Assembly: GCF_006345805.1 (NCBI RefSeq)
Contig: NC_043002.1
Coordinates: forward strand, 15,748,001-15,812,000
DNA: 64,000 nt
Direction: 5' to 3'
DNA from: Octopus sinensis
Taxonomy: Eukaryota
The position numbers were made by a program, and so were the translations under genes. Positions 1-64,000 of this stretch are shown here, piece by piece. The notes beneath the pieces were generated by a model. That model was not told the origin of the DNA. It did no database searches and saw only the letters and a list, made by a program, of their open reading frames with translations. Numbering within the stretch: position 1 is the first letter of the stretch; each line of letters begins with the position of its first letter.

Positions 1-2019
1 GAGCTCTCATAGAGAGATGTTGTATAAGAGAATATAAGTTATACGAGGAAAGAAGAACACGAAGTGAGAAAATGAAAATTGGAATGAAAATGTTCGGAAA
101 ATGAGAAAATTATGCAGCATATATTATGTTCCAAATGTATATTCCTATTGTATCATGGATGGTGTAAATGACAATATATGTATATGTTTGTTTATGCAAT
201 TACGTGCGTAGAATCGTGCATGTACATATGTCCATTATATTTCATATCTGTTATTATCTGGAACATTTAACGTGTTACCCAATACTACCTGTCGTTTATT
301 CGAGTAATCAGCGCCTAACGCTTCTTTCCCCCACCTGGCACATAAATATTTGAATGTATAGAGGACGATCATTGGGACTAAAACCGAGGTGTCATATGGC
401 AGATGAGCCCACATCTAACCACTGCTGCATTGGGTTGAAGGGTTCCCGTAGCCTCATTGTAGAATGAGCTTTTTTAAATGAAACTGTCCTCCGATATCAC
501 TTGGCTTACTTTGGTAACCTTAATTCTGTAGGTTACTGCATGTCGAAGCCAGCCGATTAATAGTGTTCAAGAACAAGTATTGTGATACTGCATCAGAATT
601 GAAATTCGTTATAGTTCGTTGCTCTCCAATTATCCTTCATATGCAAATCACCATCCTGCACCTCGAAGGGGATTTTAATGGAATGTAGATTACCACAGTT
701 ACATGAGGATCAACCTACTGGAGACTGTCAACCATGAACAAAATCGATGGCGGCAAGGGTGAGATATTATCTGAGTGACAGAATAACTTTAGTCCAGTTT
801 GGTCGTGCCTTTAGTCCAGTTTGTCGAAGCAGCCATTTTCAGGAACTGTCTGCTTCTTTCAGTCGATGAAAGAAGGGTGAAATGACTCTGCTAGTATGTT
901 GTACGTATTGTTGTTTATGTTGCGTAACAGAGATCAGTAGGACATCCACGTTTGTGGTAGACAACAGATTAAAGAAAAGAAACGCGAAAATAAAACGACA
1001 TCTGGTAGAAGCCAGTAAGTTTAAAGCAACATTTCATTAGGAATTTCATGCTCTACTGGATGGTGCAACCTAGTTTCAACACCACAGAAGTATAACATTC
1101 AAAAATATAGTGCAAGGAAATATCGATATTGCAGACTTGAATGAATATGTCTAGTTAATGTATGCAATCTGCAAGGAAATGGCTACTGTTAATTGCTTGT
1201 TGCGATGACAGGGTCATTTACCTGGCATAGATTTGATTTAGCTATCTAGAAGACATTGATTCTACATATAGAGGTATTTCGTGGATTCAACCCAATAACC
1301 ATGTCGTGACCTATCTGTCTTGAAAGAATGACATATGCGCCAACGCTAATAGGACTTAATTCAGACAGTGGATGCTTTTATCAGCTCAAATATTTCACAT
1401 ACAATCTACCATGTAGACCATCTCTTTCTTTACTATTACTTCCATAGTAGAGTCGTATAAAATCGTATGGTTTGATACACATTTCTCGTTGGTGTGTCTG
1501 GAATCCACTCTGACGAGCTCATGTGTTACATACCTCACTCATTTGATTAGATCAAGTATTAATACAGGCAAAATTTATATTTCAAATTCAACAAAAAAAA
1601 AAGCCTTTAGATTGAAACTTTAAAACGTGTTCTCAAGCTTCATATGCAAAATACAGAAATCCTAACATTAAGCAAAACTGAAAATCAACACTCGAATGAA
1701 CACAAGACAAATATAATCTCACTGCTAAGGAGTTCTGGTCCTAGATAAGTAGCACTATATGCATTAATGCAGCTTGAATGGGATGGGATTTAGCAACTTA
1801 TCTTCTCATTTCCAACGTACCTTACGGGCTTCATTTCGTTATATGTCATTGCTGGAAGAAAGCTTAAATAAACATTCACGCAAAACTAGATGAAATCATT
1901 GTCGAATGAAAAAAAAACACGGTGACTTGGAAGTGTTGCTAATCTGCTAAAGCTCGGTGGCAGTGAATTACCGAGCCATCTCACTTACCTTACATATCTT
2001 CAGATTATTGGGGAGAGTG

Positions 2020-3330
2020 GTGAAATCTCGAGTAACTCAAAGCCTACTTATTTCCAAGTAACATGGTATCCACAATGGGAGGACTGGAAAAGCTGCCACA
2101 TCAAGTTGATATCATTGTGAAGGTTTGGAGAGAGAACTCCAAAGCAGATATCCTCTATCTTCACTTCAAAAAAGCTTTCGACAATGTTAATCACAGTATT
2201 CTGTTAAAGAAACTCTGAAACATTCGAGTCTGAGGAAAATTATATACGTGGAACTTATATAAGTCTGAGGAAAATTATATAATAGGCGCAGGAGTGGCTG
2301 TGTGGTAAGTAGCTTGCTAACCAACCACATGGTTCCGGGTTCAGTCCTAATGCGTGGCAACTTGGGCAAGTGTCTTCTGCTATAGCCCCGGGACGACCAA
2401 TGCCTTGTGAGTGGATTTGGTAGACGGAAACTGAAAGAAGCCTGTCGTATATATGTAAATATATATATGTATGTGTGTGTATGTGTTTGTGTGTCTGTGT
2501 TTGTCCCCCTAGCATTGCTTGACAACCGATGCTGATGTATTTACGCCCCCGTCACTTAGCGGTTGCGCAAAACTGACCGATTGAATAAGTACTGGGCTTA
2601 CAAAGAATAAGTCCCGGGGTCGATTTGCACGACTAAAGGCGGTGCTCCAGCATGGTAGCAGTCAAATGACAGAAACAAGTAAAAGAGTAAAAGAGAGTGG
2701 ATTTATGGTATTCTGGTGTACAGAAACCCGCATGTTGTGATACATAGTGCTCTACAGAATCATCAGTGACTTGCCTTGAGGCACTGTACTGGGCTCATTC
2801 CTCTCTTATATTTACACCAGTGACATCACTGATATCAATCAAAAGAGCATTAAAATTTCTGCAAATGACTCAAAAGCTTTGGGAGCATCCCCCGATTCAA
2901 AAACCCGAACTAATCTCTAATTGCATCTGGTCGCTATTATCCGACGGGGAGAAAAAAACACAATATGCCTCTAAAGGAGAATAAATTTCAATTAATCCAC
3001 TGAGGTAAAGTGGACGCACTTAATAAAATCATAATTTTTCCCTCGTGAGAAATCCTCGTGGCATCAAATAACCATAGAAAGCTCGGCGCAACTGTCGACA
3101 ATTTAATCCAGAGTGTTCGTAACAACAACAAAGTCGATATGGACCACAGGACATGCCTTTGGATTTTCAAAATTTTTCGTTTTAGAGCCCGTTCCTATGG
3201 GGTTTTTTTTTGGCTTCTTCTTCACCTTTATCTGTCATCAACATCATTAATGTTTTATTTTCAACTTTATTTTATTCTATTCTGTATATTGAATTTCAAC
3301 TCTACACACAGACACAAGGATAAAAACAAA
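2020..3330 (+). pseudogene. Decayed CR1/L2-type LINE reverse transcriptase fragment, interrupted by a SINE
   Basis: 2130-2217 reads ENSKADILYLHFKKAFDNVNHSILLKKL (LDFxKAFD motif). After the SINE, 2770-2875 shows frameshifted remnants resembling the GTVLG..LFLIY and FADD motifs. Boundaries approximate. Confidence 0.65.
2284..2697 (+). mobile_element. tRNA-derived SINE, family A (full length)
   Basis: Head ggcgcaggagtggctgtgtggtaag with A/B-box-like motifs (gggttcagtcc), CORE-like cttgggcaagtgtctt, internal (TA)/(TG) tract and tail gaaacaagtaaaagagtaaaagag. Many related copies in the window. Confidence 0.9.
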
Positions 3331-3768
3331 AAGTCTTTATATTACAAACCGAAGGTGTTTCAAGACCAAATCACCAATTACCTTGCTTCCGAACACTTCT
3401 TGTTCATCTTTTCACTAACAGTATTATTATATTATTTTATTTTATTATTCAATTTTCTCTGGATTTGTACTCCATAAATGAGATGTATTTCGTAATTTTT
3501 TTAGGTACGTGTACAACCACTGGTCATATGAATCCTGAATATTTAAGAGAAATTTTGTATACATTAATGTTTTATAAATACATGCATGGTTTGTCAGTAG
3601 TAACGTGCAACGGCATGTGTCTTTGTGTTTTCTAACATGCCTGCGTCGATTTAAATATATAGATATGCATGTGACGTGTGTATATCTATATTGCGTATAT
3701 ATAATATATATATATATCTGCGTACCTACCCATTATCATGAGCATGCTTACGTGCCTGCGGGAGTGTT

Positions 3769-3846
<78 letters not shown>

Positions 3847-3868
3847 ATTATATATTTATTGTGTATAC

Positions 3869-4253
<385 letters not shown>

Positions 4254-4261
4254 GTATATAA

Positions 4262-4300
<39 letters not shown>

Positions 4301-4420
4301 GACATATGTATTGCTATGTTTTCATATATGTGTGTATGTATGTGTGTATGTACACACACACACACACATACATATATATATGCAGTCGTACATATATGCA
4401 TATGTATGTTTGTATATAGT

Positions 4421-5291
4421 TACAGGTGGACCCAAAAGTAACAGGAAATGTTCGCTGTGGGTCAAGCCCCTTGCGGTTCGAGCTTCCGCCGCTACAACCC
4501 ACTTTATGCAACTCCCAGGCATCAGCCTGCCGACCGGCGTCGTCTGCTGGCATCGTACACTTACGTGGTGCGTTTTTGTTTTGCAGTATTTCTCCCCTGT
4601 TCATCGATTTTTGCGATGGTTGAAACGAAAAGATCAGCGTTTCTATAAATTTCTGTTTTCTGCTGGGGAAATCGGTGGCCAAAATAGATGTCATGCTTTA
4701 CACAGCTTACAAGGACGCTATCAAAAACAAAACGTGGTTTTCACGCTTTAGAAATGGTTACTTTTCGCTAGAAGTCCAACCTCGTTCAGAGCAACCATCG
4801 ACCTCCTGAACGAATGAAAACATCCTGAAAATTTATGTACTTATCTTAGAGGACCGTCACTGAACAATCTAGAACTTGATATGATTGGCGTGTCCTGGAG
4901 CTCCTGCCAACGAATTTTAAGCGAGGAATTTCGAATATAAAGATTTGCAGCAAAATTTATATCAAAAGCAATCACGGATGAATATGTGTTTTTAACTGAA
5001 AGAACAGTTGGAAGTTGAACAGAACCTACTTTCGAAGGTCATCACAGGTGATGAAAGCTGGCGCTACGAAATTTGCAGATATGGAAGAGGTGAAGAGAAA
5101 AAAATGGTGGATGCGTTTAAAGGCCACACTTGAGAAGAGTCAAAGAACTGCTTCCAACATTGAAAATACGTCTGGACCGATGCATCGCTTCAAATGAGAA
5201 TAATTTGAAAGCAATAAAAGTGTAAAAATGAAAAACTAAAGGAATAAAATAACGTTGCAAACTTCCGGTTACTATTTGGTACCACCTCGTT
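4421..5291 (+). mobile_element. Deleted Tc1/mariner element with TIRs and decayed transposase
   Basis: Left end tacaggtggacccaaaagtaacagga is an imperfect inverted repeat of right end ttccggttactatttggtaccacctcgt. Internal remnants resemble QRxxIKFCFLLG and KVITGDESW (aaggtcatcacaggtgatgaaagctgg). Confidence 0.8.
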
Positions 5292-5354
5292 TATATTTAC
5301 ATTTACTTATAACATTATTATTTATATTTTTATTTTTATTTCTATGATATATAT

Positions 5355-5387
<33 letters not shown>

Positions 5388-5659
5388 TATATTATATTTC
5401 TGTTATATATATATTATTATATTATATTTCTGTTATATATATATTTATTACTCCCTCCGTCTCAAATTTGTTACTAGATATACTCGCTACGACGGCGCCC
5501 ATAAGTATACTTAGCACCAGTTGCTTTCCCCTCTCTTTCTTTTATGTTTCTTTCAATTATTTCTTTTACTTTCTTCTTCCATCCACTACCCCCCATTGTC
5601 TAATATAGCCTCCATTTCCATTCCTTTTTCCTTCTTATGCTTGCAGATTTCTATTCTTT

Positions 5660-5900
5660 TTATTCTTTTACTTGTCTCAGTCATTTTGACTGTGGCCATG
5701 CTGCATCACTCTATTTAGTCTAACAAACAAAACTCAAAACTTATTCTTTGCAAGCCTTGGGCTTATTCTTTCGATCACTTTTGCAGAATCGCTATTTTAC
5801 GGGGACGCAAACACACTAGCATCGGTTGTCAAGCGATGGTGTTTGAGACAAATGTATGTATACACAAACATATCTGCATACATACACACATATATATTCA
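5660..5900 (-). mobile_element. SINE family A, degenerate 3' half
   Basis: ttctttta cttgtctcagtcattttgactgtggccatgctg...catcggttgtcaagcgatg matches the reverse complement of family A. Confidence 0.75.
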
Positions 5901-5987
5901 AGTATGTGTGCATGTTCGTATGTATGCATATATATATATACATATATATATACATATATATATCATATTATATTATATTATATTATA

Positions 5988-6500
5988 CTAGCAGTATCAC
6001 CCGGCGTTGCTCGGGTTTGTAAGGGAAATAACTATATAAGCATTTTTAGAGAGTTACTTCCCTTATAGATGCCAATTCGGGCTTTCTTAGCCATTTCTGT
6101 TTTGGTGTCTTCAAGCCATGAAGTCGTTGTTCTAAAAGAACGCTGGTCTCCTTGACAACGCTTTACGACGTTGATTTCCTTACACTCCCTTCCCCACAGC
6201 TTCACGAGGGAGGGAAGAAGGGGGAGAAGCAAACAGGTGCAGGTGTGACCATGGACGCCAACTCCGCCGCCATCGACACACGAAAAATGATGCATTAAAA
6301 TGGAATAAAAAATTATGTTAAATTATTTTTAAAATCGTAGACTCATCGTAGACGCGCGCTAATACTCAGACGGGCTCGATATGAATCACGACTATAAGAT
6401 ACCCGAATTTGGTTAAACTGCACCGCAAAATGTGGGAGTAGTTAGGAATCTAAATCGAAGGGGACAGACACTCACACAACTACAGTTTTATATATATAGA
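5988..6500 (-). mobile_element. Non-autonomous Helitron
   Basis: On the minus strand it starts TC(tatatatataaaac) at 6500 and ends with hairpin cccgagcaacgccggg followed by CTAG at 5988. It is inserted between A and T with no TSD. The 5' part is homologous to 30590-30820. Confidence 0.9.
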
Positions 6501-6522
6501 TTATATTATATTATATTATATA

Positions 6523-6589
<67 letters not shown>

Positions 6590-8750
6590 TCTATATATAA
6601 AATTCTTTGTCTCCCTCTCTAACTCTTTCCTGTGCATTCTCAAACAGCTCGACCAAATCAAATACAGATTTACAAGGTAATATTATCAGACCCCGTGAGT
6701 GACAACGTGTAATTTCTTTTCATTTGGATTAAAACAATATAACATTGGCACTGGTTCGCTATTGAGTGTCAAAAGTTAGAGAATAATATTTATATTGCAA
6801 TGTGATATATTGTTTCACTTTTATTCTTTCACTTTTTATTCTAATGTGATAATCCTATATTGTTTCACTTTATTCTTTCACTTTTAATTCTAACGTGACA
6901 TAATATTGTTTCACTTTATTCTTTCACTTTTAATTCTAATGTGATATAATATTGTTTCACTTTATTCTTTCACTTTTAATTCTAATGTGATATAATATTG
7001 TTTCACTTTTGATTCTAATGTTATAAGCCTATATTGGTTCACTTTATTCGTTCACTTTTGATTCTAATGTGATAAGCCTATATTGTTTCACTTTATTCTT
7101 TCACTTTTAATTTTAATGTGATATAATATTGTTTCACATTTATGTTTTCATGTTTGATTCTAATGTGATAAGCCTATCATGTTTCACTTTATTCTTTCAC
7201 TTTTGATTCTAATGTGATAAGCCTATATTGTTTCACTTTATTCTTTCACTTTTAATTCTGTGATATAATATTGTTTCACTTTATTCTTTCACTTTTGATT
7301 CTAATGTGATAAGCCTATATTGTTTCACTTTATTCTTTCACTTTTAATTCTGTGATATAATATTGTTTTACTTTATTCTTTCACTTTTAATTCTAATGTG
7401 ATATAATATTGTTTCACTTTTATTCTTTCACTTTTGATTCTAATGTGATAACACTAAATTCATCTTATTTCAATTATATTTATGAAACTTTGCCAAGATC
7501 TACAAACGCATGCAGCCGCAAGTCAAATATATTCTGAAGACACAAGGGAGATGAGACTTTCCCAAAATCAGCAAATGCATGCGGCAGCACGTCAGATGCA
7601 GTCTCAAGGGAGAAGAGAGATGAGATTTTCGCAAGATCTGCAAACGCATGCTGCAGCACATCAAGTGGGGCCTCAAGAGAGAAACGAGTTGAGACTTTCT
7701 CAATATCGGCAAAAGCTTGCTGCAGCCCGTCAGATGGAGTCTCAATACAAAAGAAAGATGAGACTTTCTCAAAATCAGCAAAGCATGCTGCAGCACTTCA
7801 AATAGAATCTCAAGCCAGAAAGGATGTGAGATTTTCCCATGATAAACAAACGAATGCTGCAGCTCATCAAATGGAGTCTCAAGAGAAAGAGGAGATGAGA
7901 CTTTCCCAAGATAAGCAATCGCTTTCTACAGCTCATCAAATGGAGTTTTGAGACATGCAGTATTTAATGCTGAATCATTAAAACAACTTGTTAATGATTA
8001 GACAGAAGTCCGATACAACAGACTACGCAAAAATTCGTTCTTCACAACTGCTGGAGCTGCTTACAGATGTGATCCATCCCATTGTTATAAAAATTATAAT
8101 TTTTGATCAAACTGGTGTGCTAAACTGTCATTTCTGCAAAGCTTTAAAATTTCCAAATGTGCTGCTCAGGCGTTAAGGTATGATTGCCAATACTACAAGC
8201 TCCTCTTCAACCTCTTTTTGAATCTTCTGAAAGGCACTTCCTTTCACTTTAATGATTTTCTGAACAATATCACACTATACAACTTTGCGTTTCAAATTAT
8301 ATCTTTTAGTGCATCAAATGAGATACTTGAACATAGATTTACGTCGACGTTCAAAATTCAATGGTAAGTCTATTACTTCATTGCTTCCATGTTATCCACA
8401 AATGAACAACAACAGTTCAACTAAATTAACTTTATGAGCGATGTAGGACAGAAACCCGAAGGAGGTGTAAAACTTCAGACAAAGTGTCGTGTTAGACACA
8501 GCGCCGACCGCAGTTTTCGGTGCATTCAAAAATCACATACCTCCTATCCCCAATTTTCCATAAGAGGTTAAGGCCTGGGATACTCGAAACGGATGCATGA
8601 CATGTCCCTTACTCGAATTAGCCCATCAATTACTCCAAAAATGCTTTGCCTTCAAAACTGCACTTTCACGTATCACCTCTTTCAACATAACTGTAATATA
8701 TATACAAAATATGCCATTTTAATCCCAAGCAACGCCGGGTATCTCTGCTA

Positions 8751-8751
<1 letters not shown>
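6590..8751 (+). mobile_element. Helitron derivative with decayed N-terminal Rep/helicase region
   Basis: 5' TCtatatataaa; 3' hairpin cccaagcaacgccggg + tatctctg + CTAC (CTAG variant). 7482-7950 encodes 23-aa (69-bp) R/Q-rich repeats; 8120-8400 has CHFCKALKF, FLNNI..YNFAF and STFKIQ remnants typical of the Helitron N-terminus. Confidence 0.8.
6800..7451. repeat. Minisatellite, ~46-49 bp unit, ~14 copies, inside Helitron
   Basis: Unit atattgtttcactttattctttcacttttaattctaatgtgatata, with alternating ...gataagcctat variants. Confidence 0.9.
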
Positions 8752-8783
<32 letters not shown>

Positions 8784-8880
8784 CGTGAGTGTGTGTAAGT
8801 GTGTGTGTGTTTGTGTCTGCGTCTGTGTAGAAGGTTGAAAAGGAAATCACAAGATGATATATATATTGAAATAGTCAAGG

Positions 8881-9107
8881 TAGAAAATGCTAAATTAATT
8901 TTATGAAAAAATATTTTAGTACCGGTTTCGGCCATTGAGACGTTTTCAACTGTAATATGGAATGCAATTAAATTTTGGAAAAATTAAATGAAAAGTATTT
9001 AAAAAGAATATTTGCATAGTATTGAAATACAAGGGACAGCTGAAAATGTCTCAATGATCGAAACCGGTACTGAAATATTTTTCATAAAATTATTGTAGCA
9101 TTTTCTA
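8881..9107. repeat. Inverted-repeat element (~72 bp arms) carrying degenerate hammerhead-like motifs
   Basis: 8881-8953 is an imperfect reverse complement of 9036-9107. The right arm reads cag-CTGAAAA-tgtc-tcaat-gatc-GAAA-CCGG-TA-ctg. Confidence 0.7.
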
Positions 9108-9135
9108 TATTGTCTTCTTTACATACACACACACA

Positions 9136-9230
<95 letters not shown>

Positions 9231-10268
9231 AATTTATATATAAAGAACGTGAAATACACGAAGAGACGAACACGGAAAACAGACAAGTCATTCGAAGCCA
9301 AAAAATCTTCAGTCAGAAACCGAATCATCATGGCAAATTTCGGCTGATTAATTCTGATATTAGCTCCAACTCGGCCAGCCCCAAGGAAAAAACTAAGCTG
9401 TGAGCATTAGATTTCTTGGTAGAAGGAAATAATGTAAACGCAACAGAGACGAATATATATATGTATATATATATATTATTGAATCTGGGGAGAGTTATTC
9501 TCTTTTAGAGCCTCATTAATTTATTACACTCACCGGTCTGGTTTATACTCATCAACATTTATGTTTACTAAAATGTTCGTTGCGTCTTGCAGCCCTTTCA
9601 GTAATGTACAGGGTCAACGACTATTTAAAACGCTGCAAGACTCTGTCCATTATCGGAACTGCGTTCTTTTTTATTCCTTTGCTTGTGTCAGTAGGCGTGC
9701 GCATACATACATGTATGTATGTTGTGTGTATGCATATGTATATACGTATGCTTGTGTTCACGTTTATATGTATGTACGTATGTACCCTGCAAGTGCGCAT
9801 GTATGCATGTGCATTTGTTTCTATGTGTTTATGTGTGTATGTCTGTGTATGTGTGTATACATGAGTATATGTTGGTATAAATGTATGTGTGTGTATACAT
9901 ATCGTATGAAGGCATTATTCTGCGTATCCATGTGCTTGTGTGCTAATGTGTGTGTTTGTGTGTTATTGTGTGTTTGTGCTTACGTTTATATGTTTATATA
10001 CGTGTGTCTCTATGTGTGAGTGTATTTGTGCATGTACCTCTGTGTGCATGTTTGTCCGTGTCTATGTATGGGTTTGTGTGACTATTAAAACTGTGGGTAC
10101 TGGGGTATGACATCTTCTGCCAATATTTCCTATTTAGTACTGAGGATGTGTCATTAATGAGGATATACTCCTGTACTTTTCTGAGTGTTGGTTCCTTCGG
10201 GTTCTTGGATAAAATACGAAAATAAAGTTAACGCAGTGTCACCATATCCGTCTTTGGTATGCTGGTAG

Positions 10269-10373
<105 letters not shown>

Positions 10374-10664
10374 CTTTCTTTTATTAGCCACACAGGGCTG
10401 AATACAGAGGGGACAAATACAAATGCAGAGCTTTTCTTTTCGAGGGTGGAAAAAAATAAAAATGTAAGATTGCGATCAAAAGGGGTCGAGAGGAGGAAAA
10501 AAAAGAAAATCGTGTATCACAGAAATAATGGTGTAAACATTGATATAACAAGATTGGGTTCATCCGTGGGAAGAAAAGCCTACAGAAAAGACCACGGGAA
10601 CCCCAGTCAGGGAGGATATAAACACATGAGGTCAAAAATGCTCTCTTTCTTTCTTTTTTACGAT

Positions 10665-12932
10665 CTACAGGATCATGCTCAAAATGGTTTCGTTACTAGC
10701 ACGCACCATCTTTGCAACATTCACCCATCTTTTTTTGAATCTTTCGCGAGACAAAACTTCCCTCTCCATTCTCACCTTCCTTTTCAAGTGGTACTTGAAA
10801 AAGTTGATGAGCGATTGGCCAGAGAGGTAAGTGTTTGTCTCTAATCCTTTCGCTCGAGTCCACCACACACATTCTTTCACCATGGCCACCAGTACGATGA
10901 AAACTGCCTTGCCTTCCCGGTTGAGGGAAGGGGGCGGAGCAATTCTCACGATAGACTCGGCCGATAGGCGGATTCGTCCCACACGTGACAGCAGCCGTTC
11001 GGCATAAGCCCACAGGTCGGAAATGGTTGGACATTGCACGAGTGCGTGCAGAACGGTTTCGTCGCTCTGACCGCATCTCGGGCAAGTCGGTCCAGTGTGT
11101 CTGGAACCGTGTCTGTAGAGCTTATCCCGAACAGGTAATGCTTCTCGATAGCACTGCCAGGCCAGGGATCTTTGGTGATTGTTCATAGGTCCCGGCCCGA
11201 AAGTTGTCCTGAACAGGCGGGTCAGGTGTTCCTCGTCGACGCCCAGACTCTGCCCGAGTTCGTCGTCGCACCTCCCCTCCACTAATCCTCTATAGAATGC
11301 CTTTGTTGTGATGGAGTCGCACAAGTTCGATCCCGGACGGCAGAGTTGCTTGAGAGCAACGCGACACTCGCGGTGCCATTCGCCTAGCCTCGGTCTCTGC
11401 TTGATCCATGACTGTAGTTCGTCCAAGGAGACGAGCTGCGGGAAAGCGCGCCGCACAAAAGGCGACCACCCCTGTTCACCGTTGTCTATGAAGCGCCGGA
11501 GATGTCGCAGTCTCAGCGCATGTCTGCGCATCATAAACCACGGCATGCCTAGCCCTCCATTTAGCGGGTGTTGGCAGCAAATGGATCGCCTAACCATCGG
11601 AACGTTTCCCTTCCACAAGAAGCGGAAGAGTATGCGTTCCAGTTTGGTGATGGTAGGGTCGGGACAAGGCACGACGGTCAGACGATACTCGATGACGGAT
11701 GCGATGTACGCGTTCGCCACCTCCGCCCGACCTTTTAGGGATAGCTTTCTCTCAGTCCATTTCTGGGTGAGAGTAGCCACCCTAGTCGTTATCTCGCCCC
11801 AGTTCTTCTCCATTTGGAGGTCCGGACCGAACCAGACCCCGAGCAATTTAACCGGTCCGTCCGTCCAGCGTCCCACGATGGGGACGCTGTTGGACGGCAT
11901 GGGCTTGCTTCTCCAGGTGCCGAGCCGCAAGCCCACTGACTTTTCCCGGTTAATTTTTGCTCCCGTTACCGCTTCGTATTCTTTCAGTGTCTCGCCGACC
12001 AGCTCGATGTGCTCGTAGCTCGACACTATGACGGTGACGTCATCCGCGTATGCAGACACGCTCCTCCCGCATCCCAGCTCTCGTGGGATGCCCCTCAGCG
12101 TCGCCAGTTTCCGCAGTAGTGGCTCAAGAGTCAGTACATACAGCAGCGAACGCATGATACGAACCGAACGCATGATGTTAAAAGGTCTGGATAGATGACC
12201 ATTTACGCGAACTACTGAGCGGATGCCGCTGTATAAGGCAGCGATCCAACCGCGGAAAACTGGACCGAAACCAGCCGCTTTGAGGACAGTCTCCAAGTAG
12301 TGATGGTCTACCCTATCGAAGGCTTTTGATTGATCCAAATTGATCAGTGCCCCACCCATGCCAGGATTTTTAACTACCCTGTCTATGATGTAGCGCATCA
12401 GATGGAGGTTGTCATGAATACTTCTACCCGGCACGGCGCATGTTTGCGCCTTGTCGATTAGTTTCTTGATGACAAGCGCCAACCTCTCGGCTAACACCTT
12501 GGCCAAAATTTTCAAATCTGCGTTGAGCAGAGTGATGGGCCTGAAATTATCTATGACGTCCCCCTTGTTTGGGTCTTTCTTGATCAGTTCCACTGCTCCT
12601 CGCTTTACAAAAGCAGGAATACTCCCGTTCTTCTGCCAGTTGCAGTAGACAGCTGCCAAGACGCCTCCAAACAAGTCTGGCATATGAAAATAAAATTCGT
12701 AGGGCAGACCATCCAAGCCTGGTGACTTGTCTCTCGCGCAGCCTACCTTCGCATCCTGTACGTCCGCAGCTGTGATAGGCTTTTCACAGAGACTCCACCT
12801 CCCTGCTGAGAGTCGTGGCAAGGCATGCAGGTAGGCACTAAAGTCCACTCTGCTTTCTGACTCACCACTTGTCCCAAACAGTTGGGTGAAGTGTTGTTGA
12901 AAAACCCCACACATCCTTTTAGGCTCGAGCAA
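10665..12932 (-). pseudogene. ORF2 reverse transcriptase portion (frameshifted from the endonuclease part)
   Basis: Motifs KSPGLDGLPYEFY, NFRPITLLNADLKILAK, LDQSKAFDRVDH, YADD and C-terminal CPRC..ETVLHALVQC. The expected QGCPLSP motif is missing. Confidence 0.92.
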
Positions 12933-12948
12933 TTCGCGCCCCTTTCAT

Positions 12949-14094
12949 CTATAAGAGACTTGATGGTGGCTCTGTTGCCTCGTTGCGCGTCTCCACCACT
13001 CGGGCCTCTTGGGCGGCTCCAACTCCTTCGTTCCTCAGAGCACGCATCCTAGCTCTGACAACGCATCCCTCGTGTTTGGCGTTGAGGTGTTGGTCGAGGG
13101 CCAATCTCGCCGCCAGTACGTTGGACGCGATGCCAGTTCTAAGTGCCTCTTCTAAAACCTTAACTAAATCTCCCTCTATTCTATTTCGGTCTAATGCTAG
13201 GGCTCTACTGTATCTGACTGATTCTGCTTTAATCGCTTTTTTTAGGGCATACCACCATCTGTTGTTGATGATGGTACCCGTCAAAGCTCTCTTAACTAAT
13301 GTGCTGATCCGGTCCCTGTAAACCTGTCGTGCTGTAAAAGACGCGTTCAGTTTCCAGTAACCAGGACCCTGCCTATGTGTCTTATCTAAGTCAAGTGTAC
13401 AAGTCACAAACTTGTGATCTGTGTAACTGACTATATGAAATTGTGGACGACCTACACTATTTTTATCTATTGTCCTACAGAATACTCTATCTAAGTATGA
13501 TATGGACGACCCGATGCGGTTACTCCATGTCCACATTGGCACATTCGGGTGGTCCAGTCGGTACCTGTCAGACAGTTGGAAACGTCTGAGCAGGTCTTTG
13601 AGGCATTTGCATCCCCTTCTATTGCTATCTCTGCCCACGTAGTCTAGATGCGTGTCCAGGGTGGCATTCCAATCCCCCACTAAAAGTAAAGGACGAGACG
13701 TTCTCATGAAAGACTCTAGACGTCGAAAGAAATCTGGTCGGCCTGTTAAGGACGGAGCATAAACTGCTATCAGTCGAAAAGCACACTCATTGCTGCCATC
13801 GACATCCAAAACGACCAGCCTACCCTCCGGGTCTAGGAAATTTGCTCTTACTTTGAGATCCAGACTCTTCCGGATAAGCACCGCGGTGCCACCTCCGCCC
13901 ATTCTCGGTAGACACGGAGAAAAATAAATGTTGAAATGTGTACCGAAAATGTGCTGGAGTGCCCGCAAGCTGTGGAGTCTGGTCTCACTGATGGCTATGA
14001 TATTCAGATTTAGTGACTTGATGTCATTTAACAGGTAGCCTTGTTTCCAAGGCGACCCCAAGCCACGTACATTTATACTACCTATTCTGAGCAT
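12949..14094 (-). pseudogene. ORF2 apurinic-endonuclease-like domain
   Basis: MLRIGSINVRGL, ISETRL, AVYAPS, VGDWNA, SYLDRV, TDHK, and GPGYWKLN (typical of L1/Tx1 elements). Likely ATG at 14094. Confidence 0.92.
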
Positions 14095-14136
14095 GTTCCG
14101 ATAAAAGTGCAAAAAAGGAAAAGGAGAGAGAAAAGG

Positions 14137-16372
14137 TTACTTGTTTTTCGAAAGTTCTTTGTCTTTCACCTCACGGTCTTCTTCTATGAGGCTTTTATAC
14201 AGTTTTTTCGATGAGTACTTTTGAAATCTCCCTACTGCATCAGGGTAAAGAGATTTCAGGGTGCTGTATGTGTTCTGTGTCACGTGTTATTTTTAATGTG
14301 TTGTGGTGGTTTTTGTGTGGGGTGGTTACTTGTTTTTATGTCGTTTTCAGTAATGTTAGTGTTTGACCTAATGTGTTCCATTAGGTCGTGGTTGTTTGTG
14401 TTAATGGCTGTCAACATTTTTGGGGGGTTTGATGATGGTGTGTTTGTGTTGATGTGTGTGTTTTCTGTGGATGTTTTTGTTTCGGGAGTGGTGTATCTTC
14501 CCGCTTTGTTTGTTATTTTTTCTTTTCTTTTTTTTCCCCTTTTTCTTCTCCCCCTGTGGCTATTTGCCAATCTTCCGTGTCTTCTTCGTCTAATGACAGA
14601 TCAGACGAATCGGAGTCTGGAAGAGGGAAAGTATTGGGGTATATTGTCGACTGTGTTGGTTTTGTTGTTGGTGTTGGTTGGTGAGCGTTTGGTTGTGGTG
14701 TATGCGGTTTTGGATGTGGGGTTTGGGTATTTTGTGTTTGAGTGATTGTGGGTATTGTTGTGTTGTTTAGGGTCTCAATTTTGTGGGGATTTGGAGTTGT
14801 AATTGTTTCTTCATTTTTGCTGGGTGTCTTTTTGGCAGATGTCCTTGGTTTGGGAGTTGGTATATTCTTGGTTGTTGTTGTTGGTGATGCTGCTTCTGTT
14901 CTTGGTGCTGCAGTTGGTGTGGTTGTTTGTTTGGTGAGGTTTGTTCCTGCAAAAAGTGGTGTGGGTAGTAAACCTTGTTTATTTGTTTTTGTTTCCGGCT
15001 GCTGTTGTTGTTGCTGTTGTTTTCTTGCGGCAGATTTGCAGTCTTTTTTTAGGTGTTGCTCACTGCCGCATATGTAGCAACGTGGTCTTCTGCCATCGAC
15101 GACCACATATAACTTGTGGTCGTCTGATACACATATCTGTGTGGGTATTTTTTTTATATCTTCATGATGTATATGTAGAAGAAATTCTACTTTTTTTCCC
15201 ACCCAGTTTTTATGGCTTGTAAAGTCTATGGCTTGTAAAGGCCTTATGCGTAAAAATGGCGAATTATACTATTTTGGAAACCACAGTCACAGAGACTGTG
15301 GTTTCCAAAATAGTATAATTCGCCATTTTTACGCATAAGGCCTTTACAAGCCATGGACTATTGGCTATTTTGGGGACATTGTTTAGAGTGATCTTAGTCA
15401 CTTTCTGTCCCCGATAGCTTGGTGTAAGTTGGAGTTCATTTGAGTGAAGAGTTAGCGTTGAGAAATGTCTAGCTAACTCTTCGGTGTAGAAAACAACTTG
15501 TATGTGGGCAAATTTGTTCCACCAGGTTACATATTCTTTGTGATCCCAGATGGGTTTCAAGGACTTCTCTATTTTGCTTGTGTTGGCCTTCTCTGGGATT
15601 TTTGTTTTTTTGTTAACTATTTTATAAATGATTGTTCGTCTTTTTTCATTTTCCAAAATGTTTTCTGGTATGTTTATATTTACTATACCTTCTGATTCTG
15701 TTATTTTGATGTTCGTGTCCTGTATTTGTTGAGCCGTAAAGTATATTGTTGTTGTTTTTCTTTAATCGCCTCAGCGAAATTTGTTGTTGTTTTGTTATTG
15801 TTGTTGCTTGTGGTGATGTTGTTGTTGGCTGCAGTTTGTAAAATTGGTGTGTTTGGTTCGATCGTGCAAGTAGGAAGGGGTGGAAAATTGCCTGCGTACT
15901 TTAGTCCTGCACTAGGGCAAATTTCGACATTTCGTTTGCTTGTCGTCGTTATTTTTTCACTTGTTGGTGATGGAGTGAGCAGTGGTTGAAGGGAATTGTT
16001 GTTGTCGTCGTTGTTGTTGTTGTTGTTGTTGTTGTTATTGTCGTTCTTGGTGACGGCGGTGGTGTTGGTAGTATTAGTAGCATTGACGGCACGGTCTTTG
16101 GTGGCGGTGATGGTGATGTTGGTGTTGTTATTGGTGGCGATATCTTTAGTAGGGATAGCAGTTTTAGTAGCAGATTCTGCCATGGTGTTGGTGGTGGTGG
16201 TGGACTCACTGATGGTGTTGACGGTGCTTGGCCTTGCGACCTTTGTTTTGTATTTGTTGCTGTTGATGGTGGTGGAGTTGTCAGGTTCGGCGTATGCTAA
16301 CAGAGCATCCTGTTTTTCTGTTTCTGCGTCACGCTTGACTTGCACCGCAGCCTCGTGGTGGCCAGTGGCCAT
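14137..16372 (-). pseudogene. ORF1 (gag-like nucleic-acid-binding protein), broken into several frames
   Basis: ORF pieces 15701-16402, 15264-15656, 14513-15202 and 14280-14570. CCHC knuckle CYICGSEQHLKKDC; T/N/Q/P-rich low-complexity linkers. Confidence 0.8.
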
Positions 16373-16589
16373 TTTGGAAATAAAATGGCTAAATGAAACC
16401 ACGAAGGCTATGAGAATTTTTTCTTTTAAATTTTGCCCACAAGGGGCAAAATTTTGTGTCGATATTTAACAAAGGTTTACAGTGGATGTTGTTGCACAAC
16501 TTTTAAGCACAAAATGTTTGTCAATATACACTTTTAAATAGTCAAAATAAATGATTACCTTCGGAGCTGAAACGACATCACATCCGTCA

Positions 16590-16709
<120 letters not shown>

Positions 16710-17239
16710 AATTTATTGTTGCACATATATATAATGTAGAAGGCAAATTATTTTAACAACTCGTTGTTCTTTTGCTACAATTTCTAAATTACGAATTATT
16801 TCTCTTCTTCAACGCTCTCTGTGTGTGTATGTGTGTTTACTTGTGTTTTCACATTAATCGTAATTCAATTTGATAAAATTCAACAAGGAAAACCACTGGG
16901 AAATAGTTATCGTTTTATTTAACACAAGCGAGCTATCTTCTGTTAGCGATGTCAGAAGTCCAATTGAGAAATAACTCAAATTGTCTGAACTAATAAATAA
17001 ACGATGAATAATATTTAGAAGAGTTTAATTTAAGTAGGGCACTGCTAAACAAAGAAGACAACATAGGGGCTATAAACTGTTTCTAAATAAGTAAGAGGGC
17101 AGTTAAAATGCAAGATATTAAACTTAGATTTTCAGCTGTTAAAGGTTCTGAATTTACTCTGTTATACCAGAATATTCCGTAAGAACTCTTTCGAGAAACA
17201 TTGGAAAGGAATGAAGAGGTGAGAAAATGTTTCCGATCG

Positions 17240-18100
17240 TTTCCAAAGTTATCAATCATTTATCCACTTCCGCGACCCATCATTCCAGGATGGTTGTGGC
17301 AGTAGAGTTCTCAGGTCATCTGGCGTAGGGGTCTGTCAGAAAGAATTGTCATTGCATTTATCAACTAGATTCTCAAACATGAGAAACTGAATCTAAGAAT
17401 GCCATCGAAACATCTCACCCTTGTTCTACCCCTTGGTTCCTTGCCAGTTGGCTTGGCTTCATGAAATCTATCTTGTATTTCTTTCAAGTGACATTCTAAT
17501 CACAAGTCTACATTACAGGAGCAGTGGCTTCTCAGTGCCGAGAAGTAGGGGCTCGATCTGGGGGAGTCTCCCTGGTCTTCGAACTACGCGCCACGTCTAG
17601 GAACGGTGCGTCAGAGATTCATCGGAGGAACCTCATTTCGTACTCTTATGTCCACGATCGAACTCTTTTGAGTGCCATCCAAATTCGTAACCATAGGTGT
17701 GGATGGGCATAAAAGCTTCAATATATTCCACAACAAAGAGGCAGCGAACTGGCAGAAACGTTAGCATGCCGGGCGAAATGCGTAGCCGTGTTTCGTCTGC
17801 CGTTGGGTTCTGAGTTCAAACTCCACCGAGGTCGACTTTGCCTTTCATCCTTTCAGGGTCGATTAAATAAGTACCAGTTACGCACTGAGGTCGATGTAAT
17901 CGATTTAATCCGTTTTTGTCTGTCCTTGTTTGTTCCCTCTGTGTTTAGCCCCTTGTGGGTAGTAAAGAAATATATATTCCACAACAAAGAAGTGCTTTCT
18001 TCTTCTTCAATATGGTGTAACAGAAATAATTTCTGCCATTTTCAGGCAAACATATCGGCGTATAACGCAATAAATCTCATGCATTTGGACAAGATAGTAT
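17240..18100 (-). pseudogene. Decayed RTE-type LINE 3' fragment, interrupted by a SINE
   Basis: Minus strand 17600-17720 gives FMPIHTYGYEFW...RVRSW...EMRFLR, resembling the RTE-clade LTYGxExW...EMRFLR C-terminal region. Boundaries approximate. Confidence 0.55.
17740..17971 (+). mobile_element. tRNA-derived SINE, family B (Tx1-like tail), with 19-bp TSD
   Basis: TSD atatattccacaacaaaga at 17721-17739 and 17972-17990. B box gagttcaaa. Central gcctttcatcctttc..ggtcgat..aagtaccag resembles the MetaSINE domain (from memory). Tail ends aaagaaata. Confidence 0.92.
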
Positions 18101-18663
18101 GACGGGAACAGATAAGAGTGGAAGAGTTAGTTTGACAGCATAAAAGCAGTTAGGACAATAAATCAAAATGACAGTAAATTTCTGTATCATTTAAATGGTA
18201 TGGAACACCGTAATATATTTAAAACTCCTCTTCATAAATACACCTATCTTTAGCAAGAAGATCAAATCAGTCCATCATCATACCAGCAAGGAATCACAAA
18301 CTGGTAAAAGAACTCATTGAATCACATCTCTCATATAGCTTGCTCAAAGACAAGGTATTGATCCGATTCATATATTTGGTACCATCTTGATAGAAAAATG
18401 CATGAAAATAATTGCAAATCACATCAGTTTCAGAGTTGCGGAATGTAAACACAATTGGCAGGAATATGGATAGACATTGCTCAATCTTTCATTGATAATT
18501 TAATCAAAGCTACGTCTAATCAGTTTAATACACTGATATTATAGAAAGGACTAGCTGCAAAGTAATGAGATAATGTATTTTACTGTAAAGATATACCTAG
18601 CCAATTTAAACCTGGGACATATACTCGTGTATGTAAGTGTGAGGGTATGTACACATACAAAAA

Positions 18664-18892
18664 GGCGGCGAGCTGGCAGAAACGTTAGCACGCTGGGCGA
18701 AATGCTTAGCGGTATTTCGTCTGCGTTACGTTGTGAGTTCAAATTCCGCCGTGGTCGACTTTACCTTTCATCCTTTCGGGGTCGATAAATTAAGTACCAG
18801 TTACGCACTGGGTCGATGTAATCGACTTAATACCTATGTCTGTCCTTGTTTGTCCCCTCTGTGTTTAGCCCCTTGTGGGTAATAAAGAAATA
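18664..18892 (+). mobile_element. SINE family B with 16-bp TSD
   Basis: TSD ggtatgtacacataca at 18644-18659 and 18893-18908. Full head ggcggcgagctggcagaaacgttagc and tail tttgtcccctctgtgtttagccccttgtgggtaataaagaaata. Confidence 0.93.
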
Positions 18893-18949
18893 GGTATGTA
18901 CACATACATGCATACTTCTAATTTAAAAGCAGCAGAAATTTAACAAAAG

Positions 18950-18987
18950 CTGTTACTCGGAGTTTCACGTTTCCGTTCGTCAGACAG
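18950..18987 (-). ncRNA. Type I minimal hammerhead ribozyme motif
   Basis: Minus strand reads CTGT-CTGACGA-ACG-GAAA-CGT-GAAA-CTCCGAG-TA-ACAG: full core, stem I CTGT/ACAG, stem II ACG/CGT, stem III ACTC/GAGT, GUA cleavage triplet. Confidence 0.8.
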
Positions 18988-19142
18988 TTTATTATTCTAG
19001 CTCTGGTATTTGAGTACTCTTTTTTCCACCTTGTTTCACATTTATGTTTTTACTCCGGTATTTATATATACATATATACACACATATATATATAGATTTA
19101 CATATACCTATATATATATATATATATATACATTTACATATA

Positions 19143-19189
<47 letters not shown>

Positions 19190-19239
19190 TATATGCACAC
19201 ACTGGTATAATAATTATATGAATGCATATACATACACTA

Positions 19240-19313
<74 letters not shown>

Positions 19314-21369
19314 TGAATAAGCATTCGCAAAAACATCTATACATGCCTCTGCCAACACGCATATATGTATGCGTGTAAATATGTATTTATAAGTCTGTAT
19401 TTGCCATGTATATTTTTTCTGTTGATTCTGTGATCTTTCAAAACAATCTTTGTTCGTCTTGTAGTAGGGAAATCATAAAAGATGTACGCTGCCTAAATTT
19501 CATATCGTATTGCGTATCTTCGTCATATGATTCTTGGTTGCATTATCTTTAAAAACATCGGCACCTCTGTTTTGTATCTATAGCAACATATTTACATTGA
19601 TACCCACCATTAATCTTCTCGAGAAAAGTTAAAATATTTCCACAATCATTATTACGAAAAGAATACTTTTCATCTGAAAGATTCGTTGTGATTTACCTTC
19701 TCAATTTTTATGATTAATTTGTGAACCATAATTTTCTTTGTAAATGGATTAGGAAAATTAAGACTGTGAAATAGAGAAATTGCACTCACTTCAGTTTTAT
19801 AAACTTCTAAATATGAATTGCTGTCTTTCCTTTGAGTGTTTCATGTACAGCTCTAACTTACCATAATTTCTACTACTTGTGTTGCCTGTGACGATAACGG
19901 ATGTTGTCGTTGGCGGCTACCACATTGACAACGTCTATTACAGGTAAAAACAGCGGGCTTAATCGGGGTCACTGCCTATCTAGATATCTATAGCGGCAGG
20001 AATTATGCAGACATACATTTCTTTGACTGTATCCTTACGAAAATAGCCCTTTGCGCCAGAAATATAACCGTTTTCAAACTTTCCGCAGTGTTAGAAGCTT
20101 TTCTTGTGTCATTTCATATTGTATTAGAATATGTAGTTTTGTGCTATGCTGTACATAAGTATTGCAAATGTATTCTCCGGTGAAGGTTTTATTGTACTGC
20201 AGACTATTTTCTTCATAGGTATATAGGAATGGCTTGCGAATTACGCAGTCTTGTCATTAATTACAAACCCCTATGTTGCTGTTGCATTCGTGATTTATAA
20301 GTTTCAAAGTTTAGAAAAGTTGATTTATTCTGAATCATCTCTTCCTCATCTACTGCTTGTCTGCTCACATATATTTCTGATACATTGTCACTTATTGAAA
20401 AAACACCCCGAAATTCTGTCTTTACTTTTGGCACATTTAAATGGTTGTCATAACTCTTCTTCCATTCATAAAATTATTCTAAAAATATACTCCTGGATTC
20501 AGATCCTTTTTTAAAGTTATTCAGACTCGGATTTACATATCGCTTTGAATTTCAATAATAGGGAACGTATTCATAGATGATTTTTACGTACATACATCAC
20601 TGAAAGTCGTGTTTAGATGTAAACATTTTAAACACGCACATAAAATATTTTCTTCCCAGGCATTGCACCCACTCCTAACAACACCTATCCACTTGTTCCC
20701 ATCTATTCCATTGTAGCATCCTGTGTTTTGTATTGTAATAATAAAAGAGTTTATGTCAACCCCTACTCTACCTCTTTTTCTGGGCATTTACAACTATGTA
20801 AATGATTCCTCCTGAAATTTGTTTCTTTATGCAGTCAAGGGAATTTTTAGTCATATTGAATTAAGTTTTGGGAGAATATCTAAATATATTTAATTTATGA
20901 TCATCAAATAGATCTGAAATGTCAACTGCTAGTAGTCTTAATTCTTAATAAACGCAGCATCCTAGCTGCATTTGATCTTTTCATGATGATAGGGAGATAG
21001 ATAAAAATTGTTGACAAATTACAGCAGCGTGGAATTATTTCAATCTCCAGCTGTGATAAAATATTTGCTAAAAATGATAATAGAATATTCTCACTGTTGC
21101 AAATCTGTGCTGTTGCAACTGAAGATGGCGATAATTTTCAAATGAAAGTAATGCTTGCATTGTTCGGTTAAATGGAGCCGCCTGAAACGGCCGTATTGCA
21201 TTAAAACCGTGACATATTTTTTAGTTACCTGATTTGTATTCACTTTACTTCGAGTTATGCTGAAAATACCGGACTGATTTTGGTGTCTGAACTTAAGTAC
21301 CTAATTCAACTAAATCTTAATTATTTCCTATATATAAGCTCATCTTATTAATCTCATGAATGTATCTCA

Positions 21370-21950
21370 CCATTTTTGGACAGATGAGTGACTGGTGATG
21401 AAAAACACAACTTTTTGAATGAAAACGTTCAGCGACGCTCAGTCGTGGAAACAGAATAACGATAACTCAAAAACGACCTCTATGCAAAAAGTTTCTTCTT
21501 TGCGTTTGGTGGTATAGCATTGATGTAATCACTTTGAGCTGCTGTCAACTAATGTAGGCATTACTGCTCGCATCTATTGCCAATATTTAGAGCGTATGTT
21601 GCTTTCAAGAAGAAAAAAGGCCCAGTTTGGTGATTCGTAAAGGAGTGGTGTTTCATTATGATAAAGCAAGGACCCACACTGCAAAAATTACATCAGAAAA
21701 AAGCGAAAAGCTTGACTTGGAAAAGAATCCCCCTTTCGCCTTATTTTCGGACCTTGCTCCTTCTGATAATCACTTGCTTCGAAGCTTACAAAATGATTTA
21801 GATGGATTAATTCTCAAAAGCTCCAAACAGGTCGAAACTGGCTCCTCTTCCTTCTTATGAAAAAGAAGAGGTTTTTCTCCAATGGAATTAAAAGCCTGAG
21901 GAGCAGATGGAAGGAATTCATCGATAATGTTTAGAGTTATATACAGGATT
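21370..21950 (+). pseudogene. Decayed mariner (DD34D-type) transposase fragment
   Basis: VTGDEK (gtgactggtgatgaaaaa), GVVFHYDKARTH and SDLAPSDNHLLRSLQN motifs, with stops and frameshifts. Confidence 0.85.
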
Positions 21951-23039
21951 AAATTTCAAAAGATGTAAAATTAGATGACTGTTTTTCTTTACAGAAAATT
22001 TGGACAGTACGTATGGGATTACCTGATATAAAAATGTGTTTCATATATACGGAAGAAAGAGAGAAAGTATGTAATGGAGAGAGAACGACAAGGAGATAGT
22101 CGGGCAGAGACATTCTTTTGAATGTTTTAGTTGTAGTGTTGAAGAAGTAAATATTGAAAGGAAATTTAAATATACAGTTCAAGGATAGCAGTAAACGTTA
22201 CAGAATATAATTGCACCAACACTGAGTATGTTTCAAAGTAACATGGAAATGTAATCTCAGTCTATGACATGTCAAACGATAAAAATAACAACAAACATAA
22301 CACTTATTCAATTTTTTTTTTAAATGACGTTTGGAAAATAAAATTTACTTATTTTATTGGATTAAATCCACCATAAAAAAATTCTATTTCAGCGTTTCCC
22401 TGATTCTTATTTTAGGTTGGCGCCTCTGGACCTGGAAGAAGGAAAATGAAAGTTTATAGCTGCTTTTACATTCATACTAAATAAAATTATTAAATATAGT
22501 AAAATAACTCATATTCGTTGAAGATGATTCGACTTCCTAGGAATAAATAGTAAACTTCACTCAAATAAGAGACACATTTATTTCGGTAAAGTACTCTCCT
22601 GGATAATGTCGACGCGGTTTTTCTGAGTGGGTAATGTAGTCTCGCACATATTAATCATATACAAAGGTGACTGCGAGTGAAGATGTTTTTTTTCTTTTTT
22701 CCCCACCTAAAACTTACCTGTTGTCAATTAACAACTATTATCTCATGTCAATTTGAGATAGGAGCAATTATGTGCTTCATCAATTTTGCATAAATTACAG
22801 CAAATTCTTCTTTCAGTCACACGAGTCTCTCGACTTAAATATTACAAATGTGGTAATCTGTTACTGGAATCCTTGCTAAATTACTTTAGCTATAATTCAG
22901 TCATTGCTATGTTCGATTACGGCCCAAACACTAACAATAATCGCTTAAATATCCTTACAAAAAAGTTTTGTTGCATTTATAATATCACAAATGTTATGGC
23001 ATGAGTATGGTTAAACCCACCTCAATATACAACTGGTAT

Positions 23040-23443
23040 TTACTCTTTTACTTGTTTCAGTCATTTGACTTTGGCCATACTGGAGCACTGCCTTTAGTAG
23101 AGAAAATCGACCCCAGGACTTTTTCTATCGGTCTCTAGTACTTATTCTATCGGGCTCTTTTGCCGAACCGCTAAGTTTAGGGGACGTAAACACACCAGCA
23201 TCAGTTGTCAAATGATGTTGGAGGGACAAACACAGCTACACAAACATGTACACACATACATATGTATATACATATCTACGACGGGCTTCTTTCAGTTTCC
23301 GTCTATCAAATCCACTCACAAGGCTTTGGTCGACCCGAGGCTACAGTAGAAGACACTTGCCCAAGGTGCCACGCAGTGGGACTGAACCAGGAACCATGTG
23401 GTTGGTAAGCAAGTTACTTACCGCACAGTCACTCCTGCGCCTA
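23040..23443 (-). mobile_element. SINE family A, full length
   Basis: Reverse complement of the 2284-2697 family, ending actcctgcgccta. Confidence 0.92.
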
Positions 23444-26400
23444 TTTATTGAAAAAATGTGAGTTTCTACATCCACCAACTCACTTCAAATATTACATTGC
23501 TCTCATCAAGAAACACAAGATATATAGAATTATGTCGTTCTTAATTTTTACGAATCCAAATACAAGTTTGTAACGGATGGAATAAATTTAATCGTTGGTC
23601 TTCGTAATGAGAGGAATTAGAACTTTTGACCACAAATCTCTAATCGTTCCACTCACTGTACTACATTTTTTGCAACTCGTCTTACTAATGTATCGAACTT
23701 GTATTATTCTTTATATATTCATGGAAAATCTACATCAACGTGGTGACTGCATATTCTACCGACGTCGATCGAATCCTTCCGCTTTAACTTTCGTTAGAAC
23801 TCCTGTATAATGGTTAGGTCTATGATAACAACAACTAAATTTCTTTCATACCACACTATACTCTGTTTTGAAATGAGTATAAAGTACTGCTATGAGTAAA
23901 CTCTAAAAAAAATTTTTTTTTAAATAAAACAGAAAAAATTTGCAAAGACTGGTTGATCACGACTAGATTTCCCTTTGATCATACATTGCTCAGACAATAT
24001 TTACCAGAGACTAAACAACAGCATTTACTGGTCTATTTTCGATGAAAGAAATTTAATCGTAAACATCTGATAACATCTTACCTGGATGTCATGTGACTTT
24101 GCTTATGAAAGAATACATGCATACAAATAAAACAGTACGAATGTATTGATGACTCATTCCTGCAGCATTGATTTGTGTTTGTGTGAATGTATATATGTGC
24201 ATGTGTGTGCGTGTAGGTATGCATATGTATGTGCGTATACATATACATGTGAAGTAAAATGTCCATTATTTTCCTTCTTTTTATTTGTGTTCTATATATT
24301 AAACTTAACTTTTGAATATATATATATACACCAAAATATTTGCAGTAAATGTATTGTAGGAACACATTTATTATGTGAAAACTTATGTTTGTATTTCTAT
24401 TTTCACACACACACACACATTTACACACACATATATACACATACATGAATGCATAAAATAAAAATATTTACACCTCATGTTAAAAAACAAGTCTTGTCAT
24501 GTTTAAAGAAAAATAAATATATGCATAAAAATATAATGCGATTTCAACCATTTCTCTGATGTGTTTGTGTGTGAGTGTGTCTGTGTGCGTGCGTACGTCC
24601 GTGTACAAATGTATGTATGACTCTATGTACATCTATAAATTCTTCTTATTGTACCTTTTTCTGATTGGATGACCCTTCAAACAATTTCCCTTCAAGTTCG
24701 TACCTAATGTAATATTGTTATGTAAGTTTTGCCAAAAAATTCCAATTTCCGCCTTTTCTAAGACATAGGGCTTTTGGACATAGTAATAAGAATATTTTTA
24801 AAAAATTGTCTTTGCATGCGTGAGATGAATAGCTGTGTCTCACAATTCAATACATAAATAGTTTTTTTTTCTGCTTTTTTGAACTGAATGAAAAGTTCTG
24901 CTGTTATTTTCTGCTATCATTATAGAGTGAGTGCAGTAATATCTACTAACATAACTAAGCTTAGAATATGGTCTAGGATCAATTTCTTAGGCCATCGGCT
25001 TCACATCAATTCCGTTGCTGTCTCTAAGGAAATGTAAGTAAATTATAATTTGTATAAGCGTTTGAGAATATTCAGCAGCTTTGATTTAGTGAGTTTTATT
25101 CTTTGTCTTGCGAGGATGCATCAAAAATCCTTCTTGAGATACGTGTTCAACTCTTGCTTGAACATATTTCACTTCGTTCATATCACCAACGATACAAGAA
25201 TGGATAATGCAGTTGATATCTCTTAACCAAAGTGCAGCGTTCATCTGTTTCTGACAGCAATATATCCAGCTGTACATAGGTGACCCCTGCAACGGACTGG
25301 TGATTCATTCAAGGGTAGGTTTTACTGCCTTCCTAACTAGCAGGATTACATTATTCGAAGTCTCTCAAATTCCGTAGAAGCGCATTGTGACCAGCGATGT
25401 AAGACATCACTGAAATGTAGGGTTAGTACAGTAATAGTGGTGTCAATTCGTAGTTGTTGTATTAAAATATGTATGGCATCAATCAATATAACCGGCAAGA
25501 TAAAACCTCAAAGATAATTGTTCTAAGAATATTTGGAGAGAAACACATCAAAGTGACAGCTTCGTTAGCCTCACTCACGCAGGAGAAATGTGGAGGAGGC
25601 AAATCTACATCTACAACACATCGTCTCCACCGGAAAAATTATATATATATATTTAAAAACTATATATAAAAACTATATATAAAAACTATATATATATTTA
25701 AAAACTATATATATTTAATCTTGCGAGGAACAAGAAAAATATTTTTATCGGATTCGCTTACATTAATTTCTTTCATTTATGCTATAACATTAGATTTCAT
25801 TATTTTCTCATTTGGTGAAGAGATTATTTGGAAATGTTAAAGATAAATGGATATTTGTATGCATGCATAAACATGCATACTTACATACATGTACATAAGC
25901 ATAAATACATATTTGCTATACACATACACACACACACCTATATATAAGTATGCATATACCTATGTCTGTATATATCCATATATCCATCCATCTGTCTATC
26001 TGTCTCTCTCTCTCTCTCTCTTCATATATATATATATATATATAACATATACATCTATATAGTTAATAAAGAACTTCCTTCAATAGAGAACAAACAAACT
26101 ATATGAGAAATAAGAAAAATAAAGAAAAAAGAACATCTTCCGAATGTAAGTATTGAAAATAATTAAATTGTTAAAAGAAATAATGAGACTTTACAACAAT
26201 AAAACCAACAGTACACGAACAATATCACTAATAACAAAAAGCAGAAGCTAAAAGCTCAACCAGAGCGAAGAACTATTCAATTAAAACATGCGTTACATAT
26301 CATAGTATTGATTAACATTTCAAATGGCGCCATTTTATTTTAAGGTATTCCCCCCGCTGAACAATTTAACGGACTACAAAAAGGAAAATAGAAAAAATGC

Positions 26401-26785
26401 TAAATTGGCGTTCAAAAGTCTATTGCAATTTACGCTACGTTTATTTCTTATTCTCCTTAATTTTGTATTCTTCTTCTTCTTCGATTGTTTGCTAGTTCTT
26501 GCTTTATATACTTTTTTTTAATATATTTTTTATAATTTCTTCTGAAGTGATATTTCATACTATTCATGTGAGCTTTTGAAAATCGTCTTCCCCGTTATTT
26601 CCCCTCTCTTAGATTCTGATTTAAATAAATCTCCGAGTGTATATATATATATATATATATGTATATATAATCACATTTCTATGCACATACATACATATAT
26701 ATATATAACCATATAAATACATATATACATTCATATATATGCATACACATATATTCATATATATATATATATATATTTTTCTGTT

Positions 26786-26830
<45 letters not shown>

Positions 26831-27189
26831 TTACACATAAACACACATGTGTGGGAGTACTGTTTATATATGTATGCGTGAAACACCCATACACCCATAT
26901 ATATATATATATATATATATATAAGGAGACAAAGAGCAGAGAAAGAGAGTCAGACATAAATATACAAAAATTCATTCTCTATCCTTATCTTAACTTCCAT
27001 GTTTTCTCATGCAGTATATCATTTCCTGTGATGTTTTTGTTCTTTTTTCGTACCTAAATTTTCTGAATTATCATTTGCCTTTCCTTTTATTATTGTTATA
27101 TCGATTGTAGGAGTTGGTACAATATGCTACTGTTTAACTAATATGTGGCGAGTTCAAGCTAACATCAACTCTTTACGTCTGTCATAATC

Positions 27190-27403
27190 CCTTCCACTAT
27201 AGGCACAATGTCTGGAATTGTGATGGAGGGGAAGTAGTCGATTACATCGACCTCGGTGTTTTACTGATACTTAATTTATCGACCCCAAATGGATGAAAGG
27301 CAAAGTCGACCTCGGCGGATTTTGAACAAAGAATGTAAGGATAGACGAAATATAGCTAAGCATTTCGCCAGGCGTTGTTAAGTTTCTGCCGGCTCAACGC
27401 CTT
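27190..27403 (-). mobile_element. SINE family B, older tail variant
   Basis: ggatgaaaggcaaagtcgacctcggcgga core, with an aggcacaa...gggg tail instead of the Tx1-like tail. Confidence 0.75.
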
Positions 27404-27663
27404 AGACGAACAAATGGGCGATTACTCCACAGACACGTGTCACCTTAAAGCAGTTTTCAGAGAGATTCAACGTGACACAAAGAGTGACAAGTCTGGCCCT
27501 TTGAAATACAGGTACAATTCATTTTTGCAAGCTAGAGTGGATTGAAGCAATGTGTAACAAAGTGTCTTGCTGAAGGACACATTGCGTCGCCGGGAATTGA
27601 ACTCACGACCTTACGATCGAGAGCTACTAAACATAATATCGAATTATTTTACCATTTGTGGGA

Positions 27664-27894
27664 TTAACCCTTTTGTTACCAACCCGGCTGAAACCGGCTC
27701 TGACTCTGAGTACAAATGTCTTGTTTTCATAAGTTTTGAATTAAAATCTTCCACCAAACCTTAGTCACAATTTATGTTCCTAAAACTAGCTGAATGATAG
27801 CCAAGTTATTTTACTATTTTTTTCTTTTATTATTTTTAAAGTAATTGAAAGAACCAGAGAGCATCTCAAAATAAATGCAGTAATGAAAGTTTAA
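27664..27894. mobile_element. piggyBac-like MITE remnant
   Basis: Starts TTAA-ccctttt gttac and ends gtaatgaaagt-TTAA (degenerate TIR with TTAA target). Confidence 0.55.
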
Positions 27895-28435
27895 ATATCT
27901 GAAAATTTCGCTTTTATATCGAAGCTCCGCTACTAAAACAGTAAGCTTCTGTTGTACAGATTTCTATTTTTATTAGATGGTTTATCCTAATATTGCCAGA
28001 ACCTGTTCTTAACAAGCTTAATCCTGGACCTACGTCTCTTTTCACCTTTCAGCAGCCGTCTTTAGAAATACATTTTGTATTGTACATTCTAAAGCCGAAA
28101 AAGTCAACATAGTAACAGGCGAGGTTGGCTCTCTACAAATTTGGCTGTCAGTGTTCTTTCTATGGTTTTGCTTCCATAAACAAGTCATCTAGTTACAAAA
28201 TACATGAAATAGAAGAGGATGAATTCACGATCGCCAGATCCCAGGTTCGATTCCCGGATCGAGTAGTACACTGTGTCCTTGAGCAAAACACCTCATATTA
28301 CGTTGCTCTGTGATCTCTACAACATCTGGCTTGTGGTACATCGCTCACCTACACAGGTAATGTTTTGATGGAGAGATTGATGTAATGTGCACGTCGACGC
28401 ATTTTTTTATGAACGGTAATTTCAGTATCCAACTG

Positions 28436-28878
28436 GGATCTTTTCGTTTTGACAGGCAGTTTTTTTTAAATAATTTCCACGTAACTAAACACTTTTAAAC
28501 TTCGTATACTGCTAGAATGTGTTTATAATACATCTTTTTCTCTTGGCTTTATTGAGAAAATTCTATAGTTTGTAAGATATTTGTTGTTTTTTCTTCAATT
28601 TCTTCAATTTCAATCAATCAGCGACGTCTATTAAGGTGAAAACATTCTGTGCCGTATGAATATGTCCCTCGTTTAAGAAACAGATTGGGTTTATTTACAT
28701 GTGTGAAGAAAAAAATATACCCTTCTCCCACCCCTAACCCTAACCCTAACTAATCATAACTCTAACCTTAACCCTAAAACAGATTGAAATGCAATAGATC
28801 GATACCAGGGTCATAATTATGGGTGACAATTTCATATGACACCGCGAGAAAAAACTGCCGTTCAAATCGAAAAGATCC
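28436..28878. mobile_element. MITE with GGATC...GATCC TIRs, 8-bp TSD and internal (CCCTAA)n
   Basis: TIRs ggatcttttcgttttgacaggcagttttt / aaaaaactgccgttcaaatcgaaaagatcc; TSD tccaactg at 28428-28435 and 28879-28886. Confidence 0.9.
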
Positions 28879-29749
28879 TCCAACTGAATATTTCCTTCAT
28901 TGTAAGGATTTTACTGACTCAGATCGAGAAATCCTTTTGCAAAAAGTAACATCTGAGTACAAAGGTGGTTGGCGGTGGATATGGTTGTTGTTTTATCGTT
29001 CGTTCTTTACTTTTCTCCTTAACTATCTCTTTAAGATTACACAAAAGTAGCTACCACCATTAATAGAATAAAAACTTATGTAGCGGTCGTATCTTCAGTT
29101 ATCGAAAGTTTTTGTCTCACTAATAGCAATTTACAGGATTGACGTAAGCTGGTGTCTGAAACCATCGAGAGGACATTCTCGTTGATGCTTCTCGGTTGTT
29201 TATTCAATAAAAGGAATTTCTAATCACATGTCTTAACTGACCGATGTATCCATATTATCTCTTATTATAAAAGGCAGATTTTATCTGCCTCCCTTTGTAT
29301 CTTATAGAAATCTACAATATAGGATTTCTTCAATTACAATTTGCCTAGCATTTTTAAGAGTAGAATGCATCGGGTCGTGACAGGTCCACTTTTTAAAATT
29401 TCAACCCCAATTAAGCAAAATTTAGAGAAAACTCACATTGTGGTGTATGAGTCAAATGCTTCTCTTAGTGTGGGATACAGCACACGCAAACGCACACACA
29501 CAGTGTGCAACGAATAAAGTGAAACTAATTCACTTTCTGTAGTGAGTGACTATTTCACTCTACATTCCCACTTCCACTTTACACACATAGACACGCAAAT
29601 ATATAAATAAAATTGTAAGCTAACGTGTGTGTGTGCGTGTGTGTGAGTGTGTGCGTGTGTGTGCGTGTGTGTGCGTGTGTGTGTGTGTTAGGATGCGTGT
29701 GTGTGTGTGTGTGTGCGTGTGCGTGAGTGTGTGACCGGAAAGGTTTTTA

Positions 29750-30588
29750 CGACGAATATAAGATCTAAAGTTATCTCTAAGAAAAAGAAAGATCGCCCAA
29801 AAGTGTATATAGATATTTAAATGTATTTATATATTCATATATGCACACATGGATGTATAACGTGTGTGTATATATTTCCATAGAGGTAACCATTCACTCC
29901 ATACAAAGTTTTTTAGGACGAAAATAAGATCTAAAGTTATCTCTAAGAAAAAGAAAGATCGCCCAAAAGTGTATATAGATATTTAAATGTATTTATATAT
30001 TCATCTATACACACATGTATGTATAATGTGCGTGTATATATTTCCATAGAGGTAACCATTCACTCCATACAAAGTTTTTTAGGACGAAAATAGATCTAAA
30101 GTTATCTCTAGAAAAAGAAAGATCGCCCAAAAGTGTATATAGATATTTAAATGTATTTATATATTCATCTATACACACATGTATGTATAATGTGCGTGTA
30201 TATATTTCCATAGAGGTAACCATTCACTCCATACAAAGTTTTTTAGGACGAAAATAAGATCTAAAGTTATCTCTAAGAAAAAGAAAGATCGCCCAAAAGT
30301 GTATATAGATATTTAAATGTATTTATATATTCATCTATACACACATGTATGTATAATGTGTGTGTATATATTTCCATAGATGTAACCTTTCACTCCATAC
30401 AAAGTTTTTTAGGACGAATATAAGATCTAAAGTTATCTCTAAGAAAAATTAAGATCGCCCAAAAGTGTATATAGATATTTAAATGTATTTATATATTCAT
30501 CTATACACACATGTATGTATAATGTGCGTGTATATATTTCCATAGAGGTAACCATTCAATCCATACAAAGTTTTTTAGGACGAAAATA
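29750..30588. repeat. ~166-bp tandem repeat, 5 copies, inside Helitron
   Basis: gacgaa(a/t)ataagatctaaagttatctc recurs at ~29750, 29917, 30083, 30247 and 30413, with a partial start at 30579. Confidence 0.92.
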
Positions 30589-30819
30589 TTTATATATAAA
30601 GAAAAGTTGTGTGTCTGTCTACTCCGATTTAGATTCCTAACAACTCCCACATTTTGCAATGCAGTTTCACCAAAACCGGGTATCTTATAGTCGTGATTCA
30701 TATCGAGGCCTTCTGTGTATTAGCGCGCGTCTACGATGAGTCTATGATTTTACAAATAATTTACCATCATTTTTTTTCATTTTAATGCATATTTTTTAAA
30801 TAAAGGGAAGTAACTCTCA

Positions 30820-31354
30820 AACTTCACACCAATATGCGTGCTCATATGCGACGTAATATCACATCAGCAGCATTTCCTCACACCCTCCTTGCACTTGGCG
30901 AAGGCAAAATACCAGGGGATGAAAATGGTAATATTGCCATCGATTCCATTTGTACCATTGTTAAGACGCCTTCTGATCTCAGGATGCAGTGTTCCCAGAT
31001 CTACAAGCTAATTATCAGAATATGGATTGGATTGGCAAAAAGGCTATACTGGCCCCGAGGAATAAAACTGTTCACCATATTAATGATGAAATGCTAAAAC
31101 TCATTCCTGGGGAAGTCTATGTATATCAGTCTATCGATACAACTCCTGACCCAGAGGACGTCATCAACTATCCAATAGAGGTACTCAATCCCTTTGAGCA
31201 CCCCGGACTACCACCACACTTTCTCAAACTTAAAGTTGGTGCCCCTATAATGCTCATCAGAAATTTGGTTCCCCCAAAACAATGCAATGGCACACGTTTG
31301 ATCGTTAAGTCCTTATCTCCCACCGTAAACTTATATCAATATTTGCCTGAATAA
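30820..31354 (+). pseudogene. Helitron PIF1-family helicase C-terminal fragment
   Basis: AILAPRN..V..IN, YPIEVLN...PGLPPHFLKLKVGAPIMLIRNL, CNGTRL motifs; upstream frameshifted NMRAH...LLALGEG. Confidence 0.92.
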
Positions 31355-31626
31355 TCATCATAATTCAGTGCAATCATTAACAGTACTTTCAAGCAATTCA
31401 GCCCCGAGCAACGCCGGGAAATTCTGCTAGTACAACAATAAATTCTATGCGTCAGTGTCTCACATTTGAATGCCAACATTGTTGGTTAAGTATTACGGGC
31501 ATTTATTGGTTCACATGATATGAATATAATGCAAAACCCGCTCCGATGAAGTATACATGGGTAACCATCGTACAGTAATGTAGCTGAGCTAACAGCTTGA
31601 TAAAACATTATCTCATTATCTAATAC

Positions 31627-31886
31627 AGCATATGGACTAGTGGTTAAGAGCGTGAGGCTATTAACCCCAAGATTCCGAGCTCGATTCCAGGCAGAGACCT
31701 GAAAAATAATAATAATGATGATGATGATGATGAATAATGACAACAACAACATCGGAAAATACCTTAGGAATGAGAACCCAGATTCGAAATTTCCCCCAGA
31801 CACTTAATAAAGGCTGGAGGGTATATAAGTGTTAACAAACATGTTGAGGACAAATATCTGTCAAATGTAAATAATGTAAATAATGA
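31627..31886 (+). mobile_element. tRNA-headed SINE, family D (hammerhead-tailed), degenerate
   Basis: A box ..tagtggttaag and B box gagctcgattcc, then (AAT/GAT)n and aaaataccttaggaatgagaaccc..aaggctggagggtatat. Homologous to 55214-55742. Confidence 0.8.
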
Positions 31887-32765
31887 AAACATTATCTATC
31901 TATATTAGTGTTGAATAAATCAAAGAAATGTTTATTCCTCTATACTTACATATGTTCACCAGATGCCAATGAAGGATCGGAATATTTACTTCAAACTTTA
32001 TTCTTCTATATTTTACTTTTAAGTTTTCCCTCGCTTTCGACCAAGTCGTCACTTTCTTTAATCTTTTCATTTGTCCTTTTTTTTTTCTTTTCCGCATTCC
32101 ACTTTTACCTTTAATTCTTCGCTACAATACCTGCTCTCCTTTCATTTCAAAATTCTGTCTAGTCTGCTTCCTTTTTATAAATATTCATTAGCTGGCTACG
32201 TCAATATTGACGCCTAATTGTAGTATTTTATATATAAATAAGGTACAAAATAAGGTACATAATAATCACAAATAAAAACATTCACATACTTCTCTTGTTC
32301 ACGCACACACATACACACATATACCCACACACACTGGAAACGCTATTTTTTTCACTCCTTCCTTCCTTATATATCTATCACCCCTTCTTTTCTCTTATTG
32401 CTATTACTTCCTCTCACTCCCTCTCAGTCAGGCCTATTGCTCTCACTACTTCTCCTACACTAAATTACTATTTTCTCCCCTCCTACTCTCATTATTATAT
32501 TCGGTGAGTTTTTATATATATTTGACTTCCATCATTTTTTTCTTTGCATTCACATTCTCTATGAAGAATACTTTTTGCCTACACACCGCATATTTTATTG
32601 CTGGATGGCAACTCCATGTTCTTTATATTGTTCTTTCACATTCAGTGTAGAGTGACTAAGATGAAGCTTTCTTGTGTAAATAAGCTAATTTTATGAGTGT
32701 ACAGTCAAATATATATATTTACATTATTTACATTTGATGCATATTTGTCGTAATCTTGTTTGTTG

Positions 32766-33045
32766 GAAACACAACATTTCAGCGGATATACCCTCCAACC
32801 TTCATCATTATTATTATTCAGATCACTGCCCGGAATCGAACTCGGAATCTTAACCACTACACCATATGCCCATGCGCAATTATAGAATTAATTTTAATTA
32901 ATCTTAGGGCTTATAAATCTAAGATTAAGGAAGGATTGGAAATTATTAGATGTATAACCCCTAAAATTCACTCCATAATTTGCCCACGGGAATATGGCGT
33001 AGTGTTTAAGAGCGCGGGGCGCGGGCTACTAACGACAAGATTCTA
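32766..33045. mobile_element. Divergent inverted pair of family D fragments
   Basis: Minus copy 32766-32875 (ttaaccactacaccatatgccc), ~105-bp spacer, then plus copy head gcccacgggaatatggcgtagtg from ~32982. Confidence 0.7.
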
Positions 33046-33110
33046 TCCAGGTTCAGTCCCACTGCATGGCATCTTGGGCAACCAGAGACGGAACCTGAAA
33101 GAAGCCCATC

Positions 33111-33149
<39 letters not shown>

Positions 33150-33827
33150 CATATAGAAGGGAAATGGAAATTAATAGAAATGTTAACTTCCAGTTACCTA
33201 GCGTGTAAAAATTTAGTCCAAAGACAATGTATTACTCATAAAATGCAGTGTACATTTAAACACATAAGAAGAATCCACTCATGGGATTCCTCACGTTAGA
33301 AAGAACAGCTAGGTTCCAAAACCACAAAATTAGGGATAAAATCCCGAAAGGAACGATATGAAAAAATAAAAAAAAATTACCGCCTAGTTTCCTCGACCAA
33401 TTGGTTTTTGATTTTAGTTTAGCAAATGAAATAATTTGTTAGGTGAAATCGTCATAACCAGGTACACCTCACATTAAATATATAAACTCGAGGCAATCAA
33501 TTATGTGCCTCTTGTTTATACATCCTAATGTTTTCAAAACAACTGCGCAAGCGCAGATCCTCGTCGGCAATGAAAAAAAAAGCTGATGGTAAAATGGTAA
33601 AATGGTAGAATACCGAAGTTCTGTAAATGTTTTATAATTTTCGTGCATAATATTTCTGTAATTAAATATTTTAAATATATTGGTTAAATTATGTTTTGCA
33701 ATATTTAAATAAGTTTATTGCAAGGAACATGGGCATTATAATAGTTACCAATATGTGCCTAATGAATAAATTTCAACACCGTACAGATCGGGCCGAAGAC
33801 TGGGAGGTCCGCTAGAATACATAATAT

Positions 33828-33890
<63 letters not shown>

Positions 33891-33927
33891 ATGTGCGCGT
33901 GTGTGAGCCTGGGTGTGTATTCATGCA

Positions 33928-33962
<35 letters not shown>

Positions 33963-35599
33963 CTGTGAGTGTAAGTGTGTCTAAGCGCGTGTACGAGTGT
34001 GTTATTTCGTTGTATATCGGCAAAAAGTGCAATCGTCGGTGAGTGAAACAAATAGAAACGACAGTTTCGATTATTAATACACTATGTTATCATTTGTCCC
34101 ACCTCATGATACGCAGCGAATCCATTTTAATATCTCGCCTCAAAAACGCAGTGAGTTTGTAGTGCAGTCATTCGATTAAGATGAACGACAAGACACGTAT
34201 ACGCTAAATGCGAAAAAAGATCTCTATCTGTAGTAAAAGACCGAAAATGTTCATTATATCCTGGGTTCACAGATGCACGTAAGCAGGAGGGATATTTCTC
34301 TGAAGATTAAGTTTGGGCACTGGTTAGTGTTTAAACGGAGCGCAAAAGCTACGACAATATATGAGAAAATTAATATATCGCCATCTTAAATGAAGAAATA
34401 TTTATACTAGAACTCGACTCACATAAAACTTGACAGGTTTTATTTTTGGTTTATTTGCGTATCTTTCTCAATATCATAATGTCCGATATAAATGTTGGTG
34501 GTTTCGTTGGTTCCTTTGTGGGTTGGTTGGTTGGTTGGTTGGCTGGTCGTTCGCTTTAATCAATCTTTCTTTACATCATAACTGGAAGGTGAGTAAAGTA
34601 GCAAAATAATAAAACAGATGTAGACAGAGTTAAAATAAGAGGTACAGAGTATCGGGTAGCACTCTAGAAAATGTATAAGGGGTGTGCTTATGTGTGAGCG
34701 TTTGATACTGTCTGCATGCGTGTGTGTGTGTGTGCGTGCGCGCACGCGTGTGTGTGTATTTGCTTATTTGTGTGTGTATGTGTGCGTTCGTGCGTGCGTG
34801 TATGTGTGTGTGTCAATTTGGCTAGATCTATGCAAATGAATCCGCGAGGTAATGAAATCCATTTCGTAATTGTTAGATCACAGATCCAAAAAACACCGTG
34901 TGATATCTTATATATGTACCTTTTCCTGTAGCCTCTTTATAGTCCTTCATCTTTTGTGTTTAATTACGCATGTAGAAATGGAAGGAGGCCAACCGGATGA
35001 ATTGTACGTGTAATCCAACGGACCAGCTTTGTCTCATATTGCGTCACATTGATTCTGTCTGAAGACATAGGTATCTTGAATACTCAACAAATTATAATTT
35101 GATGTGTTGGGTAAAGAATTGTTTGATCGAATAAATATAATACATATCGTGAAAACGATGGATGTTCTTTGAAATACGTGTGTTAGTCAATGATTCGACG
35201 AGGAAGTCTGTGTTGACAAGTCTCAAGATGCATCTTTAAATATGAAACAACGTAACTATAAAAGATCAAAATTTTAACTTTCAAACAATTTAAATTCAGG
35301 ATTCTCTCTCTCTTACGCGTATCCTTCTCTCTCTCTCATCTTCTCCATCTTATTCCCATACTCTCTCCCTCTACATCTCACTCCATCCATTTCTCTCTCC
35401 TCCCTTACGTGGCAAAATTTACCGTTAACTCCAATAAACGTTCCTCTTATAGCAGGTGTAATTTTAATTTGACTAGTTAACTAATTACGTAAAAGAAAAC
35501 AGCCCGTATTTCAAAACGTTTTAGAGCAGAAGAGACATCTGGAATAACTTCTAGTTTGTAAATATCTCTTATTGCTCGTAGCTTAGTGACAAGATGAGA

Positions 35600-36000
35600 A
35601 ACCATTCTTACACATAGTATAGTTTTGTGATTTAATCCAACATTTAAAATTACCGTATAAACTAACACAGGCAGGGAATTCTTGAAACTAGTTTCTAAGC
35701 ACTTACAAGCAAACCATAGGTTACATAATAGGAGAGCGCTGAATGTTAGCTATTCTTGTTGCAAGAACTTTGCCTCTAATTAACCAGCACAACGAGAAAA
35801 TGATTAGAAATAATAATGGTGCCGGAAATAAACAGAAGAATTGTAATTGTAAAGGCCAAAGTTGCTGTTCGTTTGAAGGAAATTGATATGAGAAAGGAAT
35901 AATATATAGGGCTAATGTGCAAATAGATGACTCGCAAAAATACAAGACATACACAAGCGCCACGGAAAATTCTTTCAAGACAAGGCTACATTCCCATCGA
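35600..36000 (+). pseudogene. Penelope-like element (Naiad-type) linker and GIY-YIG endonuclease fragment
   Basis: Manual translation: IVL*FNPTF..TNTGREFLKLVSKH..NVSYSC, then after a frameshift KNCNCKGQSCCSFEGN*YEKGIIYRANV..YTSATENSFKTRLHSH. Confidence 0.8.
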
Positions 36001-36494
36001 ATATGTGTGTGCGTGTGTGTATAATTCTGTATGTATTCATACAGTAGCACAGAAAGCGTTAGTGTAGAGAACGGGCCGAGATTCTCATACTAAAAAATTA
36101 GCCAATTCGAAATATACTTGTTCAATTTTTGGAAAAACTATCCGCATAAATAACTACAGTAACATCGCATACGTATACGTTGATTTTCTTTTAAATTCTA
36201 GGTTGATGTGATTTTCAAGCATTCAAGATTTATTTAACTGTTTATACACATTAGTTAAAATATTGTTCTTAATAACTCTGCTATTTCTGTACATTTTCGG
36301 TCTCCGTTGTATCTCGTATATAAATCAGAAAACCCACTAAAGATTCTATGAATTCCCACAACAGAAAATATCAGGTCGCAATGGACTTATACATACACCA
36401 ACACATATGTCTATGTGTGTGTATGTATCTATGTGTGTGTGTGAGCGCGCGCACACGCCTATCTATTCAAGTTACTATTTATTCAAGCTTACTT

Positions 36495-36678
36495 ATGTGT
36501 CGTAACTAGCTTGCTTACCAACCACCTGGTTCCGGGTTCAGTCCCTCTGTGTGTAACCTTGGGCAAGTGTCTTCTACTATAGCCTCGGGCCGACCAAAGC
36601 CCTGTGATTGGATTTGGTAGACGGAAACTGAAAGAAGCTCGTCGTATATATGTATATATATATGTAGATATATATATA

Positions 36679-36741
<63 letters not shown>

Positions 36742-36946
36742 TGTGTGCATGTCTGTGTTTGTCTCCGCAACATCGCTTGACAGCCGATGCTGGTGTGTTT
36801 ACGTCCCCGTAACTTAGCGGTTCGGCAAAAGAGACCGATAGAATAAGTACTAGACTTACAAAGAATAAGTCCTGGGGTCGGTTTTCTCGACTACAGGCGG
36901 TGCTCCAGCATGGCCGCAGCCAAATGACTGAAACACGTAAAAGAGT
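36495..36946 (+). mobile_element. SINE family A (5' end eroded)
   Basis: tagcttgcttaccaaccac..ggttccgggttcagtccc through gactgaaacacgtaaaagag. Confidence 0.9.
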
Positions 36947-37658
36947 ATGTAAGTATGTATGTAGGCATGGCTGGCTGGATATATATTTACTCGAGTGTGC
37001 CAGAAAAAGGAAATACCCGAAAATAAGATACGTTTATTTTGCTTTATTGCTTCACCTAATTCCACCGTCTTCGTTTTAGCTACACACACACGCACACACT
37101 TACACACACACACCTATATATATATATATATATATATATGAATGATCGTGTGTCTGCATGTGTGATTGTAATTTGTATAAATGCTTTTATAAGTGTTAAG
37201 CAATTAAGCAATCGAATACAAAATATGAAGATAATTTCCAGCTGAGTGTAGCATTTGAAAAGCTGAGGTGTAAAATTCTGTCATTGCTTTAGCTATATTT
37301 TAGGAGAATGATTGAAGACTTCAGTCATGAGACTTCGTGATATGCCTTTGTTTCGAGGAGCATGCTGTGAGATTTGGCATGGCATGACAGCATATTTTAT
37401 TGAAGTAGAACTGCGGCTTAAGCTAAGAACACATAATCAAATACATCATGCATGCACAAGTAAAAGCATGTATCTATGTATGTTTGTATGTATATATATG
37501 TGTGTGTGTGTGTGTGTGTGATATACGCACAAATACACACGCACAAGCACACGCACACAAATGTTCACACACATGTGTAGGTGTGCACTTGTACTTAGAT
37601 ATACAGATATGTATACACACAAACACGCGCGCGCGCGCAACGAAAACAGCAGCAGCAG

Positions 37659-37870
37659 CGGAGGCCCATTAGCCCAGTGGTTAGGGCAGTGGACTCGCGG
37701 TCGTAAGAACGTGGTTTCTATTCCCGATACGGCATTGTGAGTTTTTATTGAGCAAAAACACCTAAGCTACACGAGGCTCCGGTGGGGGTGGTGGTGAACC
37801 CCGCTGTAGTCTTTCAACACATGTTTCTCTCGCTCTTTCTTCCTACTTCTGCCACAAAGCAGGGGAACCA
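37659..37870 (+). mobile_element. tRNA-derived SINE, family C
   Basis: ggaggcccattagcccagtggttagggcagtggactcgcggtc head, then ttattgagcaaaaacacctaa..cacgaggctccgg; related copies at 40781 and 49979. Confidence 0.8.
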
Positions 37871-38128
37871 TTGTGTAACCCATTATGGTGAGGTAAAACT
37901 TTCGGACCCTAGTTTAAATTACGAATCCTCTACCAACCCCAGGATGGTTCAGCTCTCCGCCCGTTAAAACCTACCGTTTACGGAATGCGTATAACAACGT
38001 GGCTTTCGAGCCCGTGCAATCGCCAGTCAATCGCGTGTGGTGGGTGGTTGCCACACGCATTCTTAGTAGCTTAGAGTAGGCTCGAATTAGAGATTATTCT
38101 TTGTGGCTAATGGCGTGAGTCCTGAGTG

Positions 38129-38194
38129 GAAGAAGAAGAAGAAGAAGAAGAAGAAGAAGAAGAAGAAGAAGAAGAAGAAGAGAAGAAGAAGAAG
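38129..38194. repeat. (GAA)n microsatellite
   Basis: Direct observation. Confidence 0.95.
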
Positions 38195-39174
38195 ACAGCA
38201 ACGCAGTTGTATATATGTAAGCCAAAATGTGCTTAAAGAATAACTCGGATTGTCCAGTAGCATATATTTGAAGAAGATCGTGAAACACTTTCTATATTAA
38301 ATACAACATAAATTCCTGATTTCAGAAATTATATCTGTTTTTGCATAGTGTAACACAATTGTCAAATGGCAATTAAGCGGTAAATAAACTCATAAGTTGT
38401 GAATTCCGCAGACTTGATGCGTTGTTAAGTGAAAGGAGGGATTTATTGTTTATTGTAAGGAGACAAGAGAATAGACGCTAACAAATGTTTCTGGCGCAAG
38501 AGCCTTCATCAGCTCTACAATATTTTGAATCAATCACCGTTAGCCATAGATGTTAGGCGAATGCAAAATGGATCAAGACACAGCTATGTCCTAATTAATT
38601 TTCGTAATCTCTAAGCAAAAGTGAGCTAAATGAAATGACACTCGCGTGTGTTAACTCTGAAGATTTCTTGAATCTTCAGATTATGTCCCTTGCTCAATTG
38701 AAAATGGTCATAATTGGCACTTGGTAATTATTAGTTGGACATATTTTTCTTAAATCAGGAATATTTGTTGTATGGCATTTAAAAGACCTGTATTTGTTGT
38801 TTAAATACCTGCTACTTGCTACGCTTACTTATTTCTCTCAGCTCATTGTGTTCTAAATTCCTGTATTACTAAATTTCGTTAAGACTGAGAGAAATAATGT
38901 TGGGAAGATGAGAATCCGAGAAAGATGTTTGTAAATATTATTGAGAACTTTTGAGGTATCTAACCATATGCCTATCTTTTTTATGCCCTAGGTTTATAAT
39001 TACATCTTCATCATTAGGGACTTCAAAATATTTGTTTCTACCAAGAGCCAGCAGTAATTATAAAGAATACGTAGTACTGGCAATTTGTTTTCCTTGTTAA
39101 AAGTTATTATAAATGCATATAACCAAATGTAAACGGGAAATTACCGAGGTATCTTAGTCATCATTAGACACCAC

Positions 39175-39460
39175 GGATCTTTTCGCTTTGAACGGCAGAT
39201 ATTTCATATAATTACTTTGTAACTAAACACTTTTAAGCTTCGTATACTGGTAGAATGTGTTTATAAAATATCTTTTTCTCTTAGCTTACTTGAGAAAATT
39301 CTGTAGGTTGTAAGATATTTCTTATTTATTTTCTAGCATTTCGGCAATTTCAACAATTCAATGACGTCTATTGAGTTGAAACGATTTCTGCCGTAGTGTG
39401 TCAACAACATTTTCTGGCGGTGTCATATGAAAATGTCCCTGTTATTTATGACATATTTTA
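39175..39460 (+). mobile_element. Partial copy of the GGATC-TIR MITE family
   Basis: ggatcttttcgctttgaacggcag...taactaaacacttttaa..cgtatactggtagaatgtg matches 28436 and 43114; no right TIR seen. Confidence 0.75.
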
Positions 39461-39796
39461 TATCAGTTACGTTTGTATGAATAAAGATTATCGTTGTTAA
39501 ACTTTTATTAATAAATACATATTCTCAGTTCACACCATATGAAGACACAACTTCTAGGCTAACACAAGAGAGAATGCTGTTAGCCTGCCAGTTGGTTATC
39601 ATGTAGCTTACAGAAGCGATGAATTCCTACATACATCCCTAAACTAACACAGCAAATCTATCCAATCAATATACAGTTCAACATAGAAACAGAGTGGTCA
39701 TACTCTAAGTTCTGTTCGTGTATTTTCGCACTATTCTTTATGTTTGCAACTCTGTAATAATGCCAAGAGCTGAAGACAAGCTAGCACTAACGCCCG

Positions 39797-39908
39797 CTAT
39801 CACTAGATTGCACTATCACTAGATTGCGCTATCATTAGATTGCACTATCACTAGATTGCGCTGTCACTAGATTGCGCTATCACTAGATTGCGCTATCACT
39901 ATATTGCA
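39797..39908. repeat. 16-bp tandem repeat, ~7 copies
   Basis: Unit ctatcactagattgc(a/g). Confidence 0.9.
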
Positions 39909-40779
39909 CCAAAATGAAATGGAGAAACTTCCGTTGACAAGAGCACCGACATGCCCGAAATCAAATAGAACACCCTATTTTTTGTTAATTAACTTCAATT
40001 GACACGTTATTTGATTATTCAGTCACCGAATTTTTCTGCATCGATAGCAAAACAATCAGCAACCAGTATTCAGATACTTGCAAATTCGTTTCATGTTGAC
40101 TGTTAAGATTACAAAATTGACGTCATTGCAGCCGGCCAACGGCAATTGTGAATATGCTACTCCATTTATAATCGCTCACCTAATAACTTTGCTTTGGATG
40201 ACTGTGTAGTTTGCATATTACCACTGTGATGCATCAAGGCAATCCCATCCGTATTTCTATGATAGTTAGAAATGTCTTTTGAGTTTTTTTGGATGACACT
40301 TTCATTCCAGTATCCCACTAACAATAATGTACGAGACATTTTCGAGAAAACCTCTATACATTGAAGAAATCCGACCGTTATATCCCCGTCTCACAACGAC
40401 GTGTTCACGCCCAGAAATTTGCAATCTCAATCCAAAAGAGATAGTCCGTACTTCGAGATTTAAATATTTCTGTAATAGCTTTCGGCCAAGAATGCTATAT
40501 TACTAGAATTTGAACTCTCGCATTTCGGCCTCTAGCAATGTCTGGATGTTTACTTTCTCAAATATAGCAAAATGAGAGCAGTTTCATCCAATACGCTTGT
40601 GTTTGTGGTGATTTCTTTTCCTATTTCTTAACTGTGACACAGAAACTCCTCTATTTCCCCAATAATATCTTCCACTACACTTCCACACAACACACTGGGA
40701 TATTTTCCGACGATGTCGAGTATTAAACACTTGCACTAATTTTAATAATACCAATATATATACATATATATCTTCTTCT

Positions 40780-41055
40780 GTGGCCAAGTGGTTAGGGCAG
40801 CGGACTCGTGGTTGTAGGATCGTGGTTTCGATTCCCAGACCGGGCGTTGTGAGTGTTTATTGAGCAAAAACACCTAAAGCTCCACGACGCTCCGGCAGTG
40901 GGTGGTGGCGATCCCTGCTTTACTCTTTCTGCTGTTGACGTGCTCGCTTAACCAGCAAGGTGGCGTCATTTGAAGGCTAAAACAATGCGAAGCGCATTGT
41001 GACCAGTGATGTGTAGCAACATCTGATAGCCTGGTCGGTTACGATGATCACGGTG
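40780..41055 (+). mobile_element. SINE family C with 14-bp TSD
   Basis: TSD atatatcttcttct on both sides; tRNA-like head gtggttagggcagcggactc..ggtttcgattccc. Confidence 0.88.
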
Positions 41056-41339
41056 ATATATCTTCTTCTAGAAGACTTATATGTATGTATTCATGTGTGT
41101 GTGTCTATGTGTGTATTTAGACTCACGATATTCCTTCCGTACTTTGACGGCATCCGAGCTATGAAAGTCTTGCATGATCTTCTCAGAGCACTGGTATTTG
41201 TTTAAGTGATTACTTTTGAATGGAGGTTTGTGACCCTGAGGTCTTCTCGGTAAAGGAAGTAAATTAATGCATGCAACTAGAACATCAATCGGAAGGTTGG
41301 ACAAAATGTAGTGACAGACTTCCGAAATACTGATAATGA

Positions 41340-42192
41340 TCTAAAGTTTTCGCATGAAGCCACCGTTGGGCCGTCGGGCACTCTGCTTTATTAACCCCGA
41401 AAATATGAAAGGCAAAATCGATTCCGGCAGTATTTGAAATCACAACGTACTGCCAGGAATACCGCTAAGCATTTTGCTGGCTGTGCTTAAACATTCTGCT
41501 GGATCCCAAACCTTCCAGTAAATAATATTTTCAACTCTAGGCACAAGTCCTGAAATTTTGGGAGAGGGGGTCAGTCGATTAGATCGACCCCAGTGTTCAA
41601 CTGGTACTTAATTTATCGACCTCGAAACGATGAAAGGCAAAATCGACCTCGGCGGAATTTGAAATCAGAACGTAAAGACAGAAGAAATACCTATTTCTTT
41701 ACTACCAACAAGGAGCTACACACAGAGAGGACAAACAAGGACAGACAAACGGATTAAGTCGATTATATCGACCCCAGTGCGTAACTGGTACTTATTTAAT
41801 CGACCCCAAAGGATAAAAGGCAATGTCGACATCGGCCGAATTTGATCTCAGAACGTAACGGCAGACGAAATAACGCTAAGCATTTCGCCCGACGTGCCAA
41901 CGTTCCTGTCAGCTCACCGCCTTCATTCTGCAAATTATTAACTTTCGATTTAGCTCCGCTTGATCTCACTAGCAAGGAAATTATATATCATTATGAGAGC
42001 CCGAAAGTTTGGGGAAGGGGGCTAGTCGATTAAACCGAAACCAGTACGCAACTAGTACTTAATTTATCGACCCCGAAAGGATGAAAGGCAAAGTCGACCT
42101 CGGCCGAATTTGAACTCAGAATGTAACGGCAGACGAAATACGACTACGCATTTCGCCTGGCGTGCTAACGTTTCTGCCAGCTCGCCGCCTTT
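41340..42192 (-). mobile_element. Cluster of SINE family B copies, including one nested pair
   Basis: Copies at ~41340-41515 (degenerate), 41530-41923 (nested, junction gaaatacc|tatttcttt) and 42000-42192. Confidence 0.85.
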
Positions 42193-43113
42193 TCAGTAAA
42201 TAATAATGGCAATATCCCTACTAATATAAACATGTAGAACGGCAATAACTCATTTAAAGTACTATTTGCAACAACAGTGAGTAAAAGCGCAACAATGTAA
42301 TTAGCAACAGCAGCAGAACCAATTACAACAGTAAGGCCAAATGCACAGCCATCAAGTATAGCGGCAGAAATAACACAAACGTTAACGGCCGAAGTCATAA
42401 CACAAATACCTTCATATCAACATTGCCTAAAACACTTAAATAAATTGAAATATAATTAAAAACATCTGGAGAGTGGTAATTAGGATAACAAAAGAAATTA
42501 TTACAGCTGCATCTATTATTATTATTTTAAAGGGACGTATAACGGCAGGATGAATATTTACAACAACAGCATGTATATTTGTGTTTGGTTGCAGGGTTTT
42601 ATGACATGTGGAGAAATGTCTTGAAATATTTAGTCACATGCCTTTCTATTCCGTGTTCAAATCACGTCGAATTTAATTCTTCGTTTTATACTTCTGGAGT
42701 AGTGAACTAATATACCAGTCTCACACTGTCCTAATTTCAATTTCGATATATATATGTAATTCGGTGAAAGTGCGTTGCCTTGTGGAATGGTTTTGCACTA
42801 ACGATCAGAAAATTGTAGTTTCGACCCCCGGGCCGTAAGATGCGTTGTGGTGAAACAAAACGTCGCTCCAATCTGCTCAGCTGTTAATGATTAACGCTAT
42901 TACGGACAGGCGTCCCATCAGAGGAAATCTTGTGATCTCGTTCAATTCTACGCCATGAAAACAGGATAATGGAACCGATAAGTCCTAGGCCTCAAAACAG
43001 TACAGAAATTTCAAAGGGGTTCACTATATATAAATCATCTCAAAATATGAATGAAGTTAGAATTTTTTTTTTCCTTTTATACAAGGCTAGCAATACTGAA
43101 GGAAGAGAAATTC

Positions 43114-43542
43114 GGATCTTTTCGGTTTGAACGGCAGTTTTTAAAACAATTTCCACGTAACTAAACACTTTTAAACTTCGTATACTGGTAGAATGTGTTT
43201 ATAAAACATATTTTTCTCTTGGCTTTATTGAGAAAATTCTATAGCTTGTAAGATATTTGTTGTTTTTTTTCCTCATCAATTTCTGCAATTTCACCCAATC
43301 AATGACGTCTGTTCAAGGTGAAAACATTCTGTGCCGTATGAATATGTCCCTCGTTTAAGAAACAGATTGGGTTTATTTACATTTGTGAAGAAAAAAGATA
43401 CTTTTCCCCCCACCGCTAACCCTAACCATCCCTAACCCTAAAACAGATTGAAATACAATAGATCGATACTAGGGTCATAATTATGGGTGACAATTACATA
43501 TGACACCGCTAGAAAAAACTGCCATTCAAACCGAAAAGATCC
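43114..43542. mobile_element. MITE with GGATC...GATCC TIRs (second full copy)
   Basis: TIRs ggatcttttcggtttgaacggcagttttt / aaaaaactgccattcaaaccgaaaagatcc; flanks gagaaattc / gagaaagtc (9 bp, 1 mismatch). Inserted in an old family B SINE. Confidence 0.9.
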
Positions 43543-45571
43543 GAGAAAGTCAACTACATCGACTTAGTGCTCAAATAGTATTTATTTTATCGACCCGGAA
43601 GGGATGAATTGCATGGTCAAACCGGATGAAATTTGTACTTAGGTCGTAAAGAGACTGAAGAAACGCCGCTTGGTATTATCCCAATGCACTAATGCTTGTG
43701 TCAGCTGACCGTCTTTATGAATGAAATTATAACGCCAAATAAAATGTATCCAGAAAATTATAATTCTCAAACTTTAGAATTTGTGGGAGGTGCGCAATGG
43801 TGAATTGTTATCACATGTCACATCCCGAAAATGCACAAACTGACTGATTGACATAAAACTAATATTAGAAGCTAGAAGAGAGAATATGTGTATAATAGGC
43901 CAGGATATCCATTTCCATAAAGTAAAAAAAAAAAACTGACGAGTTGTTCCCAACTACAACGCTTTTTTAAGTGAGGTCTCTTAGATCTAGTGCTAATAAG
44001 TAATATCAAATATTTCTTTCAATGCAATAATCCAAATATGGCAAATGTCGATAAAGAAAGAAATAATATAACCCGCTGTCAGCCTATAAACTATTTCACA
44101 GAAATACAGTACGTAGGGTTTGACAAATATTCTCGTGACATGGAATCCGTTGACCAATGAGATTATCCCAGAAGTTACAAGACAAAAACCCTTCCTGCGC
44201 TCGCTTTAAAGCGAAAATACAAAATGAAGTGAGACAATTCCATCTAGATTCGCCGTTCGAAAGAATTTGGATAATCTATATTATCCAAATTGGACAGCTG
44301 AGAAAAGAGTATTCAGAGACGCCTACCGAATGAAAAACTATTTGTGTCATCCATTTCATGCAGTTGGTCACGAATTAAAATTTCATTATTCTTCAATATA
44401 TGCATCGAATGGACGCTGCCTAGTGGTTCCGATGATGGGCTCGCGGTCAAAATGCCATAGGTTCGATTCCTATGCACGACATCACGTGTCTCTAAGTAAG
44501 GTACACATTGTACGTTACTTGATGTACACAATGGAAAATTAATGCCAAACAAGCGCTGGTTCATATTCCTCTCCCCCTCCAGTTGTCCCATTTTTAATAT
44601 TCCGCCGGTCACAGTTTAAAGTGGTTAGAGAGTGTCTATATATGCATCTGAAAAGTTAACAACAGCGTGGTGCTTGATACCAAGTCATATTGACATCTGT
44701 TCCCTACTAACAAGCACCTCAAAAATTAGCAAGACCATTGTGATTGATACTAAGTCACATTCCTTTGCAAGCGACGCCTTGGCTACGAATCCTGACTAAC
44801 GACTTTAAATTTTTACAAAAATGACAGAACTTAGTCAACCGTGAATTCAAATATATCAATACTAATTAAATATAGAATGTAGTGGAGAGTAAATCTCTAA
44901 GCAAAACCTAAAATAATGCTATGAAATACTGAAAGAATTGAGAAGTCATATTTTAGACCTACTCTTGTGGTTCTGTGGTAGGTAGCGACACCGTTTATAC
45001 TGAATAATGAATAGAAATGAATAATGAGTAATGAAGAGAAACGTATTCAAGAAACAGATGCAATAAATTCTATTAACTGGGCCTCACATTAGGAAATGGA
45101 AAATATTATGTAGCACGATAATCCTTTGTCATATGCACAGGGTACGAGACATTGAAGAAAGCGAGGCTAGTCTATTATATCAACCTCGGGGTTCTACTGG
45201 TACATATTTCATCGACCCCTAAAACATGTAAGTCAAAGACAACCACGACAGAAACTATACTCAGGACGTAAAGCCGGAAGAAATGCCGCTAAGAATTTCG
45301 GCCAGTGCCCTCATCATCCTTAATTATCCTTTGTACTATTGGCACAAGGCCAGAAAAACTTAGGGAAGGATATTAGTCAAATCAACGCCAGAAAAACGTG
45401 TGGAAGGATATCAGTCTACGGACATATATTTTATTGGCCCCGAAAGGATGAAAAGCGAAATCGACCTTTGCAGAATTGAGCACAGAACTTAAAACCGGAA
45501 TAAATACCACTAAGACTTTCGTCTGTTGCTGTAATCATTTTGCCATTTTACCGCATCAGCAACATTTATAA

Positions 45572-45841
45572 TGTCAACTTAACGTGACAGACCCGTAAAG
45601 GGAATCACACCACCGCTATTTAGCCCTAGGAAGCATCGACGCTTCCTGTCGGCCTTGACACATTTCCTGTGTCCTTATATTTGCGAAGGGTGGTAGCCTT
45701 AGCTGGTGGGGGTGCTTGCCTCCCCTTCGCAAATATAAGGACAGAGGAAATGTGTCAAAGCCGACAGGAAGCGTCGATGCTTCCTAGGGCTAAATAGCGG
45801 TGGTGTGATTCCCTTTACGGGACTGTCACGTTAAGTTGACA
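45572..45841. mobile_element. Fold-back (palindromic) MITE-like element with TGT...ACA ends
   Basis: Near-perfect ~118-bp inverted arms (tgtcaacttaacgtgacag... / ...ctgtcacgttaagttgaca) around a ~32-bp spacer. Confidence 0.8.
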
Positions 45842-46884
45842 GTATACAGCCACTCTATCGCTCCACCACCGCTCATGTCTCTCTGAGACATTTAGAAATT
45901 CAATATTTCTAACATTTATAATCCTTTCTATTAAATAAAATATCCTTGTAAGGCCATTTTATAGTGATGAGAATCCGTCTTGACCAGTAGATGTGATCTA
46001 TGCCTAAAGGACAAGAACAAAATGGCAACAATGGAGATCAAAATGATGAGGAAGCATTTACGCAGATTATTGGCTGGCTAGGAATAGCTGCCAAATCCCT
46101 CTAAGATCTCAACCACTTGTCTTTCGAATGGCTTATAAACAAGTATTTAATACAATCATATATATACCATGCCGTTAAGAAAGCAGAAATAAATGTAATA
46201 TTCCTGGCAGCATTGAATCAAGGATAATCTCTTGCTGAACAGTTTAAACAACAAGAGTAACCCGACTAAGATATGTACAGACAATTACAGTCATAATAAC
46301 AATGGCAAGCAAATCGGATGAGCCCTTATTCTGTCGCTCGTTCGGCCGCCTTTAAGTTCTGATTTGAAATCCCACCGTGGTCGATTTTGCTTTTCATCCT
46401 TTCGGAGTCGATCAAGCAAGTACAAGTCAAGTATCGGGGTGGATGTGATCGTCTTACCCCTTACCCGCAAATTTCAGGCCTTGAGCCTATAACAGAAAGG
46501 CTTATTCTGTCTTTCGACCTTCTAGAAATGGTAGTCAGCATTCCACAAATATGATTCAACCGTTTTTGTTGTCTCTTTCCTTTCCGCTACTTTCTTTATA
46601 TTTATTTATTTATTTGACATGGGAAGGATGAGCATGTGATAATAATGCATTCTCGGATTTCATTAATAGATAAAAAGAAAATGATATTTATAGGCAGGTG
46701 ATGCCTTCGATGTCTGCTATAACAATTACGCTCAAGCAGTTTTATGGCCAAGGGCTAAACGGTAACAACTGAAGTACCACTAACAACTGGAGCACCAACA
46801 TCATTGACAACAATACAATAAGTATGGACATCGAGAATACTTGCTGCACCAGCAGTGTGCAGATGTTTAATTAAAGAACTGTAG

Positions 46885-47031
46885 CGGCAGCAGCAGTAGT
46901 AGTAGTAGTAGTAGTAGTAGTAGCAGTAGTAGTAGTAGCAGTAGTAGTAGCAGTCGCTGCAGTTGTTGCAGTAGTAATGTTAGTTTTATTATCATCAGTA
47001 GTAATAGCAGCAGCTGCTGCAGTAGAGGAAA

Positions 47032-47063
<32 letters not shown>

Positions 47064-47151
47064 CAGCAGCAGTAACAACTGCAGAAGTAGTGTTAATGCT
47101 ATTATTATTATTAGCAGTAGTAGTAGTAAGAGCAGCAGTTGCTGCTGCATT

Positions 47152-47184
<33 letters not shown>

Positions 47185-47711
47185 GTATTGTGACAGTAGT
47201 ATTGTTGGTGGTGTTCCGGTGGCAATAGTAGTAGTAGTAGTAGTAGTTGCAGTAGTAGTGGTGATGGTGGTGGTGTGGTGGCAGTGGTGGTGATAGCCTT
47301 AGTAGTATTACCGGTTATAGCAGTAATAGTTTTGTTGTTGTTGTTGTGTTGTGCATCAACAAAAGCAGCAGTGATGCATCATAATCCAGGAATGGCGGAG
47401 AAAGATGTAGAGAGAGAGAGAGAGATTGAGACTGGAAGAAGAAGAAGAATAAGAAGGAGGAGGAGGAGAACAGAAGAAGGGGAGGAGGAAGAAAAGAGAG
47501 AACGGATTAAATGAGAAAGAAGAGGAGTGTGTCAGTGTGTCTACGAGCGGTAAGAAACAGAGTAAAATAGTCAATAAGCGAACTGTTTACTACTACTACT
47601 ACTACTACTACTACTGCTGCTTCCACTACTATTACCACTATCACATCGCTTCCACCATAATACTACGACGGCGAACACTTCCACTATTACTACCATCATA
47701 CTACTAATACA

Positions 47712-47742
<31 letters not shown>

Positions 47743-47930
47743 TTATTATTACTACTGCTGCTGCTGCTGCTTCTACTATTACCACCATCACATCGCCTCC
47801 ACCATAATACTACGACGGCGAACACCTCCACTATTACTACCATCATACTACTAATACAACTACTACTACTAATACCAGCATCACCACTTCTGCTACCATT
47901 CACCCCCACCACCACAAACTATTGCTACTA
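46885..47930. repeat. Trinucleotide (TAG/CAG/TAC) low-complexity region with a ~150-bp tandem duplication
   Basis: The unique segment cacatcgc(t/c)tccaccataatactacgacggcgaacac occurs at ~47642 and ~47788. Confidence 0.9.
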
Positions 47931-48547
47931 CAGTGACTTCTACTGCTTAGGCTGCTGCTGCTCTATCGTAAGCTACAGTTGTTCTACCACTGCAACCGTT
48001 AAAATGATTAGAAGCACTAACGGTGAAACCGCCGGCACAGAACTTTACAATGTAACTTACGTAATTTTATAGTAAAATCGTGTTACGTCTTGTAGTATAA
48101 TAAACGGTAATCCTATTATGCAACCTGCATGACATAATCAGGGATTAGGGATTAAATGACAACCAATGTCCAAGGGACTGACCGGTTCATTTGTTTATCA
48201 AATTACTGTATTATCGGTTTTAAGTATATAACAGTTTTTGCCAACCCAAGTGGATAGCTACAGGGATTTGAATTAATCTAAGTGTATGCAAATATTTAAA
48301 TGGGTCCTGGCATACTTGGTACAGAAAGCAGTAAGCGAAGAATTTTTTTTTTATCAATTAACAGAAATTGGAATTTTAATTAAAATTCCTAACATCGTGA
48401 AGTAACAGTTTTTAAATGACTAATACTTCACCAAAGAATGCTCTTGCTCGACGAACATACGCAGTACTGCTGTCTAGATTAATAATATATATGTATGTGC
48501 GTGTGTGAGAGAGAGATAGATTGTGTTTGAGAGAGGGTTTATGCGAG

Positions 48548-48596
<49 letters not shown>

Positions 48597-49030
48597 AAAA
48601 ACACTCCAATTTTATCAACTAGAAAATCACGGAAAAAATAAAGACACAGTATTCTTATTTCATCTAAACAATAGTAAAATTGTGCTAATGCATTTAACGC
48701 ACTGGACGAAAGTACATAAAATAAGATTTTCACTCTCGTAACGAGTAGAGTTATTTTCATCGCTCCAAATCCTGATAACGAAAATATGCAGCCCGAAACT
48801 CTCTCAAAATTTTAATTAAATGACATCATGTAAATATGGAATGCATCGTCACGTAAGGGAGATGATAATCTAGGAAGTGTTACAAGCTTATTGGATTTCT
48901 TCCGGAAAGAATAGTTTTAATGATCCTTACATTTTAGTGCCGGGTAGCTTGCACAATGATATGTAATTTCCTCGTTCAGCCTTGTTAGATCAAACGGAGC
49001 TAAATCGAAAGATGATAATTTGCCGAATGA

Positions 49031-49580
49031 AGGCGATGAGCTGGCAGAACCGTTAGCATGCCCGGCGAAATGCTTAGCGGTATTTCGTCAGCCGTTACGT
49101 TCTGAGTTCAAATTCCGTTCAAAGGTCGACTTTGCCTTTCATCCTTTCGGCGTCGATAGATTAAGTACCAGTTACGCACTGGGTCAATATGATCGACTTA
49201 ATCCGTCTGTCCTTGTTAGTCCTCTCTGTGTTTCGCCCCTTGTGGGTAGTAAAGAAATAGGTATTTCGTCTGCCGCTACGTTCTGAGTTCAAATTCCACC
49301 GATGTCGACTTTGCCTTCCATCCTTTCGGGGTCGATTAAATAAGTACCAGTTACGCACTGGGGTCGATATGATAGACTTAATCCGTTTGTCCTCTCTGTG
49401 TTTAGACCCTAGTGGGTAGTAAAGAAACAGGTATGTCATCTGTTTTACGTACTGAATTCAAATTCCGCCGAGGTCGACTTTGCCTCTCATCCACTCGGGG
49501 TAGATAAATTAAGTACTGAGGTCGATATAATTGACTTGCTCCCCCCACCAAATTTCGGGCCTTGTGCCTAGAGTAACAAA
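49031..49580 (+). mobile_element. Triple nested/tandem SINE family B
   Basis: One head at 49031, then junctions aaagaaata|ggtatttcgtc (49259) and aaagaaaca|ggtatgtcatc (49429). The last unit has the older tail (gccttgtgcctagagta). Confidence 0.9.
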
Positions 49581-49978
49581 GAATAATTTTTAGAATGATT
49601 TCAAAGCAGCGAGAATGTAAACATAACGTATCTTCAGTTTCAGTACTTTTAATATACACGTTTGAATCTGCCTTGTTTTGTTTGCTGAACATGGCAGATT
49701 CGAATGATTATATTAACCGCAGCTCATTTCCGTCCGCAGAGAACACTTCTTCTACTTAAACGATGTGTGATCGAGATTCACCGGTATAAAGGGATTTCGA
49801 TACATTCCGATGTTTCAACTGCTGTGTATTTTCTCGCTTAAACGTACACCGTCGGACCATTCATACTAACAAGTACATGAGCTCTCGAATATAAAAAACG
49901 AGCAAAGTATTTCTTGATGCGAGCTGAATAGTGTGCAGCGAAACAATAATGTATTTTCTTATTCTTGACACCTTGCGT

Positions 49979-50260
49979 GGAGGCGCAATGGCTCTGTGTT
50001 TAGGGCAGCGGAATCGCGGTTTCGATACCCAGACCGGGCGTTGTGTGTGTTTATTGAGCAAAAACACCTAAAGCTCCACGAGGCTTCGGCAGCGGGTTGG
50101 TGGTGACCCCTGTTGTACTCATTCGCCCCAACTTTCTCTCACTCTTTCTTTCTGCTTCTTGAGTAACGATGCGATGTATTGGCGTCCCGTCCAGCTAGGT
50201 GGGGGGATTCGGGAAACCGAGTCCATGAGCTTGGCTAGGCTTGTAAAGGGCGCATAAAAA
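49979..50260 (+). mobile_element. SINE family C
   Basis: ggaggcgcaatggc head, ttattgagcaaaaacacctaaagctccacgagg, and gcgatgtattggcgtcccgtccag. Confidence 0.85.
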
Positions 50261-52058
50261 ACACACCTTCTTGCAGACTCAAACCTAAATATCTAACCGA
50301 TATGGTAATTTTATATCTAACAGCTGTTCCATCATCGGAAAAAAACCTCCTCCATTTAGGCGATATATGTTCAGAATAATTTCATAAAATAAGTTAAGAA
50401 TAAGCTGATAGTACTTTTAATACAGTTCTTTGTTCAATTTCAGTAATATATGTATAGCATTTTGTTAAAAAAAACCAAAAATGACCATTTTCGCATTGGC
50501 TCCAACAAAACATTTTGGGCTAAAGTGAAAAGATTCTTTTTTTTTTGTGCATGTCTTCGTTGTAGCTCTATCCCGGGTTCAACTTCATCCAAAAGTCTTA
50601 TAAAATGAATTCTGACCGTGAGTATCCTACATTTTTTTTCACAAGTATTAAAAAAGTAAAATAAAGGCACACTTGTTGAGTGCCGTAGGAGGTGTCCTGT
50701 GTCTGATAAAAATAATAGCGAGATATCTATGGCTAAAATTGGTTTACCCAGTACATTCTTGGAGCAAAAGATAAAAAAAAACACGATATCAAATAGAGAG
50801 ATAAGCAACTTGGCGCCAGTCACACCATATCACTAGTGGTAGTTATACCATATTAAAACACCAAGATACAGCTGTCTGACCTCCACTATTACAATTTATT
50901 TTGTTACATGGACCTCAAAAGTGTGGAAGTGAATTCCACCAGAATCGAGATTTCAAATCATAAAATTATATATAGGTGGGGTATGGAGTATGCTGCACAG
51001 CATAGCTTTTAATCAAGCATTCTGCTCCACTTACGTTTGCACGCCCTCAGTCACCTCGTATTTTGGAGAGTTTCATGCACTGCAGCCCTTCCATAATCTT
51101 ATCCCTTCCATGGAAGTCTACGTGGCCAGTCGATTTGCTAGTAATTACAGACAAATGTTCCTTCTATCTGATGGTACCGGCTTTTGTAAAGATAGAGTAT
51201 ATGGGAAAATGTAGTCCAGCATGCTCTTGAAAAATCGGGGTTCATATGGACGGAAAGGTTTTGAAAGAAGCACTACTGTGGTCAAATTAAAGAACAACAA
51301 AAAAATCTCTCGCAATGAGAGGGATATTTGCAACCATTACGTCTAATACTACAACTATACCTACGATCATAACTACATTTCTTAATTATATCATCACCAC
51401 CAGAACAGAAGTGAATGCCGAGGATTCTTCTTCGTAATCACTCGAAGCGTTGGGAACAGTGGAGAAATCTGTCAAATTTTATCTAAGACCACTTTGAATA
51501 ATAGGATCCTCTGTTCTCTGCATATAAACAGGCCTGATGGTCACATCAGGAGTATTTTTAAGTTTGCTTCATCAGATTTGACGTGGTGTTAAACAATGAA
51601 ACCTACGAATAAAAAGGAAAACGACCGTAACCAATACTATCTCAGCCTCTTCTAATATTATTATCAGTGTTAGTTGCAGCAACATCACCACTACCACTAG
51701 CAGTACACATGTTGTGGTTGATATTATCGAGTGTTTGTGCAGAAGCTGCTTGAGAAACTTTCAACCATTTCGACATGTGGAAATGAGTTGTCAAATGCAT
51801 GTGTCCTTCTATGTGCGTATGTTTCAATGAAAAGGCATACACATACATACATGCATACAATATGCATACATACAAACAGACAGACATAAAAATATATGTG
51901 AGCAATCGTTATTTAGTTCATTATTTTGATTTAGCTATCAGGGGTTCACACTGCACGTACTAAATGTGACTATAGTAATAAAGTGTGCGCATGAGTGTGT
52001 ACGCGTGAGTGATTTCTTCAAATGAATCAATTTAAGGTAATCTTTCCTGCTTTACTGT

Positions 52059-52312
52059 GGAGGCACGTGGCTTAGTGGTTAGGCTCTCAGCATCATGATA
52101 GTAAATTGTGGTTTCGATTCATGGACCGGGTGACGCGTTGTGTTCTTGAGCAAAACACTTCATTTCACGTTGCTCCAGTTCACTCAGCTGGCAAAAATGA
52201 GTAACGCTGCGATGGGCTGGAGTCCCGTCCAGCTGGGAAATACATACGCCATTGAAACCGAGAAACCGGGCCCATGAGCTTGGTTAGGCTTTAAAAGTGC
52301 GCATTTATTTTA
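52059..52312 (+). mobile_element. tRNA-derived SINE related to family C
   Basis: ggaggcacgtggcttagtggttagg head, cttgagcaaaacactt core, and a tail shared with the 49979 copy (ccatgagcttgg.taggctt.taaa). Confidence 0.85.
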
Positions 52313-53766
52313 TTATTTCATTCTTTACTACACCTCAGCAGTAATATTGCTTGAACTCGTTTGCGGTAAATCCTGTATGTTCATCGTGTTTACCACCTGG
52401 TCGTGCAACTAATGCTCGATATAACATTTCAGTAGGAAGATAACATGTCCTGTCTTGCAGAGCTTTAATCAATTCCAAATATCGGTGTAATGATAAGTAG
52501 TCATGCGATTCCGTTTTGGTTGCTGAAGTATAACAACGATTGTGTCAATGAAATAGTATTGTACAGAAATCTTTCTTGTGTAGCTACTCTTAACATGTTA
52601 TCTGTAATTACCTATTAGACCATGAATCTTAAAAAGCTGCAATATTGCGTACTTTGAAGTGCTTATGGCCTGGCCTCTATGATGGCGCGAGTGATGATTT
52701 TATCTTTATCGAAATCCTTAATTGTATTCTTGGAGTTGGTAAATTGTCCATTTTAAGCGTATATGCGTGTATGTGTGCATGCATGACGTGCGTTTCTATA
52801 TGTGTAATGATGTATAAACGTGTGTATAATTGTTTACTTCGATCTATGTATGCATTTGCATACATATCGGGATAGCCGATATGTATATATAACTAGGAAC
52901 CATTCATTAACAATAATCTTTACCTAACATGATTATCCATGGAATCAGTCAAGCAATATCAATAAATGTACTCACCATAAACCATTGACCTATAAATTTA
53001 TTCAAACTTACTAGAATGATGCACAACTCGGAATAGTAAGACACCAAAATATAAAATATTCACCAAAAATTATATCAACTATATATCTCCAGCATCAGCT
53101 GCCTGCCGGATATCACAATAGTTTTGACTCCTCTTTATTTGTCGATGTACAGACATGAATATTAGAAATGGTTTTAACATATATGTATATATAACAATTG
53201 ATCTAATCCTAATTTGGGCATCTATAAACTAAAATCTTATTTTTGTATATATGCATACATATAAACTCAATACTATTCGAGATTGTTGATGTTTCAATAC
53301 ACTTGGAACAGTAACCGCGTAATTTTAGTCACATAAGTAGAGGTTAGTTTGGGGTGTTTTCCTTAAGATACGTATCGCTTAATCAGCATTAAATATGCTT
53401 ATATTCCTAATAACATGCATGCAGATCTCAATGTATTTGTACTCATACATCTGTATAATGTTTATTTTTATATATTAAAAATAAGACCTAAATTGTACTT
53501 CAAGTATAATGTTTCAATTTTAAGTTTCATTTTTAAACGTTTCTTAATATAGCTGTATAAGTTCACACTGGCAGAACGTAATCCTACTTAACCTTACTTT
53601 TCAAATAATTAATACTTAATTAATAAATGCGAAAGATTACTTTTGTTACTTAACCCACTTCAAAAGTTACACATAGTCTTGTTAGACGGCTGCAGTATCT
53701 TTGCACTCAAAATCATGTATGCACAAACAAACACGTCTTGCTCTACTATAAACGTTTATTTGACAT

Positions 53767-54062
53767 ATGCACCTTCTCCTCGACTTACGACCAACTGACA
53801 GGTCGTAAGTCGATCTGTTCGTATGCCGGCTTCATTTTTTGTAACACTATTTTCTATCATGCAATTGATGCTTGAAAGTGACTGAATGAGAGACAGTGGG
53901 TGCCTGAGTCTGTAAGTGGCATGCTTTGCCAGATGCTACCATAGTCATCATACGCGCAGCTGCCCGACATCCGAAAATAGATTTATTTATTTATTATTTT
54001 TTGTGGTCGTAAGTGCAGGTGGTCGTAAATAGTATAGGTCGTATGTCGAGGAGAAGGTGCAT
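53767..54062. mobile_element. pogo/Tigger-like MITE
   Basis: TIR atgcaccttctcctcgacttacgacc / ggtcgtatgtcgaggagaaggtgcat, with internal subterminal ggtcgtaag repeats. Confidence 0.75.
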
Positions 54063-54436
54063 TGCTTCTTTTCTTCCTTCATTTTATTTTCATCTCCTCC
54101 TTCAACTTCCAGTTTTTTGTTTGTTTTTTGTTTCACACATGTATTCAGCAGCTGGTAAATATTTCAGTAGGTTATATTTCCTATTTAAAACTATCAAATT
54201 TTAACGAACAAGTATAACGAGGAATTGTCCCGAATCAACCTATTGTAGATGACCTTCAACAAAGTATATTGTGCACTTTGCATCCAATCATTAGATTGTG
54301 TTTCTACATTGCATTAGCAAAATTCCTACATAGAAATTGACACATAAATGTGAATGCATGTGCGCAAAGAAAAATATTTACCTTACGCATCTATTTATCT
54401 AACTATGTTTCAATACATGTCCACACACGTATATAT

Positions 54437-54785
54437 AGGTGCAGTCATGCCTGTGTGATAAGAAGCTTGCTTCCAAAGCACATGGTTTTATGTTCAATTC
54501 CACAACGTGTCTTCATCTACAGCTCTGCGCCGATCCAAGCCGTGTTACTGGATTTGATAGACAAGGACCAAAAGAAATGTGTGTGTGTGTGTGTCTTTGT
54601 TTATGTGTTTGTCCTTATTACCGCTCGACAGCAGGTTTTGGTTTTTATATATCTCCGTAACTTAAATGTCGGCAAAAGAAACTGATCGAATGACCACCAG
54701 AATGTGTTGATTTTTTTGACTAAAATATTGCAAGGCAGTGCTCCAGCATGGCTGCATTCCAATAAGTGAAACAAATGAAAGATAA
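54437..54785 (+). mobile_element. SINE family A, old degenerate copy
   Basis: tgtgtgataagaagcttgcttcc...gtgctccagcatggc...gaaacaaatgaaag. Confidence 0.7.
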
Positions 54786-55213
54786 GTGTGTGTGTGTGTG
54801 TGTGTGTTTGTCTGTTTGTGTGTGAAAAGAGGATTTAATAAATCCAGAATAATACCTCAGTAAGCGCTAACATAATGTCCAGTTAATATTATACTAATCA
54901 GTATAGGTTGATAATCCGAGCCAAAGGTGCAAATTGCAAATCCGAAATCTATCATTAATTCGTATTTGCGTGAATTAATCCAGGTGAGTATCAGCAAAGA
55001 AATAAATAATGATGAATAATGGTCAACCAATCAATGGCGTAGCTAATAGTATAGCAGGGGGGGGGGAGCGATCGTTCCCCGCGAGCACATTTTAAAAAGA
55101 TCCCTTTTATAAAATCAATGAGGTAAATTTATTTGCTATGTGTCACCTGGCCTTTTTTTTAAGTACTCATTCCCACTAAACTTAGAACCTGTCATGAAAT
55201 ACTTTTTATTTCC

Positions 55214-55742
55214 TTTCACATTATTTACATTCGACGGATATTTGTCCTCATCTTGTTTGTTAACACAAAGTTTCGGCTGATATACCCTCCAGCCTTTTTC
55301 AGGGGTCTTGGGGAAATTTCGAACCTGATTTCTCATTCCTAAGGTATTTTTCGATGTTATTATTATTATTATTAATATCCTTATTATTATTGTTACTGTT
55401 CAGGTCACTGCTTTGAATCGAACTCAGAATCTTAGGTTTAGTAGCCCGCGCTCTTAACCACTACACCATATGCCCGTTTGTTGTTATATGTATGTTCTTT
55501 TATCTTTATGCCCACGGCACATGGCGTAGTGATTAAGAGCGCGAGCTCTTAATAACAACAACAACATCGAAAAATACCTTAGGAATGAGAACCCAGGTTC
55601 GAAATTTCCTCAAGACACCTGAAGAAGGCTGGAGAGTATATCAGCCGAAACGTTGTGTTAACAACAAAAAAGATGAGGATAAATATCCGTCGAATTTAAA
55701 TAATCTAAATAATGTACAGAATTCCTCATCTCTTAAATATAG
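55214..55742. mobile_element. Divergent inverted pair of hammerhead-tailed tRNA SINEs (family D)
   Basis: Minus copy 55214-55477 has a full tRNA-like head; plus copy 55510-55742 has a partly deleted head. The bodies are reverse complements of each other. Confidence 0.85.
55614..55659 (+). ncRNA. Penelope-type minimal hammerhead ribozyme motif
   Basis: GACAC-CTGAAGA-A-GGCTG-gagagtatat-CAGCC-GAAA-CG-TT-GTGTT: stem I GACAC/GTGTT, 5-bp stem II, palindromic ACGT in place of stem III. Confidence 0.72.
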
Positions 55743-56394
55743 AACAGTATTTCCTTTCCCATGTTTCATATTAATCAACGATCTGAATCTATGATACATA
55801 GTGGTTTTTAGTTTGAATTGTTCTTTTAATTCATCGGTTATTTTCTCGAACTATACACTTCCTAAAGCTTTTAAAGTATGTAATTCATTCCATGCTCCAT
55901 TCAAGAAAGTGGAGATTTATAGCTGAAAGCAGAGATATATCAAATTTCTTCACATAATTTATTGCCCTATATTTAGTTTTCAGATATAAATCTTTATCAG
56001 ACTGGGGCAAATTGATATTTACATGGAGAAAATAAACGCAGTTGGCAGTTTAATGTCGAATTTAATAACTCTGTGAGGTCTTAGAGTACAAGTCACAGCA
56101 TTCAAAAAAAAAATCGCAGTAACACCATAGCCTATTTGTGTTATCAGTGAAATTCCGCTTTGGGGACGTTGAATTATACTGCATTAAATACAATTTATTC
56201 AAAAGAAATTTTTCAAACAATTGTATATATGAAATATATTTTACAGAAAGGATACATCACGTGATTATAGTTGAGAGACATATTGGCAACGGTTGGAAAT
56301 TAGGTTGAAATTCAATATGGTTGGAAATGGAACTCTTAGAGCTGATAAGTAAGAAAAATAATTAATGGTGAAGTAAAATTTTAATGTATTTTAA

Positions 56395-57499
56395 TGAGAA
56401 ATTACATCAAATTCATTGTTAGGTGCAGACGTGACCGTGTGCAGAGGCGCAAAATGCAGTTGAGTGATAAGAAACATGGTTCCAAACTACATGGTTCCGA
56501 TTTCGCTCCCACTGAGTAGCACCTTGTGGATAGATTTCGTAGATGCAACCTGAAAGAAACCCATCATATAATATATGTGTGTGTGCTTGTGTGTCTCTGT
56601 GTGTCTTTGTGCCTGTCTTTGTTCTCCACAAGCACTTGTCAACCGATGTTGCTGTGTTTACGTTCCTGCAAAATAGCATTTCGGCAAAAGAAACGACAGA
56701 ATATGCACCGGGCTTAAAAAATGAAGTACTATGGGCAATAAATTCGACAAGAAATCCCTCAAGGCTTTGCCCCAGCATGGCCGTAATCAAATGACTGACA
56801 CAAGTAAAAAGATGCAAAATTTTCTGACATAAATTTCTGCTGTAAATTACATATAAGTATTTATGCATCTCATAATAGTTACTTTGGAGCATAATTCCTA
56901 ATTTAATTAACTGATCTTAATTCAGGTTAGCTATGATCGGATGTCTAATAATATATTAGTTTGAGTTATAAGAACAAGTAACATCACTAATTATTGAACT
57001 TATCAATTTGTCTCATGTAAGAACTTAAAATGCCCGAATTCTATTTTTTTTAATCGTTAAAATATAAATATACTTCAGAGCTCTGAAGCTCATTGTGTTT
57101 TGTAACGGGAAATTCTCCTGAAGAAAGGAAATTTTCCCCTGAAGAAAATCACAGTTTTTCTCTTTAAACATACTCAACTATCAATAGAAATTTAACAAAT
57201 AAAACTGCTTCCATTGCATAATTCGAATTTCGTTTGTTTTTGCGATACCTTTGCAAATCAATGAATAGTTTACACACTGTCTGTAGCGTACTTCAGACTA
57301 GATTTTTGCTTCGGAAGTGACACGAGTAAGTGGTAATGATAAGCCGCAATAACGGCGAAATACTTATCTCTCATTTCGTATGTCTAGCACTAAATTATAT
57401 TTATTTTTCTTATTTAACACAATACGTTTACAAAGGGATGTTTCACAGAAAAAAATGTACAACTTCCGATGTTTACCTACTTATACACATTCATTTTGT

Positions 57500-57556
<57 letters not shown>

Positions 57557-58465
57557 ACATTTATTGTCGCATATTCTGGTACTGATGGCATGCATATATC
57601 CTCGTTAAAATCGGTATGAATTTTAACTCCGAATACACGCATACATACACCACACACACACACACACATTTACGACGTGCTTCCACATGGTTTCCGTTTC
57701 TCAGGTGGCATTGGTCGGCCCAGTGCTATAGTACAGAACACATCTCTAATGTTCCCCATAATTGGGCTTAACCTGAAACAATGTGGATGCAAATCTAGAT
57801 TCTTAAACACAAAAGCACGCACACGTATGTGTGTGCGCGCGCGCGCATGGATTTAGGTTGGGATTAGAACTCATTAGACCTCAATATATATATATGCTTC
57901 ACGATAAAGCGTTAGGTGAGTAGAGAGTGTAAATAGGAAAATAAAATCATGGCAAGGAAACAGGAATTATGCTCCAAAGTAACTATTATGAGATGCATAA
58001 ATACTTATGTGTAATTTACAGCAGAAATTTATAGCAGAAAATTTTGCATCTTTTTACTTGTGTCAGTCATTTGATTACGGCCATGCTGGGGCAAAGCCTT
58101 GAGGGATTTCTTGTCAAATTTATTGCCCACAGTACTTCATTTTTAAGCCCGGTGCATATTCTGTCGTTATTTTTGCCGAAATGCTATTTTGCAGGAACGT
58201 AAACACAGCAACATTGGTTGACAAGTGCTTGTGGAGAACAAAGACAGGCACAAAGACACACAGAGACACACACGCACACACACATACATTATATGATAGG
58301 TTTCTTTCAGGTTGCATCTACGAAATCCATTCACAAGGTGCTGTGCAGTGGGAGCGAATTTGGAACCATACGGTTTGGAACCAAGTTTCTTATCACTCAA
58401 CTGCATTTTGCGCCTCATCACACAGTCGCGTTTGCCCCTACCAATGAATTTGATGTAATTTCTCA
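56395..58465. repeat. ~505-bp inverted duplication (old family A SINE plus flanks) around a ~1.06-kb spacer
   Basis: 56395-56899 is a close reverse complement of 57962-58465, including non-SINE sequence on both sides of the SINE. Confidence 0.9.
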
Positions 58466-58545
58466 CATCGTTTCTTTAAATATATTGACTCACACACACA
58501 CAAACACACGCATTTTTTCATACACTGACGCACACATGCTTCTTA

Positions 58546-58962
58546 TTTCTTTATTGCTCACAAGGGGCTAAACATAGAGGGGACAAACAAGGACAGACAA
58601 AGGGATTAAGTCGATTACATCGAATCCAGTGCGTAATTGGTACTTAATTTATCGACCCCGAATGGATGAAAGGCAAAGTCGACTTCGACGGAATTCGAAC
58701 TCAGAACGTAGCGGCAGACGAAATACCTATTTCTTTACTACCCGCAAGGGGCTAAACATAGAGGGGACAAACAAGGACAGACAAGCGGATTAAGTAGATT
58801 ACATCGACTCCAGTGCGTAACTGGTACTTATTTAATCGACCCCGAAAGGATGAAAGGCAAACTCGACTTCGACGGAATTTGAACTCAGAACATAACGGCA
58901 GACGAAATACAGCTACGCATTTCGCCCGGCGTGCTAACGTTTCTGCTAGCTCGCCGCCTTCA
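58546..58962 (-). mobile_element. Nested/tandem dimer of SINE family B (both units with Tx1-like tail)
   Basis: Junction gacgaaatacc|tatttctttac at 58717-58738; single head ending ctcgccgcctt at ~58960. Confidence 0.9.
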
Positions 58963-59594
58963 ATACACACACATTCTTCTATATATTCATACATATAGGG
59001 GGTGAAAACTGTTAACAAATTAAGAGATAAGACTGTCTGCTTTTATAAATAATTAGAAACAGGATCAGAATTTTCAGTCAAGTAAAACCCTTTGCGTTTT
59101 AGCAAGTAAAAATAATACATTGGAGAATTAAGTTTGTTATCTCTAACTGGAATGCAGTGGTCTAGGAGAGAAATACCATTGCAAGATAAGGTGTGCTGAA
59201 GCTATGGCTGACCTGTGGCTGAACTCACTAACAACATCAGCAGTGTACAGGAACAATGGCACAATAGGACAACGTGGATGTATGCGTGTGTATGTGTGTT
59301 TGCAGACACACATACATACAGACAGACAGATATACAGACACACATTACATTACATTTACATGGGATTAGTTTACAATTGAAGGCTGCCCGACTTGTACTA
59401 CCACGACCAACACCATTCTCGCTGCCACCGCCGCCACCACCACCATTTCTGCAGTTGCTGCTGCCGCTGCTATTTCGTTATATGTCGCGCGGGCACCGTT
59501 TCAAAACATTATGAAAATGCACGATGCAATGTTGCACGAAAATAAATGTTATTACATCGCTCTGAATGTCAACAATGACACATGATGCTGCGAC

Positions 59595-59985
59595 TGATGA
59601 TGATGATGACGATGGTTATTTATGATGATGATGATGATGTCGGTGACGAATGAAGCGGCGCTCTATTGATAGTAATGTCGCCAACGACAGGGACAGTTTG
59701 TTTGTTGCTGATGATAACGGCAAATGACGACGACGATGATGATGATAGTAGTGGTGGTAAAGATGATGATGGTGTTGATGATTACGAGATGATGTTAATG
59801 ACGATGACGGAGATGATGATAATGATGATGGTGATGATGATGATGATGGTGATTATGATAATTATTATGATGATGATGGTGATGATGATGGTGATGATGA
59901 TGATGATGATTATGGTGATGATGGTGATGGTGATGATGATGGTGATGATGATGATGATGATTATGGTGATGGTGATGATGATGGA
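59595..59985. repeat. (GAT/GGT)n low-complexity repeat
   Basis: Direct observation; source of the poly-M/I/H ORFs. Confidence 0.95.
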
Positions 59986-60659
59986 GCTGATGAAAATTAT
60001 GAGGACGAAAATGCTGGACGTGTGTCTGGTTCCCTTTTTTTTGCAATGCAACTTACAATTAAAAAATATCTATGTGTACACACATTTGATGAAATGCATA
60101 ATCCTAGATACATTGGCTGAATCGAATATGCGAGGGTCATGTCTGGAGCGCTGAAATCCTACATCTGCTTAATCAGTCTAAAGTAGAGTTGCTAATCAAC
60201 TCTATTTGCAATAACAATAAAAATAACAATACAAAGAATACAACTAATATCCGCAATAATTATGAAATGCAGATGCAAATGGTATTTCCGAACATGTGGT
60301 CGTTTGACTTCCTGAAAGTAACAGCCAAATCCATTCTAACTTATATCCTATTGTATTAATCGAAGAAGGAGTCCGTAGATAATATAATTAAAAGAATACC
60401 AACAAAAACAAAAACAACACAACAAAGAAATCTATTTCAATAGGCGAGATGTTCACAAATGGAATGTCATTCATTGTAGTTCAATTCTATCACGACTGAC
60501 CCGGGGTTAAATGATAACAATAGAAGACGGTGATAACAATAACAACATCATACACTTGTAACAAGCGTAAAACATTTAGCACGTATTCCTACATGAAACG
60601 CGATACAAGGTCGACTCTGATCTGTATGTACTATCGCTGCCACTGCTGACATTGCGAGA

Positions 60660-60882
60660 ACTACTACCACTACTACCACCACCACCACCACCACTACTAC
60701 TACTACCACCACCACCAATACTACTACTACTATCATCAACATCAATACACCCGTTGTTACTATTACTGCTGCGTCAACTACAACTTAGCAGCTACTACGC
60801 TGCCCATTACTCTGAAAAACAACAACAAATACTACTACTACTACTTCTATTACTACCACTGCTATTACTATTACCGTTACTG
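60660..60882. repeat. (TAC/CAC)n low-complexity repeat
   Basis: Direct observation. Confidence 0.9.
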
Positions 60883-63800
60883 TAGGCAGTGCTGCTAATA
60901 CAACCGAGCGCCGGGTTAAGGAGGGCCTCGGTAGTGTTTTTATTATTTTTATTATTTATTATTTGATAATTTATTTTAATATTTCGTTAGTTTTTCTTTC
61001 AATATTGTCATTAGTATTATTATTACTATCATTATTATAATTATTATTATTATTTGTTGATCTTTTTTTTTTCGCATGCGAAAAAATGCTTGGAATGTTT
61101 CTGATGCAAAAGAGCTGATGGAAGGAAGAAAGAAATACGAAATACGAGGCGCAGGCATATAGAAAATAGAAATAGAAGAAGAAAGCAAACGAAAAAAAAA
61201 AATTGTATAGAGATTGGAATTTCATACGCCAAACGGAAACACCCTATGATGGAGCCTTTACAATGCTGGTCCACTTGCTAGATATAGGAACCAAATCTCC
61301 CACGAATCGCATTCCACTACCCGAGGAGAGAAACGAACACGTTGGATAATGTAACGGTAGATACCTGTAAGAAGACGTCTTCTTTGCTAAGGTGTTTTTT
61401 TCCTTTTTTTGGTCTATGTGCGTTTCCACATAACTATGCACATTTAAGGGCTGCCTTGGAGCTAAAAAGAGCAACAACAATAATTGAAATGCCATTACCA
61501 ACACTCACGATATTTATGAAAATATCTAATGCAAACACAATTTATTCATACACACCCGCTTAAGACATATACACGCTTAACACAGAACGATAACACACAC
61601 ACACATACACGCATATATATATATACAAGCGCGCACACACAGACATATCCCGAGAGAGAGAGAAAGAGAGAGACGTTGATTGCTAATTAAGCATATTCTT
61701 TTAGCTATCTTTCAATCGCTTAATTTGTATGTCTATCGTTCCAACTATTTCATATTTCCTGCTCATTTAGGCGTCTGTCTTTCGGCTGTTTCTTTTTTTA
61801 GATTATTATTATTATTATTATTATTTTCTATTCGTCTATATAGGACATGCAATAGGAATCTTTTAAGTCAGGCAAATTCCCTGATGCGTGGAATGTTTTA
61901 AACTGTACATATATGAATAGACACAAGTTTGAATGTATTTATGTGTATGTATGTATATAAAAACAAGTCGTTAAGTGAGCGAGAAAGAAAGGCTGAAGAC
62001 CACACATACACGCACAATATATATATATATACACATATATATATATATGTGCTGCATGAATAGGGATGTGTGCAGACGGTAACATAAAACAAGCTCATCT
62101 TTTCAGTCGTTCGCAGCCACTTCAGTATCCGTCTTAGTTGGAGATGCCTATGCGTGCGTGCATCGGAGCTTTAGACTCGATAGTGATTGCCTAGTCGTGC
62201 AGAAAAGCGAGGAAAGGAGAGAAATAAGAGAAAGCAAAACAAATATAAACACACTTTTTGGTTATTCACGAGTGCAACAACTGAGTCCCTACTCAGTCGC
62301 TAGAAGGAGCAGCCAAACCTTTTACAAACTACATAACAAAAAAAAAACGAAATGGTAAATGATAATATATTGAAGTCCTGGATATAATAATAAACTGGCT
62401 GAAAATTGAAAGCAAAAGTAATAGTAATTATAATTATAAATATATACAGGCTTTTTTTTTTCGATTGGAAACAATGCTACTCGTCGTAAGTGAGTTCCAC
62501 CAAGAGTTGACTCCAGGCTAAACGACAACAGGAACTCTGAATAACACTGCAATCATTATTAAATGCTACAACTGCACAGCTACTTACATATTACTTCTAA
62601 CACAAGGGTAAGGAGAGCAACAACACCAACAGATATGACAAATTCGTCCAAATGAATACTTATTACTAGCAGAAGTAGGTGTGTAATCCCCTTTCTTTCC
62701 TTGTGCACCCACTCGCACCTTATCTCGTGTGTAACGTTTAGTTATTCAATCCTCCTCTCACCACTCCTCTTACCTCCCTCTCTCTCTCACTCATTCTCTC
62801 TCACCCAGCCTAACTAACCGTCTATCTGTCTGTTTCTCTTACACCTTCCTTTTTCACTGTATTTTTCTCTCATTCATTTTCTCGCTCCTTTCATGGTTAC
62901 CGTAACGAGTAACATCAACAAAGGTAACGGGTACCAGCGAATCGTCTCTGTGGTGGTCCGACTTACTGGAAATAACAGCTGAATTTACACCCTTAGACAC
63001 GAATTGCCCCCTAAGGTTTCAAGCACACACACACACATATATATATATACACAGAGTCCTGTTCACCAGTGTCTGACGAAAACGAGATGGAATGGTCACG
63101 ACTGGATTATCTTTGATCATGGCTCTGCTCGATCAGGGCTGACCAGAGGCTAACGAACTACTACAAAGATATCAACTGCTACAGACAACAAATCGCTATG
63201 TAAGCTGCAACAACTGTAATAAAACTTTATGTGGTTTGTCATCAGTAAAAAAAACCGCAAATATGAACAACAAACAAAACTCTCATTCGTTCCACTTATA
63301 TTATTAATAACAAGAGCAACAGCAGTCATATACACACACATTCTCTCGCTTTACTAACTACTACCACTTCTTTTCTACCACCTCCACCACCACTAACATC
63401 ACCATCATCAGCACAACGAGAACCAATCAGCACTAACAACTCAAACAACACCACTACCATCACCACCACCCTTACTCTCCACAACGTGATGCCCTCGATA
63501 CAATTATTATCATTATGGAATTTATCGCACGGTTAACAGCCGGTATAATCGTGGCTTCTTCTAAAAACAATATGAAACAAATATCACAAACGTGTCTGTG
63601 AAGCCCACATATAGTTAAAGTTTACCAAATAGTATTACAAATAAGGGGTAAATGTTAATACTAACAACGGATTCACGACCTTTATAATTTTTTGTTCTTG
63701 GTTTGTCTAAACAAGTTCTTTTTTAGTTACTGTTTTTATTTATATGTTGCTCAATAGATTAATATTAGATATTGTTAAAACATTCACATTTGAATACATT

Positions 63801-64000
63801 TATTCATAAACCCATTGATACAAACACACATAACCATATATATATATATATATGCACACAAATACACACACACACTACACACTATTGATTTAGGATTAAT
63901 ATATCCAATTATAGTTAGAGTGGTTGCATATTCCTAAGTACACATAAGTATATTTTGACGAGAAGCTAACCTGGAAAGATATATTTTTCTACCCAACTTT

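What the first reader, a model, noticed from the sequence alone, without database searches (positions are those of the whole stretch)
10375..10417. SINE family B shares its 3' tail with the Tx1-like LINE: a LINE/SINE partner pair
Seen: the LINE 3' end (minus strand) TTTGTCCCCTCTGTATTCAGCCCTGTGTGGCTAATAAAAGAAA aligns with the SINE tail at 18849-18890, TTTGTCCCCTCTGTGTTTAGCCCCTTGTGGGTAATAAA-GAAA, at 37/43 positions by hand. Both end at the same point. The SINE copies have 16-19 bp TSDs, consistent with TPRT. Known: shared 3' tails are the hallmark of stringent SINE mobilisation, well documented for L2/CR1/RTE and less commonly for L1/Tx1. Inference: this abundant SINE is mobilised by a Tx1-type enzyme.
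Basis: partly seen in the sequence, partly recalled or inferred. Interest (0 to 1): 0.85.

Follow-up and report, generated by a model that had tools for sequence, protein, structure and literature searches.

The report
Octopus SINE with a Tx1 tail
In what is likely an octopus genome, a short jumping element ends in nearly the same 43 letters as a long Tx1-like retrotransposon, other copies of the long element carry that tail too, and so the short element likely borrows the copying enzyme of this element or of a close sister family.

Summary
Observation confirmed. The LINE 3' end (10417-10375, minus) matches the SINE tail (18849-18890) at 37 of 43 positions, and both stop at the same point with no poly(A).

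The LINE is a full-length, broken, 6.2-kb L1-group element. It is closest to Tx1 by best hit and sits inside a (TATC)n array. The host is likely an octopod.

In public runs, contigs of other LINE copies bridge the UTR and the tail, and the best-supported loose ends upstream of the tail read as LINE UTR, not SINE. So the tail belongs to the LINE family.

Against this exact family being the partner: four fixed differences lie in the tail hairpin and change its loop, and 0 of 5 tail-bearing SINE loci sit in TATC arrays. A sister Tx1 family is more likely. Mobilisation itself is inferred, and a better match in another LINE clade could not be searched because no genome is held.

Shared tails are textbook. 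A Tx1-group donor in an animal was not found in the papers searched. New variant of a known kind; interest 0.55.

The parts
10373..16593 (-). Full-length, broken L1-group (Tx1-like) LINE, about 6.2 kb
   Evidence: Bounded on both sides by (TATC)n arrays; two-ORF layout with EN, RT, zf-RVT and a CCHC knuckle
10375..10417 (-). 43-nt 3' tail shared with the SINE
   Evidence: 37 of 43 identical to 18849-18890; carried by other LINE copies
10386..10399 (-). Predicted tail hairpin, 4-bp stem with a 6-nt loop
   Evidence: (z -1.9); prediction only
10418..10664 (-). Rest of the 3' UTR, not shared with the SINE; holds a second predicted stem at about 10557-10604
   Evidence: z -1.4
10665..12944 (-). 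ORF2, RT and zf-RVT part (759 aa, YADD present, one conserved RT stretch disrupted)
   Evidence: Pfam RVT_1 E 1.7e-23, zf-RVT E 7e-8; alignment with relatives
12949..14094 (-). ORF2, APE-type endonuclease part, in a different frame from the RT part (frameshift)
   Evidence: Pfam Exo_endo_phos E 2.6e-13; L1 endonuclease structures hit at E about 1e-10; translation
14513..16372 (-). ORF1 in three frames (broken), CCHC knuckle near 15030-15080
   Evidence: zf-CCHC E 9e-4, 19.7 bits, just under Pfam's cut-off of 20.8
16428..16454 (-). Perfect 11-bp hairpin near the LINE 5' end whose loop and inner stem equal those of the SINE tail
   Evidence: exact 12-mer at 16436-16447; fold z -3.9; unexplained
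10269..10372 (.). (GATA)26 array flanking the LINE 3' end (likely target site)
16594..16709 (.). (GATA)29 array flanking the LINE 5' end (likely target site)
   Evidence: the two arrays are the only ones of 3 or more units in the window
18660..18892 (+). SINE family B copy, about 233 bp, 16-bp TSD at 18644-18659 and 18893-18908; tail at 18849-18890
   Evidence: A- and B-box-like motifs
17740..17971 (+). SINE family B copy, 19-bp TSD at 17721-17739 and 17972-17990
58544..58960 (-). SINE B with a tandem second body-plus-tail unit (184 bp), inside a 16-bp TSD with 2 mismatches
49030..49590 (+). Two SINE B units followed by a unit with a different tail
41510..41923 (-). One SINE B unit followed by a unit with a different tail

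Best explanation
A tRNA-type SINE and a Tx1-like LINE family end in the same 43-nt tail, which other copies of the LINE also carry; the SINE likely took this tail from the Tx1 lineage and is likely copied by a Tx1-lineage enzyme that recognises it, more probably from a sister family than from this (TATC)n-targeting one. Steps: (1) shown - shared, co-terminal tail without poly(A), borne by the LINE family; (2) shown - TSDs of 16-19 bp at 3 of 5 SINE loci, as target-primed reverse transcription leaves; (3) inferred - RNA polymerase III transcribes the SINE from its A- and B-box-like head; (4) inferred - an ORF2 protein binds the predicted tail hairpin, nicks DNA with its endonuclease and starts cDNA at the fixed tail end; (5) inferred - the SINE was born by a tail swap, since the same head and body also occur with a different tail.
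For: Tail match 37 of 43, above all shuffles. Family-borne: of the 32 contig pieces shown (14,535 not shown), 2 cover the UTR-tail junction and both bridge it with 31 or more letters on each side. One is X2 record 17 (10364-10492, 9 other letters and 6 gaps, so a different copy); the other is X19 record 9 (10357-10595). Loose ends just upstream of the tail (X2: 29 and 15 contigs; X17: 29) are variants of the LINE's own UTR and unlike the SINE's upstream sequence (compare). The SINE's letter at 10403 is the majority letter in X2, X3 and X17, and the SINE-like one-base deletion at 10379 appears in 40, 13, 23 and 1 contigs, so the family is closer to the SINE than this copy is. Homology stops sharply at 10417. 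All 7 SINE tail units end at the same point. The same head and body occur with another tail that does not match the LINE (scores 16-18, inside shuffles). TSDs are in the 7-18 bp range given for L1-clade elements or one base over it. Ages overlap loosely: SINE units are 4.4-8.4% from their majority, and LINE contigs spread from 99+ to under 90% likeness. Tx1-like: the best named long hit is YTX2 at 250 bits against 133 for human L1 ORF2, and the top Atlas cluster is named Transposon TX1.
Against: Four differences inside the hairpin region (10400, 10394, 10393, 10387) change the loop and shift the stem. At two of them (10393, 10387) the SINE letter is not among the listed differences in X2, X3 or X17; this is deduced from the counts by kind of change. 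In L2 elements the loop sets specificity (PMC4176376). 0 of 5 SINE loci touch a (TATC)n array. The hairpins are weak (z -1.9 to +0.4). The RT tree does not resolve Tx1 from other L1-group lineages. This LINE copy is broken. The direction of transfer is not shown. Other LINE clades of the genome could not be searched. hides 684 loose-end rows and 35 difference rows, and its 88% likeness cut-off shuts out most SINE tails, so it cannot show how SINE tail variants are spread.
Confidence: 0.7

Rival explanations
1. Sub-case of the best explanation: this very (TATC)n-targeting family is the partner. Its target choice would then come from pairing of read-through (UAUC)n RNA with the nicked DNA, which SINE transcripts lack.
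For: The family majority is closer to the SINE than this copy is (10403, 10379); ages overlap; RNA-target interactions are named as a factor in site-specific integration.
Against: Different loop; 0 of 5 SINE loci in TATC arrays; the endonuclease is held to be the main determinant of target choice, and SINEU shares its Tx1 partner's target.
Confidence: 0.22
2. Reverse direction: an ancestor of the LINE family captured the last 43 nt of the SINE, by read-through or template switch, and the SINE's real partner is another clade.
For: The LINE 5' region holds a second SINE-tail-like hairpin, which suggests this lineage picks up such sequence; SINEs are very abundant in octopus (11.6% of O. vulgaris).
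Against: No SINE body is attached upstream of the tail in the LINE; the tail stays attached to diverged UTR variants; the SINE head and body occur with two different tails, as expected if the SINE is the one swapping tails.
Confidence: 0.15
3. Both got the tail from a third, non-Tx1 LINE (RTE, CR1, L2 or R4/Dong, all present in octopus), which is the true partner.
For: These clades dominate known pairs; RTE-BovB is expanded in cephalopods; the TSD ranges of L1 and RTE overlap.
Against: The SINE has no terminal short tandem repeat, which such partners usually show (for RTE; recalled for CR1 and L2); TSDs of 16-19 bp exceed the 7-15 bp given for most RTE; it needs two transfers. No other LINE remnant in the window was hit by the 288 stored proteins, which are mostly L1-group.
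Confidence: 0.1
4. A SINE fragment lies next to this LINE copy by chance, or the match itself is chance.
For: SINE copies are dense in the window (17 blastn hits to one copy).
Against: Score far above shuffles; other copies carry the tail joined to LINE UTR, in runs X2, X17 and X19 from three studies and three organism labels.
Confidence: 0.02

Closest known systems
Stringent SINE/LINE pairs (eel UnaSINE/UnaL2; the 58 pairs of Ohshima 2012 and 2013)
   Same: Short shared 3' terminal sequence, co-terminal ends, predicted stem-loop. Length and identity (43 nt, 84-86%) fall in the range reported for bivalve pairs, 35-61 bp at 72-95%.
   Different: The donor is an L1-group, Tx1-like LINE. Table 1 of PMC3747384 names no Tx1 family and no mollusc; its three L1-tail SINEs are from maize, sorghum and Chlamydomonas. 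There is no terminal tandem repeat or poly(A) here.
ZmSINE2 and ZmSINE3 with LINE1-1_ZM; SINEX-3_CR with L1-1_CR
   Same: L1-clade LINE sharing a 45-80 nt structured 3' end with SINEs.
   Different: Green lineage; those elements end in homopolymer runs; not described as target-specific in the passages seen.
Crocodilian SINEU with Tx1-Mar (Kojima 2015, PMC4494074)
   Same: SINE proposed to be mobilised by a Tx1 family.
   Different: That link rests on shared target preference and shared 5' heads, and no LINE matched the 3' half of SINEU-1. Here the tail is shared and the target is not.
Microsatellite-targeting Tx1 families Kibi (TC)n, Koshi (TTC)n and crocodilian (TTCC)n/(TTTC)n families
   Same: Tx1-type layout and insertion inside a microsatellite.
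   Different: The target is (TATC)n and the host a cephalopod; that repeat is not among the targets named in the passages seen. YTX2-type proteins are only 34% identical.
Octopus SINEs OK, OR1, OR2 (Ohshima and Okada 1994)
   Same: tRNA-type SINEs of octopus; family B may be one of them or a relative.
   Different: The paper is not held, so identity is untested. OR1 and OR2 are cited as CORE SINEs; family B lacks the CORE motif CCTTGGG named, while a second 410-bp family in the window has it.

Membership tests
Tx1 clade LINE | ORF2 with APE endonuclease and RT | tested here: met
Tx1 clade LINE | Two ORFs, ORF1 with a CCHC knuckle, C-terminal zinc-binding domain in ORF2 (features recalled as typical of Tx1 and plant L1) | tested here: met
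   zf-RVT E 7e-8; zf-CCHC E 9e-4, just under the curated cut-off
Tx1 clade LINE | RT groups with reference Tx1 families in a tree | tested here: inconclusive
   Best named hits are Tx1-type, names being automatic. The quick tree of 46 rows leaves the cephalopod set and YTX2 in one open fork with fungal and algal L1-group RTs; no curated references were available
Tx1 clade LINE | Target preference | tested here: met
   (TATC)n on both sides; loose ends beyond the tail in 46 (X2) and 35 (X17) contigs give a TATC-like consensus next to the tail, agreement only 0.57
Stringent SINE/LINE pair | Shared 3' terminal sequence ending at the same point | tested here: met
Stringent SINE/LINE pair | The tail is a feature of the LINE family, not of one copy | tested here: met
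   bridging contigs and loose ends
Stringent SINE/LINE pair | Conserved stem-loop in the tail | tested here: inconclusive
   A 4-bp stem is predicted in the LINE and in 4 of 5 SINE units folded, but z-scores are weak; covariation on 6 hand-picked rows, 11 of 500 shuffles
Stringent SINE/LINE pair (this exact LINE family) | Same loop sequence in SINE and LINE | tested here: not met
   6-nt against 5-nt loop, shifted register
Stringent SINE/LINE pair (this exact LINE family) | Shared target-site preference | tested here: not met
   0 of 5 tail-bearing SINE loci beside a TATC array; small sample
Stringent SINE/LINE pair | Concurrent activity | tested here: inconclusive
   ranges overlap; 7 SINE units only
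Stringent SINE/LINE pair | Tail-dependent mobilisation in trans | not testable with these tools
   needs a cell assay
Stringent SINE/LINE pair | No other LINE clade matches the tail better | not testable with these tools
   no genome held; no loci found in collections
tRNA-derived SINE (SINE2) | A and B boxes in the head | tested here: met
   A-box-like and B-box-like motifs in 7 of 7 heads scanned, at matching places in 6 of 7; patterns recalled and loose
tRNA-derived SINE (SINE2) | Head homologous to a named tRNA | tested here: inconclusive
   No Rfam tRNA hit at E up to 1 in 10000-19100; ARAGORN finds none at 90% of its threshold and 23 mostly spurious ones at 80%
tRNA-derived SINE (SINE2) | Short, interspersed, flanked by TSDs | tested here: met
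   about 233 bp, 5 tail-bearing loci, TSD at 3 of 5
CORE SINE (OR1/OR2 type) | CORE motif CCTTGGG after the head | tested here: not met
   absent from the family B rows of alignment A1; motif taken
Meta, Deu or Nin SINE superfamilies | Conserved central domain | tested here: inconclusive
   The short body motifs were not found in the supplements searched; one file in each could not be searched and figure alignments are not held

The most novel reading that the evidence does not exclude
This is the first tail-sharing SINE partner of an animal L1-group (Tx1) retrotransposon. Octopus Tx1 elements recognise a structured 3' tail without poly(A), their sister families differ in loop and target, and one of them drove a main wave of the octopus SINE expansion. 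The SINE-type hairpin at the LINE's 5' end would be either a second protein-binding site or the stub of that sister family.
Probability: 0.4. Interest if true: 0.72.

Novelty: new variant of a known kind. Interest (0 to 1): 0.55.

Why it matters
[quoted passage not shown] An animal Tx1-group case would extend stringent recognition to animal L1-group elements and give a testable system: a tail with no poly(A), and a SINE and LINE that differ at a few hairpin positions. It would also name a likely motor for part of the octopus SINE load; SINEs are 11.6% of O. vulgaris and mostly unclassified among recent insertions, and the word 'partner' does not occur in that paper's main text. The mismatch in target sites allows a test of whether endonuclease or RNA-DNA pairing sets Tx1 target choice.

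Tried and rejected
No whole genome is held.

Searches for related loci found none: metagenome contigs twice, genome contigs and viral contigs with the RT; viral and genome contigs with a 21-base tail pattern. These collections are microbial or viral, so the blanks mean nothing.

No RNA holder was listed on record; this is no evidence on expression.

Summed depth is higher over the tail than over the UTR just upstream in 4 of 4 runs, with a second peak at 10567-10596. The tool says contig depth cannot rank parts of a stretch, so this is not counted as evidence.

Rfam miRNA hits at about 15244-15338 are below gathering scores and are explained by a perfect palindrome in ORF1; rejected.

I considered that the SINE inserts specifically into older SINE heads, because second units start at the same place. 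Neighbouring units share private variants, which fits tandem duplication better.

The careful RT tree did not finish; the quick tree was used and is unresolved. The covariation count used 6 rows and a hand-placed stem with one mostly unpaired column; inconclusive.

Earlier-findings look-ups by sequence and by place showed nothing. Ohshima and Okada 1994 is not held. Repbase, Dfam and SINEBase entries could not be searched.

Full report
OBSERVATION. They align at 37 of 43 positions (blastn E 5e-8 in the window). The local score of 54 was reached by 0 of 200 dinucleotide shuffles of the SINE against the last 300 nt of the LINE, and by 0 of 50 against the whole LINE. Seven SINE units at five loci carry this tail. 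The other six match the LINE at 33-36 of 43-44 columns and their majority at 36 of 43, so the quoted copy is the best one. All seven end at AAAGAAA plus two letters, as does the LINE; neither has poly(A) or a terminal tandem repeat. TSDs: exact 16 and 19 bp, and 16 bp with two mismatches around the dimer at 58544-58960; none at the other two loci.

THE LINE. It runs from about 16593 to 10373 on the minus strand, between two (TATC)n arrays that are the only such arrays of three or more units in the window. ORF1 starts at 16372, lies in three frames and has a marginal CCHC knuckle. ORF2 has an APE endonuclease (14094-12949) and, after a frameshift, an RT with a C-terminal zf-RVT (12944-10665). 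One conserved RT stretch is disrupted relative to its relatives, so this copy is not functional. The closest named relative is an Argonauta hians protein at 64%, and a cuttlefish protein is in a sister group. With the SINE-rich landscape reported for octopuses, I infer an octopod host. The best named long hit is YTX2 of Polyodon (250 bits; 34% identity) against 133 bits for human L1 ORF2. The top Atlas cluster is named after transposon TX1 (0.97). These names are automatic. A quick tree of 46 RT regions (45 hand-picked from 288 stored proteins, plus the window's) puts the element in a cephalopod-containing set but does not resolve Tx1 from other L1-group lineages. 'Tx1-like' is well supported; formal clade membership is not proven.

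IS THE TAIL PART OF THE FAMILY? The 3' 3 kb of the LINE is held at 0.68-0.77 of its words by 20 of 24 listed runs, from 11 studies and four organism labels. I laid 4 of these, one per label and study, on 10357-11256 at 88% likeness; all are contigs. Of the 32 pieces shown (14,535 hidden), two cover the junction at 10417/10418 and both bridge it. X2 record 17 spans 10364-10492 with 9 other letters and 6 gaps, so it is a different copy. X19 record 9 spans 10357-10595 with 3 other letters and 13 gap letters; it could be the same locus in another organism. Both run on into the TATC repeat. Loose ends directly upstream of the tail (X2: 29 contigs at 10418 and 15 at 10415; X17: 29 at 10418; agreement 0.83-0.89) resemble the LINE's own UTR and not the SINE's upstream sequence. 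No SINE-type row is among the 24 shown, but 684 rows are hidden. Beyond the tail, 46 (X2) and 35 (X17) contigs have loose ends of mixed sequence (agreement 0.57) whose consensus is TATC-like next to the tail, which points to many insertion sites with a microsatellite preference; contigs that match human DNA are filtered out, so long GATA runs may be undercounted. At 10403 the SINE's letter is the majority in X2, X3 and X17, and the SINE-like one-base deletion at 10379 occurs in 40, 13, 23 and 1 contigs. X2, X3 and X17 each list only one C>A and one G>C place, and those are 11037 and 11103, so the SINE letters at 10393 and 10387 are not among the listed differences; the likeness cut-off works against seeing them.

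WHAT ARGUES AGAINST THIS EXACT FAMILY. After allowing for family variation, four differences remain, all in the predicted hairpin region. The LINE folds a 4-bp stem with a 6-nt loop, the SINE a 4-bp stem with a 5-nt loop in a shifted register. The folds are weak against shuffles (z -1.9 for the LINE, -1.3 to +0.4 for three SINE tails). In zebrafish L2 elements stems can be swapped but loops cannot (PMC4176376, passages). Also, 0 of 5 tail-bearing SINE loci lie beside a TATC array, while crocodilian SINEU shares the target of its proposed Tx1 partner (PMC4494074, section 16). O. vulgaris has 80 L1-Tx1 consensus families, 13 of them recently active (PMC13282606), so a better-matching sister is plausible. 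I put a sister family at about 0.48 and this family at about 0.22.

THE SINE. It is about 233 bp, with A- and B-box-like motifs in all 7 heads scanned (recalled patterns) and no significant tRNA hit. The same head and body also occur with a different tail that does not match the LINE but keeps a similar loop with a different stem in some copies. Tail swapping of this kind is the model proposed for SINE superfamilies (PMC4824008, section 9). It favours the direction LINE to SINE but does not prove it. Units are 4.4-8.4% from their majority, which overlaps the spread of LINE contigs (1532, 2974, 4347 and 1004 of 9857 in the bands 99+, 95-99, 90-95 and under 90 in X2).

UNEXPLAINED. Near the LINE 5' end, 16428-16454 is a perfect 11-bp hairpin (z -3.9) with an exact 12-mer of the SINE tail. 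That 12-mer has six hits in the window with up to one mismatch, the other five in SINE tails, against 0.06 expected; the comparison was made after the fact. It is followed by an A-rich run like the tail's end. It may be the stub of a sister element with the SINE-type loop, or a 5' binding site; I could not test which.

MECHANISM. Shown: shared, co-terminal, family-borne tail; TSDs. Inferred from established LINE biology: polymerase III transcription, binding of the tail hairpin by an ORF2 protein, nicking and target-primed reverse transcription from the fixed tail end. Confidence that a Tx1-lineage enzyme is the motor: 0.7.

COMPARISON WITH PRINT. Ten searches showed no report of this pair or of a tail-sharing Tx1 partner. 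Seen: PMC3472496, first third of the text (three of 58 SINEs have L1 tails); PMC3747384, passages and all of Table 1 (no Tx1 family, no mollusc); PMC4494074, passages and sections 11 and 16; PMC11481361, passages (bivalve partners CR1, CR1-Zenon, L2, Nimb); PMC13282606, first third, passages and a supplement search; PMC4824008, passages, section 9 and a supplement search; PMC4758252, passages and a supplement search; passages only of PMC8967140, PMC5786205, PMC5804259, PMC10294476, PMC4176376, PMC6007223, PMC13295347 and PMC5753468. One supplementary file of each of PMC4824008 and PMC4758252 could not be searched and may bear on the SINE's superfamily. Ohshima and Okada 1994 is not held, and Repbase, Dfam and SINEBase were not searchable, so the SINE may already have a name and a database note may already record the pair. 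One earlier AI note on a conserved Tx1/L1-like tail in another genome was seen and not counted as support.

VERDICT. Real, family-level tail sharing between an octopod tRNA-type SINE and a Tx1-like LINE lineage. The partner is likely Tx1-type, probably a sister family. New variant of a known kind; interest 0.55.

Noticed in passing
window 10269-10372 and 16594-16709: The LINE appears to target (TATC)n; that repeat is not among the Tx1 targets named in the passages seen.
   Followed up: partly
window 16428-16454 (minus): Perfect hairpin near the LINE 5' end with the SINE tail's loop and inner stem; stub of a sister element or a 5' signal.
   Followed up: partly
window 15240-15342: Perfect palindrome with 49-bp arms inside ORF1, likely a fold-back rearrangement of this copy; it causes spurious Rfam miRNA hits.
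   Followed up: yes
window 10557-10604 (minus): Second predicted stem in the LINE 3' UTR (z -1.4).
   Followed up: partly
window 58544-58960, 49030-49590, 41510-41923: Tandem SINE units whose second unit always starts about 52 nt into the head; neighbours share private variants. The loci at 41923 and 49030 also share about 70 bp of upstream flank.
   Followed up: partly
window 41510-41691, 49430-49590, 27185-27403, 46341-46505, 42000-42193: SINE copies with the same head or body as family B but a different or decayed tail; the donor of that tail is unknown.
   Followed up: partly
window 2281-2691, 23039-23445, 36496-36947: A second SINE family of about 410 bp with the CORE motif and an internal TA/TG microsatellite; possibly OR1 or OR2 (names recalled, not tested).
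   Followed up: no
window 56395-56899 and 57962-58465: 505-bp inverted pair at 94% identity that includes an old copy of the 410-bp SINE family, about 1 kb apart.
   Followed up: no
window 28436-28878, 43114-43542, 39174-39395: MITE-like element of about 440 bp with terminal inverted repeats and an internal (CCCTAA)n run.
   Followed up: no
window 31628-31880, 55215-55714; 37660-37850, 40783-40929, 49979-50159: Two further SINE-like families with tRNA-like heads.
   Followed up: no
window 6807-7450, 7482-7946, 29739-30588: Minisatellite or satellite arrays with periods of about 46-92, 69 and 166 bp.
   Followed up: no
proteins P0009 and P0152: A 65%-identical relative of this LINE's ORF2 is filed under a Herbaspirillum MAG on a 1.8-kb contig, likely animal DNA in a bacterial bin.
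   Followed up: no

Follow-up and report, generated by a model that had tools for sequence, protein, structure and literature searches.

The stretch of Octopus sinensis DNA analyzed here (64,000 nt; hereafter, the window) is repetitive animal DNA with many microsatellites and a GC content of 31–50% per 2-kb window. It contains a SINE family with a length of approximately 232 nt, represented by 11 near-complete units. Seven units end in a Tx1-type tail, and a head-only profile retrieved seven strong heads and one decayed head from the window. Two Tx1-tailed copies are solo insertions on the forward strand with target site duplications (TSDs) of variable length: S17 (17739..17972), with a perfect TSD of 18–19 nt (17721–17739 / 17972–17990), and S18 (18663..18892), with a perfect TSD of 16 nt (18644–18659 / 18893–18908). 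The others belong to three arrays. The trimer T, on the forward strand, consists of a full SINE with head, core, and Tx1-type tail (T1, 49031..49259), a unit that is headless from position 50 and has a Tx1-type tail with a 16-nt deletion (T2, 49260..49429), and a third unit that is headless from position 50 and has an older-type tail (T3, 49430..49587). On the reverse strand, the dimer D consists of a full SINE with a Tx1-type tail (D1, 41692..41922) and a unit that is headless from position 50 with an older-type tail (D2, 41528..41691), and the dimer E of a full SINE (E1, 58728..58959) and a unit that is headless from position 50 (E2, 58544..58727), both with Tx1-type tails.

An A-box-like motif was found at position 13 of the SINE in four of five loci and a B-box-like motif at positions 76–77 in all five. 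ARAGORN predicted no tRNA genes, and no Rfam match covered the SINE. A conserved hairpin in the head (positions 33–62, e.g., 18694–18723 of the window; z −2.7) lies between the two motifs. Its closing pair (45:50) co-varies from U-G to G-C or G-U in three of the seven heads, and all three heads with 45G carry C or T at position 50. The tail RNA folded no better than shuffled sequences (z −1.0 and 0.26). The core presumably resembles the Deu/Nin domain. OR2 and OR1 of octopus were named as CORE SINEs (PMC4758252, PMC4824008), and three core motifs of the present SINE gave no match in the supplementary files of these papers that were searched.

A LINE that is the putative partner of the SINE occupies 10373–16594 on the reverse strand. 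Its ORF1 is in three pieces and carries a zinc knuckle (Pfam; just below the cut-off). An APE endonuclease (Pfam; 12949–14136, reverse strand) lies in a frame separate from that of the reverse transcriptase (RT; Pfam; 10665–12944, reverse strand), ORF2 also has a zf-RVT domain (Pfam), and the reading frames are broken. The best PDB matches were L1 ORF2p, the best Atlas cluster was the 'Transposon TX1 149 kDa protein family' (score 0.97), and the nearest named relative of the RT was from Argonauta hians (64% identity). At the level of sequence, a Tx1-like identity of the LINE is supported. The SINE tail was 86% identical to the last 43 nt of the LINE (E 4e-8), which supports a probable origin of the tail from the LINE 3′ end. 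An earlier note on this DNA had called the tail Tx1-like, and this description holds by way of the LINE, which is Tx1-like by its domains and cluster and whose 3′ end the tail matches.

The LINE is a single, full-length copy that lies within a (TATC)n/(GATA)n microsatellite with repeats on both sides (10269–10372 and 16594–16709; 26 and 29 repeats). Some Tx1 relatives likewise target microsatellites (PMC4494074), and the LINE at 10269–16709 may belong to a microsatellite-targeting Tx1 family like Kibi/Koshi. A hairpin in its 5′ UTR (16424–16451, reverse strand) has a core of 12 nt that also occurs within the SINE tail (a non-significant match, E 0.26), and a near-perfect inverted repeat (137 nt, 96%) lies at 15223–15359, inside ORF1 near a frame break. 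The protein P0009, filed under a Herbaspirillum MAG, was 63% identical to ORF2 of this LINE and probably stems from animal DNA that was binned with bacterial sequence.

Older members of the SINE family, diverged by 25–35%, were observed at 45115–45554, 41385–41505, and 43543–43714 (all reverse strand), 46326–46505, and 42601–42728. They cluster in 41–46 kb, two of them tail-to-head, which suggests a long-standing local accumulation of SINEs. No TSDs were found for the old copies at 27.2–27.4 kb and 46.3–46.5 kb. Other repeats of the window include MITE-like foldback elements (45567–45846, 88% over 285 nt; 8873–9115, 74% over 247 nt), an inverted pair (56395–56899 / 57962–58465; 505 nt, 94% identical, approximately 1 kb apart) whose family has further copies at 2.3, 5.7, 23.0, and 36.5 kb, and tandem arrays at 29739–30588 (166-nt units, 96% match), 6807–7450 (46–49/92-nt units), and 7482–7946 (69-nt units).

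Tail-to-head junctions at position 50

The window was scanned with a 17-nt pattern composed of the tail end and GGTAT, with 100 shuffles as the baseline. Exact matches were obtained at 49251–49267 and 49421–49437 (forward strand) and at 41684–41700 and 58720–58736 (reverse strand), corresponding to the junctions 49259|49260, 49429|49430, 41692|41691, and 58728|58727. A fifth match, with one mismatch, was located at a solo copy (18884–18900). The shuffles gave no match, a trivial baseline as the copies are homologous. The scan and the unit model bore out the earlier report of four tail-to-head junctions at three loci, and each of the four downstream units started at model position 50, in agreement with the reported internal position approximately 50 nt into the head. 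The same report had placed an older tail on the downstream unit at two loci, and the tail of these two units (49430–49587 and 41691–41528) was indeed of a different type and more diverged. Four of the seven Tx1-type tails thus abut position 50 of another unit, while three enter unique DNA (at 17972, 18892, and 58544).

The junction is blunt and lies at the same end point as the solo tails, as a 3′ junction made through target-primed reverse transcription (TPRT) would be. It coincides with the 3′ edge of the 4-nt loop (46–49) of the conserved head hairpin, downstream of the A-box-like motif (13) and upstream of the B-box-like motif (77). The A-box-like motif is confined to the first unit of each array, and the inner units have no A box.

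Each array has one complete head, and the head-only profile detected no orphaned head directly upstream of T1, D1, or E1 (none in three arrays). The outer TSD pair of E (58965..58980 and 58528..58543, reverse strand) encloses both units, is 14/16 identical (p 0.001–0.003), and starts with AGAAG. That of T is weak, with the right copy at 49583..49598 matching the left copy at 49015–49030 in 13/16 positions (null p ~0.02), and D has a TSD pair only within a larger composite (14/15). After a plain nested insertion, the head of the host should remain upstream of the inserted element together with an inner TSD, and this classical signature was not found at the three arrays. The missing second head alone is not decisive, as the cDNA could anneal to positions 50–65 of the host and join it without a seam. 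A published model has the cDNA anneal to its target at 5′ junctions (PMC2912911).

Searches beyond the window contributed little to the count of junctions. A scan of GTDB genomes for the tail motif gave one locus; this was a chance match within a bacterial reading frame, and the similarity did not extend beyond it. The antisense peptide across the E junction gave no candidates of similar length in the protein search. It matched 10 representatives; extended to a profile of four rows, it matched 10 longer proteins, six of which were named O. bimaculoides. Of the 16 distinct antisense-matching proteins, 13 were inspected, and none of these gave a clear junction reading; P0126 showed a core-then-tail order that is compatible with a decayed junction and is unusable for counts. 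Antisense SINE sequence appeared as exons in O. bimaculoides gene models (P0122–P0124 and P0131–P0133), e.g., in a kelch-like protein, representing either exonization or an annotation artefact.

Relationships within and between the arrays

The 5′ flank of the trimer (48952..49030) is common to the dimer at 41.9 kb, where a copy of it (41923..41995, reverse strand) lies in front of D1. The two flanks (48952–49030 and 41995–41923) were 81% identical over 79 aligned nt (E 2e-16; shuffle p = 0.001), and no further copies were found elsewhere in the window. A SINE tail as the identity of this flank was ruled out (p = 0.54), and the 3′ flanks of T and D showed a weak, gappy similarity (p = 0.03) that was rejected as homology. 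The body of T2 is nearest to D1, with five derived non-CpG states in common (93, 127, 130, 159, and 197), or three when polarity was set by the majority (p = 0.0008). T3 and D2 have 63T/65T in common and are near neighbors, their cores being 13% apart, whereas they are 16–18% apart from their upstream neighbors. Because T and D share the 5′ flank and private variants, the junctions of the trimer and of the 41.7-kb dimer are, as judged from these sequences, not independent, and the two older-tail cases represent one event.

Upstream of the flank copy, D adjoins an older-tail SINE (S42, 41996..42190, reverse strand) whose tail is cut short at the start of the shared flank. S42, the flank, D1, and D2 form a 660-nt composite (41513–42205, reverse strand) with its own TSD (left, 42191..42205; right, 41513..41527; 14/15 identical; null p ~0.003), which runs from the head of the older SINE through the tail of D2. 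The old tail of the dimer completes this element. The one clear nesting of a SINE in a SINE seen here lies near position 200 rather than 50. In the simplest reading, T would be the original site, and D would have arisen when the flank and array were copied into an older SINE at a distance of 7 kb. The mosaic composition of the units points to conversion or exchange.

These results do not bear out the earlier claim that the SINE repeatedly inserts into itself at this nucleotide: both older-tail cases come from one locus, the outer TSDs flank whole arrays, and second heads are absent from all three arrays. The two older-tail units, on which the earlier argument against simple tandem duplication relied, count once.

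The Tx1-tailed units within an array were related more closely than expected. Derived non-CpG states in common numbered four for E1/E2 (expected 0.7, p = 0.0007) and three for T1/T2 (expected 0.2, p = 0.0006), both p values being per pair; the simulated maximum over 21 pairs reached four in 0.13% and three in 4% of the simulations. The within-array sum was reached by 3 of 105 disjoint pair sets (p = 0.029). The sole variant linking headless units of different loci was 66C (T2 and E2), which was not significant (p = 0.36). Trees of 13 cores and of the seven Tx1-tailed units, from which the fragments 45330–45530 and 43540–43725 were left out and in which the relic 42601–42728 was not included, had no supported branch (0/10 and 0/4 starred, respectively). 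The check suggested in the earlier note, that nested units be phylogenetically distinct from their hosts, was run on the Tx1-tailed pairs and gave the opposite result, with the units being closer to each other than expected.

The common variants within arrays and the tandem arrays reported by TRF for E (2.0 × 184 nt at 91%) and T (2.5 × 169 nt at 82%) would be expected if monomers had been duplicated in tandem at each locus by local events alone. However, the breakpoint is not set by any microhomology, and the best match between tail and head is 5 nt and predicts a different junction. Position 50 of E1 itself is not G, and the older-type last units of T and D are too far from the new-type first units to be their duplicates. 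Between E1 and E2, 17 of 184 sites are different, a level close to the average of the family, and the 127/130 marker separates E1 from E2 as it does T1 from T2. Simple duplication therefore does not fit E, and conversion must be invoked. Local duplication alone is largely refuted, and we consider it very improbable.

Target sites and the origin of the junctions

The TSD of S18 starts with GGTAT, as reported earlier for the solo copy near 18664. This was the case for one of the three unique-flank SINE insertions; the TSD of E starts with AGAAG, and that of S17 has an AT-rich start with no GGTAT. With a background of 0.00065 per site, one in three corresponds to P = 0.002. None of the unique-flank 3′ ends at 17972 and 58544 and that of the LINE is followed by GGTAT. 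TAT was observed among the first bases in two of the three unique targets and in the (TATC)n target of the LINE; by itself, a TAT is too frequent to be informative (P = 0.12 for one in three). The proposed GGTAT target is present at one unique-flank insertion and lacking at the other two SINE targets and at that of the LINE. Under a criterion for self-targeting of more than 20% of independent insertions (PMC4494074), the four of seven tails entering position 50 are non-independent, and the unique-flank sites with GGTAT are one of three. A weak bias toward GGTAT or toward the hairpin loop is plausible, and one solo copy can neither establish a GGTAT bias nor separate the endonuclease from RNA pairing as its source.

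The earlier note attributed the junctions to a Tx1 endonuclease that prefers a GGTAT/TAT-like site. On this reading, insertion would have occurred repeatedly at position 50, with a seamless join hiding the second head. It would account for the TSD of S18, for the TAT in the targets mentioned above, and for the retention of GGTAT in all four headless units (which are non-independent) versus two of the seven heads. Tx1 families often prefer particular targets, including other transposons, and bring SINEs along (PMC4494074), and the annealing model cited above provides for the seamless join (PMC2912911). If the join was seamless, the upstream unit should carry host-type bases across the length of a TSD (15–19 nt in the window), i.e., at positions 50–65. 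The bases were of the wrong type at three of the four junctions: D1 and T2 have the new-type 63C/65G where D2 and T3 have the old-type 63T/65T, and the head of E1 has 45G/50T whereas E2 begins with G. T1|T2 was compatible (15/16 identical). Together with the single origin of the older-tail cases, the AGAAG and AT-rich starts at E and S17, and the commonness of TAT, these mismatches make repeated endonuclease-directed nesting unlikely, and the interpretation in the earlier note is partly supported. An inverted repeat of 6–8 bp around three junctions was noticed post hoc and was not counted as evidence.

The GGTAT at S18 can also be accounted for without a specific endonuclease, if SINE transcripts from loci with a junction stopped a few bases beyond it, so that their GGUAU(UU) 3′ end paired with the nicked primer strand at matching sites and thereby favored position 50 of sister copies. 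The unit has TTT after GGTA (position 53), and the E dimer, whose tail end is a variant, has a TSD starting with AGAA, as at head position 17. However, three T residues are a poor terminator for RNA polymerase III, only one solo copy has the GGTAT start, and S17 has no such match. In addition, the AGAA match is weak, as 20% of background 5-mers are present at some position of the SINE, and the type test at positions 50–65 failed at three of the four junctions for this reading as well. In SART1Bm, accuracy is raised by pairing of the RNA 3′ end, and the same source cites such pairing for R1Bm (PMC7265360). RNA-guided self-targeting is, in our estimate, improbable to the same degree as endonuclease-directed nesting, and so is its feedback version, in which each junction would breed further junctions, the multimers would be mobile, and the SINE's own copies would serve as safe landing sites.

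The place of the junction on the 3′ side of the 4-nt loop, at its edge, in a hairpin that is conserved and whose closing pair co-varies in three of seven heads, would also suit template jumping or RNA joining. In this case, an RNA fragment that begins at position 50 after a cut at the loop would be reverse transcribed first, and the enzyme would jump to the 3′ end of a second SINE RNA. Mixed subfamilies, the missing head, and the single outer TSD all fit, and template jumping is an established step (PMC2912911). Against it, no solo headless copy starting at position 50 with a unique flank was found among the 11 near-complete units, and S18, the shared flank, and the similarity within arrays are left unexplained. 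We regard this reading as less probable still than either form of self-targeting.

The explanation that we favor, with modest confidence, is that the arrays are single-headed SINE multimers, which go back to one or two founding insertions at GGTAT and in which later read-through units were copied as wholes. In the founding step, a Tx1-tailed SINE would have been inserted by Tx1-driven TPRT at GGTAT in the head of another copy, a site that would correspond to the 3′ edge of the hairpin loop. RNA polymerase III starting from the head of the inner copy, and meeting no T-run, would continue into the remainder of the host and yield a single-headed RNA in which the junction is fixed. The partner of the last tail would then reinsert this multimer RNA as a whole, leaving a single outer TSD. 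Local DNA-level copying, unequal exchange, and conversion may later have altered the number of units, mixed their variants, and produced D. The recurrence of the same nucleotide would follow from inheritance of the junction.

Array E itself lacks a run of four T, the first one being 503 nt downstream; the T4 runs that arrays T and D now contain are probably the result of decay. A founding double-headed locus was not seen in the window. The GGTAT TSD of S18 requires a target bias or RNA pairing to be added to the multimer model, and endonuclease-directed nesting and RNA guiding can coexist with it. Junctions of a new tail with a new unit and those of a new tail with an old unit may have separate origins, which would mean recurrence at position 50.

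Comparison with known systems and implications

The closest architecture is that of the TSD-(SINE)n-TSD multimers of the blood clam Scapharca broughtonii, a bivalve mollusc, in which likewise the first head is complete, later units are cut at one head position, and an outer TSD pair is present (PMC11481361). Arrays of two to three units were the norm in the five genomes examined there (PMC11481361). The inner units of Scapharca lose part of the tail, whereas those of octopus keep a complete LINE-derived tail, and in the octopus arrays, unlike those of Scapharca, the last unit can belong to another subfamily (PMC11481361). SINE-derived satellites (sSats) and multimeric SINEs of squamates are likewise composed of tandem partial units with a longer terminal unit and within-array homogenization; sSats reach up to 1000 units, whereas the octopus arrays, which resemble the shortest of them, have two to three units and are dispersed and flanked by TSDs (PMC10702118).

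SINEU-3 and Tx1-Mar of crocodilians and Tx1 of Xenopus provide a parallel for a Tx1-driven SINE, transposon targets, and tandem copies (PMC4494074). According to that source, 90% of SINEU-3 copies (313/347) are in a foreign DNA transposon, whereas the putative target here is the SINE itself; SINEU-3 tandems have a TSD between full copies, whereas the octopus arrays are without a second head, and the motif occurs at one of three unique sites (PMC4494074). R1Bm and SART1Bm, in which target-like bases at the RNA 3′ end aid priming, are the model for the RNA-guided reading; however, they are autonomous site-specific LINEs with host targets (28S and telomere) and with pairing demonstrated by assay, and pairing in octopus is hypothetical (PMC7265360). 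For R1 of Drosophila, identical junctions in tandem-like copies were read as the amplification of one original event (PMC2718515). For O. vulgaris, 17 tRNA-Deu SINE families and 80 L1-Tx1 families were listed (PMC13282606). No description of a position-50 junction or of a self-targeting octopus SINE was found in a literature search of titles and abstract starts, with most subscription papers outside the search.

Nested repeats that share an identical junction should not be counted as separate insertion events, and the junctions found here do not show ongoing self-targeting. If self-targeting were true, whether by the endonuclease or by RNA pairing, this would be a SINE with itself as the target, and the origin of SINE arrays would be testable on thousands of natural copies. 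On the multimer reading that we favor, the window contains an octopus SINE–Tx1 pair that forms single-headed multimers moving as units, which is a modest point and a known kind of arrangement. Such unit-wise movement would affect repeat libraries and age estimates in genomes where SINEs account for 11.6% of the DNA (PMC13282606).
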